Positions 1 through 64,000 of a stretch of 64,000 nucleotides of DNA are shown one piece after another. Position 1 is the first letter of the stretch, and each line of letters opens with the position of its first letter. This DNA is from Mytilus trossulus (lineage: Eukaryota), in the NCBI RefSeq assembly GCF_036588685.1, contig NC_086376.1, positions 22,134,001 through 22,198,000 on the forward strand. Reading direction: 5' to 3'. The notes beneath the pieces were generated by a model. The model was not told the DNA's origin, ran no database searches, and saw only the letters and a program-made list of their open reading frames with translations. A program made the position numbers and the translations under genes.

Positions 1-1344
1 AATATAAAGCAATTTATTAAACGGATAAACAAATAGATTCAAGGTCCACAAATAAGTCTTTTTAATATATAATAGAAATTGTCCATCGACAGAAGTTCAT
101 ATTTTCGTCCCTTAACTTGCAATCTGATTAAAAAAAAACTGTGTCCAGGTTTTACATGCTATGAATCCTTGTAAGCGAAGAATTGACAAGTTTTATTATT
201 TGTATTTCAATCAGTTTTATTATCTTGAAACCGACAGATATAGTATTTTCAAAAAAGTATACATTTATATTAATTATTTAGGGACCATTTGAAACCCGCC
301 ACCGCGGGTGCATGATTTTCTCGCTGCGTTGAAGGCGAATTGGTGGCCTTGAGCAGTTTCCTGCTGTTTTGTCGGAAGTTTGTCTCGTTGACACCAGTTG
401 ACACCCTCCATGCATGTTCATTCTCTATTCTTTTCTGTTCCACGAGGACAAATTAAAAGAATACGACAATAGATGATTATTTCGTTCCCTCTGAATTTCC
501 CTTTTTGAAATGGAGATGTTACTTTGTCACCTTCTCCATGTATGTATTTCCAAGGAATCGTACAATTTCTTGATATTTCCTAACTCGTTTGATATGTTCT
601 TGTCTGACGGACGTCTTGGATCGCAGTGAACGTAATGTACGTCACATGTAACTAAAAAAAATGAATGATTCGAACATACCGATTAGTATTGATTGAATGA
701 CAGTGGTTCGTTGGTTTTCTCTTGAATAATTTGTTCTGCCTTTGTCATTTATTTGACAGACGAAAGTAATGTTTGTGTTTTGCTGAGTGTTCACGGCTTT
801 CCGGTGACCTATGTAACTTCAAAGTTTACACATCTTTGACCTTTCGTGGAAAGTCGTCTCATTGGCATTCCATTTATATATTCTCGTTTATATTTTTTCG
901 TTTGGGCTTGTATCATATTTTCCCCCTGGTTTATATGATTCGTTCATCCTATATTGACTTTTAAAGTTCAAGAGTCTATCTAAAAATGAGGGTACAATTT
1001 ATATGGCCTTCCTAATACCGTTTCGATCCCTAACATCACTGAAGAAACATTTATTGTCGAAATCCGGATCTGGTGTACAAAAACAATATTGACACCTTAT
1101 GTTTGTGGCACAACATCTTAGCCACTAGTTAACAATTTTTTTTTCAAGTTAATTGTTTTATGTTTAGTATTAAATTTATATTAAGATCCATTTTGTTACA
1201 TCTTGTGATTAATTTTATTTGACAATCGCCAATGGCAGTCAGCAGGGTTAAATGTTAGTCAAATGCGTTTTGTTTAAATATGCTTTTTCACTTTTTTGGT
1301 CTTTGTCTATATATATACATATATATGTATGGTTTATAATTTAA

Positions 1345-1756
1345 TTTAGTATGACGTCCATTATCACTGTACTAGATAGATATAGGAAGATGTGGTGTGA
1401 GTGCCAATGAGACAACTCTCTATCCAAATAACAATTTAAAAAGTAAACCATTATAGGTTAAAGTACGGCCTTCAACACCAGGCTTGGCTCACACCAAACA
1501 ACAAGCTATGAAGGGCCCCAAAATTACTAATATCAAACCATTCAAACGGGAAAACCAACGGTCTAATCTATATAAACAAAACGAGAAACGAGAAACACGT
1601 ATATATGCATATTTTTTAGGGGCCAGCTGAAGGACACCTACGGGTGCGGGAATTCTCGCTACATTGAAGACCCATTGGTGGCTTTCGGCTGTTGTCTGCT
1701 CTATGGTCGGGTGGTTGTCGCTTTGACACATTCACCATTTCCTTTTTCGATTTTAT
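1345..1756. mobile_element. Composite of two abundant dispersed repeats (one nested in the other)
   Basis: Family A (ggggccagctgaagg...ctatggtcggg...gacacatt) recurs at about 280-430, 5400-5460(-), 35465-35541, 52282-52350(-) and 63210-63690(-). Family B (aagatgtggtgtgagtgccaatgagacaactctc) recurs at about 24982(-), 38940(-), 48690(-), 53100 and 59273. Confidence 0.65.
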
Positions 1757-4589
1757 GGTGTATTAATGGTCCTTTAATGTCATATTGTATTGGACAATCT
1801 ATTTGACTATTTATCGAATTTTATTTCGACTTTTAGTGATCGAGCATGTTTTAAAGGCAAACCTATTCCTTAAAATGAAAAAGTTGACATACCTAGTGCC
1901 ATCTTGGCGACAACATATCGAAACATCAAGATTATTTCACAATTTAAATAATTTCATGAGTACCTTTATTTTCCACTTGAAGTTTTAATTTTTTTTCTAT
2001 TTTAAGTGATTGAATATATAGCGAAGTGAATGTGTGGAGTAATAAGTTGCCGTTAGTTTTACAAACATAATCTATTTGTAAACAAATATACATTTAAGGG
2101 TACTTGATCGAACCGTATGTGACACTGTCATAAGCAGTTCGTGTGAACAGTATGTCCATGTATAGATATTATAGGTTTTTTTTATTATTTTTTTATCAAT
2201 ATATGGTATACTTTTTATGTGAGTAATATGTGATTTCTGCATAAGTGTTCGTGTCACTGTTGACATCTGAGCTTTTATAAAAAGTATAAAAAGCCGAATC
2301 GGTCAATACAACACCGTCATAACGAACTTGCACAGACATAATTCTGTATTATAGTCGTAATCGCATGTTTCGTCAGAGAATTTTTTTTTAATAAAGACTA
2401 TCTATCTATTAGACAAGTACTCTGCTGTTAACAGGGAGACATATTGTATATCTATTACAGTTTGCAAATGGTCGTACAATAAATTAGCACAGAAACATCG
2501 AAATATCTTGGGTATATTATCCTTTACTCCAATCCCCTAGAAAAAAAGGTTTTCTATTTCTACTTTTTTTTCTTATGCTGCCAATTTTTTAGTTTTTCAG
2601 TTATACATCTTTGCTACGAAACGTCTTATCAGCCCATGATGAAAATACTGCTCATTTATTTTCAAGTCAAAATCTTTCTTTGTACAGTTGATATAATATT
2701 TTTTAAAAGATATCCCAAATAGATATTTCATATGATACACACACTGACAAAATAAGCCAAACCGAGAATAAAAAATCTATGACGAGTTGAACCGTGTGTG
2801 CTTTGGAGGTTTTGTGCTTTTTAAACACGTTAGTTTGATGTTGACACTTTGACAATCTATATTGAAACAATACTCCATGATTGATCGGACAGGTATTGAT
2901 TCATATAGGTATATACAAAAGAAAGTTCACCTGATAATACACCAATCGATTACAAGATATTTCTTTCTGGAGTATATGTGCAATTAGAAAAATGCAGCTT
3001 ATAATATTACAAATTTTAGATGTATTGGAATTTTATCATTACCAGGTAAGGTGACATCTTATTTTATTTCATGGACATGTTTGTTATGATTCTTGGTTTT
3101 TGTTGGTCCTGCTCCTCGGGCAAGTGCTGTTTCTGAAAAGTTCTTTTTATTTTATTCAGACTGTGATTTTATAGTTAGAATCAACCTGTTTTGTGTCCTA
3201 TTTCAAAAATTGGTAATTCTATAAATGGCATTGATTGATATTTGAAATTTAACTGAAACTAATAAAATATTCATATTTTGAATTGATTTAATTGAGAAAA
3301 AAATAATGAGGTTGAAAATCGTAATGTTTAGAAAAGAAGGGACGTGTGGGGGAGGACATTTAATGAGAGTCTTGTCTAGGTTTTATATTCAAGTATGTTA
3401 TGACGATTCCTAGATGTTACCAGGCTGTTTTCTTTCAATATTTCTTTTAATTTTATGACGGTATTATCAATTCATCCTTATTTTCCTTACAGTCTAGCTT
3501 TGTTTTGGTTCAAATAGTGCATTCGATTTCTATTTTAACTACTTTCTAAACGGGGAATCTATCTGATATTAAAATTTTAGAAAAATGGTTGTATTAACAC
3601 AAACAGAATGCCTAACCCCTAACATCTATAGCATGATTTCCATTGGCATATATATGCAACTGTATTGACCATTTCACGACAAAGCAAACAATTAATTGAA
3701 ATTTTTTCTTAGTTTGTACATAATTTCCGCCTGATCTGCTTGATTTCAAGTTTTTAATTTTGGCGACGTTTTACGAACTCACAATGTGTCGAAGTTGTAA
3801 ATGTATTCCATAAATGATTTGTAAAAATGGTTAGTTTTTTTTTGTTAGTTATTTAGAGTAACTGTTTTTCGGAAAGAACTAAATAAGGCTATAGTCAATA
3901 AAAAAAAAATGAGAGTCAGTGCTCTTTCGCGTAAACGTGTTTCTCGGTTTTGTTTGTAATGTGTTTATTGGCAAAAACTATATATAAAAATAATCATAGT
4001 AGAAAAGTCCATAGTACATCAATTCTCTCGTTTGTCGTCTTTTTCTTATTTTATATAGAGTATACTAATTTTATATAGAGTTAAACCGTTGTTTTTCCTG
4101 TTTGAATGGTTTTACACTTGTCATGTTGGGGCCCTTTATGGCTTGCTGTTCATAGTGATCCAAGCTTTTGTGATTAGGGATTCAATATCATCATTTGTTA
4201 ATCTTGGTAACTAAACATTTTGGGAACTAGGGTTCAAGCTCTCGGATCCGAAAATGCTTAAAATCATCGTTTTTTGACAATATATACAAAATATGCTCTT
4301 ATGATGAGATTTCTTTTAACAAAAAAGTTTTTTTTTTAAATGAGCCATTTTTATACAATCAAATTATGGCAATTTTGAAGTAAAATAGGGGTCCATGAAC
4401 TCGTTTTCGAATTAAATCAGTTTGAATGATAAAAATCAGTCGAATAATGCATCATTTCCCGATATGTCACAGTTTGACGTCGCGAAAATAACATTTTACG
4501 TTAGCACGAACATTGATCATTGTATTATTTAGTTTAAACATATTTATTTAGAGTGGATTGAGAAACAAGTTTTGCAACTTATATTAAAC

Positions 4590-4762
4590 ACGGGTAAGCC
4601 ATGTATCGTCCCCTTCAGACGGACTATCATCGTTTCCTTAAGACCATACTCGCAAATGGTGTCAAAAAGAGCCGAAAATTGAGTTCCTGGAATTTTCATC
4701 CCAAACGGGAATCGAACCAGAAACCTTTGTGTTAGTAGTCCGATGCACTAACCACTACACCA
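4590..4762 (-). mobile_element. tRNA-derived SINE fragment
   Basis: Minus strand has A box TGGTGTAGTGG and B box GGTTCGATTCCC followed by a non-tRNA body. No complete acceptor stem. Confidence 0.7.
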
Positions 4763-5814
4763 TAATTTGGTGACATATCTATGATGCTAGATAGCTTTTA
4801 AACTCTGAGTTGCTATCAAAAACATGCATCTTCTTGATGAGATAAATAAACTCATCATAGATACCAGGACTAAATTTAGTATATACGCCAGACGCGCGTT
4901 TCGTCTACAAAAGACTTATCAGTGACGCTCGAATCCAAAAAAGTTAAAAAAGGCCAAATAAAGTACGAAGTTGAAGAGCATTGAGGACCAAAATTCTTAA
5001 AAGTTTTGCCAAATACAGCTAATCCATATACTTGCCCTAATTTGTATAACACCTACATGTACACTATAGATCATAGTCTGTGCGGCATGTAGACATATCA
5101 TTTATCGGACACATTATTCTAAGTGTTCTTCATGTCTCCTCTTTAGTGGAGAAGCAAACATACCAATTTTAAATGTAAAAAAAATGTGCATGGTATGATT
5201 GCCAATGAAACAACTGATACAGCAATCAACAACTATAGGTTTAGACCAAATGCCACAGCAATTAACAACTATATATATATATAGGTTTAAAGTCTGGTTT
5301 GACCAAGACGTGGCTCGAATCGTAGCCGAGCACGAGACCAGCAAGCCGAACGTTCGTACAATACACCAATCAATCGTTTTCAGTAAACAGATGAATAATA
5401 CTGAGAATGGAAATGGGGAATGTGCCAAAGCGACAACAACCCAACCATAGAGCAGAAGCCTTATTACTTCAAAGTCGTGTATAAATTATGGATTTCAGCA
5501 GCGACGTTACTGTTCCAGGGGAAATATGTCCTTTCTCTTTTTGGTACGGTTATATCAACTTCAGTGCGTCCATGCGTTAATGTGTTAAGTTCAGCTTTGT
5601 GCAGTACTTATGCAATTGGAATATTTTTTAATGAATTGAGAGTTCATACCGAAGTTCGTTAATTGAAACTTCGGCTCAGTTTTCTCATTTATGATGGTCT
5701 GGTTAGGTTTACAGATCAGAGAATTACACCCCACCCCCCTTTTTTTCCAATAGAAAAAAAATAAAATAGAGAAATAACGACTAAAAAGTACAGAATGGAG
5801 AATAAGGTGAGGCT

Positions 5815-6690
5815 ACAAAATATCTGTATATCATATGATAGCATGGTCCCGACTTAGGATTGACAACAAAATATCTGTATATCATATGATAGCATGGTCT
5901 CGACTTAGGATTGACAACAAAATATCTGTATATCATATGATAGCATGGTCCCGACTTAGGATTGACAACAAAATATCTGTATATCATATGATAGCATGGT
6001 CTCGACTTAGGATTGACAACAAAATATCTGTATATCATATGATAGCATGGTCCCGACTTAGGATTGACAACAAAATATCTGTATATCATATGATAGCATG
6101 GTCCCGACTTAGGATTGACAACATTGATCTACAAAATACCTGTATAGCATATGATAGCATGGTCCCGACTTAGGATTGACAACATTGATCTACAAAATAC
6201 CTGTATAGCATATGATAGCATGGTCCCGACTTAGGATTGACAACATTGATCTACAAAATATCTGTATATCATATGATAGCATGGTCCCGACTTAGGATTG
6301 ACAACATTGATATATGTAGCGTATATCATATGATAGCATGGTCCCGACTTAGGATTGACAACAAAATATCTGTATATCATATGATAGCATGGTCCCGACT
6401 TAGGATTGACAACAAAATATCTGTATATCATATGATAGCATGTTCCCGACTTAGGATTGACAACATTGATATATGATAGCATGGTCCCGACTTAGGATTG
6501 ACAACATTGATATATGATAGCATGGTCCCGACTTAGGATTGACAACATTGATATATGATAGCATGGTCCCGACTTAGGATTGACAACATTGATATATGAT
6601 AGCATGGTCCCGACTTAGGATTGACAACATTGATATATGATAGCATGGTCCCGACTTAGGATTGACAACATTGATATATGTAGCGTATGC
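5815..6690. repeat. Minisatellite, about 17 copies of a 36-bp core in 51/61/41-bp units
   Basis: Core ATATGATAGCATGGTCCCGACTTAGGATTGACAACA. Produces the repetitive ORFs at 5781-6482. Confidence 0.95.
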
Positions 6691-7379
6691 TTCGTTTTCT
6701 TCCCCGGGGAAGAATAAAGGTAAATAGAAAGAAAAGAAAATTACAATATTTATTAGACATTTAGCAAATCAAGTTTATTTATAGCTGAATATTACGATAC
6801 ATTGTTTATAGTGTAATGTGTTGCCGAATGTTTAAGCTGCATAGAGATCTTTTTCGATGGTGACTTTAGAACGTCGTCAAAATAAAATTTCGTCGATAAG
6901 AGTTATGGAATTCAAGGGCCTTCGTATATTTAAATAGGACAGTTTTAACTTCAATAACGATTTAATTAGTTCTGCTTTTTCAAATTAAATAGTAGCTTAA
7001 CGATTTTTGTTTGTAACTGTTTAGTTATACTTCCAATGTAGGTATTTGTACAAGTTGTGATCAATTTTAAATGGCGTGTCCAAAACATTGGGTAAATACT
7101 CTCAATTCCATATAAATCCTACAGAACAAAATTATTCGACCGTATACTATTGTGGGACTACTTTTATATACTATAATATATCTTTTCAGATTTAAAATAC
7201 TTAAGCTTCATTTATTTGTCGAGTTTAATTTTCTCAACAACAAACGTTCCATTATAAAAGTCGGATTAAAAGGAGTGAAACGGGAGACAGTCGGCGGTGG
7301 AATACATAAGTAAATTTCGCAGAAGTCCATGTCTTCTTTTACACAATCTTACTAGTTTATCTATTAATTGTCTTTAATC

Positions 7380-7749
7380 ATCAGTCACCCGTGAAATCAA
7401 TTTATAACGGATGGTATTATTCTTATACAATGGAATACATATATTAAACTGACGTCATCGTTGGCAAAGTTAAAAAGTTTCCATAGCTGAATATCCTGGG
7501 ATAAGAATTGAGTGCTGGAATCCATTAAAAATCATTAGTTTTTTAAGCAGTGACTTTCGTAACAAAAGAGATATTAAAGGATATTATCACATATTTACTA
7601 GAAATATATTTTTTCTGATTTACGTAATTCGGATTGGGATAATAAATTAAAGAAACGACAAGATACTTGCCTATTCGTATATATGTTTTTGAACTTGGAA
7701 TTACATGTTTGATAAACTTAATTCTCTTAACTAAACTACTAAGGTAAGA
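7380..7749 (+). promoter_or_regulatory. Possible promoter and non-coding first exon of the Nav gene
   Basis: Non-repetitive, relatively CpG-retaining region with TCAGT Inr-like motif (7381), full CRE TGACGTCA (7450-7457) and strong donor AAG|gtaaga (7744). The acceptor at 8827 implies an upstream exon. Confidence 0.35.
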
Positions 7750-8949
7750 CAAAGTGTAAAGTTACATATTTTCATTTATATATTAGAATATTTTTCATGG
7801 TGTATTCGGAATAGAATTTTAGTATTTCAAAGTATTAAGATTTCTGATAGTTTACTGACTTGGGTGGATGAATGTTTACGAATGTATATTGACAAACATA
7901 AACAACATAGACAACAAAACAAAACAAACAATCAGATAATTACAGCATGACAGTGCGAGTGGGTACACAAATAAAAACGAAAAACGATCAAATTTGTAAT
8001 TTTCAGAATCTTTGATGATTTTACTGTAATCAGTATTACAATATAGTTTTATAAACTAAAAATTTGACCGGTGCCTTGCTATATCATTTAGGGTAGAAAG
8101 TTTTCCCCTTGTCCCCTCTCCGTGTTTTGCCGTCTGTAATATTGTCCGATGAAATTATTGAAATGCTTAACTCATAGTTACCATTAAATACAAAAAGTAC
8201 TTAAGTCTTGTCTATTTGAATAAGGTAAAAAAACGATTTTATGAAAGGCATTTACATTTTGGTTGATGCGTATAAAAGATATTGACATAAAACATTTGCT
8301 TCAACTGCGGATGTAGGGTGGAGTACTTACAATTCTAGTTACCACGTTTGATTAATGTCCAAAGTTAGAGTCTCTGTTGTAATTCAAACGTGTCATACTA
8401 AATCAGTGGCCAAAGAAATGCATAAGTCCAATACAATTTCTCAAGATACGGAATATAAAATTGGTGTTCGATGCTCGTTCATCAAAGTTTGAGGACTGTT
8501 TAGGACTGGATATGTGTTGTTAGGTTTCTGTGACATGCAAATAAACACAATTATGCAAGAAACCAGACGTTGAAAAAAATAGTTGAGAAAGAATATGGAG
8601 TATTTTTACTTTTACATTTTAAAGTTTTGTTTGTTCAATGTATTTCTTCATCTATAATTGACACAAGACAAAGCTTTGGTGTCGACATGTTGGATTCTTC
8701 TTTTTCTTCTTCCAAATGCTGCCCACAGTCAACAAAATATTCTGACAAGACTTGCGCATGAGGGGCTATAATATCATTATGACAATGCTGAAACTTTCAA
8801 TATTATTTTCTTGTTTGTTTTCTTCAGGCTCCAGGAAATACGAAATGCATCAATGCAGCCTTGTAAGCTTCTTTCTGAAATAAAATGTTTGGGATTCTAA
8901 CAACGTAACACCGTGAAAGTGAAGTCATTAATACTGTGGGTAAATTGAT

Positions 8950-9348
8950 ATGGCTGCCAGTGGAAATGACGGAGTCAAGAAAAAAGACCCCTTTGGTGCT
9001 GCTAGTCTTACAACAGCAGCTTTTGCTTTAGCTGGTAAGACCGAGCCCTTAAAAGAACCAGATGAACGTCCCGAATCACGAATTAAAGAATATACACCTG
9101 AATCATGGAAACAACAAGTGGAACAGGCGGCAGCAGCTCAGAAAAAGTTCGAGAAAACAGGAGGTGTTGCTGAAGCCCATCTTGTAGACGGGGAATTGAA
9201 ATTCGACGATGATGAAGAGGAAGCTAAAAAGGACCGAGATCCGAATTTGGTGGAAGGAAATCTGCTCCCCGTGGAATATTCAGATGTTTTCGATAATAAA
9301 TTACTAGGAAAACCTTTAGAAGAAATCGACAAGTATATGAAAGACAAG
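8950..9348 (+). CDS. Nav coding exon 1: cytoplasmic N-terminus (MAASG...RDPNLVEGNLLP...KPLEEIDKYMKDK)
   Basis: ATG in gatATGG context with an in-frame TAA at 8941. Acceptor ttcttcag at 8826-8827 implies the exon starts at 8828 with 5'UTR. Donor AAG|gtatga. Nav N-terminal DPxLxxGxxLP and PLEEID motifs. Confidence 0.92.
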
Positions 9349-9821
9349 GTATGAATAAAGTAAAGAAATTATTTTATGGATTATTAAAAGTGTAGATTAT
9401 CGTGACAAAGATTTAATCAAGGTTTAATTATATACAGGTAAGTAGTTTGGTCGGAATTAAACACAATTTAAGCTTTTTAGGATTATAGGAACGTATGATT
9501 AATATAATCCAGAGAAAACACACACATAGCAACTTTATACAAATAGTTCTTTAATTTGTTTATTTTTAAAAACAAACCACTATTTGCTTAACATGTTTAT
9601 TTTTAAGACCAAATCCCTTTTTGCATATGTTTATTTTTATGTGACATACACACTTTTAATTATTTGCCATATATTTATATGCAAATTTTTATGCACCCAA
9701 CAGTAATGAAATGATATATCTCATTTTTATTTATAAGTTCTTTCTTCTTTAAATTTTATAAGTGTCAGCTATTTACAGGTTTTGGCTTGAGGGATTATTG
9801 AGGGATAATTCATATTGCTAC

Positions 9822-9979
9822 CAGGCCCTCAGCCAGGAATTTCCAAAGGGGGGTTCGTTGGACTCACAAACTCGACTTTAACAGTCACAATTCAAACAGA
9901 ACATTGACTTTAGCAGTGCTTATTTGTTTTCAAGGGGGGGGGTCGTCCGAACCCCCTACCCCCCCTGGCTATGGGTATG
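9822..9979. mobile_element. Short G/C-run-rich MITE-like element
   Basis: CAGGCCC...GGGTATG ends with an apparent 5-bp GCTAC duplication. A diverged copy lies at about 54697-54855. Confidence 0.55.
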
Positions 9980-12900
9980 GCTACAGCCTACGTTTTGGTG
10001 TGTTAATTGTTCAGTTATCTATAGATTTCATCACAGTTTTGATGATCATTCCAGTATATATCAACAACAAAAATGATCCTTAATGCCAACTTCACTGAGC
10101 ACTGCTTTTCACTATTTATAAAAAAAAAGATTAAAATGAAAAAGAAAAAAATCGTTAATTTTGATAAGAAAATTAAAACCGTCATTATTATTATTATATA
10201 TAACAGTAACAGTAAAATGAAATACATGTGTATATCATGCTACCCTAGGCCTTTACATATTTAAATACACAAAAAAAGAATAAAATATACAGAAGTAAAA
10301 CTGTAAATATGATAAAAGTAAATCCAAGAGAAAACATTTATTATATACATGTATACATATTGTAGATATATTATTGATTGGCTGTTAAAATGCCTTGCTA
10401 TCATTAAATTCCTATTTACAAAAGGAGGGAATCAGGTTCCCATCTTAGATGAAAAGCTCTTCCATCACTGACCAAACTTGTCTTGTAGTGGAATTAAAAT
10501 ATAACCTCTGCATGTTTTGATTATTATACAGAATGATCTCACTATATATTTAAATACAAATCCTTGCTATACACATTCATGCATTTTCACATGTATGTTT
10601 GCAAAACTATTGTTACTCGTATCACTAATTGTCACCCTATTACATGTTATATAATCATAGTTTGTTTTGTTATACAGAGTTTAGTTTCTCCATATAGTAT
10701 GGTATGATATAATATATATATATATATACATGTTAGTAGTATAATTATCCTGCTTATGGGAACCAAGGAAGTACTGCATGCTTAGTAGATTATAACCAAG
10801 ATATGCATTGTTCTGAAGTATAATTTAATGTAAAACTAATGCTTGTGGCATTATAGAAATATTTCCATTTTTAAAGTGTCAAGTTAGCTGAAAAATATGT
10901 AATAATTGAAATTTTTAGTTTTCATGTCTTCATTATATTAAATAAGTTAAAAAAAACCATTTGCCACAAGCAGTTTTACAGAATTTCAAATTGATTTGAA
11001 TTTGTATTTGAAATCTTGCATTCTGAGAGGTGAACTTATTTTTTTTCAAATATAAAATGATGAGAATTTTATATATATATTATTGCATGAGATGTCTTTT
11101 AATCTATTCCTTTCTCTCCCCTGAAATTTTTAGATGTTGAAAAAATCTTTTTAGATAAGATATAAATGTTATCTTTTTTTCTTCATCTCAAATCTTTTTC
11201 TGCATATTCTATAATGCTATTTTTTAAAAATCCTGATGTAAATTTACCAATGTAGAAACAATCCAAGGCTAATGCTTTTTAAAGTAATCCTATGCTAGAT
11301 TTTATTGTCCAACCTTTAAACCATTGCTATGGAAGGACATTGGTCCCATGAGATGTAATATGTTTAATATTTCCATTTTTATGTAGATTACTAAAATTAA
11401 AACAAAACTCTCAACTGTACAGTTAGCCAAGATCCAAGACTAAAGGACATTTTCTGTCTGTGAATATTTTCCCTGACATTTTGAAATTCCCACATATTTT
11501 GAGAGATATTGGGTTGGACCGCCTCTAAGAAAAACTGGTCTAATATACAATCTGCTCTATACATGTTTTAGCAGTTTAAGGGATTATTTTTGACTGTATT
11601 AATTTATCTTAAGAAAAAGAAGACCTGTATGACAAAACTAAAATTTGCCTGACATGTCAGACAGACAAGACAGCCTTCATGACCTCTGACAAACTCATAC
11701 TTTGCCATGGGAACTCATATTATTTCTGTATAAACCAATGTTCATTTTTTAAATTGTTGGTTGAGAACTATTACTTTCATAAGTTATATATCTAAAGGCA
11801 ACTGTTTTGAGTATTGGAGGGCCTGCAGCAGCTAGACCCAATTCAAAATAAGTGACATGAGGTAAACAAACATGACGAAAGACAACTTAAGTGACCATTG
11901 TACCATCTATTATTTCTTTAGACTTGGTACAATTTTAATGGACCTATGAAGCAAATCAGAAGTTTTTATTGAGTACCACATATATGTACAAGGTTACAAA
12001 AGCTATAACTCATAAAAAAATACATATAAATTACTTTTTTTAATGGTTAATGAGTGAAAGTCTGAATTGATTGGAGCATGATTGAGATATAAGTATGGAT
12101 TATTCCATCAGTACCTTAGACTAGAAGCAGATCTATAACAATTTAATGTTTTGTCTAATGATTTTTTCCATGGGCTTTTTTAATAATTTATAATCCATTA
12201 AAATTATGCATACATTTGCTCCACACAACAGTGTCAATGTTCTGGAACTTTGCCATTTGATTAATAAAAGAGTAAAATGCTTTAGAGTCAAGTTTCTGTA
12301 GAAACTTATTAACTATTTATTACTTCTATGAAATATACGTATTTAGACATTACAGACCATACAATAAGCTGCAATGTTGATTTTTTTTACATTTAACACA
12401 AGGATACATATGACTTTTGAAAGTAAAATTTTATTGATTATGACCGATTTTTTTCTAAATTCATTAACTCAACTGAGTGTTATGCTTAGCAATATTGTAG
12501 TTCTAGCTGTGAGGAATTTATATTGTAAAAATAAATAGGTGAATATTCTTAACACATTTTTTTCCACAGAAATAAGATGTGAAAACTGCCTGAGCTGTCA
12601 ATGTTGATGGTACCGGGAGCTTGAGGCTTGTCTTAATGCACAAAAAAATAAATAAAAACAAGACAGCTTCAACTACTGTTTTGATTTTCTAAGAGAAAGA
12701 ATTATTGAACAAACCCTGTAAATATAACCATTTAAGGACATTTCAATAATAATTAGTCATACTCAAATATTTTTTATGTAATTTCTTTACCATGCATGCA
12801 TTATTATAAAAATTTAAACTTTCAGTAGCCTTTCAAAAGTAATTTTTCATTTTCTTTGTAATGTTTAACACAAAAATACGTTTAAATATTCAAAATTTTC

Positions 12901-13613
12901 ATTTTATAATGATGAGACACAAATGGGCCTTGACAATTTGAAAATATCTAATGATCAAGTTACACAAAATACATATAAATAAGACATTTATGCATTTAAA
13001 TTCAACTTTCATTTAAAATAGAATAAACATGATTTAATAGCAATTTTTTATTCAATTAGTTTAATGTGCTTGAAATTTTAAGGCATACAATTTGTTTTGA
13101 GTTAAGGCATTGCGTGACTGAACACATTGGTACAAAAACCTTGGTTCACAATATTTTTCACATCATTCAGAAAAGATCAGTAGATTTTGAAAGTTGCCAG
13201 GCATTTATTAACACCAAATCAAAATTTGATTGAAAAATTACAAGTCAGTAGACTCAATACAGTCTTGGATCTCATATATGCTAAACCTTCCAAAATTGTC
13301 CATGGAACCACAATGTTATACTCCAATGTTCATTCAAAGCTTCTATTCTATATTGTATATCCTATAAAGAATTTAACAGCAGGAAACACATCTGAATATG
13401 TATTTTGTTCTATACATAATATACTGTGTAGGTTTTCCATTGTTTTGGCCAATTTTTGTACCAGAGTCAATTCTGAGACCATCATAACAAATCTTAATGG
13501 AAGTTGATATGCTTATACAGAAATGTTTCTATAAATCCTTCCATTTTATTGATTTAGAATTTCAGAATTAATCTTCAGGTTATAGGATTATCATGGGTTT
13601 GGACATTTCTGAT

Positions 13614-13960
13614 TTGTCATGGCATATCACCAGAAACACGTTTCACATTGCATGGCATCACAAGAAAAATGTTTCACATGTCATGGCATCACCAGAAACA
13701 TGATTCACATTGCAAGACATCACAAGAAACTTGTTTCACATGTCATGACATCCCCAGATACATGTTTCACATTGCGTGGCATCCCCAGATACATGTTTCA
13801 CATTGCGTGGCATTACCAGAAACTTGTTTCACATTGCGTGGCATTACCAGAAACTTGTTTCACATGTCATGGCATCCCCAGATACATGTTTCACATTGCG
13901 TGGCATAACCAGAAACTTGTTTCACATGTCATGGCATCACCAGAAATCTGTTTCACATGG
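13614..13960. repeat. ~32-bp minisatellite, about 11 copies
   Basis: Variants of tgtttcacat(gtcat/tgcgt)ggcatc.ccaga. Explains the ORFs at 13619-14143. Confidence 0.92.
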
Positions 13961-16367
13961 CAAGAAGTTGAATTTGTCAAATGTAGATATCTCCTTATTT
14001 TTTATAATATTGCTATTAAAAATTATAATAATACACATGGTCAGGTACATAACATTTTTATGGGCATTGTATACATTTCTTCACTTAAATCAAACAATAG
14101 CTGTATTGAATATAAAACTGGATTAATAGCGATTATCCAATAAGCTTTAAGTTTATTTATGGCATTTTAAGAATTTAATAAGTAAAGATTATTCAGCCTT
14201 ATAATTTATCACAATGACATTTCGGGGAAATTTTCCCCCTAAAGCATTAGCTATTTTCTTAGCTCATGTTGTTGAGTTTACTTTTCATTAAAATGTAATA
14301 AAAACCAATTTCTTAACAAAAATCAATAGTACTTTAGTCTTGGAGGAAGTAGTTTATATTTATTGATATAATTCTATTTTGTACTTTTTATATATTTTAA
14401 GAAACCTCATGCAATTAATTTCAGTTGACTGTCTTACTAAATGTAATATGTTTTTTTATATATAAAAAAATTTTAAACTGTTCTTAGTACATGCACTGCA
14501 AAATTGAATAGACGTAACAACAGGTTAACTTTATTGTGTCCCACCCCTCATCTTAGCCCCTGCATTTAGGACTTACTACATCATACACTTATTAAGTTTG
14601 GGTCCTGTGATTCATTATATAAAAAAATCTTATAAAAAAATATACTTGCATTAGTCATGAACATTTCAGTATAACTTTCGATCAATTTTAGTTGTATGAG
14701 TATTTGTGAAAAGATCCCCAAGCTTCTAAACTCAACAAATCAAATATAAAGAAGTTTATATATAATGTTTACCAAAAAAGGTATATGATTTTTTTTGTAC
14801 AAAAATTGGCGTAAAGTCACAGTGCTGACATAGACACGATTAGAACATTTAACCAATATATATCTCTCTAAACGTAGACCTATAAGAAGTAAGTTTTGAC
14901 AATGTATTATACTTATATCTATCCTAAGTAAATGATAATAAAATGTTGAATGATGATACATAGCATTCTTTGTTGTGAACAGATTACACCCTGCACAACT
15001 ACAACTCATAATAAAATATTTACTTCTAGTTAGGTGAGTTTTTGTGTGCAGATCAAATATCTTCACTGGTTCTTTGACTTTTAGTTTTGTTCACTTTTAT
15101 AATCAATCATAAAATGTAAGGGGAAAGTAAGACAACGTGTACAAAGAGGACAGTCAAAAACTAATACTAAGTGAAAGAAATACAAGGTAACACCATGACC
15201 AAATAAAAACAAACACTTAAAATAGTCTACAAAAAAGAACAAAAAGTGGTGAATACTAAATTTTTGAAAGTTTTTTATATATATATATATGCAGTTAGAT
15301 TAAGTTAAAATCTAACTTTATCAAGATAAAATCAAATGTGTACAAATAAAACACCTTAAAAAAAATCAACCAATAAAGCTCGAGGTGTGTACTATATTAG
15401 TTGTATTTAGATAAATTCATTGACGTAATTTATTTCATTTCACATAATTTTCTTAAAATGTTTTTTAAGAAGTTATTTGTATTTCCATTTGTTTCTGTTT
15501 CAATGTTTTGAATATTTACAAAACTAGAATAAATCTGAATTGTCAATGTTTAATTTAATATTAAAGATGAAAATCAAATAAATCAATTTAAAGTTCAAAC
15601 TTTATAAACCCCCTCAAATTTAAACCAAGGTCTTTTTGTAGATCTTCATAATGATCTGAGTTGAAAGCAAATAATTTTTGTTCCATTGGATAAAAGAACT
15701 TTAAATAATAATTTCTTATCACTACAATGGTTAACATAAATTTTGTAATTTTAAATGCTTTTTTTTGGGCGATGTTTGACGGGGTTTGCACAGTGACCTA
15801 TTAGTGTAATAAGTGTATAATATGTCTTATAGATGTGTGATCTGATACCCGATTAACACTGACAATTTATTGTTTCACGGATAATGACCGATCAATATCT
15901 TCTTCAATGGATAATGTTACAAAAACTATGACGATTCAGTCAAGCAAAACCTATTTAAATAGTTACTGTATCGACTTGGCACTCAAGCAGATCCTATAAT
16001 CCTAATTTATAGATCGAACGATTGAACATTTAAACAGTTCATCTTGATTGCCATTGTTACAAGTTTTATTAGACATTTATCATTGCTTTTAGAATCCATT
16101 GTCTTCTAAATGTTTCAATTCATTTTGTTAATACAGCTGAAGACCAACAGATATGTTAACCAATTTTATTACAACTGCATGCATAATAGGTTAAAGTTCA
16201 GAATTGTCATGAGCTTAGGAATTTTATTACAACTGCATGTATAATAGGTTAAAGTTCAATTTTATCCTGAGCTAAGGGACAAGATTGTAAGGTATGGGAA
16301 TCATAGTTGCCCAGCTCTACTTTAGTTATACATGAGTTCACCTAGTTTAAGCTATGGATGTCAATGA

Positions 16368-16614
16368 GGCCTAAATTAATATATTGTTTGGTTCCTCAAT
16401 CCCGACCCTGCCAAGCCAGGTGTGGGTAGGTAGGTAGGGAAATAATTTTATTTTTCCAAAAAGCTAGAATATTATCGGACAGTCTGGTAAGCCTGAAAAT
16501 CCAAAATGAATAAAATAATATTTGACTTAGTTATGGCAATAAAATTTTATGAGTAGCACCATTTTTGCAGGGTGGGTCGGGATTGGGGAAACAAACAATA
16601 TTTTATTTTAGGCC
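16368..16614. mobile_element. MITE, PIF/Harbinger-like
   Basis: Imperfect TIRs of about 40 bp (GGCCTAAA...TTTAGGCC) flanked by a 3-bp TGA duplication. Confidence 0.75.
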
Positions 16615-16621
16615 TGAGTCC

Positions 16622-16788
16622 TATCATACTTGAGTCAATTCTCATGATGAGTAGTATCATACTTCTTTACTTGAGTCAATTCTCATGATGAGTACTATCA
16701 TACTTGAGTCAATTCTCATGATGAGTAGTATCATACTTGAGTCAATTCTCATGATGAGTAGTATCGTACTTGAGTCAATTCTCATGAT
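16622..16788. repeat. 33-bp tandem repeat, 5 copies, each with TGAGTCA
   Basis: Unit tatcatacttgagtcaattctcatgatgagtag. Confidence 0.9.
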
Positions 16789-17593
16789 CTATCTAATATC
16801 AGCTATGAAATTGATACTTGAAAGTTATTGTAGACCTATTGTATATAATTATAAAGCATAGTCTTAATTACCCTTTTTTTAACATTGCACTGGAAATGAT
16901 AGAAATAGTTGATTTTATGTTTCTGGTTATAAATTAGGAAGGGGCATTGCATTTCTATGAACATTAGAAATATATAGAGATATTATTGTAAGCACATGTT
17001 AAAAAGCTTGTGGGATTGGTGGACACATCAGTGTAATGTTTGGTCTCTCTTTTTTTTTTTTTTTTTTAAACATATAAGAATAAATGGGTACCAGATTTAA
17101 ATGGTTGCTTATATTATTTACATATTCCCTCAGCGCCGAACTTTTGAGTCCACACGCCAGAAGCTCGATTTAAAAAAAAAATGTTATTTGGATTCTGTAA
17201 TTTCTGTTGGCTTGTAGAAAGGACTTTTACAAGCCTTAAAGCTATTTTCAAAGCCAATGCCGTAGGACTTGTGGTTAAGTGTGAAGACTGTTTCCTAATT
17301 GAGTTTGGTATTATGAGTAGATATGATAAATAATATAATTTTACCAAACTAACTTTTTTCTACTTGTGAAATTTACATATTTAGATGATTGTGTAAGGAT
17401 TGAGTTCAGATTAGGTTCATAATTTTAATCGAAGGTTCATTCGAAAGGGGAAGGTCAAAGGTTATGATTTTGTATTATGCATGTCAAACTGCGTTTTATA
17501 ATAATGTAATGTATAATGAAAACTCAATAATGTTAAATTTCTAATGCGATGGAAAAGTGCAGTTTTTAAAATATGTTTCTTTCTCTTTTTCAG

Positions 17594-17811
17594 ACATTTA
17601 TTGCAGTAGCACCTAGATTTAAAAAAAAATTCATCTACAGATTTACTTCAGAAAAAGCTTTGTTTTTATTAACCCCTTGGAATCCTGTTAGAAAATTGGC
17701 AGTTTTCATTGCAACGAATCAGTTCTTTGATTATGTTGTGATATTAACGATTTTAACGAACTGTGTTTTTATGTCCCTGGGACCAGATTCAAAAGCTGCA
17801 GAAACTGCAGA
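17594..17811 (+). CDS. Nav coding exon 2: end of N-terminus and DI-S1 (TFIAV...IYRFTSEKALFLLTPWNPVRK...ILTNCVFM...AETAE)
   Basis: ttttcag acceptor, GA|gtaagt donor, 218 nt, phase 0 to 2. Confidence 0.96.
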
Positions 17812-18264
17812 GTAAGTTGTTATAGTAGAAAAACAAGGAAAATGGGGTATCCATTCATGACACAAAAACAAAGAAAATGAAGTATCCATTCATGACACAA
17901 AATCAATACATGCACAGCGACATCAACAAAAAAAATGAGGAATAGGGCTTTAGTAACTGTTCTTCATCTCAAAATCACAGTGAGGCTAATGACACGGAAC
18001 TCAAAAAAACTCTCACCTTACAGCAAGTTTAAGACAGCCTTAAGCACCATTTAGCAGAATTATTTGCAAATACAATTTTGATAAGAGTTTATATGAGAAA
18101 ATAACTATTGGTAATTACTTTACTGAAATATGATAACATTGTTCATAGATTAGTAAAAATAAGAGAACATTTATTTTGGTTTTTGAAATCTACATGTTTG
18201 CATTTTATATGACACTGCCATATGTGTGAAATGTCAAATAATTTGTATGCATTTTTAATTTCAG

Positions 18265-18393
18265 ATATGCCTTTCTCGCCATATATACATTAGAATCAAT
18301 TATCAAAATTTTAGCAAGAGGTTTTATACTCCACAAATTTACATATCTGAGAGATCCGTGGAATTGGTTAGATTTTGCGGTCATAGTTTCAGC
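18265..18393 (+). CDS. Nav coding exon 3: DI S2-S3 ([43 protein letters not shown])
   Basis: tttcag / GC|gtaagt, 129 nt, phase 2 to 2. Canonical [10 protein letters not shown] motif. Not in the ORF track on +. Confidence 0.97.
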
Positions 18394-18888
18394 GTAAGTT
18401 TGTAATAGATGTATTGTTATAATTCTTAAGGATGGCAATCATATCACATTTTTTTTATCATTTTTATTCAAATAGCATAAGTTGATTTGACTGTGATCTG
18501 TGGGTTCAATTATTAAAGGAGAAACATATGGATCGGTGGATAGATAAATGGACACACATATAAGTTTTCTGTTATTGTTAGTGATGTTTTACAAAAACTG
18601 TCTTTGGAAAAATGACGAGATTTTTTTGGGCTTATATTATTTTATGTTGTTTTTTTGAGGGGGATCCAAATCAAACACAATATATACTATAAACCTATTT
18701 CTGGTAATAGAAATCAATTGCTAAGTACTGCTGTATAAAACTACTTTAGTTTTTTCCATTGGTGACAACGTTTCAGTAATATATAATCATGTATCTTCTC
18801 ACAAACAAAGAAATAAATTTAATAAGGATAAAAATCATTCTAATGTCAATAACGAGAGATGATGAAAGATGTTTTATTGATATTTCAG

Positions 18889-18998
18889 GTACGTTACAAC
18901 AATAATTTCTGAAGTCAGTGGTAGCTCGGGGACAAATCTACAGGCTCTTAGGACATTCAGGGTTTTCAGAGCATTGAAAACAATTTCTATCGTTCCAG
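18889..18998 (+). CDS. Nav coding exon 4: DI S3-S4 voltage sensor (YVTTIISEVSGSSGTNLQALRTFRVFRALKTISIVPG)
   Basis: tttcag / CAG|gtaaaa, 110 nt, phase 2 to 1. R-x-x-R-x-x-R-x-x-K S4 pattern. Confidence 0.97.
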
Positions 18999-20647
18999 GT
19001 AAAATATTGATTTGAGATTTACCATTCTCATCTAAAGAAGATAAAATATGCACCTACTTATACATAATATCATCGGGTTTTACATTTTGTTTGAACCAAA
19101 ACATATTTGAAACAGGCACATACAGTTTGCCAAGAGGCATGATAGATGATAATTATAGTCCATAAGTTTGCCAAGAATGACTAGGCATGGTAGATGATAA
19201 TTATAGTCGATAGTGTTGAAATTCACTTAAAGTACGGAGTTTAACACAAAGTCAGAGAAACAATTTACAACCTTGACTTCTATTCTTTCAACATTAGACA
19301 AGATTAAGCTGAAATTCACTACAGTTTTATATCATGACAATCTTGTCATTATTGACAATTTTTAAGTACTAATTACCTAGCCTGTTGGCTTCAGCTTTAA
19401 CTAGTAAAAAAATCCCCTGGTTTCAAATACACAAAATCTTTTTTTGTTTTAGATACTCTTTGCTTGAGTTTCAGAAAGAATTTTGTTTATAGTATTCTAG
19501 TTAGTTCAATATGATACATTTTAACCTTGTGAAACTGAAGAGAACAAGACCACTTCAAAATGTCATGTGAACGAAATAACATTGCATTTATATTTACTTG
19601 GGTAATTCTAAGTGTTATGAAAATGTCTGTGAAGCTGTTTATCAGATAGTGCCTTATAATCATCTGTGATTGGTCAATAGAAATAATTAGCAACTCATGG
19701 TCTTTATAATTACCAATTTCTTACATCATTTGATACTGCTTTAATGAACTGAGTGAATCAATGGAGATCTACAATAACATTCAACAGATTGGAAAATTTG
19801 GTTTAACGTTAGCAAACAAGTAGTTCTGGTGTAGCATTAGTTTGAGATTCAGATGGATAAAAGGTAGATTTCATGTCGTGAATCAATAGGGAAATAAGTG
19901 GAAAAGTGTAGGATATAAATCGGAATAATGCACTAGTGGACAACAGGTCAAATAGATAAAGAAAATCATTAATACTGTGACAGAGCTTTGACAGTATAGT
20001 GATTGAAAAATTTATATATTTAATGCTGTGAAATATTAAATATAATCAGATTATAAATCATTTATGAAAGTAATAAAATAAATTTATGGGATTTTAAGAG
20101 GGGTAACATAAAAATGATAGACAGTGCACAGAGAAAATATAAAAAAATGACTTGTAGGGCTCAGGGAAAAAAATATAAAAAGGACAGACTTAGCATACCA
20201 GGAAAAAACATGAATAGAATGTCTATCAAGACACTAGGAAGCATAAACAATTATGGATAGTGCACTCAAAAACATTGTCAGACCAGGCACGAGAGTACAT
20301 TAAAAAAACTATGGAAATATAATCAGACAAGGCAAAATAAAACTTGAAAAATGAAAAATGCAAAGGACACTAGAAGCTATAAGACAGTTGACAGACTGGG
20401 CACAAGAAATCACTGAAAAGGATGCATTTCACATTCAAAACTTAAAATTCTTTGAAAGGGAGAGTTTTTGGTTTTTGGTGTCTCTTGATAGACTTGTAAA
20501 GAATTATGTTAAAAGTAAATGGTAATTTGCCATGGAACACTTCTTGTTGGAGGATGTTTTATTCATAGATTGTTTCTATATCTTGAATATTATTTTAAAA
20601 AATTAATGCTGTCCGGAACAACTCTCAAAGCTCTCTATTGTCTCAAA

Positions 20648-20818
20648 AAAGAGGTGAGAAAGATACCAGAAGGACATTGAAACTTGTAGATAAAAAACAA
20701 TCTGACAACGCCATGGCTAAAAACGAAAAGGACGAAATAGACAAATAATAGTACACAAGACTCAACATAAAAGATTAAAGACTTAAGCAGCACCAACCCC
20801 ACCAAAAACTGGGGATGA
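20648..20818. repeat. Dispersed repeat; second copy at about 51556-51735
   Basis: Shared gaaagatacca...ataatagta.acaagac.caacata...ccccac.aaaaactgggg. Confidence 0.65.
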
Positions 20819-20917
20819 TTTTACTTTTAATGAATTATTATGTATAATTATTATCTCAATGAATTATTATTTTTTATATGAACTGCAAATTATGATATTA
20901 ACATTGTCTATTTTCAG

Positions 20918-21133
20918 GTCTAAAGACGTTAGTTGGTGCATTACTGAGGGCTTTCAAGTTATTATTTGAAGTGATTATCCTGATAACGTTCTGTTTAGCT
21001 GTGTTTGCTTTATTTGGATTACAAGTTTATATGGGAGTATTAAGACAAAAATGTGTTGTAGATGTTCCCAGTTATAATGCAACTAGTTCTATGAATTATT
21101 TAGCTTATTACAACGATTGGATCAAAAATACAT
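20918..21133 (+). CDS. Nav coding exon 5: DI S4-S5 linker, S5 and turret (LKTLVGALL...FALFGLQVYMGVLRQKCV...DWIKNT)
   Basis: ttttcag / T|gtaagt, 216 nt, phase 1 to 1. Confidence 0.96.
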
Positions 21134-21485
21134 GTAAGTTTACTACTTTATATCAGCTTAAATCTTGATACTGGAAAACTATCATTCCGTGTTTCTTGAA
21201 ATATTTTAAAGCTGATAATATAATCAGCTGCCATCCTCGCTAGTTGATGTTGAGTACTATTGTCCTTTTGCGTCAATAGGAAATGAGAGCAATGTTATCA
21301 AAGTTAACAATTTTAGTATTTTGGATTGTACAACTTGATTCGCCATGATGAACCAGGGTCATGTTCTGTGCATGTAACATGTATCTTTACTGCCTTTTTG
21401 AAATACTTGCTGTCGACATTTAGAATGAAAGATTTTTACTTTCAACAATAAAAAAGTAATTTATACAGTAATATCTCTATTACAG

Positions 21486-21552
21486 CTAATTGGTATGAAG
21501 ATCCAGATAATGGTGGTACTTATGTTATATGTGGTAATGCCAGTGGTTCAGG
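21486..21552 (+). CDS. Nav coding exon 6: DI extracellular turret (SNWYEDPDNGGTYVICGNASGSG)
   Basis: attacag / GG|gtgagt, 67 nt, phase 1 to 2. Conserved CGNxS motif. Confidence 0.93.
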
Positions 21553-21752
21553 GTGAGTGTATATAATGGTTGCATACTTATGTTATATGTGGTAATGCCA
21601 GTGGTTCAGGGTGAGTGTATATAATGGTTGCATACTTATGTTATATGTGGTAATGCCAGTGGTTCAGGGTGAGTGTATATAATGGTTGCATACTTATTTT
21701 ATACATGTATGTGGTCATGCCCATGGTTAAGGATGAGTGTATATAATGGTTG
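21517..21752 (+). repeat. 58-bp tandem repeat (3 near-perfect plus 1 degenerate) overlapping the 3' end and donor of exon 6
   Basis: Units start at 21517, 21575, 21633 and 21691. Confidence 0.95.
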
Positions 21753-21894
21753 GCAAAACAAATATGATGTCAAAGTATTAGTGTTTTATACCATCACTAA
21801 CAATTCCTGTGCATAAAGTTGATGATACTCAAATAATACAATCAAACTTTTCATTTTATTTGCATTTAAACTGACAGGTTTATTACATGTAGTT

Positions 21895-23435
21895 GGAACA
21901 AGTCTGATTGTGTTAAACAAGTTAACCAAGTTTGCTTGTGTGGGACACATTACAAAATCTGATTGTTTAGGACAAGTTAATCAAGTCTGCTTGTTTTGGA
22001 CAGGTTACCAGAGTCTAAATGTTTTGGACAAGTGACCGGTAACCAAGTCTGCTTGTTTTGTACAGGTTACCAGAGTCTGATTGATTTGGACAGGTAATTA
22101 CCACAGTCTGATTGTTTTAGACAGGTAATAACCACAGTCTGATTGTTTTAGACAGGTAATAACCACAGTCTGATTGTTTTAGACAGGTTACTCAAGTCTG
22201 ATTGTTTTAGACAGGTTACCCAAGTCTGATTGTTTTAGACAGGTTACCCAAGTCTGATGGTTTTAGACAGGTAACCCAAGTCTGATTGTTCTAGACAGGT
22301 TACCCAAGTCTGATTGTTTTGGACAGGTTACCACAGTCTGATTGTTTTGGACAGGTTACCCAAGTCTGATTGTTTTGGACAGGTTACCCAAGTCTGATTG
22401 TTTTGTACAGGTTACCACAGTCTGATTGTTTTGGACAGGTTACCCAAGTCTGATTGTTTTAAACAGGTTACCAGAGTCAAATTGTTTTGGACAGGTTACC
22501 ACAGTCTGATTGTTTTGGACAGGTTACCCAAGTCTGATTGTTTTAGACAGGTTACCCAAGTCTGATGGTTTTAGACAGGTAACCCAAGTCTGATTGTTCT
22601 AGACAGATTACCCAAGTCTGATTGTTTTGGACAGGTTACCACAGTCTGATTGTTTTGGACAGGTTACCCAAGTCTGATTGTTTTGGACAGGTTACCCAAG
22701 TCTGATTGTTTTGTACAGGTTACCACAGTCTGATTGTTTTGGACAGGTTACCCAAGTCTGATTGTTTTGGACAGGTTACCAGAGTCAAATTGTTTTGGAC
22801 AGGTTACCACAGTCTGATTGTTTTGGACAGGTTACCCAAGTCTGATTGTTTTGGACAGGTTACCCAAGTCTGATTGTTTTGGACAGGTTACCCAAGTCTG
22901 ATTGTTTTGTACAGGTTACCACAGTCTGATTGTTTTGGACAGGTTACCCAAGTCTGATTGTTTTGGACAGGTTACCCAAGTCTGATTGTTTTGGACAGGT
23001 TACCACAGTCTGATTTTTTTGGACAGGTTACCACAGTCTGATTGTTTTGGACAGGTTACCCAAGTCTGATTGTTTTGGACAGGTTACCAAAGTCTGATTG
23101 TTAAAGACATGTTACCAAAGTCTGATTGTTTTGGACAGGTTACCAGAGTCTTATTGTTTTGGACAAGATTACCACATTTGGTTGGTTTGGACAAGTGAAT
23201 GGAGTCTGATTGGTTTGGACAAGTGATTTAAGTCTGATTGTTTTGGACAAGTGTACAAAGTCTGCTTGTTTTGGACAGGTTACCCAATTAAGTCTGATTG
23301 TTTTGGACAGGTTATCCAAGTATGATGGCTATTGACAGGGCACCATGTTCAATTGTTTTGGACAGGTAACCAAGTCTGATGGTTTTGGACAGATTACATC
23401 AGTCTGTTTTGGACAAGCTACCTAAGTTTGATTGT
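21895..23435. repeat. 28-bp minisatellite, roughly 50 copies, degenerate at both ends
   Basis: Unit gtctgattgttttggacaggttacccaa, with an internal higher-order duplication of about 307 bp. Confidence 0.95.
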
Positions 23436-24634
23436 ATATGATACCACTCAAATGATGTGCTGATTTAATAATACGACTGAAGTCCAATTCTGCCCATACA
23501 TACAGAGGGCTTAGGGGTATAGCTCTTCATAATATTTGTTTTAAATATTTGGACAGCTGTATACATTTGTTTAAATTGAAGGGTTAAATGGTACTAGTAC
23601 TAGATCATTAGTACTCTTTGTTTATTACAATTGTCTGAGGAATAGTTCATACCTGTACACTCTTATTGATATATCGAATGGAAATAAAATGTTATTGTGC
23701 AATTGTAGACAGTCCAAAATTATCAATTGTTGTGCAAAATTTATAGTGGAAATTAAAGTTGTTTTTGTATGATCTTGTATCTTCATATAAGTACAAGGAA
23801 GTGAGCTTAGACATGTTATGTTGAATTCCAGTGGGTATACTTTTTATGGTTTTATTTATTATACCAATGTCTAGCTACCAAGACTATGTTAACTCTCCAT
23901 GACCTTGTTTCTCATAAGTTATTTAATGAAACTCTTGACCTTGTACCAAATAGTTGTCTATAAAATATAGAAGATGTATATATATGCATTAGAGTACCTC
24001 TGAGCTTGGTGCACATATACCGTTATTCAAAATACATATTCAGTTAATGTTGCTCAAGGTTGTATTCCTTAAATTAACAGAATTTAAAAAGCCATTGACA
24101 CAACTGAGTTTGACTTGTACCTTTTGTTTATTACAATTGTCTGAGGAATAGTTTGACATATACCTATTGATATATGTAAAAACAGAAAAGGTTTTTAAAT
24201 TTCCAATAATGAATTTCTTTTTACTGATTATAAGTAATAAACTTGGGTCTCTATTTTCTCCCTGAAGGGTTGTAACATGTTACACTCACTCAACAGAATT
24301 TTCAAAGTAAAGTTGTTTTGCTTCATTTAGCATAGAAGAAAACAGGTACCAGGGGATCTAGCCTAATTAGTTTCTTATAAAATATAAACTCTTCTTTTAA
24401 GACCAGATCAGCATATTCATGTTATGCTTTTGATTCAGTCTTTTCAAATAGTTCTACTGTTACACAGTATTGGATACATATTTTAATGAACTTGCACAAT
24501 AATGGATATGATGACTGATATTGCTTTTAATGAATACATGACATTCTAGGCAGCATGGTAGTTGAACTGTCTACAAAATTACAGGACACACATTTTTGAC
24601 TTTCCTGAAAATCTGATCACTTCTATTTTATGAA

Positions 24635-24892
24635 GGAACCTCAGTGGCCAAGTGGTCTAAGTAGTTAATACTGTAATCACTAGCCATCAGCACTGAGGTT
24701 GTGACTTCGATCCCCACTCCTGTGGGTGCACTCAACTACAATCTTAATTGACTAGGATTGTCAGTTTTCCTATCGAAGGTCGGGTTTTTTCCTGGCACTC
24801 AGGCTTTCTCCACAAATAAAGACAGACCACCACGAAATAGCCTCAATGTGGTGCTTAAAAATGGTGTCAAAACATCAAAAATCAAATCAAAT
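24635..24892 (+). mobile_element. tRNA-derived SINE with V-domain-like core
   Basis: A box TGGCCAAGTGG, degenerate B box (acttcgatccc), core ggttttttcctggcactcaggctttctcc resembling the V-SINE domain, and (AAATC)n tail. Confidence 0.7.
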
Positions 24893-25290
24893 CTATTGTA
24901 TGAGATTTTGCTATACCTTTATCAAGAAGTTATGTGTTGAAGACTGTACTCAAACCTATAATTGTTTACTTTTACAAATTGTGAGTTGTCTCATTGGCAC
25001 TCATACCACATCTACTTATATATATAGAATATAACCTGCTTAATTGTGTTTAAGACTCCATCTTTTGCAGATTGTCTAGGTTTATATATATTATCCAAAG
25101 GATTTTCTACATTTTCTGTTTTAACCTTAAGCTTGCCTATCTGGTTTTAACTTCAATATATTGTTTAAAAAAGTAAATGATTAGTGGGCCTCTGTGCAGT
25201 AAATACAGAATTCTTTGAGGCTTGTAAATTTAGTTTTACCTTTTATATAAGAACGCTTTCTCTATAGTGTTAAATTTTGCTATTTTGCAG

Positions 25291-25435
25291 ACAATGTAAT
25301 AGTGGCTATACATGTTTACCAGACATAGGAGAAAATCCCAATTATGGTTACACAAGTTTTGACCATTTTGGCTGGGCCATGTTAACATCATTCCAGCTCA
25401 TTACTCTAGACTTCTGGGAAGACTCGTATAACAAG
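25291..25435 (+). CDS. Nav coding exon 7: DI pore loop ([48 protein letters not shown])
   Basis: ttttgcag / AAG|gtaaga, 145 nt, phase 2 to 0. Filter Asp codon at 25409-25411. Confidence 0.97.
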
Positions 25436-25500
25436 GTAAGAGTCGGTTTCATATTAGTACAAATCTACCTGTTTTTGAAAATCACTATTGCAGGTGTTAA

Positions 25501-25798
25501 CCCTTTCCTCCATTGAAATTTTTTTTTTGCATAATTGATTCGCATAGGATTTTTTTGATAAAATGCTGAACTTATGATTTGAAGTATTAAAGCATTGTGA
25601 AAAACAACTATTTCATCAAATAAATTTAAGTCAGATATTCCTATGATATTCCTTTTCATATTGGATACAAACTTTATTAAGTCAACTGCAGACACTTTGT
25701 AGTCGAAGTGTTTCAACTGAGGTACTACACAGGCGTCAAAAGGCGTCATTATGGAGTAAAGGGGGTGTCGTCAAAAGGCGTCATTATGGAGGAAAGGG
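25501..25798. mobile_element. piggyBac-like MITE
   Basis: TTAA|CCCTTTCCTCCAT...ATGGAGGAAAGGG|TTAA, inserted 65 nt downstream of the DI pore exon. Confidence 0.82.
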
Positions 25799-27153
25799 TT
25801 AAGTCAAAAGACTTCAATAGGAAAGCAAACAAAAACACAAAAAAAGAAAGAAAAAAAAAGACTCAACATAAGGTTGACAATGATAGACAAGTGTTTGCAC
25901 CGTAAGCCAACCATTTCTAGTGAAAATAAGATGAAATAGAATTTAGAGATTAATTTAGCCTTTAACTATAATTTTTATAAGGTGAAAATGAATACTTTTT
26001 AGCAACAGCCAAGAAAAGAAATCTGTTTTTTGACTTAATTTACCACTCCATATATAGACTAGTCCCTTCCTGTTATACTAGTTATAAGGAATCAATCCAG
26101 CTAGGTATTGTAACCCCTCCTAAAGAAATACATCTACCATTATATTACAATGAGACTTAAATTAAAAAAAATAATATCAAAAACAAATCATTTTTGGAGA
26201 GCAGTGGTGGCTAGTTATATTTTTTTGCCATGCAATATTATATAATATTATATTTTATTTTGATACCTGAATATGTAACAGTAGGTAAATGTATATGTTT
26301 ATGCCAGTATTAGCAGCTTATAAGGCTTAACTTAATTTAATAGAGTAGCTAGTTAAAGATCAAATGAGAATATTTCTTGAGCGTTGCTAGTGAATATTTG
26401 AGAGCTATTGAAAAATAATTCATATTTTCGACCTAGACTTTTGTTAGAGCTCTTGCATAATATAAGGTGTTAGGGATGTAGGAGCCCTATAGTTTCAAAT
26501 GTGTCTGTCAACAGTTTTTGTAAGCACTTAAACTAAAAAAATTGAGGTAGGAGGCCCAGATGTGCATAATATGTAGATGTGCATGTTATATTTTGGTGAA
26601 ATTCAGCACAATACATTTGGGGAAAAACTTAAGTTTTTGTTTAGAAATTACAAATTTTATCATTTAAAATTTTGTTTAACTACTTTAATCTGTGCTTGGA
26701 AATTTTGAATTAGGGCAAAAGTATATAAATGAAAGTTATAATTTTTTTTGCTATGCACTGTAACTTTGCTACAGATGCCAATATTGTGCTTGCCATCCAT
26801 TCCATTCTTGTGAGAAGGACAAGGTTCACTGGGTTTGAAATTTTGTGGTAACTCTTGTCTGCATAGATGGCTTAAGGTATTAGGCCTTACAAATGGTGAT
26901 TGTGATTCAAACTCTGCACTATAATATGGCTATGCCAATCTCTTGCTGGAAGACTTATGCTATGTATCATATTTTCCATTCTTGTTACATAAAAAGTTAA
27001 ACTTTTAAAAAAGAGTGGTGACTTGCTTTGATTGCATCAGGGTAAATTATTTGCTTATGGGCTGCAGACAAATATACCAGCAGGCCCTTGCTGACATGTC
27101 AGTTTTCTAGTTCATATAAATGTTTATAAAGAAGGAAACGACTGATTCACTCA

Positions 27154-28417
27154 TTTTTAGCTCACCTGGCCTAAAAGGCCAAGTGAGCTTTTCCCATCAC
27201 TTGGCGTCCGTCGTCCATGGTCATTAACTTTTACAAAAATCTTCTCCTCTGAAACTACTGGGCCAAATTAAACCAAACTTGGCCACAATCATCATTGATG
27301 TATCTAGTTTAAAGTTTGTGTTTTTTTACCGGCCAACCATCCAAGATGGCCACCATGGCTTAAAATAGAACATAGGGGTAAAATGCAGTTTTTTGGCTTA
27401 TAGCTCAAAAACCAAAGCATTTAGAGCAAATCTGACAAGGGATAAAATTGTTTATCAGGTCAAAATTTATCTGCCCTGAAATTTTCAGATGAATCAGACA
27501 ACCCATTGTTGGGTTGCTGCCCCTAAATTGGTAATTTTAAGGAAATTTTACTGTTTTTGGTTATTATCTTGAATATTATTATAGATGGAGATAAACTGTA
27601 AACAGCAATAATGTTCAGCAAAGTAAGATTTACAATTAAGTCAACATGACCAAAATGGTCAGTTGACCCCTTTAGGAGTTATTGCCCTTTATAGTCAATT
27701 TTTAACCATTTTTTGTAAATAACCATGATCTTTTACAAAAATCTTCTCCTCTGAAACTACCGGGCCAAATTAATCCAAACTTGGCCACAATCATCATTGA
27801 TGTATCTTGTTTGAAAATGTGTTTTTTGTCCCAGCCAACCAACCAAGATGGCCGGAAAATGGAGGTTAAATGCAGTATTTGGTTATTACTCAAAAACCAA
27901 AGCATTTAGAGCAAATCTGACAAGGGGTCAAATTATTTATCTGGTCAAGTTCTATCTGCCCTGAAATTTTAAGATGAATGGGACAACTCGTTGTTAGGGT
28001 GCTGCCCCTAAATTGGTAATTTTAAGGAAATTTTGCTGTTTTGGGTCATTATCTTGAATATTATTATAGATAGAGATAAACTGTAAACAGCAATAATGTA
28101 CAGCAATTTAAGACTCAAAAATAAGTCAAAATGACCAAAATGGTCAATTGACCCACTAAGAAGTTATTGTCCTTTATAATCAATTTTTAACAATTTTCAT
28201 AAAATATGTAAATTTTTACTAACATTTTCCATTGAAACTACACGGACAAGTTCATTATAGATAGAGATAATTGTAAGCAGCAAGAATGTTCAGTAAAGTA
28301 AGATGTACAAACACATCACAATCACCTAAACACAATTTTGTCATGAACTGTCTGCTTCCTTTGTTTAATTCACATATACCAAGGTGAGCGACACAGGCTC
28401 TTTAGAACCTCTAGTTT
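27154..28417. mobile_element. Non-autonomous Helentron/HINE-like element, copy 1
   Basis: Starts TTTTTAGCTCACCTGG, with subterminal inverted CCAAGGTGAGC, 3' hairpin AGGCTCTTTAGAACCT, short (GTC)n, two internal repeats of about 500 bp, and T-rich ends. Confidence 0.8.
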
Positions 28418-28772
28418 GTTTCCCTCAACTAGTCCAAAACATTTCCATAGTACTTTGAAATACCTAGCTATAATTTGTTTTCTTTAATTCAAATGAGAGG
28501 AAATGTGGGCTACATCAATTAGACAACAAAGTCAGGGTTTTATGTATAAGATACCTTTTTGCAGGAATATGCATTGTATCTACATAATGTATCAACCTGA
28601 TGTAACCAATTTGTGGAAATCACCAGATACCTATGGTCCTAGAACTGATCTTTCTTGATTGGTCTATGGACTAATCTATCTAATGTTCCTAACTATTAAG
28701 TGTACCTAATTTTTCAGATCATCCGTGCCTCTGGTCCATGGAATGTTTTATCTAATATTCCTAATTTTTCAG

Positions 28773-28907
28773 ATCATTCGTGCCTCTGGTCCCTGGAATG
28801 TTCTGTTCTTTGTTATTGTTGTATTCTTTGGATCATTTTACCTGATAAACTTGATGTTAGCTGTCGTGGCTATGTCCTACCAAGAAGAGGCTGTCAGTGC
28901 AGGGAAG
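28773..28907 (+). CDS. Nav coding exon 8: DI S6 ([45 protein letters not shown])
   Basis: tttttcag / AAG|gtacga, 135 nt, phase 0 to 0. [16 protein letters not shown] motif. Confidence 0.96.
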
Positions 28908-30672
28908 GTACGAATACAATAATTATAAAAAATATAATGTAGATTTTATTTGCTTTGAATTTACTTTTGCTGTAGATTTTTTCACAATATTACTGTTTTG
29001 CTTATTTTCCATTTAAAGATATAAATATACTGAACTAACAATAATTTCAGATGATTTGTATATTAACAATATTAATGTCAGCATTATTATACATATGAAT
29101 TAGATTTATCAAGGTCTCCTGTAAACATGGTAAAGTTTAAACATTCGAGAAATCGTAGCACTTGAGTTTTATTCATATTATGGTTCATTTCATCATCACA
29201 AGTTAATCCATTATATTTTGTTTCAAATTATTTCACTATTTTCATTTTCTCACTTTATTTTATTAGATATTCATGTGAATTTTCAGGTTTGGCGTTTTGG
29301 ACCAAGATCATACCCCCTGGTATACCATCTTCCATACTTTTTATAATGTCAATGTTTAACTCTAAATTGACTCTCTACAGAAACAGTGCATTATTAGATA
29401 CATCAAGAAAAATATAAATGGTTGATTTTATTTGATTTTGGAAACAGACTCCCACAAAAGTAAATTTCCTAAAAGAAACAATTTAGACCCCTTCAATAGT
29501 TGTTTTAGTAGGTCTTTGTTGTTAAACAACTACTATTAAATCTATGATGCAATAAAGACGATCAAATTTTGAATAATTCATGCGTAATTAAAATTCAAAT
29601 AATGTAATTCTTTGAGAAAATTGCTGTTGTTACATGGTCGATTTACATGTTTTATATGGGTCTGTTTCAAATAGATATCAATAAAGGTTAAAAGTTTGAG
29701 GAATTCTCACATAAGTATTTCATTTCAAGTTGAATTTAAATATATTTTTCTTGTATATCAGATAATGCACTGTACCATTACCTTAGTATCACTTCCAGGG
29801 AAGCATGGGGTATTTTGCATGTTTATTTCACAATCTCTGAAAATGAGACTGCAAGTTTTTTATTATTGACTTTACCTCCGCAACATCTATGAGCAATGTT
29901 ACTGAGATGCTGATATTTGTTTTTAAATATCTTCATACTGTAATAGCAGAAATACTAACAAAAGTTTTGTATTATTTTGAAAGAATATTGTAATTGGATG
30001 AATGTCACAGTTATGGGAACTAATATTTAAAAATTATAGCATTTTTTCATTTGCAAAATATCCTTCAATTACATTTACAAATCTGACATATTTGTCTTCT
30101 TCAGTAAAAAGAAAAAGATTTAAAGTTGAACAAGATATATATCTTCATTTGATTCTCTTAACAACTTATTTTTTAATGTTTAATTAAAAATCAGAAGAAC
30201 GATAAAATATTTTATAGAATTTATGATTGATAAGGAAAAGCATGGAGATCACTGATAAACAACTCTTACTTAGTATATTTATTTAGTACATCATAAGACA
30301 TATATCACCATTTTGTGACTCACAGTGAGAAAAATAAGTTATAACTTCAACTTCATTTTTATGAGATTGTGCGGTTTAGCCAGAAATGTAAATTTATAGT
30401 GACTTAAATCTGCTTACATAGTAATGCATGTGACATATTGTAAAGAAAGCTTTCAATATTTGCTGAATGGACAGATTCTGTAGACAGCTAGAGCAGTTTT
30501 TATATATCGAAACCCTACAATATGTACTCAAGAAATAGTAATCTAGAAATATGGACTTTGCCTTTGAAGCATCATATTTGATAATTGTAGAATTTTAATC
30601 ATGAAAATATCTTTATAAAGATAGCCTCATTATGACAAATCTGATATGTTTTTCATGCTAATCATTACTTAG

Positions 30673-30684
30673 GAAGAACTACAG
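30673..30684 (+). CDS. Candidate microexon, 12 nt (EELQ), DI-II linker
   Basis: catgctaatcattacttag|GAAGAACTACAG|gtagtc. Phase 0, purine-rich, CTAAT branch-like motif upstream. Donor only moderate. Confidence 0.55.
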
Positions 30685-33351
30685 GTAGTCAAAAATCAAA
30701 ACTGTTGTTTTACCTGATGCACCATGAAATACCAGCACAAATAATCCTTCCTAAAAATCCTAACTTCGTCAGTTTGTTGCCAGTTGGCATACCTAATACA
30801 TTTGTTCACTATACTTCATTTCAATACAATGTTTTTTTCAGATTGATTAAAAAAAAAGAATCTGTGTAAATTATCAGTTTCTTATAGCAGCATAGCAAAA
30901 GATTTAAATGAAAAAAAACGGCCATAACTTTTTATCCGAGTTTACCATGAAAACAAAATTATATTTTTAAAGTTTTACTTCAAGAATGTCTCATAAAAAC
31001 TCTGTAGAGATTGTAATGCTACAATAATTTGTACAACTAAAAGGAATTCTAAATGTTGAGACATTTTTTTGAAACTAGAATGACACTAGAATGATTTGGT
31101 GAAAAGTTTTCATGAAATTTGGAATAAAGTTACCCATGTTTGTACTGTAAACACTGTACTGCATATTTCCCCAGGTTGTTAATTTTAGCAATATCAATGA
31201 ATAAATTTATTTGCACAGTAGTTGTATTTCCGCTGAAACAATATTTGTTAGCCCACCACACCAATATTGATGCTTTAGCCCTGGCTTGAAAATTTCCACA
31301 TTTCACCGCTTTTGGCAATACTCTGTACTGTTTCACCCAACTATTATGTTTTGAAGAAAGAAGGGTTGATTTGAAAGACCTGCTCGATGAAAAAATAAAC
31401 AAATTCGTCATGAGAGATTTTTTCTCCAAAAATGACCTTTTTTTATACTAACAATCTCAATAGCTGTTTCGTTTACGATGCTTGTTTTCTCCCTGTTTTT
31501 TATAAGACTAAACAAAAGCTATATGTTAGCTTTGGCTGTTAGATATTGCTTTTGTGAATTTTATTTTACCATATTTTGTGCCTTTGCTGGTTTTCTTATT
31601 CATTCAAGTCAACAGCTTTAAAGTAGTGTATAGTCTTAATGGACTTCTTGCATATATTATATATATATGTGCTTTGTAATAGCTTTGAAATAATTGAGTT
31701 TAAAATAAGACAGTATGGTGTCCCAGTATATCTGATGATGTACGTAGTCATGACTGATATATATTAGTCCTACTTATGTCTAGGAAATATTAAACTGTAA
31801 AGTATTTCAATTTATTGTTTCTTAAATATCAGTAGTACATATTATTCTAGAAGGGGGAGAATTTAGACAGCTGGCCTTTCATCAGTTACTTCAGGAGCTA
31901 ATGCTATGACTTGCAAAATAAATTGGAACTGAATGCTTATATTAGTTTAAATTCTTATAGTTACTTAGTTATCAGTGTACTAAAGAAAATTCAATACATT
32001 AATTGTTAATTGGTTATGAAAATCAATTTTAATGTTTCTGGACCAGGAACCTAATCAATAGAAAGTAATAAATGAAAAATAGTTTGGTCTTGGATTCTAA
32101 CAACAAAGTGTTGAAGCTCTTTTTTTAAGCTTGTCCTCATCGTGCATTAAATATTTGCTACTGGATATTTAGTAACTAACCATCAAGTTAAGGGCTTTCA
32201 TTGGGGGAGATCAAGAAAAAGGGGCCCAAGTCAGCAAATCATGAATTTTTTAAGGCCCTGTGACAGTTGGATCGAGGCATAATTTTTTTTTGTTCAGCTT
32301 GTATTAGGAACTATATTTATATAAAAATTTTGTCCATGAATAAGTTGTTAAAATGTTCTCACTATAAATATTTCTTATCAACAAAATTGGAAGTATTGTT
32401 TACACTACATTGCCAACATTTTATTGCATAAGTGAAATCACAACAGCCAATGTTTTACATAAATTTCAGACTAAATGCTAATTGCTATCTTTACTGCAGA
32501 CTGAATACTAATGCTTATGTTAAGTGAGCTCTATACACTTGAATTGATTCGCTTTATGCTTCGATTTCATCAATTATTAAATGTGATTTGTTTCTGATTG
32601 ATCTTTATACCTTCACAAGCTAAACAATATGCTAAAAATTGATTGAAATTTTATGTTCTTTGCCTTTTATTGTGGTGATTGAATATTGAATGAAAGAAAA
32701 ACGGGATAAATTTAAGTTTAATTGATCTATGCTCATTTTATTGTTTTGCAAGGTTTCTGCTGAGTTTGCTTTTTAGTTGTCAACATGAAAAAGGATCACA
32801 CTGCTTATCTTGCTTTTATTAGGATCATCAATACATCTAAACAATTTTCAATATCGGTAAAATTGAAAAATTATCTAAAATTGTTTGTCTTATATCCGCC
32901 ATAAATTGTGAGTGTCTGTTAAAGTTATAAGTGTTTATTAAGTCTGAAATAGGGCTTTGATTCCATGAAACATAAGTTTGATTAATATATCCATAAAGTT
33001 CTCTTTATTAAACCTTTTTCGTCCTTATTAATATTTGTACAACACATACTGACCATATGATTAACTTGGAATTGAGATATTAAAAGTACTGAAGTACTTG
33101 GACAAGATAAAGCCTTTTGTGCTGATGCTGCACAAATCAATCACCAATCACTGAAGATTATAGTACATTTACTTCTCTTACAGACATAAGTTATGCAATA
33201 GACAGACTCTTGTGTATCAAATTTCTGAAATAATATGACTTGTCAATCAACTGTTATTTTATATAAATGTAGGGAACTATTAGTATTACTTTTTAAATAC
33301 TATTCACAATAACATTACTCTCTTCCAATTATTGCTGCTTTTGGCAATCAG

Positions 33352-33360
33352 AAGAAAAAG
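33352..33360 (+). CDS. Candidate microexon, 9 nt (KKK), DI-II linker
   Basis: ctctcttccaattattgctgcttttggcaatcag|AAGAAAAAG|gttagt. Phase 0, TGC motifs just upstream of the acceptor. Confidence 0.55.
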
Positions 33361-33363
33361 GTT

Positions 33364-34401
33364 AGTTGCTATGTAGATCAGTGAAGCATGTTGTACTGTT
33401 ATTCAGACAAGTTGTTATGTAGCATGTTGTACTGTTATTCAGACAAGTTGTTATGTAGATCAGTGTGGCATGTTGTACTGTTATTCAGACAAGTTGTTAT
33501 GTAGATCAGTGTAGCATGTTGTACTGTTATTCAGACAAGTTGTTATATAGATCAGTGTAGCATGTTGTACTGTTATTCAGACAAGTTGTTATGTAGATCA
33601 GTGTAGCATGTTGTACTGTTATTCAGACAAGTTGTTATGTAGATCAGTGTAGCATGTTGTACTGTTATTCAGACAAGTTGTTATGTAGATCAGTGTAGCA
33701 TGTTGTATTGTTATTCAGACAAGTTGTTATGTAGATCAGTGTGGCATGTTGTACTGTTATTCAGACAAGTTGTTATGTAGATCAGTGAAGCATGTTGTAT
33801 TGTTATTCAGACAAGTTGTTATGTAGATCAGTGTAGCATGTTGTACTGTTATTCAGACAAGTTGTTATGTAGATCAGTGAAGCATGTTGTACTGTTATTC
33901 AGACAAGTTGTTATGTAGATCAGTGTGGCATGTTGTACTGTTATTCAGACAAGTTGTTATGTAGATCAGTGTGGCATGTTGTACTATTATTCAGACAAGT
34001 TGTTATGTAGATCAGTGTGGCATGTTGTACTGTTATTCAGACAAGTTGTTATGTAGATCAGTGTAGCATGTTGTACTGTTATTCAGACAAGTTGTTATGT
34101 AAACCAGTGTAGCATGTTGTACTGTTATTCAGACAAGTTGTTATGTAGATCAGTGTAGCATGTTGTACTGTTATTCAGACAAGTTGTTGTGTAGATCAGT
34201 GTAGCATGTTGTACTGTTATTCAGACAAGTTGTTATGTAGATCAGTGTAGCATGTTGTACTGTTATTCAGACAAGTTGTCATGTAGATCAGTGTAGCATG
34301 TTGTACTGTTATTCAGACAAGTTGTTATGTAGATCAGTGTAGCATGTTGTACTGTTATTCAGACAAGTTGTTATGTAGACCAGTCATGTTGTACTGTTAT
34401 T
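33364..34401. repeat. 46-bp minisatellite, about 22 copies, each containing GCATG
   Basis: Unit tgttgtactgttattcagacaagttgttatgtagatcagtgtagca. Confidence 0.95.
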
Positions 34402-36095
34402 GTTTGTTCAATCAGTCTTTGCTTACAGAAAATCTTTCATTTTATTTATTTTTTTGATAATTTATTTTAGTTTTTTTAGCTCACCTGGCAAAAGAGCCAG
34501 TTTGAGTTATCGCCATCACAGGCATCACCTGTTGATGGCAACAATTTAACTTTTACGTTCACTCTTCATCTCCACTCTTCATCTCCGACTAAAAGTTTAT
34601 TTGAAACATTCCAGAAGGGATTTGTTCATTACTGTACAGTGTAAAACTTCTCAATTTGTAGTTTCTTAAAAATTTAATTAGATATGCCCATAGGATACTG
34701 TAGCTATCATTAAAATATTTGTAAAATTCATATGAAAGTTTATTTTTAAAGAGCGTTTTCTTTGATGAAATGTATTGGGAAATATTTGTTTGTGTATGAT
34801 TTGATCAGTTACTACTCACTAGAAAGTTTGAAAGTGAATGATCTATATATCAAAGTCTTTTTTGATATGACAGAGAAACATTTATGAGTTACAAAACCCT
34901 ATAACTTAATATACCTATACATGTATTTGATTGCCATAATTGATTATTTCTACATTTTTTAAGAATTTATGGGTGTGCATTCACTGTGCAAATATCTTTT
35001 AAAATTTTGTAAATTAGTAAAAATTTAATTTATATAAGAATTACTGTTTGTGCTATTCAGGTGAAATTAGATTTGATATAAAGTTCCAAAGTATATTAAA
35101 TAGTGAAGGATTTTATTTGTTATTTTTTCTTAAGTAATAAAATTCAATAATAATATCAGTCACCAAGCTTTACGGGAGGTATCAATGATTCTATATATAA
35201 TCTCAATCAAATAAAAATATCAAATTGGGAGATATTTTTTTGCTTTTCTTTAAATGTTCATTTGACTATGATGAATTGAGTATAGCAGCATGTCATGTAT
35301 GTTATATCTGGTTAAAACAAGACAATGTTGATTGCTTTAAACCCCACAAAGATCAATTGTTTCTCAAATTTTTTATTAAAGATGAAATATGACATTATAA
35401 AACAGATAGTCTTTCACAATGTTATGTATATCGTTGAAATTGGGAATTGAAATACATGTACATGTGGCCTTCGGCTGTTGTCTGCTCTATGGTCGGGTTG
35501 TTATTGCTTTGACACATTCCACATTTTCATTCTCACTTTTATGTTCATGTAAATATGAGATTATGTAACACACAAGTCTTATATGTGGTACAGAAAATTC
35601 CCCTTATTGATGTGGCCCTTCCTTTTCACATTGTACTTTTTCAGTTTATAAGAATACCTCATTCCACCCATTATACAGATTTAGTATATACATTGTATTG
35701 TTATGTGAAAGAATACAAAGTACTTACTAAATAAATGATAAATAGAAACGCTTACGTAGATCCAGACGATATATTCAAAGAGATTAGTAACTTATATTGA
35801 TTAGCAAACATTTTGAAATTAATAAATAATGAATATTTGCTTCATTACTGAAGATTGAAAGCCCTTAAAAAATAAAATCAATAAAAGAAATTCTTTCAAA
35901 AAATGGAATTATCACTTGCATTCCTTTATATATCCTTCTTTATAGATAATTTTATTATTTGATATGATCTATTACAGTTCATTTCCCACAGTTATGATGT
36001 TATGATAGAAATGCTTAGTGAAAATGGGGGGGGGGAGGGGGGGAGGGTAAACTAACTCTAAATAGAACACAAGGAACAGAAAAATTGAAGTCATA

Positions 36096-36598
36096 TTTTT
36101 ATGCCCCACCTACGATAGTAGAGAGGCATTATGTTTTCTGGTCTGTGCGTCCATTTGTCTGTCTGTCTGTCTGTTCGTTCGTCTGTTTGTCTGTTCCTTC
36201 GTCCGTCCGTTCGTCCGTCTGTCCCACATCAGGTTTAAGTTTTTGGTCAAGGTAGTTTTTGATGAAGTTGTAGTCCAATCAACTTGAAACTTAGTACACA
36301 TGTTCATTATGATATGATCTTTCTAATTTTAAAGCCAAATTAAACTTTTGACCCCAATTTCACGGTCCACTGAACATAGAAAATGAAAGTGCATGTTTCA
36401 GGTTAAAGTTTTTGGTCAAGGTAGTTTTTGATGAAGTTGAAGTCCAATCAACTTCAAACTTTGTACACATGTTCCCTATGATATTATCTTTCTAATGTTA
36501 ATGCCTAATTATATTTTTTATCCAATTTCATGGTCCATTGAACATGGAAAATGATAGTGCAAGTGGGGCATCCGTGTACTTTGGACACATTCTTGTTT
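36096..36598. mobile_element. HINE-like element (ATGCCCCAC...GTGGGGCAT) with (GTCY)n microsatellite
   Basis: Subterminal inverted repeats, tetranucleotide microsatellite, two internal repeats of about 180 bp, and 3' hairpin. A 5'-truncated copy lies at about 59379-59658. Confidence 0.75.
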
Positions 36599-36768
36599 TG
36601 TTTGCTTTATTTCAAAATTGGTAAAAGAAAAGATTCAATAAGAAGTTTTAGTTTGTGCACACACTGACTGATCAGTTGCATGTTACATATATGAAGCCTC
36701 AACTTCTTACACTTTGAGTTTACATATAAAGTGTAAATTGATCAAATATTTTGTTTTCTAACCTATAG

Positions 36769-36783
36769 GAAGAACAAGCATTG
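36769..36783 (+). CDS. Candidate microexon, 15 nt (EEQAL), DI-II linker
   Basis: ttttgttttctaacctatag|GAAGAACAAGCATTG|gtaagt. Consensus donor, phase 0. Confidence 0.75.
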
Positions 36784-37078
36784 GTAAGTCTACTGCAGAC
36801 AGCTTATATGTTGGGTTACCGGCTAAACAAGCAAACGCTTTATTGTTGGTTTATCATTATAATTGTGTTCCTTATCATCATCAAATCATTTGGCATGGTT
36901 AATTTCATTTACAATTGCAGTGCCTTTTATTTACAAGAATTGATCATTCAATTTAAAATAGTGTTTTTAGCTTTTTAATAATTATGCTGTCTTTATGATG
37001 TTTATCAAAATACAGATTTGATGGTTTCAGCAAAGTTTTGTTATTGTTATTATTAAAGCTGGAACTGTTTCACATTTA

Positions 37079-38388
37079 TTTTTAGCTCACCTGGCCCGAA
37101 GGGCCAAGTGAGCTTTTCTCATCACTTGGCGTCCGTCGTCTGTCGTCCTCCGTCGTCGTCGTCCGTCGTCGTCCTGCGTCCGGCGTTAACTTTTACAAAA
37201 ATCTTCTCCTCTGAAACTACTGGGCCAAATTTAACCAAACTTGGCCACAATCATCATTGAGGTATCTAGTTTGAAAATTGTGTCCGGTGACCTTGCCAAC
37301 CAACCAAGATGGCTGCCATGGCTAAAAATAGAACATAGGGGTAAAATGCAGTTTTTGGCTTATAACTCAAAAACCAAAGCATTTAGAGCAAATCTGACAT
37401 GGGGTAAAATTGTTTATCAGGTTAAGATCTATCTGCCTTGAAATTTTCAGATGAATCTGACATTCCCTTGTTAGGTTGCTGCCCCTGAATCAGTAATTTT
37501 AAGGAAATTTTGCTGTTTTTGGTTATTATCTTGAATATTATTATAGATAGAGAAAAACTGTAAACAGCAATAATGTTCAGCAAAGTAAGATCTACAAATA
37601 AGTTAACATGACCAAAATGGTCAGTTGACCACTGTAGGAGTTATTGCCCTTTATAGTCAATTTTTAACCATTTTACGTAAATCTTAGTTATCTTTTAGAA
37701 AAATCTTCTCCTCTGAAACTACTGGGCCAAATTAATTGAAACTTGGCCACAATCATCTTTGCGGTATCTAGTATAAAAATTGTGTCCGGTAACTTGGCCA
37801 ACCAACCAAGATGGCGGCCATGGCTAAAAATAGAACATGGGAGTAAAATGCAGTTTTTGGCTTATAACCCAAAAAACAAAGCATTAAGAGCAAATCTGAC
37901 AGAGTTGAAATTGTTGATCAGGTCAAGATCTATCTGCCCAGGAATTTTCAGATGAATTGGATCATCGGTTGTTAGGTTGCTGCCCCTAAATTGGTAATTT
38001 TGAGGAAATTTTGCTGTTTTTTTGTTATTATCTTGAATATTATTATAGATAGAGATAAACTGTAAACAGCAATAATGTACAGTAAAGTAAGAACTAAAAA
38101 TGAGTCTACATGACCAAAATAGTCAATTGACCCCCTGAGGAGTTATTGCCCTTCATAGTCATTTTTTAACAATTTTCACAAAATTTGTAGATTTTCACTA
38201 ACATTTTCCACAGAAACTACTGTTATAGATAGAGATAATTGTAAGCAGCAAAAATGTTTAGTAAAGTAAGATCTTCAAACACATCACCATCACCAAAACA
38301 CAATTTTGTCATGAATTCATTTGTGTACAATGTTTAATATTAACATAGACCAAGGTGAGCGACACAGGCTCTTTAGAGCCTCTAGTTT
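37079..38388. mobile_element. Non-autonomous Helentron/HINE-like element, copy 2 (same family as 27154-28417)
   Basis: Same termini, longer (GTC)n microsatellite, perfect hairpin AGGCTCTTTAGAGCCT. A truncated relative lies at about 34471-34525. Confidence 0.82.
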
Positions 38389-39247
38389 ATATTCACTATT
38401 TTTTTGCACATATAAAAAAGATTTTATTTTACAAATTGAAGCCCGAATTTTGCCCTTGTGACAAGCACATTCTGGTATTAGTTTATGATCATTACTGTTT
38501 TAATATCAAATGTTCTGACAAAAGTCTTTCTGTCCAAAACATTACAGAAAATGTTACTGAAAAAGAAACATGTTGTTCACAATAATTCCTCTCACTGTAT
38601 CTAATATTACAATTTTGTCCTGTAAAAATGGTCGATCTAAAACATTTTTGTAGAATATTTGCCCCACAACATCAACATTGATTCAGTTCCAAAAGCTAGT
38701 TCGGTGTTATTTGACTATTTTTATGTTCTGTTGATTTAATAACATGTTGATGTGAAGAGTTTAAAAAATAACTAAAATTGTTGAAAGACTATAGAATTTT
38801 ATTTACATGTTGCTGTGCATATATGTGCAAGTTAACATTGAGGCATAATGTAATAAATAACCTGTGTATATAAAGTACAATGGAGATATATGCCTAAAAT
38901 TTTTGAAAGTCATAATTTCAATAATCTATTGTAACTAGGATGGAGAGTTGTCTCATTAGCACTCATACTACATCTTCTCTATATGTATGATATACAAATG
39001 TATAAAAATATTAACCAAAAAAAATCTTTTATTTTACAAGTAATATAAAATCAAAATGCTTCATCTTAAAAACAATTATATTTTTGATAAAATGAAATAA
39101 AAACTAAAGAAAAAAAACATTGTGTCTTTCTCAAAGGTAAAAGGTAAATGTTCCTTAATTCATTGGTGGTAAAATAAGGAAATATTATATACAGATAAAG
39201 TTTTCAATGAATTTATATATTTGTAAATTTTATTTTTGTGAATGCAG

Positions 39248-39271
39248 CAAAAGCATGAGGATGAGAAAAAG
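39248..39271 (+). CDS. Candidate microexon, 24 nt (QKHEDEKK), DI-II linker
   Basis: ttttatttttgtgaatgcag|CAAAAGCATGAGGATGAGAAAAAG|gtatta. Phase 0, charged peptide matching the composition of the next exon. Confidence 0.65.
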
Positions 39272-40993
39272 GTATTATGAATTAACAGCTATATATGAAT
39301 GAAATTTTAAAAAAGCTATATTATGTTGTCTCCTTGGTGATGGCCCCAATTGCAGCATAAGTTCTGGAATACCCTTTCCTCAAAAAAAAAAAGAAGGAAT
39401 ATAGCTATTCTTTAACAGTATATTTTTGTATGATAATATGACTGTTATAGTATTTATTTTCCTATCTTGAGGGGCTTTCCATAACCAGCTTGAGAATTAA
39501 CCTAACCCGTTTTTAATGAAAATAACTTGGCATGAAAATTATCTCCCCTTTTCTGTGACCATAATTTATAAGAATTTTTTTACCCAAATATTATATTGAA
39601 ATTGCCTTTCTCTACATTTAGTATTCAGATATTTTGCATGTATTCTTTAGACCTAGAGTGTATTATTTTACAGCAGCTTTTATGATTTAATAATACTGTA
39701 ATATTGTGTGATTATACAATTATTTTATGCTATAATCGAGTGTGATGATTATTTTGATGGTTGGATATATTGGTCAATTGTTAGTATGTGAAACTAAAAA
39801 CTCTTTTCCAAGATTCATTGGGACAGAAATAACCCATTGATAATATTTTTAGGCTAATTAAGTAATTATTGTTTTGTATGTTGATTATATCTGGTGTAAT
39901 TACAGGAATAAAAAGATGCTATATATGTGAATGGAATTGCATTACCAAGAAGGAAATTAAATAATTATGTATCTGTGTTCCCGTGTTGTGAAAAACATAA
40001 TTGTTAATCAATTTTGAGCGAAATGTCTTAATTAACTGTCGTCTCCAACCATTTAAATATCAAAATTAAACTTCATATAGATTTTAAACATTAATGAGTC
40101 GAGGAAATTAATGTTGCTTTTTTTTTCATATTGATTCTCAGTTTGATGGTATAAATGTTACAGAATCCACGTATAAAAGTTCACATGAGACGGGATTATT
40201 ATAGACCAGATATTGTTACATATGTTGTTTCAAATATTTAATACCAATGAATGAATCTTTTGCATAACATAATTCTTTCTATTGAATAAATGGATTACAA
40301 ACTATGTAATTTATAAAAACAGAATATCTATCCATGGTCACTTTCATGTCCTCGTAATGTGTCAGATTAACAAAGTTTTCTTTTTAGGTGTAATCCCTTG
40401 AAATAATATTTGTTTGAAACGATTATTGAGTAAATGTATTGTTTGATTCATGATCACTAAACGTTATAAATAACATCAATCGTTACAATTTTTCTTCTAT
40501 TTGCTTCTCAACTTAGGGTTTGTCATTTAATCTTTAATTTAAGAGAAAGAAAATTCTTAAAGATCATGATCAACTTTTGTATGAAAACATTTTTTGATTT
40601 TTTTTCATCTATATTTAACTGTTTAATTGTTTAACTTGACTTTTAAGTTACCATTTAGAACCAGTTTGGGTTATAGTTTTAATAAAATCAATAACCCTTT
40701 ATTATACAATCCTGGAAGTTATGAAAACTTTTACAGAAGCTATATTTCATACATGATTGAGATTCAAAAGTTTGATATTGTTCATTTCTGTTGTCCTGAG
40801 TCCTCATTTTACCACACAAACCTTCATTGCATTTGCCAAATTTAGATATAACAAGAGACAACACCCTGAGCAAAACTTAAATTTTTCTAGTAATCATAGT
40901 TTTTTGCAGTCAACATAACACTTATAAACTAATAGAAGCAGTCCTAGATGAGACATGGGGGATTTTTATAATACTGTTTATTATTTATTATAG

Positions 40994-41428
40994 GAAAAAG
41001 CAGATAATGAAAAGAAACAGAAAGAAAGAGAAAAACAAAAGCTAAAGGAATTAACAAGTGCTACAAAAGCTGCTCAAAAATGGAATCCAGGACATCGAAA
41101 AAACAAAACAGGGATACTAGATAAAACCCAAAAAGATTCTGGTTCTAAAAATGACAAAAATGACAAAAAGTCTGATACAACCAATGGTGAACCTCTTATC
41201 AAATATGGGAAAGGTAGAAATCCAATGGTTAAAATGCCCAGTAAAGACAGTGGTTATTCTGTGGGAAGTAAAGGTAGCTCTCAATCTAATGGAAAAGATA
41301 CACCTAGAGATGAAGGGGACAATGATAGCTGGGATAGCGACTCTAATCCTCGGAAAGCAGACTCTGGAACAGGATCTCTTAGCCAAGAACCAGTCTATGA
41401 AAAGAAGACTAAATTAAAAGAATTAAAT
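40994..41428 (+). CDS. Nav coding exon 9: DI-II cytoplasmic linker (EKADNEKKQKEREKQK...SKDSGYSVGS...KLKELN)
   Basis: ttattatag / AAT|gtaagc, 435 nt open, phase 0 to 0, same frame as ORF 41225-41476. Confidence 0.9.
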
Positions 41429-42598
41429 GTAAGCTATACTAAAATTCAGATGTTTTATTTAACACAAAGATTGTAACCTAACAGCATGCCAAAAAATAAA
41501 GTCTTATAATGGGCAAGTGCACATACTGTGGATTCATTATTATTTGTTGGCTGCCAATTTTCGTCAATTTTCATGGTAACCCTGGAAGGACAAATTTTGA
41601 TTTCAACGAATCACAAATTTTCTTTAAGAATGTATGCAGATTTTGGCAGAACCACAACATCAAATATCCAGGAAAATGTATGATTTCCAAAATTCATGAA
41701 AATTGGTTCCCACAAAAACAAATGAATCTACAGTATATATATACTTAAATACATTCAAATAGAAATAATTTGATATACTGGTAAATATGTTAGCTTCTAT
41801 TCAGAATAGAATCTTTGATCAAGATTTTTCATAATCTGTTGTCTCAGAGGTGTCCTGTAATTGGGTCAGAGGTCACCGTACTTGGTACTGTATGTGCCTA
41901 ATTATTCAACCATCATGTGACCATGTAAGTATTTAGGGTATTTAAACATGGCATCCTGAATTTTACAAGAATATTGGTATAAAATCAAATATTTTGCATT
42001 TTAGCCCATTTTTATATAAATTGCAGTCTCTTTATACCCAAATATTTCTTTAAAAATTAAGACACGAAATTGTTCATTTGATTTTATCTCATGATCCCTC
42101 AAATTGGTAATACATAAATGGCGGAAATATGGCAATAATCTGGAAATGTTTAACAAGATATCTTGGGTTATCCATTGATTTTTATGTGTGACTTGTTATT
42201 GTTACCAGCAAATTAAAGTCTAATTAGGGATTTTTATTACTATACAATAAAACACGAAGGATTTATTTAATAATATGATCCTTGTATTAAATAATTCCAA
42301 CATAGTTACTGATCCAAAACAGATTAAGTTTGGATTGAATAAGAGCTAATTTGTTTTCGATAAAATCTGTAGTTGTCACATTTTGATAAATTTGGACGAT
42401 AGACGAACATTTTGTCATGCATTTAATGCAATAAAAACAGCATAATTAAATTTTGTATCAGGCCATTTATGTAACTTAAATCTACATTTTACCAAATGTT
42501 TATTCGTTGTTAGAGAATGATTATCCTGCTGTGGAGTAGACCCACAAAATCATATGACTATATAAGGAACAAGAAGGTCAAGTCTGGATGTCTGTTAA

Positions 42599-42857
42599 CC
42601 CTTTCCTCCATGGATTTTTTTTTTAACATACTTGATTCGCATAGGATTTTTTCAATAAAAAAATCATCAGATTTAAAGTATTAATGTATTGCGAAAACAA
42701 ATATTTCATCAATGTAAATTCTTGTCAGATATTCTCATGAACATCCTTATTATATTCAACACAATTGTTTTTAAGTCGGATATAGATTTTTGTAGGCAAT
42801 ACATTTCAACAGAGGCACTACACAGGCGTCAAAAGGCGTCATTATGGAGGAAAGGGG
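42599..42857. mobile_element. piggyBac-like MITE, second copy
   Basis: Same TIRs and similar body as 25501-25798, with TTAA on the left. Confidence 0.78.
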
Positions 42858-43331
42858 TTTATGAGATATTAGAAAATAGTTGTGTGTTAAATCTTATTTT
42901 AAGATAATATGGCCAAATAAAAGCATCCATTGTTTTATCTTAAAATGAACAGACTTCTCAGTTTTTACCTATTTTTTTTATACGCAAATAATCTAGTGCT
43001 ATATAAAAAGAACCTTACTATAATAAAAAATACAGCTAATCACTTTTCATGTTGGGTAAACATCTAAGAGACAGCAACCTACTGACAAAATTACCAAAAG
43101 ATGTTTGGAGTATGAAAATTTACATTTAAAATATAACAATAGATTGTCCCAAGTTTATAAGAAATGTGAATTAATTAACCAACAACCAAAGACCTACCAT
43201 TAAAACCAAGTTCTGAAAATACTAAAATACATTATGACATACATGTACTGGCTATGTCAACTGTATAAGAAATGTGCTGTTGTAAGTGATATCATGAAAT
43301 GCATTAAACATTTTTACTTTATACTACACAG

Positions 43332-43346
43332 GGTGGAATGACACAT
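43332..43346 (+). CDS. Candidate microexon, 15 nt (GGMTH)
   Basis: tttttactttatactacacag|GGTGGAATGACACAT|gtaagt. Phase 0. Confidence 0.62.
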
Positions 43347-44706
43347 GTAAGTTACTGAAATAGTGTGTAAATGTTACATTTCTTGCTGAAATGTCATGTA
43401 TGTTACAACTGTTCATGTAGCTAAGCACTCTGTAAATGTACATATAACTGTGGATTCATTTATTTTCATGGGGACAACTTTTGGTGGATTAGTGAAATCT
43501 TACATGTTCTTGAATATATTTAATTTCTTGGTTTTACCTGATTTTGCATTCAAGTCGATAGAAAGTTCAATTTTTGTTGCACATGTATATTAATTGAATC
43601 CACAGCATAGCACAACCCTGTATGTTACATCTGAAGCTGAGCACCCTGTAACTGTACATTTTATAGCACATCCCTTATCTATGTTTGACATCTGTCTTAT
43701 TTACTCTAACCAGGTTGTATAATTGTCCTATTCTCAAAGACTATTATTGCTGTAAGGCTGTAACTATTGTAATGATTAAGTTATTGAGAAATTCATTTGG
43801 GCTGCTGTTCCTTGAGTAGTTCCAATGATATATGTTATCTGCATTGGTTAGGAAAATGGAATGGAGACTACCGTATTTGAAACCACCCACTCATGCAGTC
43901 AGGCAATGAGGATCAGTTGACTTTAAACTTTCTATTTCAACATTTGCATTATTCTATTGAAGTAGTTCACAGGAGAGGCATAATTATCTTTGTTTGAACA
44001 TTTTATTTATAAACAAGGTTTATTGGTACATTAGGTATTAACGAGTAATCCCTGAATGTTGACCTTGAGAGGTCTTTCTGTTTCGTTTCATCGTTGAATT
44101 GCATGTCTCCCTTGCACTACTTTTCCTCTTTTTTTTAGACTCGGATTGGATTTGAGTCTTTATTGTCCAAAGCTTTAGTTTCAGGTGTTTTCTGTTCATA
44201 TAAATTTTGTAACCTGTCTTATATTTTTTATGATCTCTACGGTTTCTTCAATATCAAATTGTGGATTTACTTATTATCTCCCTTTAAAAAATATTTTGTT
44301 TGTTAAATTCTAACCTTAAATGAGGGTAACATTTGAATGTTTTGCAGATGTAGTAACTACTTTGAATGTGTTTACTACATGTTTTAAAATCCTAAGATTT
44401 CAACTACTATTCAGTTCTGTCAACATTGTATGAATATGTTTTCACCTCCCTCTTGCCCTTATAATAGTTCGTTATCACCACTTGTGTATTAAATGTGAAT
44501 TACAAGTACCAAGTGATCTTACAAGCTGTCATAGATAAATATTGACCATCAAAGTAAATTTAAACTGTTACTTGTTAGAAGGTACTTATATACTTCATGT
44601 TTGACTATTTACTTATAAACAGACGGGCAAAATTTTTTAATTATCTACATGTCTATAGTGAAAAGGTAGAAATTTAAAGATAATATATGAATATTACTTT
44701 TTTCAG

Positions 44707-44718
44707 ATAAAATATACT
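44707..44718 (+). CDS. Weaker candidate microexon, 12 nt (IKYT)
   Basis: Poly-T tract and cag, then ATAAAATATACT|gtaaga. In frame, but the exon composition is AT-rich and intron-like. Confidence 0.35.
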
Positions 44719-45327
44719 GTAAGAAGGATTTCATTTTTAAAATAATATGTGGTATCTTTCATGGTTGAAATGTTTTACAATAATCTATTTTCCTCCTTTT
44801 AGGGTGTTTTGTATCTTTTTAAAGTATGGGCATTGGACAATTTAATAATGTACTAATAATTTGTCTAAAAGACATACGAATAGCTTCAGACAATAAAAGC
44901 ACTGACAGAATTTAAAACTGTATTCATACTTTCTTTGTTTCCAGGAATATGACTAGTATATATAGATTTGGCTTAGTCTTGGTCAATAACTTAAATTCTT
45001 ATATTTACAAATGTTTCTTTGATCTGACACATTCCCATGAAAATAATTGATTAATTCCAGAATCCAATTACCATACTACTTTCAAAATTAAACTACCAGA
45101 ATAAAATTGAAAAAAAGTTAACCAAACCATAGAAAATTATTTTTGTGTAGTAGTTCATTGAATTTCTTTCCTAAACTTTACTAGAACTTAATCAGTAAAT
45201 ATTTCTGAATTATTTGGTTTAGAAAAAGGACAAATGGCGTAGGTCAGCCAAGCTTTTTTGGAAAGCATATACTAGTTTACAGCATTCAAAAACTGTCATC
45301 AACTCGTTGAATATCAATCTTTTTCAG

Positions 45328-45354
45328 GCACGATCATTTCTGGATCAAAGTATA
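45328..45354 (+). CDS. Candidate microexon, 27 nt (ARSFLDQSI)
   Basis: atcttttt cag|GCACGATCATTTCTGGATCAAAGTATA|gtaagc. Phase 0, no stop, contains CpG. Confidence 0.55.
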
Positions 45355-45789
45355 GTAAGCTTGATGTGTAATTTGTTTGAACAAGGTCTTTCAAAATAGT
45401 TGTTAATGTATTGTTTCACTAAATTTATCATGTGGGGATAACATGTGCACTTCAGGTACCTATAGGTGTTCTAATTAGCATAGTTGAATCAACATAGAAA
45501 CTTCCTTAAATTGCCTTTAATTTTTTCCTAGATTTTGCATTACCACTATAAGTGGAGGCAAACATATATTTTACTATAGTGATTTAATGACGTGCTATTT
45601 TTTATTTATAGAAAAAGTTGGAACTCTGACATTTTGTCCTTGCATAATTTATTTGTACCACAATATGTAGAAATTTAATAACACTGTGAATAATAATACA
45701 TGCTCCTACTGAAACATAATCAGACACTTAATCGAGATTAAATATTGCGTAAGTTGTTTGTTCTTCATAAATTTTATACCTATTTATAG

Positions 45790-45804
45790 CGCCGAATCAC
45801 TGTT
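45790..45804 (+). CDS. Candidate microexon, 15 nt (RRITV; PKA consensus)
   Basis: ttttatacctatttatag|CGCCGAATCACTGTT|gtgagt. Phase 0, two CpG-containing Arg codons in CpG-poor intron sequence. Confidence 0.65.
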
Positions 45805-46929
45805 GTGAGTATTTTTATGGTAGATCTGCAGTATCACCAGAATTAACATTTTTATCTGTCGAGGGTTAAATCAAATGATATGTACTAATCCCCATTGCAC
45901 TGTTGTTTACCAGAAAAGAATGTTCACACTGTTCTTATAACAAAGGAAACCTGTAAGTTTGAATCCTAAGAATTTGAATCTAGAATTAACCTCAAAATGT
46001 ACAACAGTTGACAGCATAAAACTATATAAGTTAAAGTTATTTTTGTCTTCTGATTTAGAGTAATATTATAACTTATAGTCTTTTTTATATTGATATTTTT
46101 AAAGGAGTCTTTTTTATATTGATATTTTTAAAGGAGCAATGGAACAGGGTATGATGAACAGTCATTACTCAGTTCTTAAATCTTCAAAGTTTATAAAAAT
46201 TCTTCAAATCTTTCAAAATATGTTAGTTAAATTCATAAATAAAAAAGGATGCTATACTCTGGACAGTACAGTTGTGATGTGATGTCACTTACTGATATCA
46301 TAAACTTGTTAAAGTTGATTTTCTCCTCCTAACATTGCCATTGTGCACAGTTATAAAATTAATTTTGAGACAAGGCTTTACCCAAAAAGATATTGTACCT
46401 ACATAGACAGTTAAGGATAAAAAATACTTATCTTTTGGGGTAAAGCCTAAGGAACTGCAAGATCTTAGAAATAGGACTCTTATTGGGGGCTTTTTTCAGT
46501 TGTGATTGGATGGGAGTTAGTTTGAGTCAAAAACGACAGTTTGTCAGACAAAATTTAAAAAAAACTATAAATACTGATATCAGAAAAACCAGTGTATTGT
46601 GACTTCTGAATGATGCTAATTCATAGATTTATTTATTACTTTTTTGTTTTTCTTCATCAAGGTATCAAAAAATCTTATCCTATCTATAAGTACTTTCGGT
46701 TACAAAACACTCACTAATGAAGGACCTGATACACTTATTTGCATTGATTCTTTAGGCTAAAATTATATGATTTGCTTGTTTCCTGTTTTTTTCTATCCTC
46801 TGTATCTGTATAAATGTACAAACTTCTCAGCTAAACCAGAGCTCCAATGTCCATATTATCAACATTAATATGTATTATAATTGTTTGGAAATTGAAAAAA
46901 AAGTTTTATTTCTTAAATCTTTTGCAGTA

Positions 46930-47137
46930 CTGTGGTTTCATTTATATTCGTGGGTACCAATTTTCGTGGATTAAAGAAATCTTACATGTTCGTGGATACT
47001 TGATTTCGTGGTTTTACCGTAGTCTCCATACAAGCCTATAGAAAATTTGTCATTCGTTGAACATTTAATTTCGTGGTTTACCCTGACCCACGAAATCCAC
47101 GAAAATTGGTATCCAACGAATATTAATGAATCCACAG
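46930..47137. mobile_element. TA-flanked MITE (CTGTGGwTTCA...TGAATCCACAG), Tc1/mariner-like
   Basis: TIRs with TA duplication. Diverged relatives at about 41526-41733, 43449-43605 and 55712-55879. Confidence 0.75.
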
Positions 47138-47159
47138 TATATGATGTTCTTTTTTACAG

Positions 47160-47244
47160 GTGTCTTCCTCAGATGTCCAAATTGCAAAAAGTACGGGAAG
47201 ATTCAGTAGTTTGTCAAGGGAAGAAACTGTTGTCATTATCAAAC
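47160..47244 (+). CDS. Nav coding exon 10: DI-II linker (VSSSDVQIAKSTGRFSSLSREETVVIIK)
   Basis: ttttttacag / C|gtaagt, 85 nt. Supplies the phase 0 to 1 change needed to join exon 9 to exon 11. Confidence 0.87.
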
Positions 47245-50200
47245 GTAAGTTATAAACATATCAACGTTTTCACCTTTGTTGTATGACATTAGAATGTGTT
47301 ACAATCATAGACAAAACTTATTTTCAACTTAATATAATTTAGGCTGATTAGACACTTTTTAATAGAATAACTATTTACACACCAAATTGAATTACAATAG
47401 TATTTATGGAATTATGAACTTCGAGCTTTAAAATGTACCTTAGGGTATTATCAATTTTTATACAAACTCTTGTGTAGTGTCATATGGATTAAGAATTGTT
47501 TTGCATAAAATGAATACTAGTAAATGTATATCATGATCTGGTTAACCGGTAGTTTGGTTTTATGAGACATAAACCTTTTGCCTATGACATGCAATAAAAC
47601 TATTTAAATGAAACAGCAATATAATGTCTTTAACAAATGGCTTCCCAGCTTTGCTTCAGATTTTCTATATATAGGCGCTTTTGAAACTCAATCCTACGAT
47701 CTTAAGGCCCTACCAGTCAAAACAGTTATTCTTCCAAGGATATTTTTAAATAAATATTGATTGTAATAATGCATTTTAAATTTTAAATTCTAATTGTCAC
47801 AAATAACTTAATTATCTAGGATTTCAACAGGTTTAATAAATAATGTTTGTCTAATATATCTAATGAAACTCAATTCAATAGACATTTCTTGTTTAAAATA
47901 CTGTACTGACGTAAATGTGACGTCAGTCGTTGATTAAAAGATATTCTCGTTTCTATTTCAGAACCTGTAATTAATTCATTATTGCTGATAAATATCAACA
48001 GTTATAAACTGATTGTATTTTGGATTTATAACAATGAAAATTGATTTCATTTGAATAACGTTTTTAGGATTATTATTTTATAAGTATTAATGTAGTGTTT
48101 GTTACCCCTTAGAGGTTGTTTAGGTCAGAAAAACATGTCCTTTTTTTAATTATATAATCCAAAGAGATATATTTATAGGTTCCATCAACTCTCTAGATTA
48201 AAAAATATATATAAATGTATTTCAAAAAGGAATATGTGTAAGCAATAAAAAAAAAAAACAGATGAAAGTGAGGCCCACTTGAATAGACCAATCTTAAGGT
48301 TTTTTTGTTTTCTTTTAGAATGAGTACACAGGTGACCCCTGCTCAATTAGTTACTATTAAGTCATTGATTGAACTTTTTTTTTCTTTTGTGACTTCATAA
48401 CATTTTTGCATAGGAAATGTAAAAGAAAATACATCAATTTTAAAGTTGTCTATAATATGCTTACTTTTAGCAATGTAGTGCAATATTTTTAAACTCAGTT
48501 GATAATTGGAATATGGAACATATGTCCATAGTGTAGTTGATACCAAAACAGACCTTTCAAATTAGTTAAGATCAGGAGCAATTGAGTATAAGATTTAGTA
48601 TAAGATTTACCCTAATATTGATTTAAAAAAAAATACTCAAACAGGCCTACAATTGCTTTTAAAAATACATCCACTTCATTTGAACTCAGATGGATAGTTA
48701 TCTCATTGGCAATCATACCACATCTCCTTATCTTTATATCAGTACTTATTTGGTAATAGATTATTCCATTAATACCTTCCAATGAACTAATTATTCCCTG
48801 TGTGCTACATAAGACATATAGTTATTATAAAAATCAAGTTAACCCAGGCCCCAGATCATCAATGCCTCTAATCAGTACTTCACACATGAATAATTAATTC
48901 TTCCATTTCTAATCTTGTAATTAGCAGAAAAACCTGAAGTTTGCAGAAAGAATAAATTGGTTTTATTTACAAATTGTTATTGGTAATTCACAATGTGTAG
49001 AACATAAATATTCTTAGAAATTTTAATTGGGGGAGAAAGGGGAGGGGTGAACAATTGTATTGATTGTTAAATGAGATATCTAAGGATGACAGCCTTAATC
49101 TTGAGTAAATTTAATGGTTCCAAAAGTTTCAATTGTTCCAAGTTTAAAAGAAGGTAAAAAAAAGTCAAGTATAACAAATACCTAGTATCTTAAATACGCT
49201 CAAATGAAAATTAAATTTCAAAAGTTTTTGAAAACATTTAATATCCATGAAAAGTTGATCCACGATCCCAAAAATTGAAATTTACCCTATACTTAAGATA
49301 ATTAAAAGAAATAGAAGGGAAATTGGTGTGTGTTTCATGGTACAACAGATATTGTTTGTCATTATTTAATTTGAAGATTTGAAATGCAAGCAATTCCATT
49401 TAAAAATTATTATTCGGTGGACAAAAACAAACAAGTTGAGTCTTATATGTTCTGTATCATTGATATTAACCTCTGAATAAGCAAAACAAATCGTATCAGA
49501 AAACAATGATTGATTTTGAGACTTAGTAAAGAACTGCACGAAATCTACCAGAAGTTAATGCATTTTTCTGATTCAATTTATAATGATAATTACTTAAATA
49601 CTTAATATCGCCTTCTAAAATTGTAAAAATGAATACAACTATATGCGTCACTAAGAATAAACTTTTCTGAAATATGAAAAGAATTGCAAGTCAATGAAAT
49701 TAGTCCATACCACATTTATGTTGTTATATGTACTGGATTAGCCTTACATAAATTGATTTATAATATTATCATTGTTATAAATTCCTTAGAATAAATCAGA
49801 CCAATATTTCTATTGAATATGTACTGTTATAAACTAAGTATGCATAATGACATATAACAAAATAAAAAGAGTTAAGTTTGAAATTGACGTTTCTATAAAA
49901 GGTTATTTCTCAACATGAAAAATGTACATTTCATATAAGTAAATATTTTCACCTGGCTGAGGAGTTTATGAATAGAGCGTCTAAGCTGATGCACACCTCT
50001 TAGCTGGGACACAATAAACCTGGCTTGTAAAACCTTTGTAGCGCTGACAATGACCGTCTATAGAAATCTCTAATTTATTGATTCATCTTAACGCTTAAAT
50101 TCATTTTACTTAAAGTGTAATATGAGAGTTAAATCTATATGTATTGAAACCTTGTCATTTCTTCAAGGTTAGCTGAAAATTTTATTGAGTGGACGCCAAA

Positions 50201-51887
50201 CTGTTGCATTATTAAAGTTTCATAATAGTACATCTAAAATGGAAACAAAACCACTGCATTTACTTTTATTATTTAATACAGGTGAAATTTTAGAACTAGA
50301 ACTTTAAGCTGGGCTTAAAATTTAAGTGTATTATTTCATCAAAATACTTTGATAGAGTTTAACCAGGCAGAAAATTAGATTTTAATTAATAATACATGTA
50401 GTTCAAAGAATTGACATTTAAATAAAAGTGCAAACATTGTATGCAGAATCAATTTTATTTTTAAATTTACCATAAAGAAAGTGGCTTTTCTAATTTATTT
50501 AACTGTTACTTATTTGCATTCTTACTTGAAAGTCCTGTCTTGTCTCATAAATTAATTTGCTTCAAAGGGTGTTTTGCGTTTTACAAATATACATCATTTC
50601 ACTTCTTTTAAGGTCACCTTCTGAAACATAATAACATATTACAAGTATTTAAAGGCATCCTTTTAGCCTTCTTTTGTCATATTTGTGAAATCATTGGCCA
50701 GAATCTTTAAATCTTTTGGCATTGGTTTGTGACAACTGACCAGTCTTTGTCTACATAAACTTGTAAATTAAAGACCAAGTTGACTGTCCCTTTGACTGCA
50801 TGTCATGCATACCTAGAACAAAAAATTGTGGGAAGTACATGTATTATTAATTATCCATCGACCTATGATGTTTATACCAATCATATATCTTGCTTCCATG
50901 TAGATATATATGTATGTATAAAACAGATAATGACATTGAATGCCTGAAAGCTAAGCATTTATACCTCCTATGGGAAAAGTGACATGCATTGTAAAATTTG
51001 AATATACCAATGTAATTAAGGACATTTGGCTGTAAAAGTTTGTTTTATTATTTTGTTTTCCATTAACTAACAATAAGTAACAATTGAACACACTGTTAGT
51101 GTTCAAGTCTAATAATAAGTACAGCATAATTACCGGAATTACTTCACAGAAAATCAACTTTATATTAGGTAGATGTCATTTTGGATTTTAGAGCTATTGA
51201 TTTGAAAGTAGATTTTAATATAAAATGTTTTGATATGCAGATGAAATCAATGCTAATTGTTTGAATTGAACATCATGTTATGTTACACTAATTAAAACAT
51301 ATAAGATTTTCTTCATTTAAACCTTGTAGAAGGTCATTGTTCTCTCTGTTCACGGTCAGGGATTCCTCCCCCAATAAAAACTATAGCCACCCTGAAAAGT
51401 GGCATTCAACGTCAATTAATAGAAATAACATTCCCTGTGCATTTTGTATACAATGCCTGTCTTGTGAGTCAGCAATTCTAAAATTTTGGCTCAGTGCGCA
51501 GAATAGGGTTCTGAATTAATGTACTGAAATGGAGTCATAATATACCATATTGAAGAAGAGGGGCGAAAGATACCAGGGGGGGCATTCAAACTCATAGATC
51601 AAAAATTAATCGACAATGCGATAGCTATAAGGAAAAAGACAAACAGACAATAAAATGTCAAATAATAGTAGACAAGACACAACATAGAAAACTAAGGACT
51701 AAGCAACATGAGCCCCACTAAAAACTGGGGGTGAACGAAGTAATCTCTGAAATGGGACAAGGTTTCCAAAATGAATTAAATTTAGATATATTAGTTTCTT
51801 CATTTCAGACTAGCCTGAATTAAAGCAGTAAATGTACAATGGTTCTTTTTTTGTAACTTTTATTATATACTAATTATTATTTTTCAG

Positions 51888-52135
51888 CTGATGAAGAAGG
51901 CAATGTTGCTGTTAGAGAAAAAGGTGAACTGGTGGACAGAAATTGTGCATGTTGTTCCAAAACAAAAATGTTTGTGTGTTGGCTCAAGTTCCAGAACATT
52001 CTCAACATCTTTGTCAGTGACCCACTTTTTGACCTGTTTGTCACAATATGTATTGTTTTGAATACACTGTTTATGATGCTTGAACATCATGGACAACCAC
52101 AATCACTTACAACAACTTTAGAGGTGTCTAACTAT
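51888..52135 (+). CDS. Nav coding exon 11: end of linker, DII S1 (PDEEGN...DRNCACC...DPLFDLFVTICIVLNTLFMMLEHH...SNY)
   Basis: ttttcag / TAT|gtgagt, 248 nt, phase 1 to 0. Confidence 0.96.
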
Positions 52136-52860
52136 GTGAGTGTTGACAGTTTTATATCTTAGAAAAATTCTCAAAATGAAACAAAAGTCACCTATCTAAA
52201 ACTAAACATTTAAAGCCATGATATCAGAAAGTAAACACTTATAAATTCAACACTTCAATGCGAAACATTAAGGCAAATAAAATTGAGAATGGTAACGGGG
52301 GATGTTGTCAAAGAGACAACATCCTGACCAAAGAGCAAAACACAACCAAAGGTCACTTACAAATGTACCATATCAAGGAGTTGAAATTTTATGAATGGAA
52401 AAAATTTAGGGGTGAGCCCTACTGGAGCTCCTCAATACTTCGAAATTCTCCATTGACATGCATCAATGAAAGGGAAATTGAAAAAACTGCAATGGCAGAG
52501 ACAAACCACAAGCACTTGTCTCAGAAAAAAAAATTATTCCTGTATACCTTGATATAATTGTTATATTAAGGTATACATGGTATATAGGAATTTATTTTTT
52601 CTGAGCCAAGCATCAAAGAAATATCTGTATAGGTAATTATTATTCAACCAAGAAAAATGATAACAATGTGCATATCAAGTAACAGTTCTTAAATAGGTAT
52701 TTGATAGTAGCTGTGGATGCTCAGAAACATTTGGAGACCACACAAATATATATTTATGCAAAAATAATAAGAACAAATGGAGTAATTACATATCATAATC
52801 TCTCAAAACCAATAGAAGTTTAATATGTTGAAATGAATGTATATATGTTTTTTATTTCAG

Positions 52861-53031
52861 ATTTTTACCTCAGTTTTCATACTAGAAGCTGTCCTGAAGA
52901 TAATGTCATGGAGCAAGTTTTACTTTAAGTCTGGATGGAATCTTTTTGACTTTGTTATTGTTATAGCCAGTATTATAGATATCAGTCTATCAGATATTCC
53001 AAGTTTTTCTGTCTTTAGATCCTTCAGATTG
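52861..53031 (+). CDS. Nav coding exon 12: DII S2-S4 (IFTSVFILEAVLKI...GWNLFDFVIV...SVFRSFRL)
   Basis: tttcag / TTG|gtaggt, 171 nt, phase 0 to 0. Confidence 0.97.
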
Positions 53032-53701
53032 GTAGGTACTCAAGCAGGTTAAACATCAAAATTGTTACTGGCTATATTTTATTTAAATAAGTATATGTAG
53101 TATGATTGCCAATGAGACAACTAGCCACCAGAGTTCAATGGCATTCAGCAATGAGAAAAATTAAAGCATACCGTTAAGTCCGTTTGTGTTTTACACTGGT
53201 CAAAACATCTCTTTAGCTTATCTAGAATGTTTAGACAGGCTAATGTTTTTCAATTTACCAAACATGCTGAATTCATAGTACATACAAACACTATTTTCCA
53301 CACTTATGAAAAAATTATTCTTTTCTGTGTTTTTAAGATAATCCAAATACTTGACACTTATACAACAAACTATGGTTAATAAGCTGTAAATAGATATATT
53401 TGAGCTGGTCAAAAAGCTAGACCAGCCATTTATGACCCCGAAAACTCTTACTAAGTTACAAGTTTTTTTTTATGTTTAATGCAAGATCACTTTCTTTATA
53501 AATCTTATAAGTGGAGTTCAAATATAAAGTTGAAATCCAAAACTTCTAAAAAAAATTGGCTTCCTAATTTTTCCCGTTTCATTTGAGATTTGTAAAGCAG
53601 CTAATATCATTGCAGACCAATTGAGTAAATATTTATTTCAATCTTTTTTCCGAGTACACATCAGTTTTGAAATGTCATGTTTATATATTTGTCTGTTTCA
53701 G

Positions 53702-53892
53702 TTGAGAGTTTTGAAGCTGGCCCAGTCCTGGAAGACTATGAGACTACTGCTACAGATTATTTTGAATACATTAGGATCTCTTGGACCTTTGACTCTTATT
53801 CTGATTATTGTTATCTACATCTTTGCGGTTATCGGACTTCAATTATTTAGTAAAAGTTACACAACTGCTGTATTTGGAGATGACATGCCAAG
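53702..53892 (+). CDS. Nav coding exon 13: DII S4-S5 (LRVLKLAQSWKTM...IFAVIGLQLFSKSY...MPR)
   Basis: gtttcag / AG|gtgggt, 191 nt, phase 0 to 2. Confidence 0.97.
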
Positions 53893-54388
53893 GTGGGTTT
53901 TGGTACACGACCAAGAAAACATTTTAACTGATTCTTTACTGAGTTAACTTTGAAATGGAAGAATGGATAAAAAATTAATTTACATGAGACAATGTATAAT
54001 GTTGGAAAAAACATAAAACAAGTTGTTTATATTTCATTACTTTGTATTGAGGATCAGTCCATCTAAAACTGTTTCAGTATAATGCTATAATATGTCTAGG
54101 TAAAGTATATCAACTAAAGATTTCAGGTGACTGTTTTTGTGCTTTGGGTGCTTGTTGAACATTTTAAGTCATGGGGACCTCTAGAAGTCCTTTTTATAAA
54201 TTTGCCTTTAAATTGCTTGCTGTTTACATTATTTGTATTCATCTGTAAAAGTTTTCTGTGAAATGGCACAGTTTCATAGTTATAAAAAAACTAATACATA
54301 ATAGTACAAATGAAGTTATGAAAAGATTTTAACAAAATAAAATTATAAACATTTGATATAAAATGAAGATTTTGTTGTTTGATTTCAG

Positions 54389-54539
54389 ATGGCACTTCAA
54401 AGACTTTTTCCATTCTATGATGATGGTGTTTCGAGTTCTATGTGGGGAGTGGATAGAACCATTGTGGGACTGTATGAGAGCTGAAGGAGAACTCTGTATG
54501 GTGGTCTTCCTACCCACACTGGTGTTAGGAAACTTTATT
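54389..54539 (+). CDS. Nav coding exon 14: DII pore loop and S6 (WHFKDFFHSMMMVFRVLCGEWIEPLWDCM...VLGNFI)
   Basis: tttcag / ATT|gtaagt, 151 nt, phase 2 to 0. Filter Glu codon at 54447-54449. Confidence 0.97.
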
Positions 54540-56685
54540 GTAAGTACTTACAGGAACTTTTGAAAAACAGTGTATGAAATACTTGCATCAAACAAACAAC
54601 CTTCTCTGTATGTGGTCCTTGCATTTAAGATGGTCCAAGTTGTCAATAAGATTGTTACTTCGTTAGGCATTGGATTATTTGTTACAGCAAATATTACAGG
54701 CCTGTAGCAAGGAATTGGGTACAATCATACTCAACCTCAACAGTTATAATTAAAACAGAAAGTGGACTTTAACAGTGCTTATTTATTTTCAAAAAAGGGG
54801 GGGGGGGTAGATGGGGTTCATACAAACCCTTTAAACCCTCTGGCTTTGGGTGTGGAGATAGGAAACTTTACTGTTACCCTGTAATGTCTACCATATTACT
54901 GGTGTTACAAAGAGGAAGTATTTGTTGGAATATTAACATTCATTTGTTTTGTCACTTCGGGTATGAAAGTTGAGATTACATAGAACCTTTCTATAAATAT
55001 TTACAATTTACAAATATCTCAAAGCATATTAGAAAGAAGTTTGAACACTTTTACATACAATTAAACTGAAGTTTTACCAAGACTTCAATATTGAGGGTAC
55101 CTATGAACTTTATTGTCGGGTACATAAAGGATCTCATTCCTGTTGGAGCTAGTCCAAAACATTAAATGTTTCTTGATAATTAATTATATACATGTTCCAT
55201 TTAAATCTATTCAAATCTCATGTTGAGAACATGTTTTTTTTTTCTTTATGACAACCATATAAATAATGTTTAAACGACTAACAAAGAAAATTATTGAAAT
55301 GAGTTCTGTAGATACTTGATTAGATTACCTTGCAATTAAAATTAGATATTGGTGAATGGGTACAATTCATCTTCTATAACACTCTTAGGGTTCTCAAGCT
55401 TTAAAGTTTAATAGATATATATTAATAAAAATAAAATTTATAAAAATGTTGATATTTGATACTATGAATTACATTAGAAAAATTCACAACATTTAATGAT
55501 AACGTCCAATTTTGTGGGTTTCACCTTCGATCATCAAGGATAATTACCATGTGGTTGTTTGAAGACATATATAAATTCTTGTCTACTTTTTACTTCTTGG
55601 TTTCATGTACTTCAAGTGGAGATTATTGTCAAACTTGAAACACTCCACAAACTTCAATTGCAATAACATGGATCTATATATTAGAAAAGATTAGATGGAA
55701 ATAATCACTGACTGTGGATTCACTTATTTTCTAGGGATATCTATGTTCTTGTATTTCAGGGATCTATGTACACATTTTGTAATGAATTGTATGCTAACTT
55801 TGACAAAACCATGAAATCAGATATCCCAGAACATACTGTCATACATTATTTTCTCTATCCATAAAAGTGAAATCCACAGAAACAGAATTATCAAAGATAT
55901 CTGAACTTTTTTTTTTATATTTGATTATAAACTGTAAGAATGTGGCTGTATTTAAGTTGATTTGATATTTAATACCCATTGTTCACAAGGAGAGGGTACA
56001 CGATTATGTCTGTCTGTCGGTTCTGTACAAATTTGGTCTCATTTTTCTCAGGAAGTACAAATCAAAAATTTAATATCAAACTTAATGTGAGCTTGCTATA
56101 CCATAGGTAAACTTTCAGATCCATTATTCATCAACTTCCTATGAACAGAATAGTTGTATATTCTGACATGCAATAGATACTTATGAAATTTCTGTTTATT
56201 ATTTCGAATAAACTACAAATCAATTAAGGCTTTCTGAAATAAGAATCAAACTGAATGAGACCATGCTCAACCATCTGATGCATTTTCAAATCCATCACTT
56301 ATCAACTTCCTGTTTTCTGTATAACTTCTTGTTTGGGCATCATAAGAAAGCAGATGTCAGCAATTAAGCTTTATAGTCCAACTTGTTAACTCAAATTGAA
56401 GCACAAACATTTAAACCTTACACTAATGCTGACTTACATAATCATGATTGTATATATTCCAAAAGAAAATATTAAGATTGGCATCATGAAAAACAAAAAA
56501 ATAGTGATTGATAATTATAGCAACATATTATACCATAAGGTGACTCAATATTTACTACTGGAGAATATGAGAGGTATATACTTTTATAAATATTTATATC
56601 TGTTTGAAATATCAGATTACATGTCTTTACAAAATAGGGGATACATTGGTTTTTATGTCTAATTCTCAAGTGGGTTTAACCTGTT

Positions 56686-56911
56686 TGAAGTTGGGTTTTT
56701 TCCTATTGTCTTTTTACCTTTTGTTTTACTATGAAGTTGGTTGTTTTTCCTATTGTCTTTTTACCTTTTGTTTTACTATGAAGTTGGTTGTTTTTCCTAT
56801 TGCTTTTGACCTTTTGTTTTACTATGAAGTTGGTTGTTTTTCCTTTTGCTTTTGACCTTTTGTTTTACTATGAAGTTGTTTTTTTTCCTATTGCTTTTGA
56901 CCTTTTGTTTT
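56686..56911. repeat. ~48-bp T-rich tandem repeat, about 5 copies, just upstream of exon 15
   Basis: Variants of tgaagttggttgtttttcctattg.cttttgaccttttgttttacta. Confidence 0.88.
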
Positions 56912-56947
56912 ATTTACAATCACAATGAAAACATCTTATTATTTCAG

Positions 56948-57164
56948 GTACTGAATCTCTTTCTTGCCTTGTTAATTAATGCTTTTGCTAGTGATAATTT
57001 AAAAGCCAATAGTGATAAAGAAGAAGACAACAAAATGTTGGCTGCTGTTAGAAGAATCAAAGAGCTTTGTTGTTGCTGTTTAAGTAAGAAAGTAGCACCT
57101 AATGAGGCGGCGATTGAAGAAGGTATGGAACTCTCTTCTGATATTGAGAGTATTAATAGCAATG
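56948..57164 (+). CDS. Nav coding exon 15: DII S6 end and II-III linker (VLNLFLALLINAF...CCCCLSKKVAP...SINSN)
   Basis: tttcag / G|gtaagc, 217 nt, phase 0 to 1. Confidence 0.94.
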
Positions 57165-59977
57165 GTAAGCACACTGCAGTACTAGCTCTCTACTAACCTA
57201 GACATTTATAAACTGGTGGGCGGCCATGATTGTTTCTCTACTGAACATGCAAAGGCTGTATAGCCAGTCAAATTTGTTAAAAACTTCTTACATTGAATAA
57301 AAAACAGACTGGTTATTTTGAAAATTATAGAACAACTTCATTTAAAATTTATAAAACTTTAACTTGACTAAAACTTTTAACCTAAAGCTTGACAGGGATT
57401 TTCTAAATTTCAGTGGCAAATACTTCATGCCTGTTCAAAACTAGTCAGTTTACCTTATAGAGAGACGACAACCATAGCATTTTGAATTAGACATGATAGA
57501 TAGGTCAAACAATTTTCAGTGTTTTTCCATTTTTGTTTGAGACTATTTTTATTATTTTTTATTTTTTCATTTTTTTGTTTGGATTCATATCAAATTACAT
57601 ATCTCATGAAAATCTTCTCAACATTTCCATTATTATTTGATTTTAATTCCCCTGGAAGAAATTTAATCTGTAAATTTTCTTAATTAATAAATGGTTATTA
57701 ATTCCAATGGAATACTGGTAAATAGATTTTTTACAAATGGAAAATAATTGAATAATAACTTTTATATTATCTACAGGGAGGCTTATGACAATCTGCATAT
57801 TTTGCATTAAGCATGAAAATTTACTTTTCCCATTAGAAGTGTGAAAATTCTGTAGCTTTGAGATGAAACTAGTCATGTTTGGAATGCAGATATGTTTAAA
57901 TAAAATAATATGTATGACATTTGATATATAAATGGAGTTAATTTCATTGTTTTCCCATTAAAAAAAATGTCATTATAAGATTGATTCCAAGTTGTAAAAG
58001 TATCTTAGAAAAATCTTAATTGAATATATGCTGATTGATTTAAAAGATGAGATTACTTAGAATAAGCAAATTCCTTGGGTAATTTACTCCTATTGGTTTG
58101 CCTTCTAGAAGTAACTGATTTGTAGCGCTAATTGCTGATTTTTTGTTATCCATCTAGAGTATATAGTTTTGTAAATGTTTTTGAAAGTTTTTCTTGAAAT
58201 CTTGTATATAATATACAGCCTTATAAATTTTCATAGATACAAATGTATAAAGATTATAAGAGACATATTTACTTATGTTTTACAAGTTTCTATGATATGT
58301 TTAAGAATGGAAGAACCCTGAAGTCATCAAAATATCTCCAGATGACATTTAAATACTTTCTCATCAACATATTGAAAAAAAAATATATGGAGTAATTGGA
58401 GTTCTATTTTAATGTAATGTGCCATTGCATGGAGTTACATCCCTTTTCTCTCAAGAAGAATTATGAACTTTGTGTAATTACTTAGTTAGACCATTATCTT
58501 TATATGAATACTAATGCTTGCTATAGGAGTTAGTAGGACCACCAGTTTATAAATGCACTGAAAACTTTAACACGTCTTCCTTATAATACTCTAACTTAGT
58601 GTGTTGTGTTCTTGTAGTGATATTAATTTGTGTTTTTTTTGCATTTTATCATGTTTTTCACATAAGCCAAACAAATTCTTACTTAATTCTAAATATTTAG
58701 CCCATATAATTTTGTGGTATGACCTGTAAAAAGATTTTTTCCTTATTATAATCACTTGTTTTCCTTTGAAACACATGCATATCATAACTTTAATTTTTTT
58801 CCATCACATATTTCTCTTTATGTGTAAGGGACCATGAATTTCCTATTTTTTTGGTTTTTGAATTTCAGGGACTAAAAAAGTGTCCTTAAAATTATACTTT
58901 CTCTTTTGCCTTAAAAATATTTATGAACCAGAATACATGACTTTGGTGTATTCCATAAAGCGTGTCACCACTCTTGTTTTATTTGTGTTCTCCTTAATAA
59001 CTAATTCACAAAATTCACATAATTAAACATGTGTGTTCAAAGAGGGTAAATTTAAGTGTTGTGCATGATAACTTTATAATTTAGATTTTAATTGAAAATC
59101 AGATTATATTTTGATTGAATATTTAAGATTTGACAAAAATATCAGTATATTCTGATAATGCTTAATATGCATGCTTATTGTCAATACTACAATTTCTTTC
59201 TTGTATAGAGCTTCAGCTTGTAGACATTGTTCTTTAATGAAGAATGCTTTATCATTTTTACACTACTTAGATATAGGAAGATGTGGTGTGAGTGCCAATG
59301 AGACATTTTTATTTCACTACAAATGTTTTATTTCTTGTTTATTCCATAAAATAGACAAATGATTGTCAAAAAAAATTTTGTTTTCTGGTCTGTGTGTTTG
59401 TTTGTCCTTTCGTTGTTCCTTCATCTGTTCTTTCATTTCGTCCGTCTGTCCCATTTCAGGTTAAAAAAAAATTGTGAAGGTAGTTTTTGATAAAGTTGAA
59501 GTCCAATCAATTTGAAACTTTTTACACATGTTCCCTATGATATTATCTTTTTTATTTTAATGGCAAATTAGAGGTATGACACCAATTTCAGGGTTCCTTG
59601 AACATAAAAAATGATGGTGCTACTGGGGCATCCGTGTACTATGGACACATTCTTGTTTAATGCTAGTTTTATATTAGTTGCTATTAGCAACAACAAAAAT
59701 CATATGCAATATTAATAAAACCAATGTGAAATAGGTTCTCCAGCGATCCCCAATTAAACATTAGATGGGTGGTCTAAAAAATTGACAGCTATACAGAAAA
59801 ATACAATGAATGAAAATGAATGATTTTTCCAGTTTCAGACTGGATGTTCAGATTAGATAAGTCAAAAACAAGTTTAATCTTCTGTATCATATTGATTGTG
59901 CAGGTTGATAGATACAGAAAAGAACATTGACATTAGAAATAAAAATAATTAAAATTTTTGGTATGTTTTATATTTAG

Positions 59978-60093
59978 ACAAAAATGGCAATCCAAAAGAA
60001 GTTGGAACGGATAAGAAAAATCCTGAGAAATTAAAACTACCGCCAATATCACAGTCTAATGGAGCTGTTCAAAATAAAGACAATAATAATAAG
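59978..60093 (+). CDS. Nav coding exon 16: II-III linker (DKNGNPKEVGTDKKNPEKLKLPPISQSNGAVQNKDNNNK)
   Basis: tatttag / AAG|gtatgt, 116 nt. The phase 1 to 0 change bridges exons 15 and 17. Confidence 0.87.
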
Positions 60094-60344
60094 GTATGTA
60101 TTATAACCTCTTTCTGACACACACACATATGTAAAGATTGCTGTATGGTAATCAAGGTCTCTCAAATACACATGTATATATTGATGTACACCAATCATGA
60201 AACCTCTAATACATTATTTATAATGTGTATATTGATGAACATACCACAATCCTCAAGACAAAACAGTCATATTAACATTTCTATAGAAACTCATTTGATA
60301 AAAATCAACATATAAAGATTTACTAGGAGAGTTACATGATAGCA

Positions 60345-61343
60345 GTTTTTGTGTCGCCTTGATGGAGTCAAAAAGCGAGACATAGGTATGCTGTTTCTGG
60401 CGTTGGCGACGGCGTCAACAATGTATTAGTTTGTGAGAGGTCTAGTTCATGGTGAACCACTAGTGGTAGATCAATGATATTTGGTATGCAGTTGTAGCAT
60501 TGGCGCATCATGCATGTCATTACCATGGAGATTATTTGTCCCCACCCCCTTAGTCAAGGTCTATTGACTTTGAAACTTTTCATAGTTTACATGTATTAGT
60601 TTGTGATTAGGTCAATTTATGGGGAACCACTAGTGGTAGGTCAGTGATATTTGGTATGCAGTGTTGTATAAGCATTGGCATATCTCATTTTCATGGAGAT
60701 TTTTTGACTCCGCCCCCTCAGTCATGGTCTATAGACTTTGAAAATTTTGCTAAGTTAACATGTATTAGTTTGTGATTAGGTCAGTTCAAGGGGAACCATT
60801 AGTGGTAGGCCAATGTTAATTGGTGTTCAGTTGTATAAGCATTAGCACATCTCATTTCCATGGAGAATATTTGACCCCGCCCCCTCAGTCATGGTCTATT
60901 GACTTTGAAACTTTTGCTTAGTTTACATGCATTAGTTTGTGATTAGATCAGTTTAAGATGAACTGCTAATGTTAAGTCAATGATATTTGGTATGCAAATG
61001 TATTGGCATTTGAAAGTATTGTTTCCATGGAGATTATATAGCCCCACCCCTGATCATGGTTCATTGACTTTGAAACTTTTACATAGTTTACAAGTTAATG
61101 TTTGTGTTTAGGTTTGTTTAAAGGGAATGACTTATAATGAGTCAATGGTAATTGGTATGCAGTTGTATTATCATTGGCACATCTCATTCCATGGAGATTG
61201 TGTAGCCATGTACCTTCAGTCATTGTTCATTGACTTTGAATATTTGCATAACTTACATGTATTGCTATTTAAATTTCAACATTTGCATTATCAAAATTAC
61301 AAAAAGGCGAGACATATCTCTGTGATAACATTTAGCCTCTGTT
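60345..61343. mobile_element. HINE-like element with about 5 internal ~169-bp tandem repeats
   Basis: TTTTTGTGTCGCCTT...AAGGCGAGACA inverted ends. The unit atgtattagtttgtga recurs at about 60421, 60591, 60760, 60927 and 61095. Confidence 0.72.
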
Positions 61344-61666
61344 TAGTATTGCACATTTTGTATTTTTTGACACCTCATTATGCTAGAGACGAGTGGTTAG
61401 TTGTCATTGCCCATTAGTAGATATTTCATGCTGATGAAGTGTTGTTCCTACATCAAAGATATGCCTTACTTTCTGATGTCATGTGACTAATGAGATTAGA
61501 TTTTAAACTTATATATGGAAAATTATTTAAGACATTTGAGATATATTTTTTGTTTTATAAGGAATTGATCTTTTTTTTTTATGATTCAAACACATGAAGA
61601 TTTAATTGTTTTTTAACACATTTTTGTAAAAATTTTCAATTTTTTATTAAATGAATTTACTTTAAG

Positions 61667-61959
61667 GATGCTAAAGTAAAAGACAAAGATGCAGCTACAG
61701 GAAAAGACATGGACGATGCCTTTAAAACAAAGAGGGACACTTATTCCAGCTTTAATGATGCAAAAAATGCTGCAGCTAAGAAAGAAGACAAGGATAAGAG
61801 CAAAGATGACAAAGATGATAAAAACAAAGATGCAAAGTCTGAAAATGAAGACGACCTATCTCTCGGAGAAGAAGCTTCAACTCATTCAAAGAAAGATAAA
61901 GAAGAAGAGAAAAAAGAAGTGGTTGTTAATGATTGTTTTCCTCTCATGTGCTCAAAAAA
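61667..61959 (+). CDS. Nav coding exon 17: charged II-III linker ending at DCFP motif (DAKVKDKD...EVVVNDCFPLMCSK)
   Basis: tttaag acceptor, AA|gtaaga donor, 293 nt, phase 0 to 2. The DCFP motif precedes DIII in Nav channels. Confidence 0.88.
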
Positions 61960-62443
61960 GTAAGAATGCTCTCGGCCAAATATATTTCTCAAGTTTTCAT
62001 TATTTACTATCAGGCAACCTCACATATATGTCATATATATTGTAAAATTGGCAGTCTTAATGAAAATGTAAAAAAGAAAAAAAGATTTTTCTAAAGATAT
62101 CTAACTACTAGCCATCAATTCAACATTATTTCTAACAGATCTGTCAAATATTTAAATTTTAAGAGACCTAACATGCCCTCCAAAGAGACTTGGCATAAGG
62201 GAGATAATTGTGTCTGTATTTGCTCTTTTCATGTTAAAGGGGAGATAACTTAGTATCTCAATTATTAAATCTTTTCCTTATGACAAACTTCTACATTTTT
62301 CAGAGCCTTTCTGTAAAATAGTTTGTCCTTACACAAAAAAATATATTCAATAGTTTTAATTGGACTTGATTTTTATGACATTGTGTATTTTGTGACTTTG
62401 TTTTCTATCATGTGACATTTTTTCTGTATTTTAACTTATATAG

Positions 62444-62455
62444 AATTGAAACGAG
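62444..62455 (+). CDS. Candidate microexon, 12 nt ((K)IET(R)) just before domain III
   Basis: ttttttctgtattttaacttatatag|AATTGAAACGAG|gtaaga. Open in phase 2 to 2, as required by the preceding exon. Confidence 0.7.
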
Positions 62456-64000
62456 GTAAGATCTGCAACCTTTTCATTTCTTTATTAACCACAACAAAAT
62501 CTATGATAAAGTAAAACATTATTTTCATTTGAATATTAATTTGAATTAAGGATATCAATTTCAATAATAAATTAATAATTTAACAATAATTAAAAAGACT
62601 TAATATTTTTGGTATATACAGGATAACATCCTAAACTTTATGCAAACCTTTTTTATATATTAAAAAATAAGTCTCTCATCAGATTGTATAAAGGGGGGAA
62701 GATTATAAAATCTGAAAGATGAAAAATTAAAATACTCCTAATTTTTATGTATTAAATGTATGAACGTTTAATGTATATAAAATTGTTTTTGTCCATATAA
62801 CAGCATGCTTCCACACATACAAATAGTTCTTTATATCACTTTTTTTTTGTGTGAAAAAATTTTGATTTCAGTATTTGCTTGATTTTTGTAAAGTGTGTTT
62901 GAATAGTTCTTCATGTTTAAGTAAAAAAAAAACAAAAAAAAAACATACCATAACATCATTTGTAACAAAAAACTTGTATGACTTTACCTTCATTAGGAAT
63001 GGTTTACCTCCTTGGTGCTATGGATTCTACTCATAACTGAAAATTAATATCTGACTGATATAGGGAATATGTTTTCACTAATGCTCTTATGGACAATTCG
63101 TTCTCAGATTCTTGATACAGAAATCCCGAATTCCGATATGTTTATCTGCCTTCCCAACCAAGCTAGCTATTGGTTATAACATGTTAAGCTTCAATCTGAT
63201 TTAAATGAAATTTAGAATGGAAATGGGGGGAATATATCAAAGACCAAAGAGCAGAAAACAGCTGAAGGCCACCAATTGGTCTTCAACGCAGCAAGAATAT
63301 CCCACACCTGGAGACAGGTTTCAGCTGGCCCCTAAATAATGATGTGTACTAGTTCAGTGAAGATGGTTGTCATACTAAACTCCAAAAACATTCACATGAA
63401 CTAAATTGGAAAAACGTACAACACTAACAAAGACCAGAAGCTCTTAACCTGGTAACAGTAGCATAAAAGAGGCAGGGTTAAACATGTTTTATGAGATGTC
63501 AACTCTCCCCCTTTACCTTTATCCAATGTAGAATAAAGAAACACTTAGGAATATTTACAGTGAAACTCAGTTTAAAAGAAGTTTAGACCGATGCCAGAAC
63601 ATCATGTTACATGCAATAAAAGAGACTTCAACAAAATAACAATTATACATAAATTAACAAAGGACTACTAGCAGTTACTGACATGCCAGCTTTATTTGTT
63701 AAATTTCATTGGTGTTTTGATTTGCTTAATTTCTACTAGTTGTTTCACTATTTAAGACTAGAACTAAGAAATCACCAATTTGTGAATTAGAGATATAGAA
63801 TAAATATCATTAAAATATTGGCATTGTGTTGGAACTTTATAACAAGGTCTTCAAAGTTATGAGTTCTAAACTTCTTAATCTGTACACAAGACAATAGATG
63901 AGAAAAAGGAAACAGTCATAGCCTTAATTTTTATTTACTCAAGTTATAATGACCATATTAATACACTTTCTGCTAATATCTTGAATTCCTTTGTTGTAGG

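What the first reader, a model, noticed from the sequence alone, without database searches (positions are those of the whole stretch)
28908..40993. Array of four in-frame microexons that would build a variable-length charged helix directly after DI-S6
Seen: the apparent 12-kb intron contains four AG-flanked, GT-ended, phase-0 segments, about 3 kb apart, at 30673 (12 nt, EELQ), 33352 (9 nt, KKK), 36769 (15 nt, EEQAL) and 39248 (24 nt, QKHEDEKK). Spliced in order they read ...[51 protein letters not shown], a seamless E/K/Q-rich helix matching both flanking exons. Three have TGC motifs close to the acceptor. Established: the segment after IS6 of Nav/Cav channels is helical and coupled to the activation gate, and SRRM3/4 (eMIC)-dependent neural microexons have UGC motifs near the 3' splice site. 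Inference: combinatorial inclusion (up to 16 isoforms, steps of 3/4/5/8 aa) would change the length and rotational register of this helix, acting as a splice-coded dial on gating or partner binding. I know of no such array described for a Nav2 channel, and standard annotation would miss it.
Basis: partly seen in the sequence, partly recalled or inferred. Interest (0 to 1): 0.88.

Follow-up and report, generated by a model that had tools for sequence, protein, structure and literature searches.

The report
Alternative microexons in mussel Nav2 linker

Summary
Partly confirmed and largely already annotated. The four AG...GT phase-0 segments sit exactly where stated.

- **Gene:** a Mytilus Nav2/DSC1-type channel with a DEEA pore ring and an MFLT motif.
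- **Validated:** EEQAL (36769-36783) and QKHEDEKK (39248-39271) are optional cassette exons in RefSeq isoforms of M. galloprovincialis, M. edulis, M. trossulus and M. californianus. QKHEDEKK is also in an M. coruscus model.
a 33-nt exon, VWRFGPRSYPL (29287-29319), which is the commonest insert in the models.
- **Isoform patterns:** six combinations of these three exons occur. The 33-nt exon and EEQAL never occur together.
- **Unsupported:** EELQ and KKK appear in none of the 28 Mytilus models I could read at this junction. About 1.5 such loci are expected by chance. KKK does have top-1% splice signals.
- **RNA:** contigs are spliced at 40994 and 41428, and their edges fit the annotated patterns. 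No junction was seen directly.
- **Structure:** AlphaFold models give one continuous S6-linker helix when all exons are skipped, broken by the 33-nt exon.
- **Other bivalves:** scallops, venerid clams and Mya carry optional inserts at the same junction.

The claim that standard annotation would miss the exons is wrong for the two real ones.

The parts
28773..28907 (+). Constitutive exon for DI-S6. It ends ...[13 protein letters not shown] in phase 0, with donor gtacga.
   Evidence: It is identical in all Mytilus isoforms.
29287..29319 (+). Real optional 33-nt exon, VWRFGPRSYPL (ttttcag|GTTTGG...CCCCTG|gtatac).
   Evidence: It is in RefSeq isoforms of M. edulis, M. galloprovincialis and M. trossulus, and as VWRFGKRSLPL in M. 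coruscus. The peptide maps only here in the intron. It is predicted non-helical.
30673..30684 (+). Candidate 12-nt exon, EELQ. Unsupported.
   Evidence: The sequence is as stated. It is absent from the 28 Mytilus models read at this junction. Its splice-signal score is in the top 7% of 701 in-frame candidates. It is single copy in the genome.
33352..33360 (+). Candidate 9-nt exon, KKK. Unverified but plausible.
   Evidence: The sequence is as stated. It is absent from the 28 Mytilus models read at this junction. Its splice-signal score ranks 7th of 701 candidates, below three validated microexons. It has a 66-nt AG-free zone upstream and the donor gttagt. It is single copy.
33418..34401 (+). 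46-nt minisatellite, 21.5 copies, with GCATG in each unit. It starts beside the KKK donor.
   Evidence: The repeat-like sequence already begins at 33361.
36769..36783 (+). Real optional 15-nt microexon, EEQAL.
   Evidence: It is in M. galloprovincialis X6 and M. edulis X6, and as EEQEL in M. californianus X5, X8 and X9. It maps uniquely. It has the best splice score of all 701 candidates.
39248..39271 (+). Real optional 24-nt microexon, QKHEDEKK.
   Evidence: It is in isoforms of M. trossulus, M. galloprovincialis, M. californianus and M. coruscus. It maps uniquely. RNA-run depth in its bin for X5 (1.5) equals a 23-nt piece of the 10.9-deep contig. That last step is inference.
40994..41428 (+). 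Next constitutive exon, EKADNEKKQKEREKQKLKELTSATKAAQKW.... It starts with a predicted helix.
   Evidence: RNA contigs end their match exactly at both exon borders. The helix is residues 485-513 and 437-503 in the two models.

Best explanation
This intron of a Mytilus Nav2 (DSC1/CaV4-type) channel gene is an alternative-splicing hot spot. It sits at the phase-0 junction directly after DI-S6.

**Shown**
- The intron holds three real optional cassette exons: 33 nt (VWRFGPRSYPL), 15 nt (EEQAL) and 24 nt (QKHEDEKK).
- Public isoform models show six combinations of them.
- The 33-nt exon and EEQAL appear to be alternatives to each other. QKHEDEKK is added or left out independently.

**Inferred mechanism**
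- With all exons skipped, S6 runs on as one long E/K-rich helix into the I-II linker, up to a conserved ...ATKAAxKW motif.
- EEQAL and QKHEDEKK lengthen that helix by 5, 8 or 13 residues. This changes the distance and rotational register between the gate and the motif.
- The Gly/Pro-containing basic-aromatic 33-nt exon instead puts a break or hinge at the foot of S6.

**The other two segments**
- EELQ is most likely a chance match, with about a 10% chance of being real.
- KKK is unproven, with roughly a 30-40% chance of being real.
For: **Isoform models**
- RefSeq and other gene models of five Mytilus species carry the three peptides between SAGK and EKADNEKK. The patterns are none, E33, E33+ME4, ME3, ME3+ME4 and ME4. 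E33 is the 33-nt exon, ME3 is EEQAL and ME4 is QKHEDEKK.
- Each peptide maps to a single AG...GT segment of the intron.

**RNA contigs**
- Contigs from four runs and four studies match only the exon 40994-41428 and stop at its borders.
- In X1 and X9 the match starts at 40993. The preceding exon therefore ends in a non-A base followed by G, as the 33-nt exon (..CTG) and EEQAL (..TTG) do.
- In X5 the match starts at 40992, so the preceding exon ends in ..AG. This fits QKHEDEKK or a direct join.

**Channel type**
- DEEA ring and MFLT motif.

**Structure**
- AlphaFold2 gives helix 437-503 without a break in the skip form (pLDDT 61-70).
- With the 33-nt exon it gives helix 435-473, a coil at 474-484, then helix 485-513.
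- The EEQAL and QKHEDEKK inserts have no Gly or Pro and high helix propensity.

**Other bivalves**
- The same junction carries optional inserts in Argopecten, Pecten, Mercenaria, Ruditapes and Mya.
- These include a recurring basic-aromatic exon (RVWGRH, MxMF[KR]PY) and a 5-residue exon (LLEQL, LLKKL).
Against: - RefSeq isoforms are computed models. Which exons travel together on one full-length mRNA is not shown.
- My single read-laying run showed no microexon junction directly, because intronic repeats filled the tables.
- Both structure models are of low overall confidence, with mean pLDDT of 54 and 60.
- No model of an EEQAL- or QKHEDEKK-containing form could be made, because those proteins exceed the tool's size limit.
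- No functional data exist.
- Oysters show no variation at this junction.
- M. edulis models lack QKHEDEKK.
- Only 15 of the 41 members of the largest isoform cluster could be read.
Confidence: 0.75

Rival explanations
1. All four segments (EELQ, KKK, EEQAL, QKHEDEKK) are real microexons, included combinatorially to give up to 16 helix lengths.
For: - All four have AG/GT borders, are in phase 0 and code helix-prone charged residues.
- EELQ and KKK have long AG-free zones upstream, of 46 and 66 nt. EELQ also has a CTAAT branch-point-like site.
- KKK ranks 7th of 701 candidates on a splice score trained only on constitutive sites.
- Exons of 9-12 nt are the ones read aligners lose most easily. 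This last point is my own knowledge.
Against: - Neither peptide is in any of the 28 Mytilus models read at this junction, while 15-nt exons are annotated.
- About 1.5 such loci are expected by chance in this intron.
- The EELQ donor gtagtc is weak, and its score is only in the top 7%.
- The KKK donor is the edge of a minisatellite.
Confidence: 0.06
2. KKK alone is a further real exon, probably tissue-restricted. The GCAUG-bearing minisatellite at its donor would act as a downstream splicing enhancer of the Rbfox type.
For: - Its splice score is in the top 1%. The only higher-scoring candidates include three validated microexons (EEQAL, GGMTH, RRITV).
- 21.5 repeat units, each with GCATG, start right after its donor.
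- Rbfox sites downstream of an exon promote its inclusion. This is established knowledge.
Against: - There is no transcript or isoform evidence.
- Three other unvalidated candidates score as high (NLW, GVLYLFK, FVITTCVLN), so precision at this score is low.
- AAGAAAAAG is low-complexity sequence, and 13 KKK triplets occur in the three forward frames of the intron.
- The repeat unit reads AGCATG, not TGCATG.
Confidence: 0.3
3. The optional exons are real but functionally neutral. They would be tolerated length variation in a low-complexity, fast-evolving linker, with no role in gating.
For: - The I-II linker is poorly conserved and low in complexity.
- Oysters show no variation at this junction.
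- M. edulis models lack QKHEDEKK.
- The donors of the 33-nt exon and QKHEDEKK are weak.
Against: - QKHEDEKK is identical in four species, and EEQAL/EEQEL is kept across Mytilus.
- Analogous basic-aromatic and 5-residue exons recur at the same junction in scallops, venerid clams and Mya.
- All of these exons keep the reading frame.
Confidence: 0.2

Closest known systems
Alternative exons in the I-II linker of the oyster CgNav1 (exon 5, 27 nt / 9 aa; exon 7, 405 nt), PMC5295241
   Same: It is a bivalve four-domain channel with small in-frame optional exons in the DI-DII linker. Inclusion is tissue-specific, and two of the exons were never found together.
   Different: That channel is Nav1 (DEKA) and this one is Nav2 (DEEA). 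Here the exons sit at the very first junction after S6. There are three of them, 15-33 nt long. They are known only from computed RefSeq models, not from cloned cDNAs.
Optional 15-bp exon 11 of DSC1 orthologues (Liposcelis LbSC1, Drosophila DSC1 exons 11A-C), PMC3805903
   Same: The channel family is the same (DEEA ring, MFL-type motif). There is a 5-residue optional microexon in a cytoplasmic linker.
   Different: The insect exon lies in the II-III linker, not directly after DI-S6. Nothing there is described as extending or breaking a helix.
Neural microexons dependent on the eMIC domain of SRRM3/4 (Srrm234), enriched in ion channels in Drosophila, PMC8797185
   Same: The exons are short and frame-preserving, lie in an ion-channel gene, and have weak donors. 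QKHEDEKK has UGC directly before its acceptor.
   Different: Two of the three validated exons lack UGC. Neural specificity and dependence on Srrm234 were not tested. A search for the SRRM_C family in this genome was uninformative.
Rigid IS6-AID helix of CaV1/CaV2 channels, which couples the beta subunit to the gate (my own knowledge, not checked here)
   Same: A helix continuous with IS6 is predicted, and a conserved motif lies about 30 residues downstream.
   Different: No AID consensus is present and no partner is known for Nav2. The coupling here is inference only.

Membership tests
Nav2 / DSC1 / BSC1 / CaV4 four-domain channels | DEEA selectivity ring (D, E, E, A in domains I-IV) | tested here: met
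   P0245 has TLDFWE, CGEWIE, ATFEGW and STSAGW. The family criterion is stated in PMC3805903.
Nav2 / DSC1 / BSC1 / CaV4 four-domain channels | MFL-type motif in the III-IV linker, in place of MFM/IFM | tested here: met
   LDMFLTTTQRNY at residue 1459 of P0245. MFL in DSC1 orthologues is reported in PMC3805903.
Nav2 / DSC1 / BSC1 / CaV4 four-domain channels | Closer in sequence to arthropod 60E/DSC1 than to para | tested here: met
   In the region searched, arthropod 60E hits are 72-83% identical and para hits 63-64%. The M. coruscus and M. edulis submitters name the gene DSC1. No tree was built.
Nav2 / DSC1 / BSC1 / CaV4 four-domain channels | Ca2+-preferring permeation | not testable with these tools
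   This needs electrophysiology, as was done for honeybee CaV4 (PMC4969797, title and abstract seen).
Alternative cassette microexons | Short, frame-preserving, AG/GT-bounded, and found both included and skipped in transcripts | tested here: met
   This holds for EEQAL (15 nt), QKHEDEKK (24 nt) and the 33-nt exon. Isoforms with and without each exist in 3-5 species. RNA contig edges are consistent with this.
Alternative cassette microexons | The same criterion applied to EELQ (12 nt) and KKK (9 nt) | tested here: not met
   Neither is in any of the 28 Mytilus models read at this junction.
eMIC (SRRM3/4)-dependent neural microexons | UGC close to the 3' splice site | tested here: inconclusive
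   UGC is present at QKHEDEKK, EELQ and KKK, and absent at EEQAL and the 33-nt exon. The background is 17-27% of AG sites.
eMIC (SRRM3/4)-dependent neural microexons | Neural-specific inclusion that depends on an eMIC-bearing Srrm234 | not tested
   The run labels were coded and gave no tissue. The PF15230 search of the genome found nothing, and neither did its controls.
E/K-rich single alpha helix continuing S6 | A continuous helix predicted from S6 through the start of the linker | tested here: met
   Helix 437-503 in the skip-form model, with pLDDT 61-70 over residues 461-500. This is a prediction only, and overall pLDDT is 59.5.

The most novel reading that the evidence does not exclude
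KKK (33352-33360), and perhaps EELQ, are genuine exons restricted to a few cell types that computed annotation misses. On this reading, KKK inclusion is driven by the 21-copy GCAUG minisatellite that starts at its donor. The hot spot would then hold four or five cassette exons that set the length, register and continuity of the post-S6 helix of a Nav2/CaV4 channel.
Probability: 0.12. Interest if true: 0.55.

Novelty: new member of a known kind. Interest (0 to 1): 0.3.

Why it matters
Nav2/CaV4 channels are little studied outside insects, and nothing is published on their splicing in molluscs as far as my searches show. Optional exons at the foot of DI-S6 recur in mussels, scallops and clams. 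That gives a concrete, cheap set of isoforms to express and compare, and so a test of whether the length or continuity of the post-S6 helix tunes gating in this family.

The exons themselves are already in RefSeq, and the phenomenon of optional small exons in the I-II linker is well known for Nav channels. The finding is therefore useful but not surprising.

Tried and rejected
I could not fetch the orthologous introns of other bivalves, so conservation of EELQ and KKK at the DNA level was not tested.
- I used it on 36500-41500. Intronic repeats at 37000-38500 swamped the joint and loose-end tables, and no microexon junction was listed.
- **First protein search**, with the 145-aa exon, found only genomic exon ORFs and no transcript-derived fragments.
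- **Repeat of the listing of cluster members** returned the same 15 of 41 members. About 26 members, most of them presumably isoforms, remain unread.
- **PF15230 (SRRM_C) search** of the genome found nothing, and its controls also failed. This is uninformative.
- **Copy number:** EELQ and KKK are not inside repeated elements. This neither helps nor hurts them.
- **UGC as a marker of the real exons** was rejected.
- **Joined spliced model:** Exons were searched by reference. Only local junction checks were done inside scripts.
Full report
**1. The observation.**
The four segments are in the sequence exactly as described.
- 30673-30684: tag|GAAGAACTACAG|gtagtc, EELQ.
- 33352-33360: cag|AAGAAAAAG|gttagt, KKK.
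- 36769-36783: tag|GAAGAACAAGCATTG|gtaagt, EEQAL.
- 39248-39271: cag|CAAAAGCATGAGGATGAGAAAAAG|gtatta, QKHEDEKK.

The flanking exons are 28773-28907 (...[13 protein letters not shown]) and 40994-41428 (EKADNEKKQKEREKQKLKEL...).

The intron holds 342 in-frame, stop-free AG...GT segments of 6-30 nt. Many lie in a 46-nt minisatellite. I then required 9-24 nt, at least 60% E/K/Q/D/R, and a pyrimidine-rich stretch upstream. Markov shuffles of the intron give 1.5 +/- 1.2 such loci, with P(>=4) of 0.04-0.10, and the minus strand gives one. So four is more than expected, but two would not be.

**2. What the gene is.**
Protein searches place the window in Mytilus. It is closest to M. trossulus RefSeq proteins, at 96.8% identity over tblastn matches. 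M. galloprovincialis scores 95.4% and M. edulis 94.4%.

A full-length isoform (P0245) has the pore ring D/E/E/A and an MFLT motif in the III-IV linker. These are the marks of DSC1/BSC1/Nav2 channels, also called CaV4 (PMC3805903; PMC4969797). The submitters of the M. coruscus and M. edulis genomes call the gene DSC1.

**3. Which segments are real exons.**
I read the stretch between ...SAGK and EKADNEKK... in 28 Mytilus models. Six patterns occur.
- Nothing: M. edulis X15-X17.
- VWRFGPRSYPL alone: eight M. edulis isoforms.
- VWRFGPRSYPL + QKHEDEKK: M. trossulus X1-X3, five M. galloprovincialis isoforms, and M. coruscus as VWRFGKRSLPL + QKHEDEKK.
- EEQAL + QKHEDEKK: M. galloprovincialis X6, and M. 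californianus X5, X8 and X9 as EEQEL.
- EEQAL alone: M. edulis X6.
- QKHEDEKK alone: M. galloprovincialis X10.

Each peptide maps to one place in the intron. EEQAL maps at 36769, QKHEDEKK at 39248 and VWRFGPRSYPL at 29287-29319 (ttttcag|GTT...CTG|gtatac).

A third real exon, the most frequent in the models, was missed. EELQ and KKK are in none of these models. The 33-nt exon and EEQAL never occur together, although they could. Only 15 of the 41 members of the largest cluster could be read.

**4. RNA evidence.**
No run is on record as RNA. Even so, contigs from four runs of four studies match only 40994-41428, stop at its borders and carry further letters on both sides. They are therefore spliced transcripts.

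The match starts at 40993 in X1 and X9. This means the exon before it ends in a non-A base followed by G. That fits the 33-nt exon (..CTG) or EEQAL (..TTG). It does not fit a direct join, or QKHEDEKK, KKK or EELQ, all of which end ..AG.

In X5 the match starts at 40992, so the previous exon ends ..AG. The bin holding QKHEDEKK has depth 1.5, which equals 23 nt of that 10.9-deep contig. X7 also has depth there, while X1 and X9 have none.

This reading is inference from edges and depths. The joint tables were filled by intronic repeats and list no microexon junction.

**5. EELQ and KKK.**
Both are single copy. I built a splice-signal score from four features: pyrimidine content, length of the AG-free zone, a branch-point-like motif, and the intronic part of the donor. 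It was trained only on 12 constitutive acceptors and 11 constitutive donors of this gene. I applied it to all 701 in-frame candidates in the window's introns.
- The top three are EEQAL, GGMTH (43332-43346) and RRITV (45790-45804). All three are present in RefSeq isoform P0245, so the score has power.
- KKK ranks 7th, in the top 1%.
- EELQ is in the top 7%.
- The validated QKHEDEKK and the 33-nt exon score poorly (top 14% and 19%). Three unvalidated hydrophobic candidates score as high as KKK.

Against these points stand the absence of both from the models and the chance expectation of about 1.5 loci. My estimate is about 10% that EELQ is real and 30-40% for KKK.

UGC near the acceptor does not separate real from unproven exons. 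It is present at QKHEDEKK, EELQ and KKK, and absent at EEQAL and the 33-nt exon, against a background of 17-27%.

**6. How it may work (inference).**
AlphaFold2, run with an alignment of bivalve and other invertebrate homologues, gives the following.
- In the skip form there is one unbroken helix from S6 through the start of the linker, residues 437-503. pLDDT is 61-70 over residues 461-500 and 59.5 overall.
- With the 33-nt exon the helix ends at K473. Residues 474-484 (VWRFGPRSYPL) are coil with pLDDT below 50, and a new helix runs from 485 to 513.

EEQAL and QKHEDEKK contain no Gly or Pro and have high helix propensity. They would add 5, 8 or 13 residues.

About 30 residues after S6 lies the motif ...ATKAAxKW(K)P, shared by mussels, scallops and Tegillarca. 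The exons change its distance and register relative to the gate, or uncouple it through a hinge.

**7. Other bivalves.**
RefSeq isoforms of other bivalves differ at the same junction.
- Argopecten: LLKSHAKRK and/or RRVWGRHRM.
- Pecten: NRVWGRHTT.
- Mercenaria: EKRKMTMFKPYAEKGTE, or LLKKL, or nothing.
- Ruditapes: GKPKMKMFKQYADSENGTE, or LLEQL, or nothing.
- Mya: SKGRGMRMFRPYEDEKESDAKAPE, or nothing.
- Oysters show no variation there.

A basic-aromatic exon and a 5-residue exon thus recur at this junction. This argues against pure splicing noise.

**8. Comparison with what is known.**
Small optional exons in the I-II linker are well known for Nav1 channels. They include a 27-nt exon in the oyster CgNav1 (PMC5295241). 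A 15-bp optional exon is known in insect DSC1 orthologues, but in the II-III linker (PMC3805903). My paper searches found nothing on Nav2 splicing in molluscs.

The finding is a new member of a known kind.

**9. Limits.**

Noticed in passing
window 28706-28802: A 55-nt tandem duplication copies the acceptor and the first ~30 nt of the DI-S6 exon (ctaatttttcagATCATCCGTGCC... then ctaatttttcagATCATTCGTGCC...). Using the upstream acceptor at 28718 would add 55 nt and shift the frame. It looks like a decoy 3' splice site.
   Followed up: partly
window 43332-43346 and 45790-45804: Two 15-nt microexons, GGMTH and RRITV, in the next intron have the 2nd and 3rd best splice scores of 701 candidates. 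Both are present in RefSeq isoform P0245, which reads ...KELNGGMTHRRITVVSSSD....
   Followed up: partly
window 40007-40173: RNA-run contigs cover part of this intronic bin in three of four runs, with mean depth 3.5-21. The stretch is single copy and codes for nothing found in any isoform. It could be an unannotated non-coding or poison exon, an antisense transcript or pre-mRNA. This is unexplained.
   Followed up: partly
window 33418-34401: A 46-nt minisatellite of 21.5 copies at 96% identity has AGCATG in every unit. It begins right after the donor of the candidate KKK exon.
   Followed up: partly
window 21473-21669: The peptide TYVICGNASGSG at the end of an exon is encoded three times in tandem, at 21517-21552 (within the tblastn match 21473-21553), 21576-21611 and 21634-21669.
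   Followed up: no
window 34964-34972, 44803-44823, 44468-44494: Three in-frame candidates (NLW, GVLYLFK, FVITTCVLN) have splice scores as high as validated microexons, but appear in no isoform. They are probably false positives of the score.
   Followed up: no
window 37000-38500: Highly repeated intronic elements are present at very high depth in all four RNA-type runs. They are probably transcribed transposons.
   Followed up: no

Follow-up and report, generated by a model that had tools for sequence, protein, structure and literature searches.

A 15-nt optional microexon in a channel gene of Mytilus trossulus encodes the pentapeptide RRITV. When included, it lengthens the I-II linker of a Nav2/DSC1-type channel by five residues, at a place where the linker is predicted to be disordered, and likely creates a single site, T654, that an arginine-directed kinase, e.g., PKA or CaMKII, could phosphorylate. 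The exon is almost certainly real and optional; the proof is external and comes from public protein models, and the exon is already present in public RefSeq models. The reading that we prefer, tentatively and with a probability a little short of even, is that the exon supplies an optional site for a basophilic kinase, restricted to one lineage, through which some Nav2 isoforms are fine-tuned; phosphorylation of T654 would adjust these isoforms rather than switch cAMP control on and off.

The window, i.e., the whole stretch of 64,000 nt analysed here, holds on its forward (+) strand the 5' part of the host gene (8950..61960), which extends from the N-terminus to the II-III linker of a voltage-gated cation channel and is recognized by exon matches and by the selectivity filter. 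The exons match residues 1-1146 of the M. trossulus model XP_063432639.1 (P0018), split codons aside. The filter reads D-E-E-A, in which domains III and IV are read from the matching model, outside the window; the D-E-K-A filter of Nav1 is absent, domain III having E. Because of this filter and of the nearest insect matches, which bear the names 60E/DSC1, the host is assigned from its sequence to the Nav2/DSC1 (CaV4) channels and not to Nav1, although RefSeq calls it “sodium channel protein 1 brain-like”. The preliminary description had invoked the PKA sites in the I-II linker of vertebrate Nav1 as a precedent. This does not carry over directly to the mussel channel: PMC6259924 describes extra I-II-linker exons in Nav1 that bear conserved phosphorylation sites, and Nav2 lacks these exons, so the likeness to vertebrate Nav1 is one of analogy and not of homology. 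We also note that the Mytilus Nav2 models P0004, P0010 and P0052 differ from P0005 and P0018 in the C-terminal module, from domain IV S3 to the end (beyond the window), which suggests a duplicated, alternatively used 3' block.

The microexon is situated at 45790..45804 (+) in phase 0 and reads CGCCGAATCACTGTT, with a 5' flank ...tttatag and a 3' flank gtgagt (tag/CGCCGAATCACTGTT/gtgagt). It corresponds to residues 651-655 of P0018, with T654 as candidate acceptor, and its length and its AG and GT borders place it among microexons (3-27 nt, AG/GT ends). The surrounding phase-0 intron separates a 435-nt exon (40994..41428, +) from an 85-nt exon (47160..47244, +). The 15-mer fits phase 0 because the upstream exon ends on a full codon, and inclusion gives the reading ...KELN-RRITV-VSSSD.... 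As described earlier, the exon is rich in CpG within a CpG-poor intron, with 2 CpG in 15 nt as against 47 in 5732 nt (observed/expected 0.37). This richness was rejected as a separate line of evidence, since it follows from the two Arg codons. Both of these are CGN, a choice made in 7 of the 33 Arg codons of the large exons, and two CGN codons would be the sole way to open an exon with RR without an AG dinucleotide.

The splice signals are weak, with scores of 3.0 for the acceptor and 3.3 for the donor as against 9.4-18.2 and 6.3-11.8, respectively, for the large exons. They are no proof of the exon by themselves, because it ranks only 52nd of 1126 stop-free AG..GT candidates of 6-33 nt under a small matrix trained on the large exons of the same gene. 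The pattern RRxS/T occurs among the 1126 solely at this acceptor (three rows, each starting from 45790). A GTRAG end is found in 5 of the 131 candidates of 15 nt, and three of the five (EEQAL, GGMTH and RRITV) are present in public protein models.

RRITV is carried by 17 of the 29 Mytilus protein models that span the junction, from three species, and is lacking from the other 12; the 29 are those cluster members that were listed, which for the largest cluster means 15 of its 41. By species, it is found in 3 of 3 models of M. trossulus, 8 of 12 of M. edulis, 6 of 10 of M. galloprovincialis, 0 of 3 of M. californianus and 0 of 1 of M. coruscus. Within M. galloprovincialis, the carriers are 6 of 7 RefSeq models versus none of three from another pipeline. 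Exons as short as this enter RefSeq models on the strength of RNA-seq junctions. The carrier models come from three assemblies; those of M. edulis and M. galloprovincialis are separate from that of the window, and the M. trossulus model may share its assembly with it.

Inclusion rests on these gene models and skipping on spliced contigs. Of 18 listed sequencing runs, presumed to be RNA and carrying no tissue label, four were aligned to the window, and three of the four hold the GT..AG joint 47244-51888. The skipped form is seen in spliced contigs of three of the four: the two flanking exons are adjacent in record 24 of run X9, exactly 85 nt lie between exon 41428 and exon 51888 in record 9 of run X3, and a joint in run X7 jumps 5731 nt. 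Run X1 yielded unspliced pieces only. Runs X1, X7 and X9 have no cover over 45455-45911, and record 14 of run X3 (45657-45810) contains the exon together with upstream intron in unspliced form. No inclusion joint for RRITV is present among the 15 of 187 joints listed, where bridges are counted from 31 letters on each side, so that a 15-nt exon can escape; this absence is not counted against inclusion, and the gaps in cover and the unspliced pieces are likewise given no weight. The lack of a listed inclusion joint is what an annotation error, never spliced in, would also give. Such an artefact is nevertheless very improbable in view of that bridging rule, of the modelling of RRITV in three species with one model carrying it alone, and of a model with the neighbouring microexon GGMTH alone that comes from a different pipeline. 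The models and contigs thus bear out two claims of the preliminary description, namely a 15-nt in-frame, phase-0 microexon with tag/gtgagt borders and its optional use in the I-II linker.

The spliced contigs found all skip RRITV, which together with the weak splice scores and the narrow species range would suit a recently arisen splice form, used at a low level and tolerated in a disordered loop, free of any selected function. We regard such noise as quite doubtful: the exon is modelled in the annotations of three species, optional inserts occupy the same junction across bivalves and gastropods, and weak splice sites are also reported for regulated fly eMIC exons (PMC8797185).

Three microexons share the intron: GGMTH, ARSFLDQSI and RRITV. 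The optional 15-nt microexon GGMTH (43332..43346, +; ag/GGTGGAATGACACAT/gtaagt) is located upstream of RRITV and accompanies it in 16 of the 17 RRITV models; RRITV stands by itself in one (M. edulis X5), and GGMTH by itself in VDI64608, with a GGLTH version in M. californianus. The idea of a stand-alone “plug-in” exon has therefore to be given up. Between the two lies the candidate 27-nt microexon ARSFLDQSI (45328..45354, +; ag/.../gtaagc), which has good splice sites and ranks 4th of the 1126 candidates. Its counterpart PRSFLDQSI occurs in two of the three M. californianus models listed, which contain GGLTH with or without it; ARSFLDQSI itself is absent from all 25 edulis-complex models listed. 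Possibly RRITV and ARSFLDQSI exclude each other, or the use of ARSFLDQSI varies with the species.

Several other features of this region were observed. The candidates IKYT (44707-44718) and EQWNR (46134-46148) take ranks 1 and 2 of the 1126 in the same intron, are in no listed model, and are probably decoys. A dispersed short repeat at 41520-41570, 43447-43516 and 46929-47143, in direct and inverted copies, flanks the microexon cluster; the arms 41520-41570 and 47093-47143 are 86% complementary, and their pairing could favour skipping of the whole cluster. Besides the RRITV intron, the gene has four optional small exons, of which three lie where the linker begins and the fourth in the N-terminus. 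VWRFGPRSYPL (33 nt; 29287..29319, +) and EEQAL (15-nt microexon; 36769..36783, +), both at the linker start, never occur together in the 29 models listed; EEQAL is found in M. edulis X6 and M. galloprovincialis X6, and as EEQEL in M. californianus. The gene models contain the optional 24-nt microexon QKHEDEKK (39248..39271, +), the optional segment SLVSPYSM (10678-10701), and an optional 14-residue extension of the II-III linker, GMELSSDIESINSN (57122-57163). A tandem array at 33418-34401 (period 46, 21.5 copies, 96% matches) occupies the intron between two optional exons, and directly upstream of the exon at 28773, its acceptor and first codons are nearly repeated in a short stretch (28700-28772), which forms a tandem decoy acceptor.

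As for the encoded peptide, RRITV agrees with the PKA consensus R-R-x-S/T-hydrophobic, as the preliminary description had stated, with Thr as the acceptor, and it is also the only RRxS/T in the I-II linker. The motif RRx[ST] followed by a hydrophobic residue is expected by chance at about 3e-5 per position, given the cytoplasmic composition of the skipped isoform, or about 0.002 over the 51 optional residues, with the caveat that the motif was chosen post hoc. In an AlphaFold model of P0018 residues 437-766, the site falls in a segment (model residues 149-241) with pLDDT below 50 and no secondary structure; pLDDT is about 35 at RRITV itself, in a model of low confidence (mean 49.4) built from 25 sequences. 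The exon is thus predicted to sit in a disordered stretch of the linker. Phosphorylation of T654, the kinase responsible, and any effect on current or trafficking are inferred.

When GGMTH is skipped, as in M. edulis X5, the context becomes L-N-R-R-I-T-V with Leu at -5, a feature of CaMKII/PKD-type sites. A reading as an ER-retention signal was dropped, because that motif is RxR and RRITV has no R-x-R. PKA strongly prefers Ser, yet Thr substrates are not necessarily poor (PMC7361990), and both CaMKII and PKA phosphorylate basophilic sites in the I-II loop of Nav1.5 (PMC3948048).

The preliminary description went further and proposed a dedicated PKA switch, in which only isoforms with the exon answer cAMP. 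The exact consensus and its uniqueness in the linker agree with such a switch, as does the precedent of fly para, where sodium current is correlated with inclusion of an optional 22-residue exon that bears a PKA site (PMC3245913). Modulation by cAMP is not necessarily splice-dependent, however, because isoforms that lack the exon still have a constitutive C-tail site, RRLSS, which reads RRLTN where the alternative C-terminus is used; RRLS is shared by 4 of the 12 non-Mytilus species displayed (Potamilus, Haliotis, Gigantopelta and Pomacea). The host is moreover a Nav2 and not a Nav1, the acceptor is Thr, conservation of the site stops, in the models examined, at the edulis complex, and the literature listed contains no report of a Nav2/DSC1/CaV4 channel controlled by PKA. 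The strict switch is consequently improbable.

Conservation of the RRxT codons in other bivalves had been put forward as a check, and it fails beyond the edulis complex. None of 28 non-Mytilus molluscs (one model per species; for nine species a 400-residue window stood in for the exact linker boundary) has RRxS/T in the I-II linker, and at the junction it is absent from the three listed M. californianus models, which have PRSFLDQSI or nothing there. Identity of RRITV among the three carrier species says little, because linker identity of 96-98% between these species would by itself be expected to leave five residues unchanged in 83-91% of cases. The junction itself is used more widely. In seven other molluscs an insert at this position is likewise present in some forms and absent from others; the inserts are unrelated in sequence and none has RRxS/T: GYLSVKRHYK and RYVSVKRPYK in scallops, QPNAVKNSTPRYIMV in Magallana, FQNKSLTQRSM in Mercenaria, RQPTNRSM in Ruditapes, GFLK in Haliotis rufescens and LPEGRA in Pomacea. 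In oyster-, scallop- and ark-clam-like sequences, read-through ORFs become divergent immediately beyond ...N-VS, consistent with an intron at the same position. Searches of shorter proteins (10 matches) and of 50% representatives (11) returned, for the most part, single-exon read-throughs, and among these matches no additional mytilid crosses the junction. Among metagenome contigs no relative of the upstream exon was found; three loci that match the degenerate microexon pattern (51-66% GC, no polypyrimidine tracts) are taken as chance. On present data, comparison of these sequences indicates that the position of the junction is old and that the RRxT sequence is confined to the edulis complex. 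The junction is a splice hotspot kept across bivalves and gastropods, at which the inserts turn over completely.

This turnover is where a regulated spacer or charge insert has to be weighed, in which a short, mostly basic peptide between the upstream exon and the conserved VSSS alters spacing or binding and the PKA match is incidental. Such a sequence-tolerant role accords with the unrelated inserts of the seven molluscs and with the three alternatives that Mytilus holds in one intron. The proposal of a basophilic site created by every molluscan insert was not supported, since a new K/R-x-x-S/T arises with 7 of 10 inserts against 4.9 expected for random linker pieces (P=0.15), and there is thus no evidence of a shared kinase function at the junction; this non-significant test also suits the spacer. 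An exon that is exactly R-R-x-T-hydrophobic is nevertheless rare by composition, and its two CGN codons fit a need for RR without AG. We consider the spacer unlikely on balance, though a serious competitor. The readings therefore rank, in order of decreasing probability, as basophilic-kinase site, sequence-tolerant spacer, strict PKA switch, tolerated noise, and artefact.

In the otherwise variable linker, two conserved motifs are present at 41225-41370 of the upstream exon, MVKMPSKDSGYS, conserved across bivalves and abalones, and DSGTGS, which is found in mussels, scallops, oysters and ark clams and has the form DSGxxS, resembling a beta-TrCP phosphodegron. The upstream exon ends in KLKELN and does not contain Φ-x-K-Q-x-S; the downstream exon starts with VSSS, in which alignment A1 shows conservation of at least 90% for the three serines. 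Φ-x-K-Q-x-S occurs at the end of the upstream exon in 23 of the 28 non-Mytilus molluscs versus none of the five Mytilus, and the close relative P0238 reads LVKQEL there, with the acceptor lost. This motif is a putative phosphosite, judged from conservation alone. Since it is constitutive in other molluscs and lost in Mytilus, RRITV may re-supply, optionally, a basophilic site of this kind. A bolder and rather improbable extension is that mussels lost an ancestral constitutive kinase site, Φ-x-K-Q-x-S, and rebuilt it as a splice-optional RRxT, with the neighbouring exons acting as a combinatorial kinase selector: a CaMKII/PKD-type site would result when GGMTH is skipped and a PKA-type site when it is included, and ARSFLDQSI would replace the site. 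If true, this would be the first Nav2/CaV4 channel in which phosphoregulation is coded by splicing.

Little is understood of Nav2/CaV4 channels, and the literature searched yielded neither kinase control of them nor an optional kinase-site microexon in Nav2/DSC1/BSC1/CaV4 channels. A five-residue optional site offers a clean paired comparison of isoforms with and without RRITV. No paper on the RRITV exon was found in that literature, most subscription journals lying outside its scope, and the word “microexons” does not appear in the 15 of 190 Mytilus papers listed. The surprise is limited, as an optional PKA exon has been published for fly and oyster Nav1 and RRITV is already in RefSeq models.

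One of the known systems closest to the mussel exon is an optional exon of Drosophila para, named exon a. Like RRITV, the para exon is an optional PKA-site exon in the I-II loop of a four-domain channel, and its inclusion correlates with current in single neurons (PMC3245913); it differs in encoding 22 residues rather than five, in belonging to a Nav1 rather than a Nav2, and in not being homologous to RRITV. The oyster channel CgNav1 of Crassostrea gigas is likewise a bivalve channel with optional I-II-linker exons (exons 5 and 7); for exon 7, which is biased towards ganglia, 12 PKA sites are predicted, and control by PKA conditional on splicing has been proposed (PMC5295241). CgNav1 is a Nav1 (DEKA), in contrast, its exon 7 comprises 135 residues, and splicing of CgNav2 lay outside that study. 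An optional PKA exon in the I-II linker is thus already known from fly para and oyster Nav1. The mussel channel has in common with Nav2/DSC1/BSC1/CaV4 channels the D-E-E-A filter, known here from sequence. The honeybee DSC1-type orthologue is calcium-selective and TTX-insensitive, has splice variants and was proposed as CaV4 (PMC4969797), and predicted PKA/PKC sites and splicing have been described for an insect DSC1 orthologue (PMC3805903). Ion channels are over-represented among the hosts of fly eMIC microexons, whose splice sites are weak and whose acceptors have a UGC nearby (PMC8797185). RRITV, a possible member of the SRRM4/eMIC neural class, resembles such microexons in its 15-nt length, preserved frame, weak splice sites and ion-channel host. 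The class is marked by a UGC close to the acceptor, a long AG-free zone and a strong branch point; at RRITV the nearest TGC is at -44, the 34-nt AG-free zone is ordinary and within the range of the large exons, and one TTAAT is present at -62.
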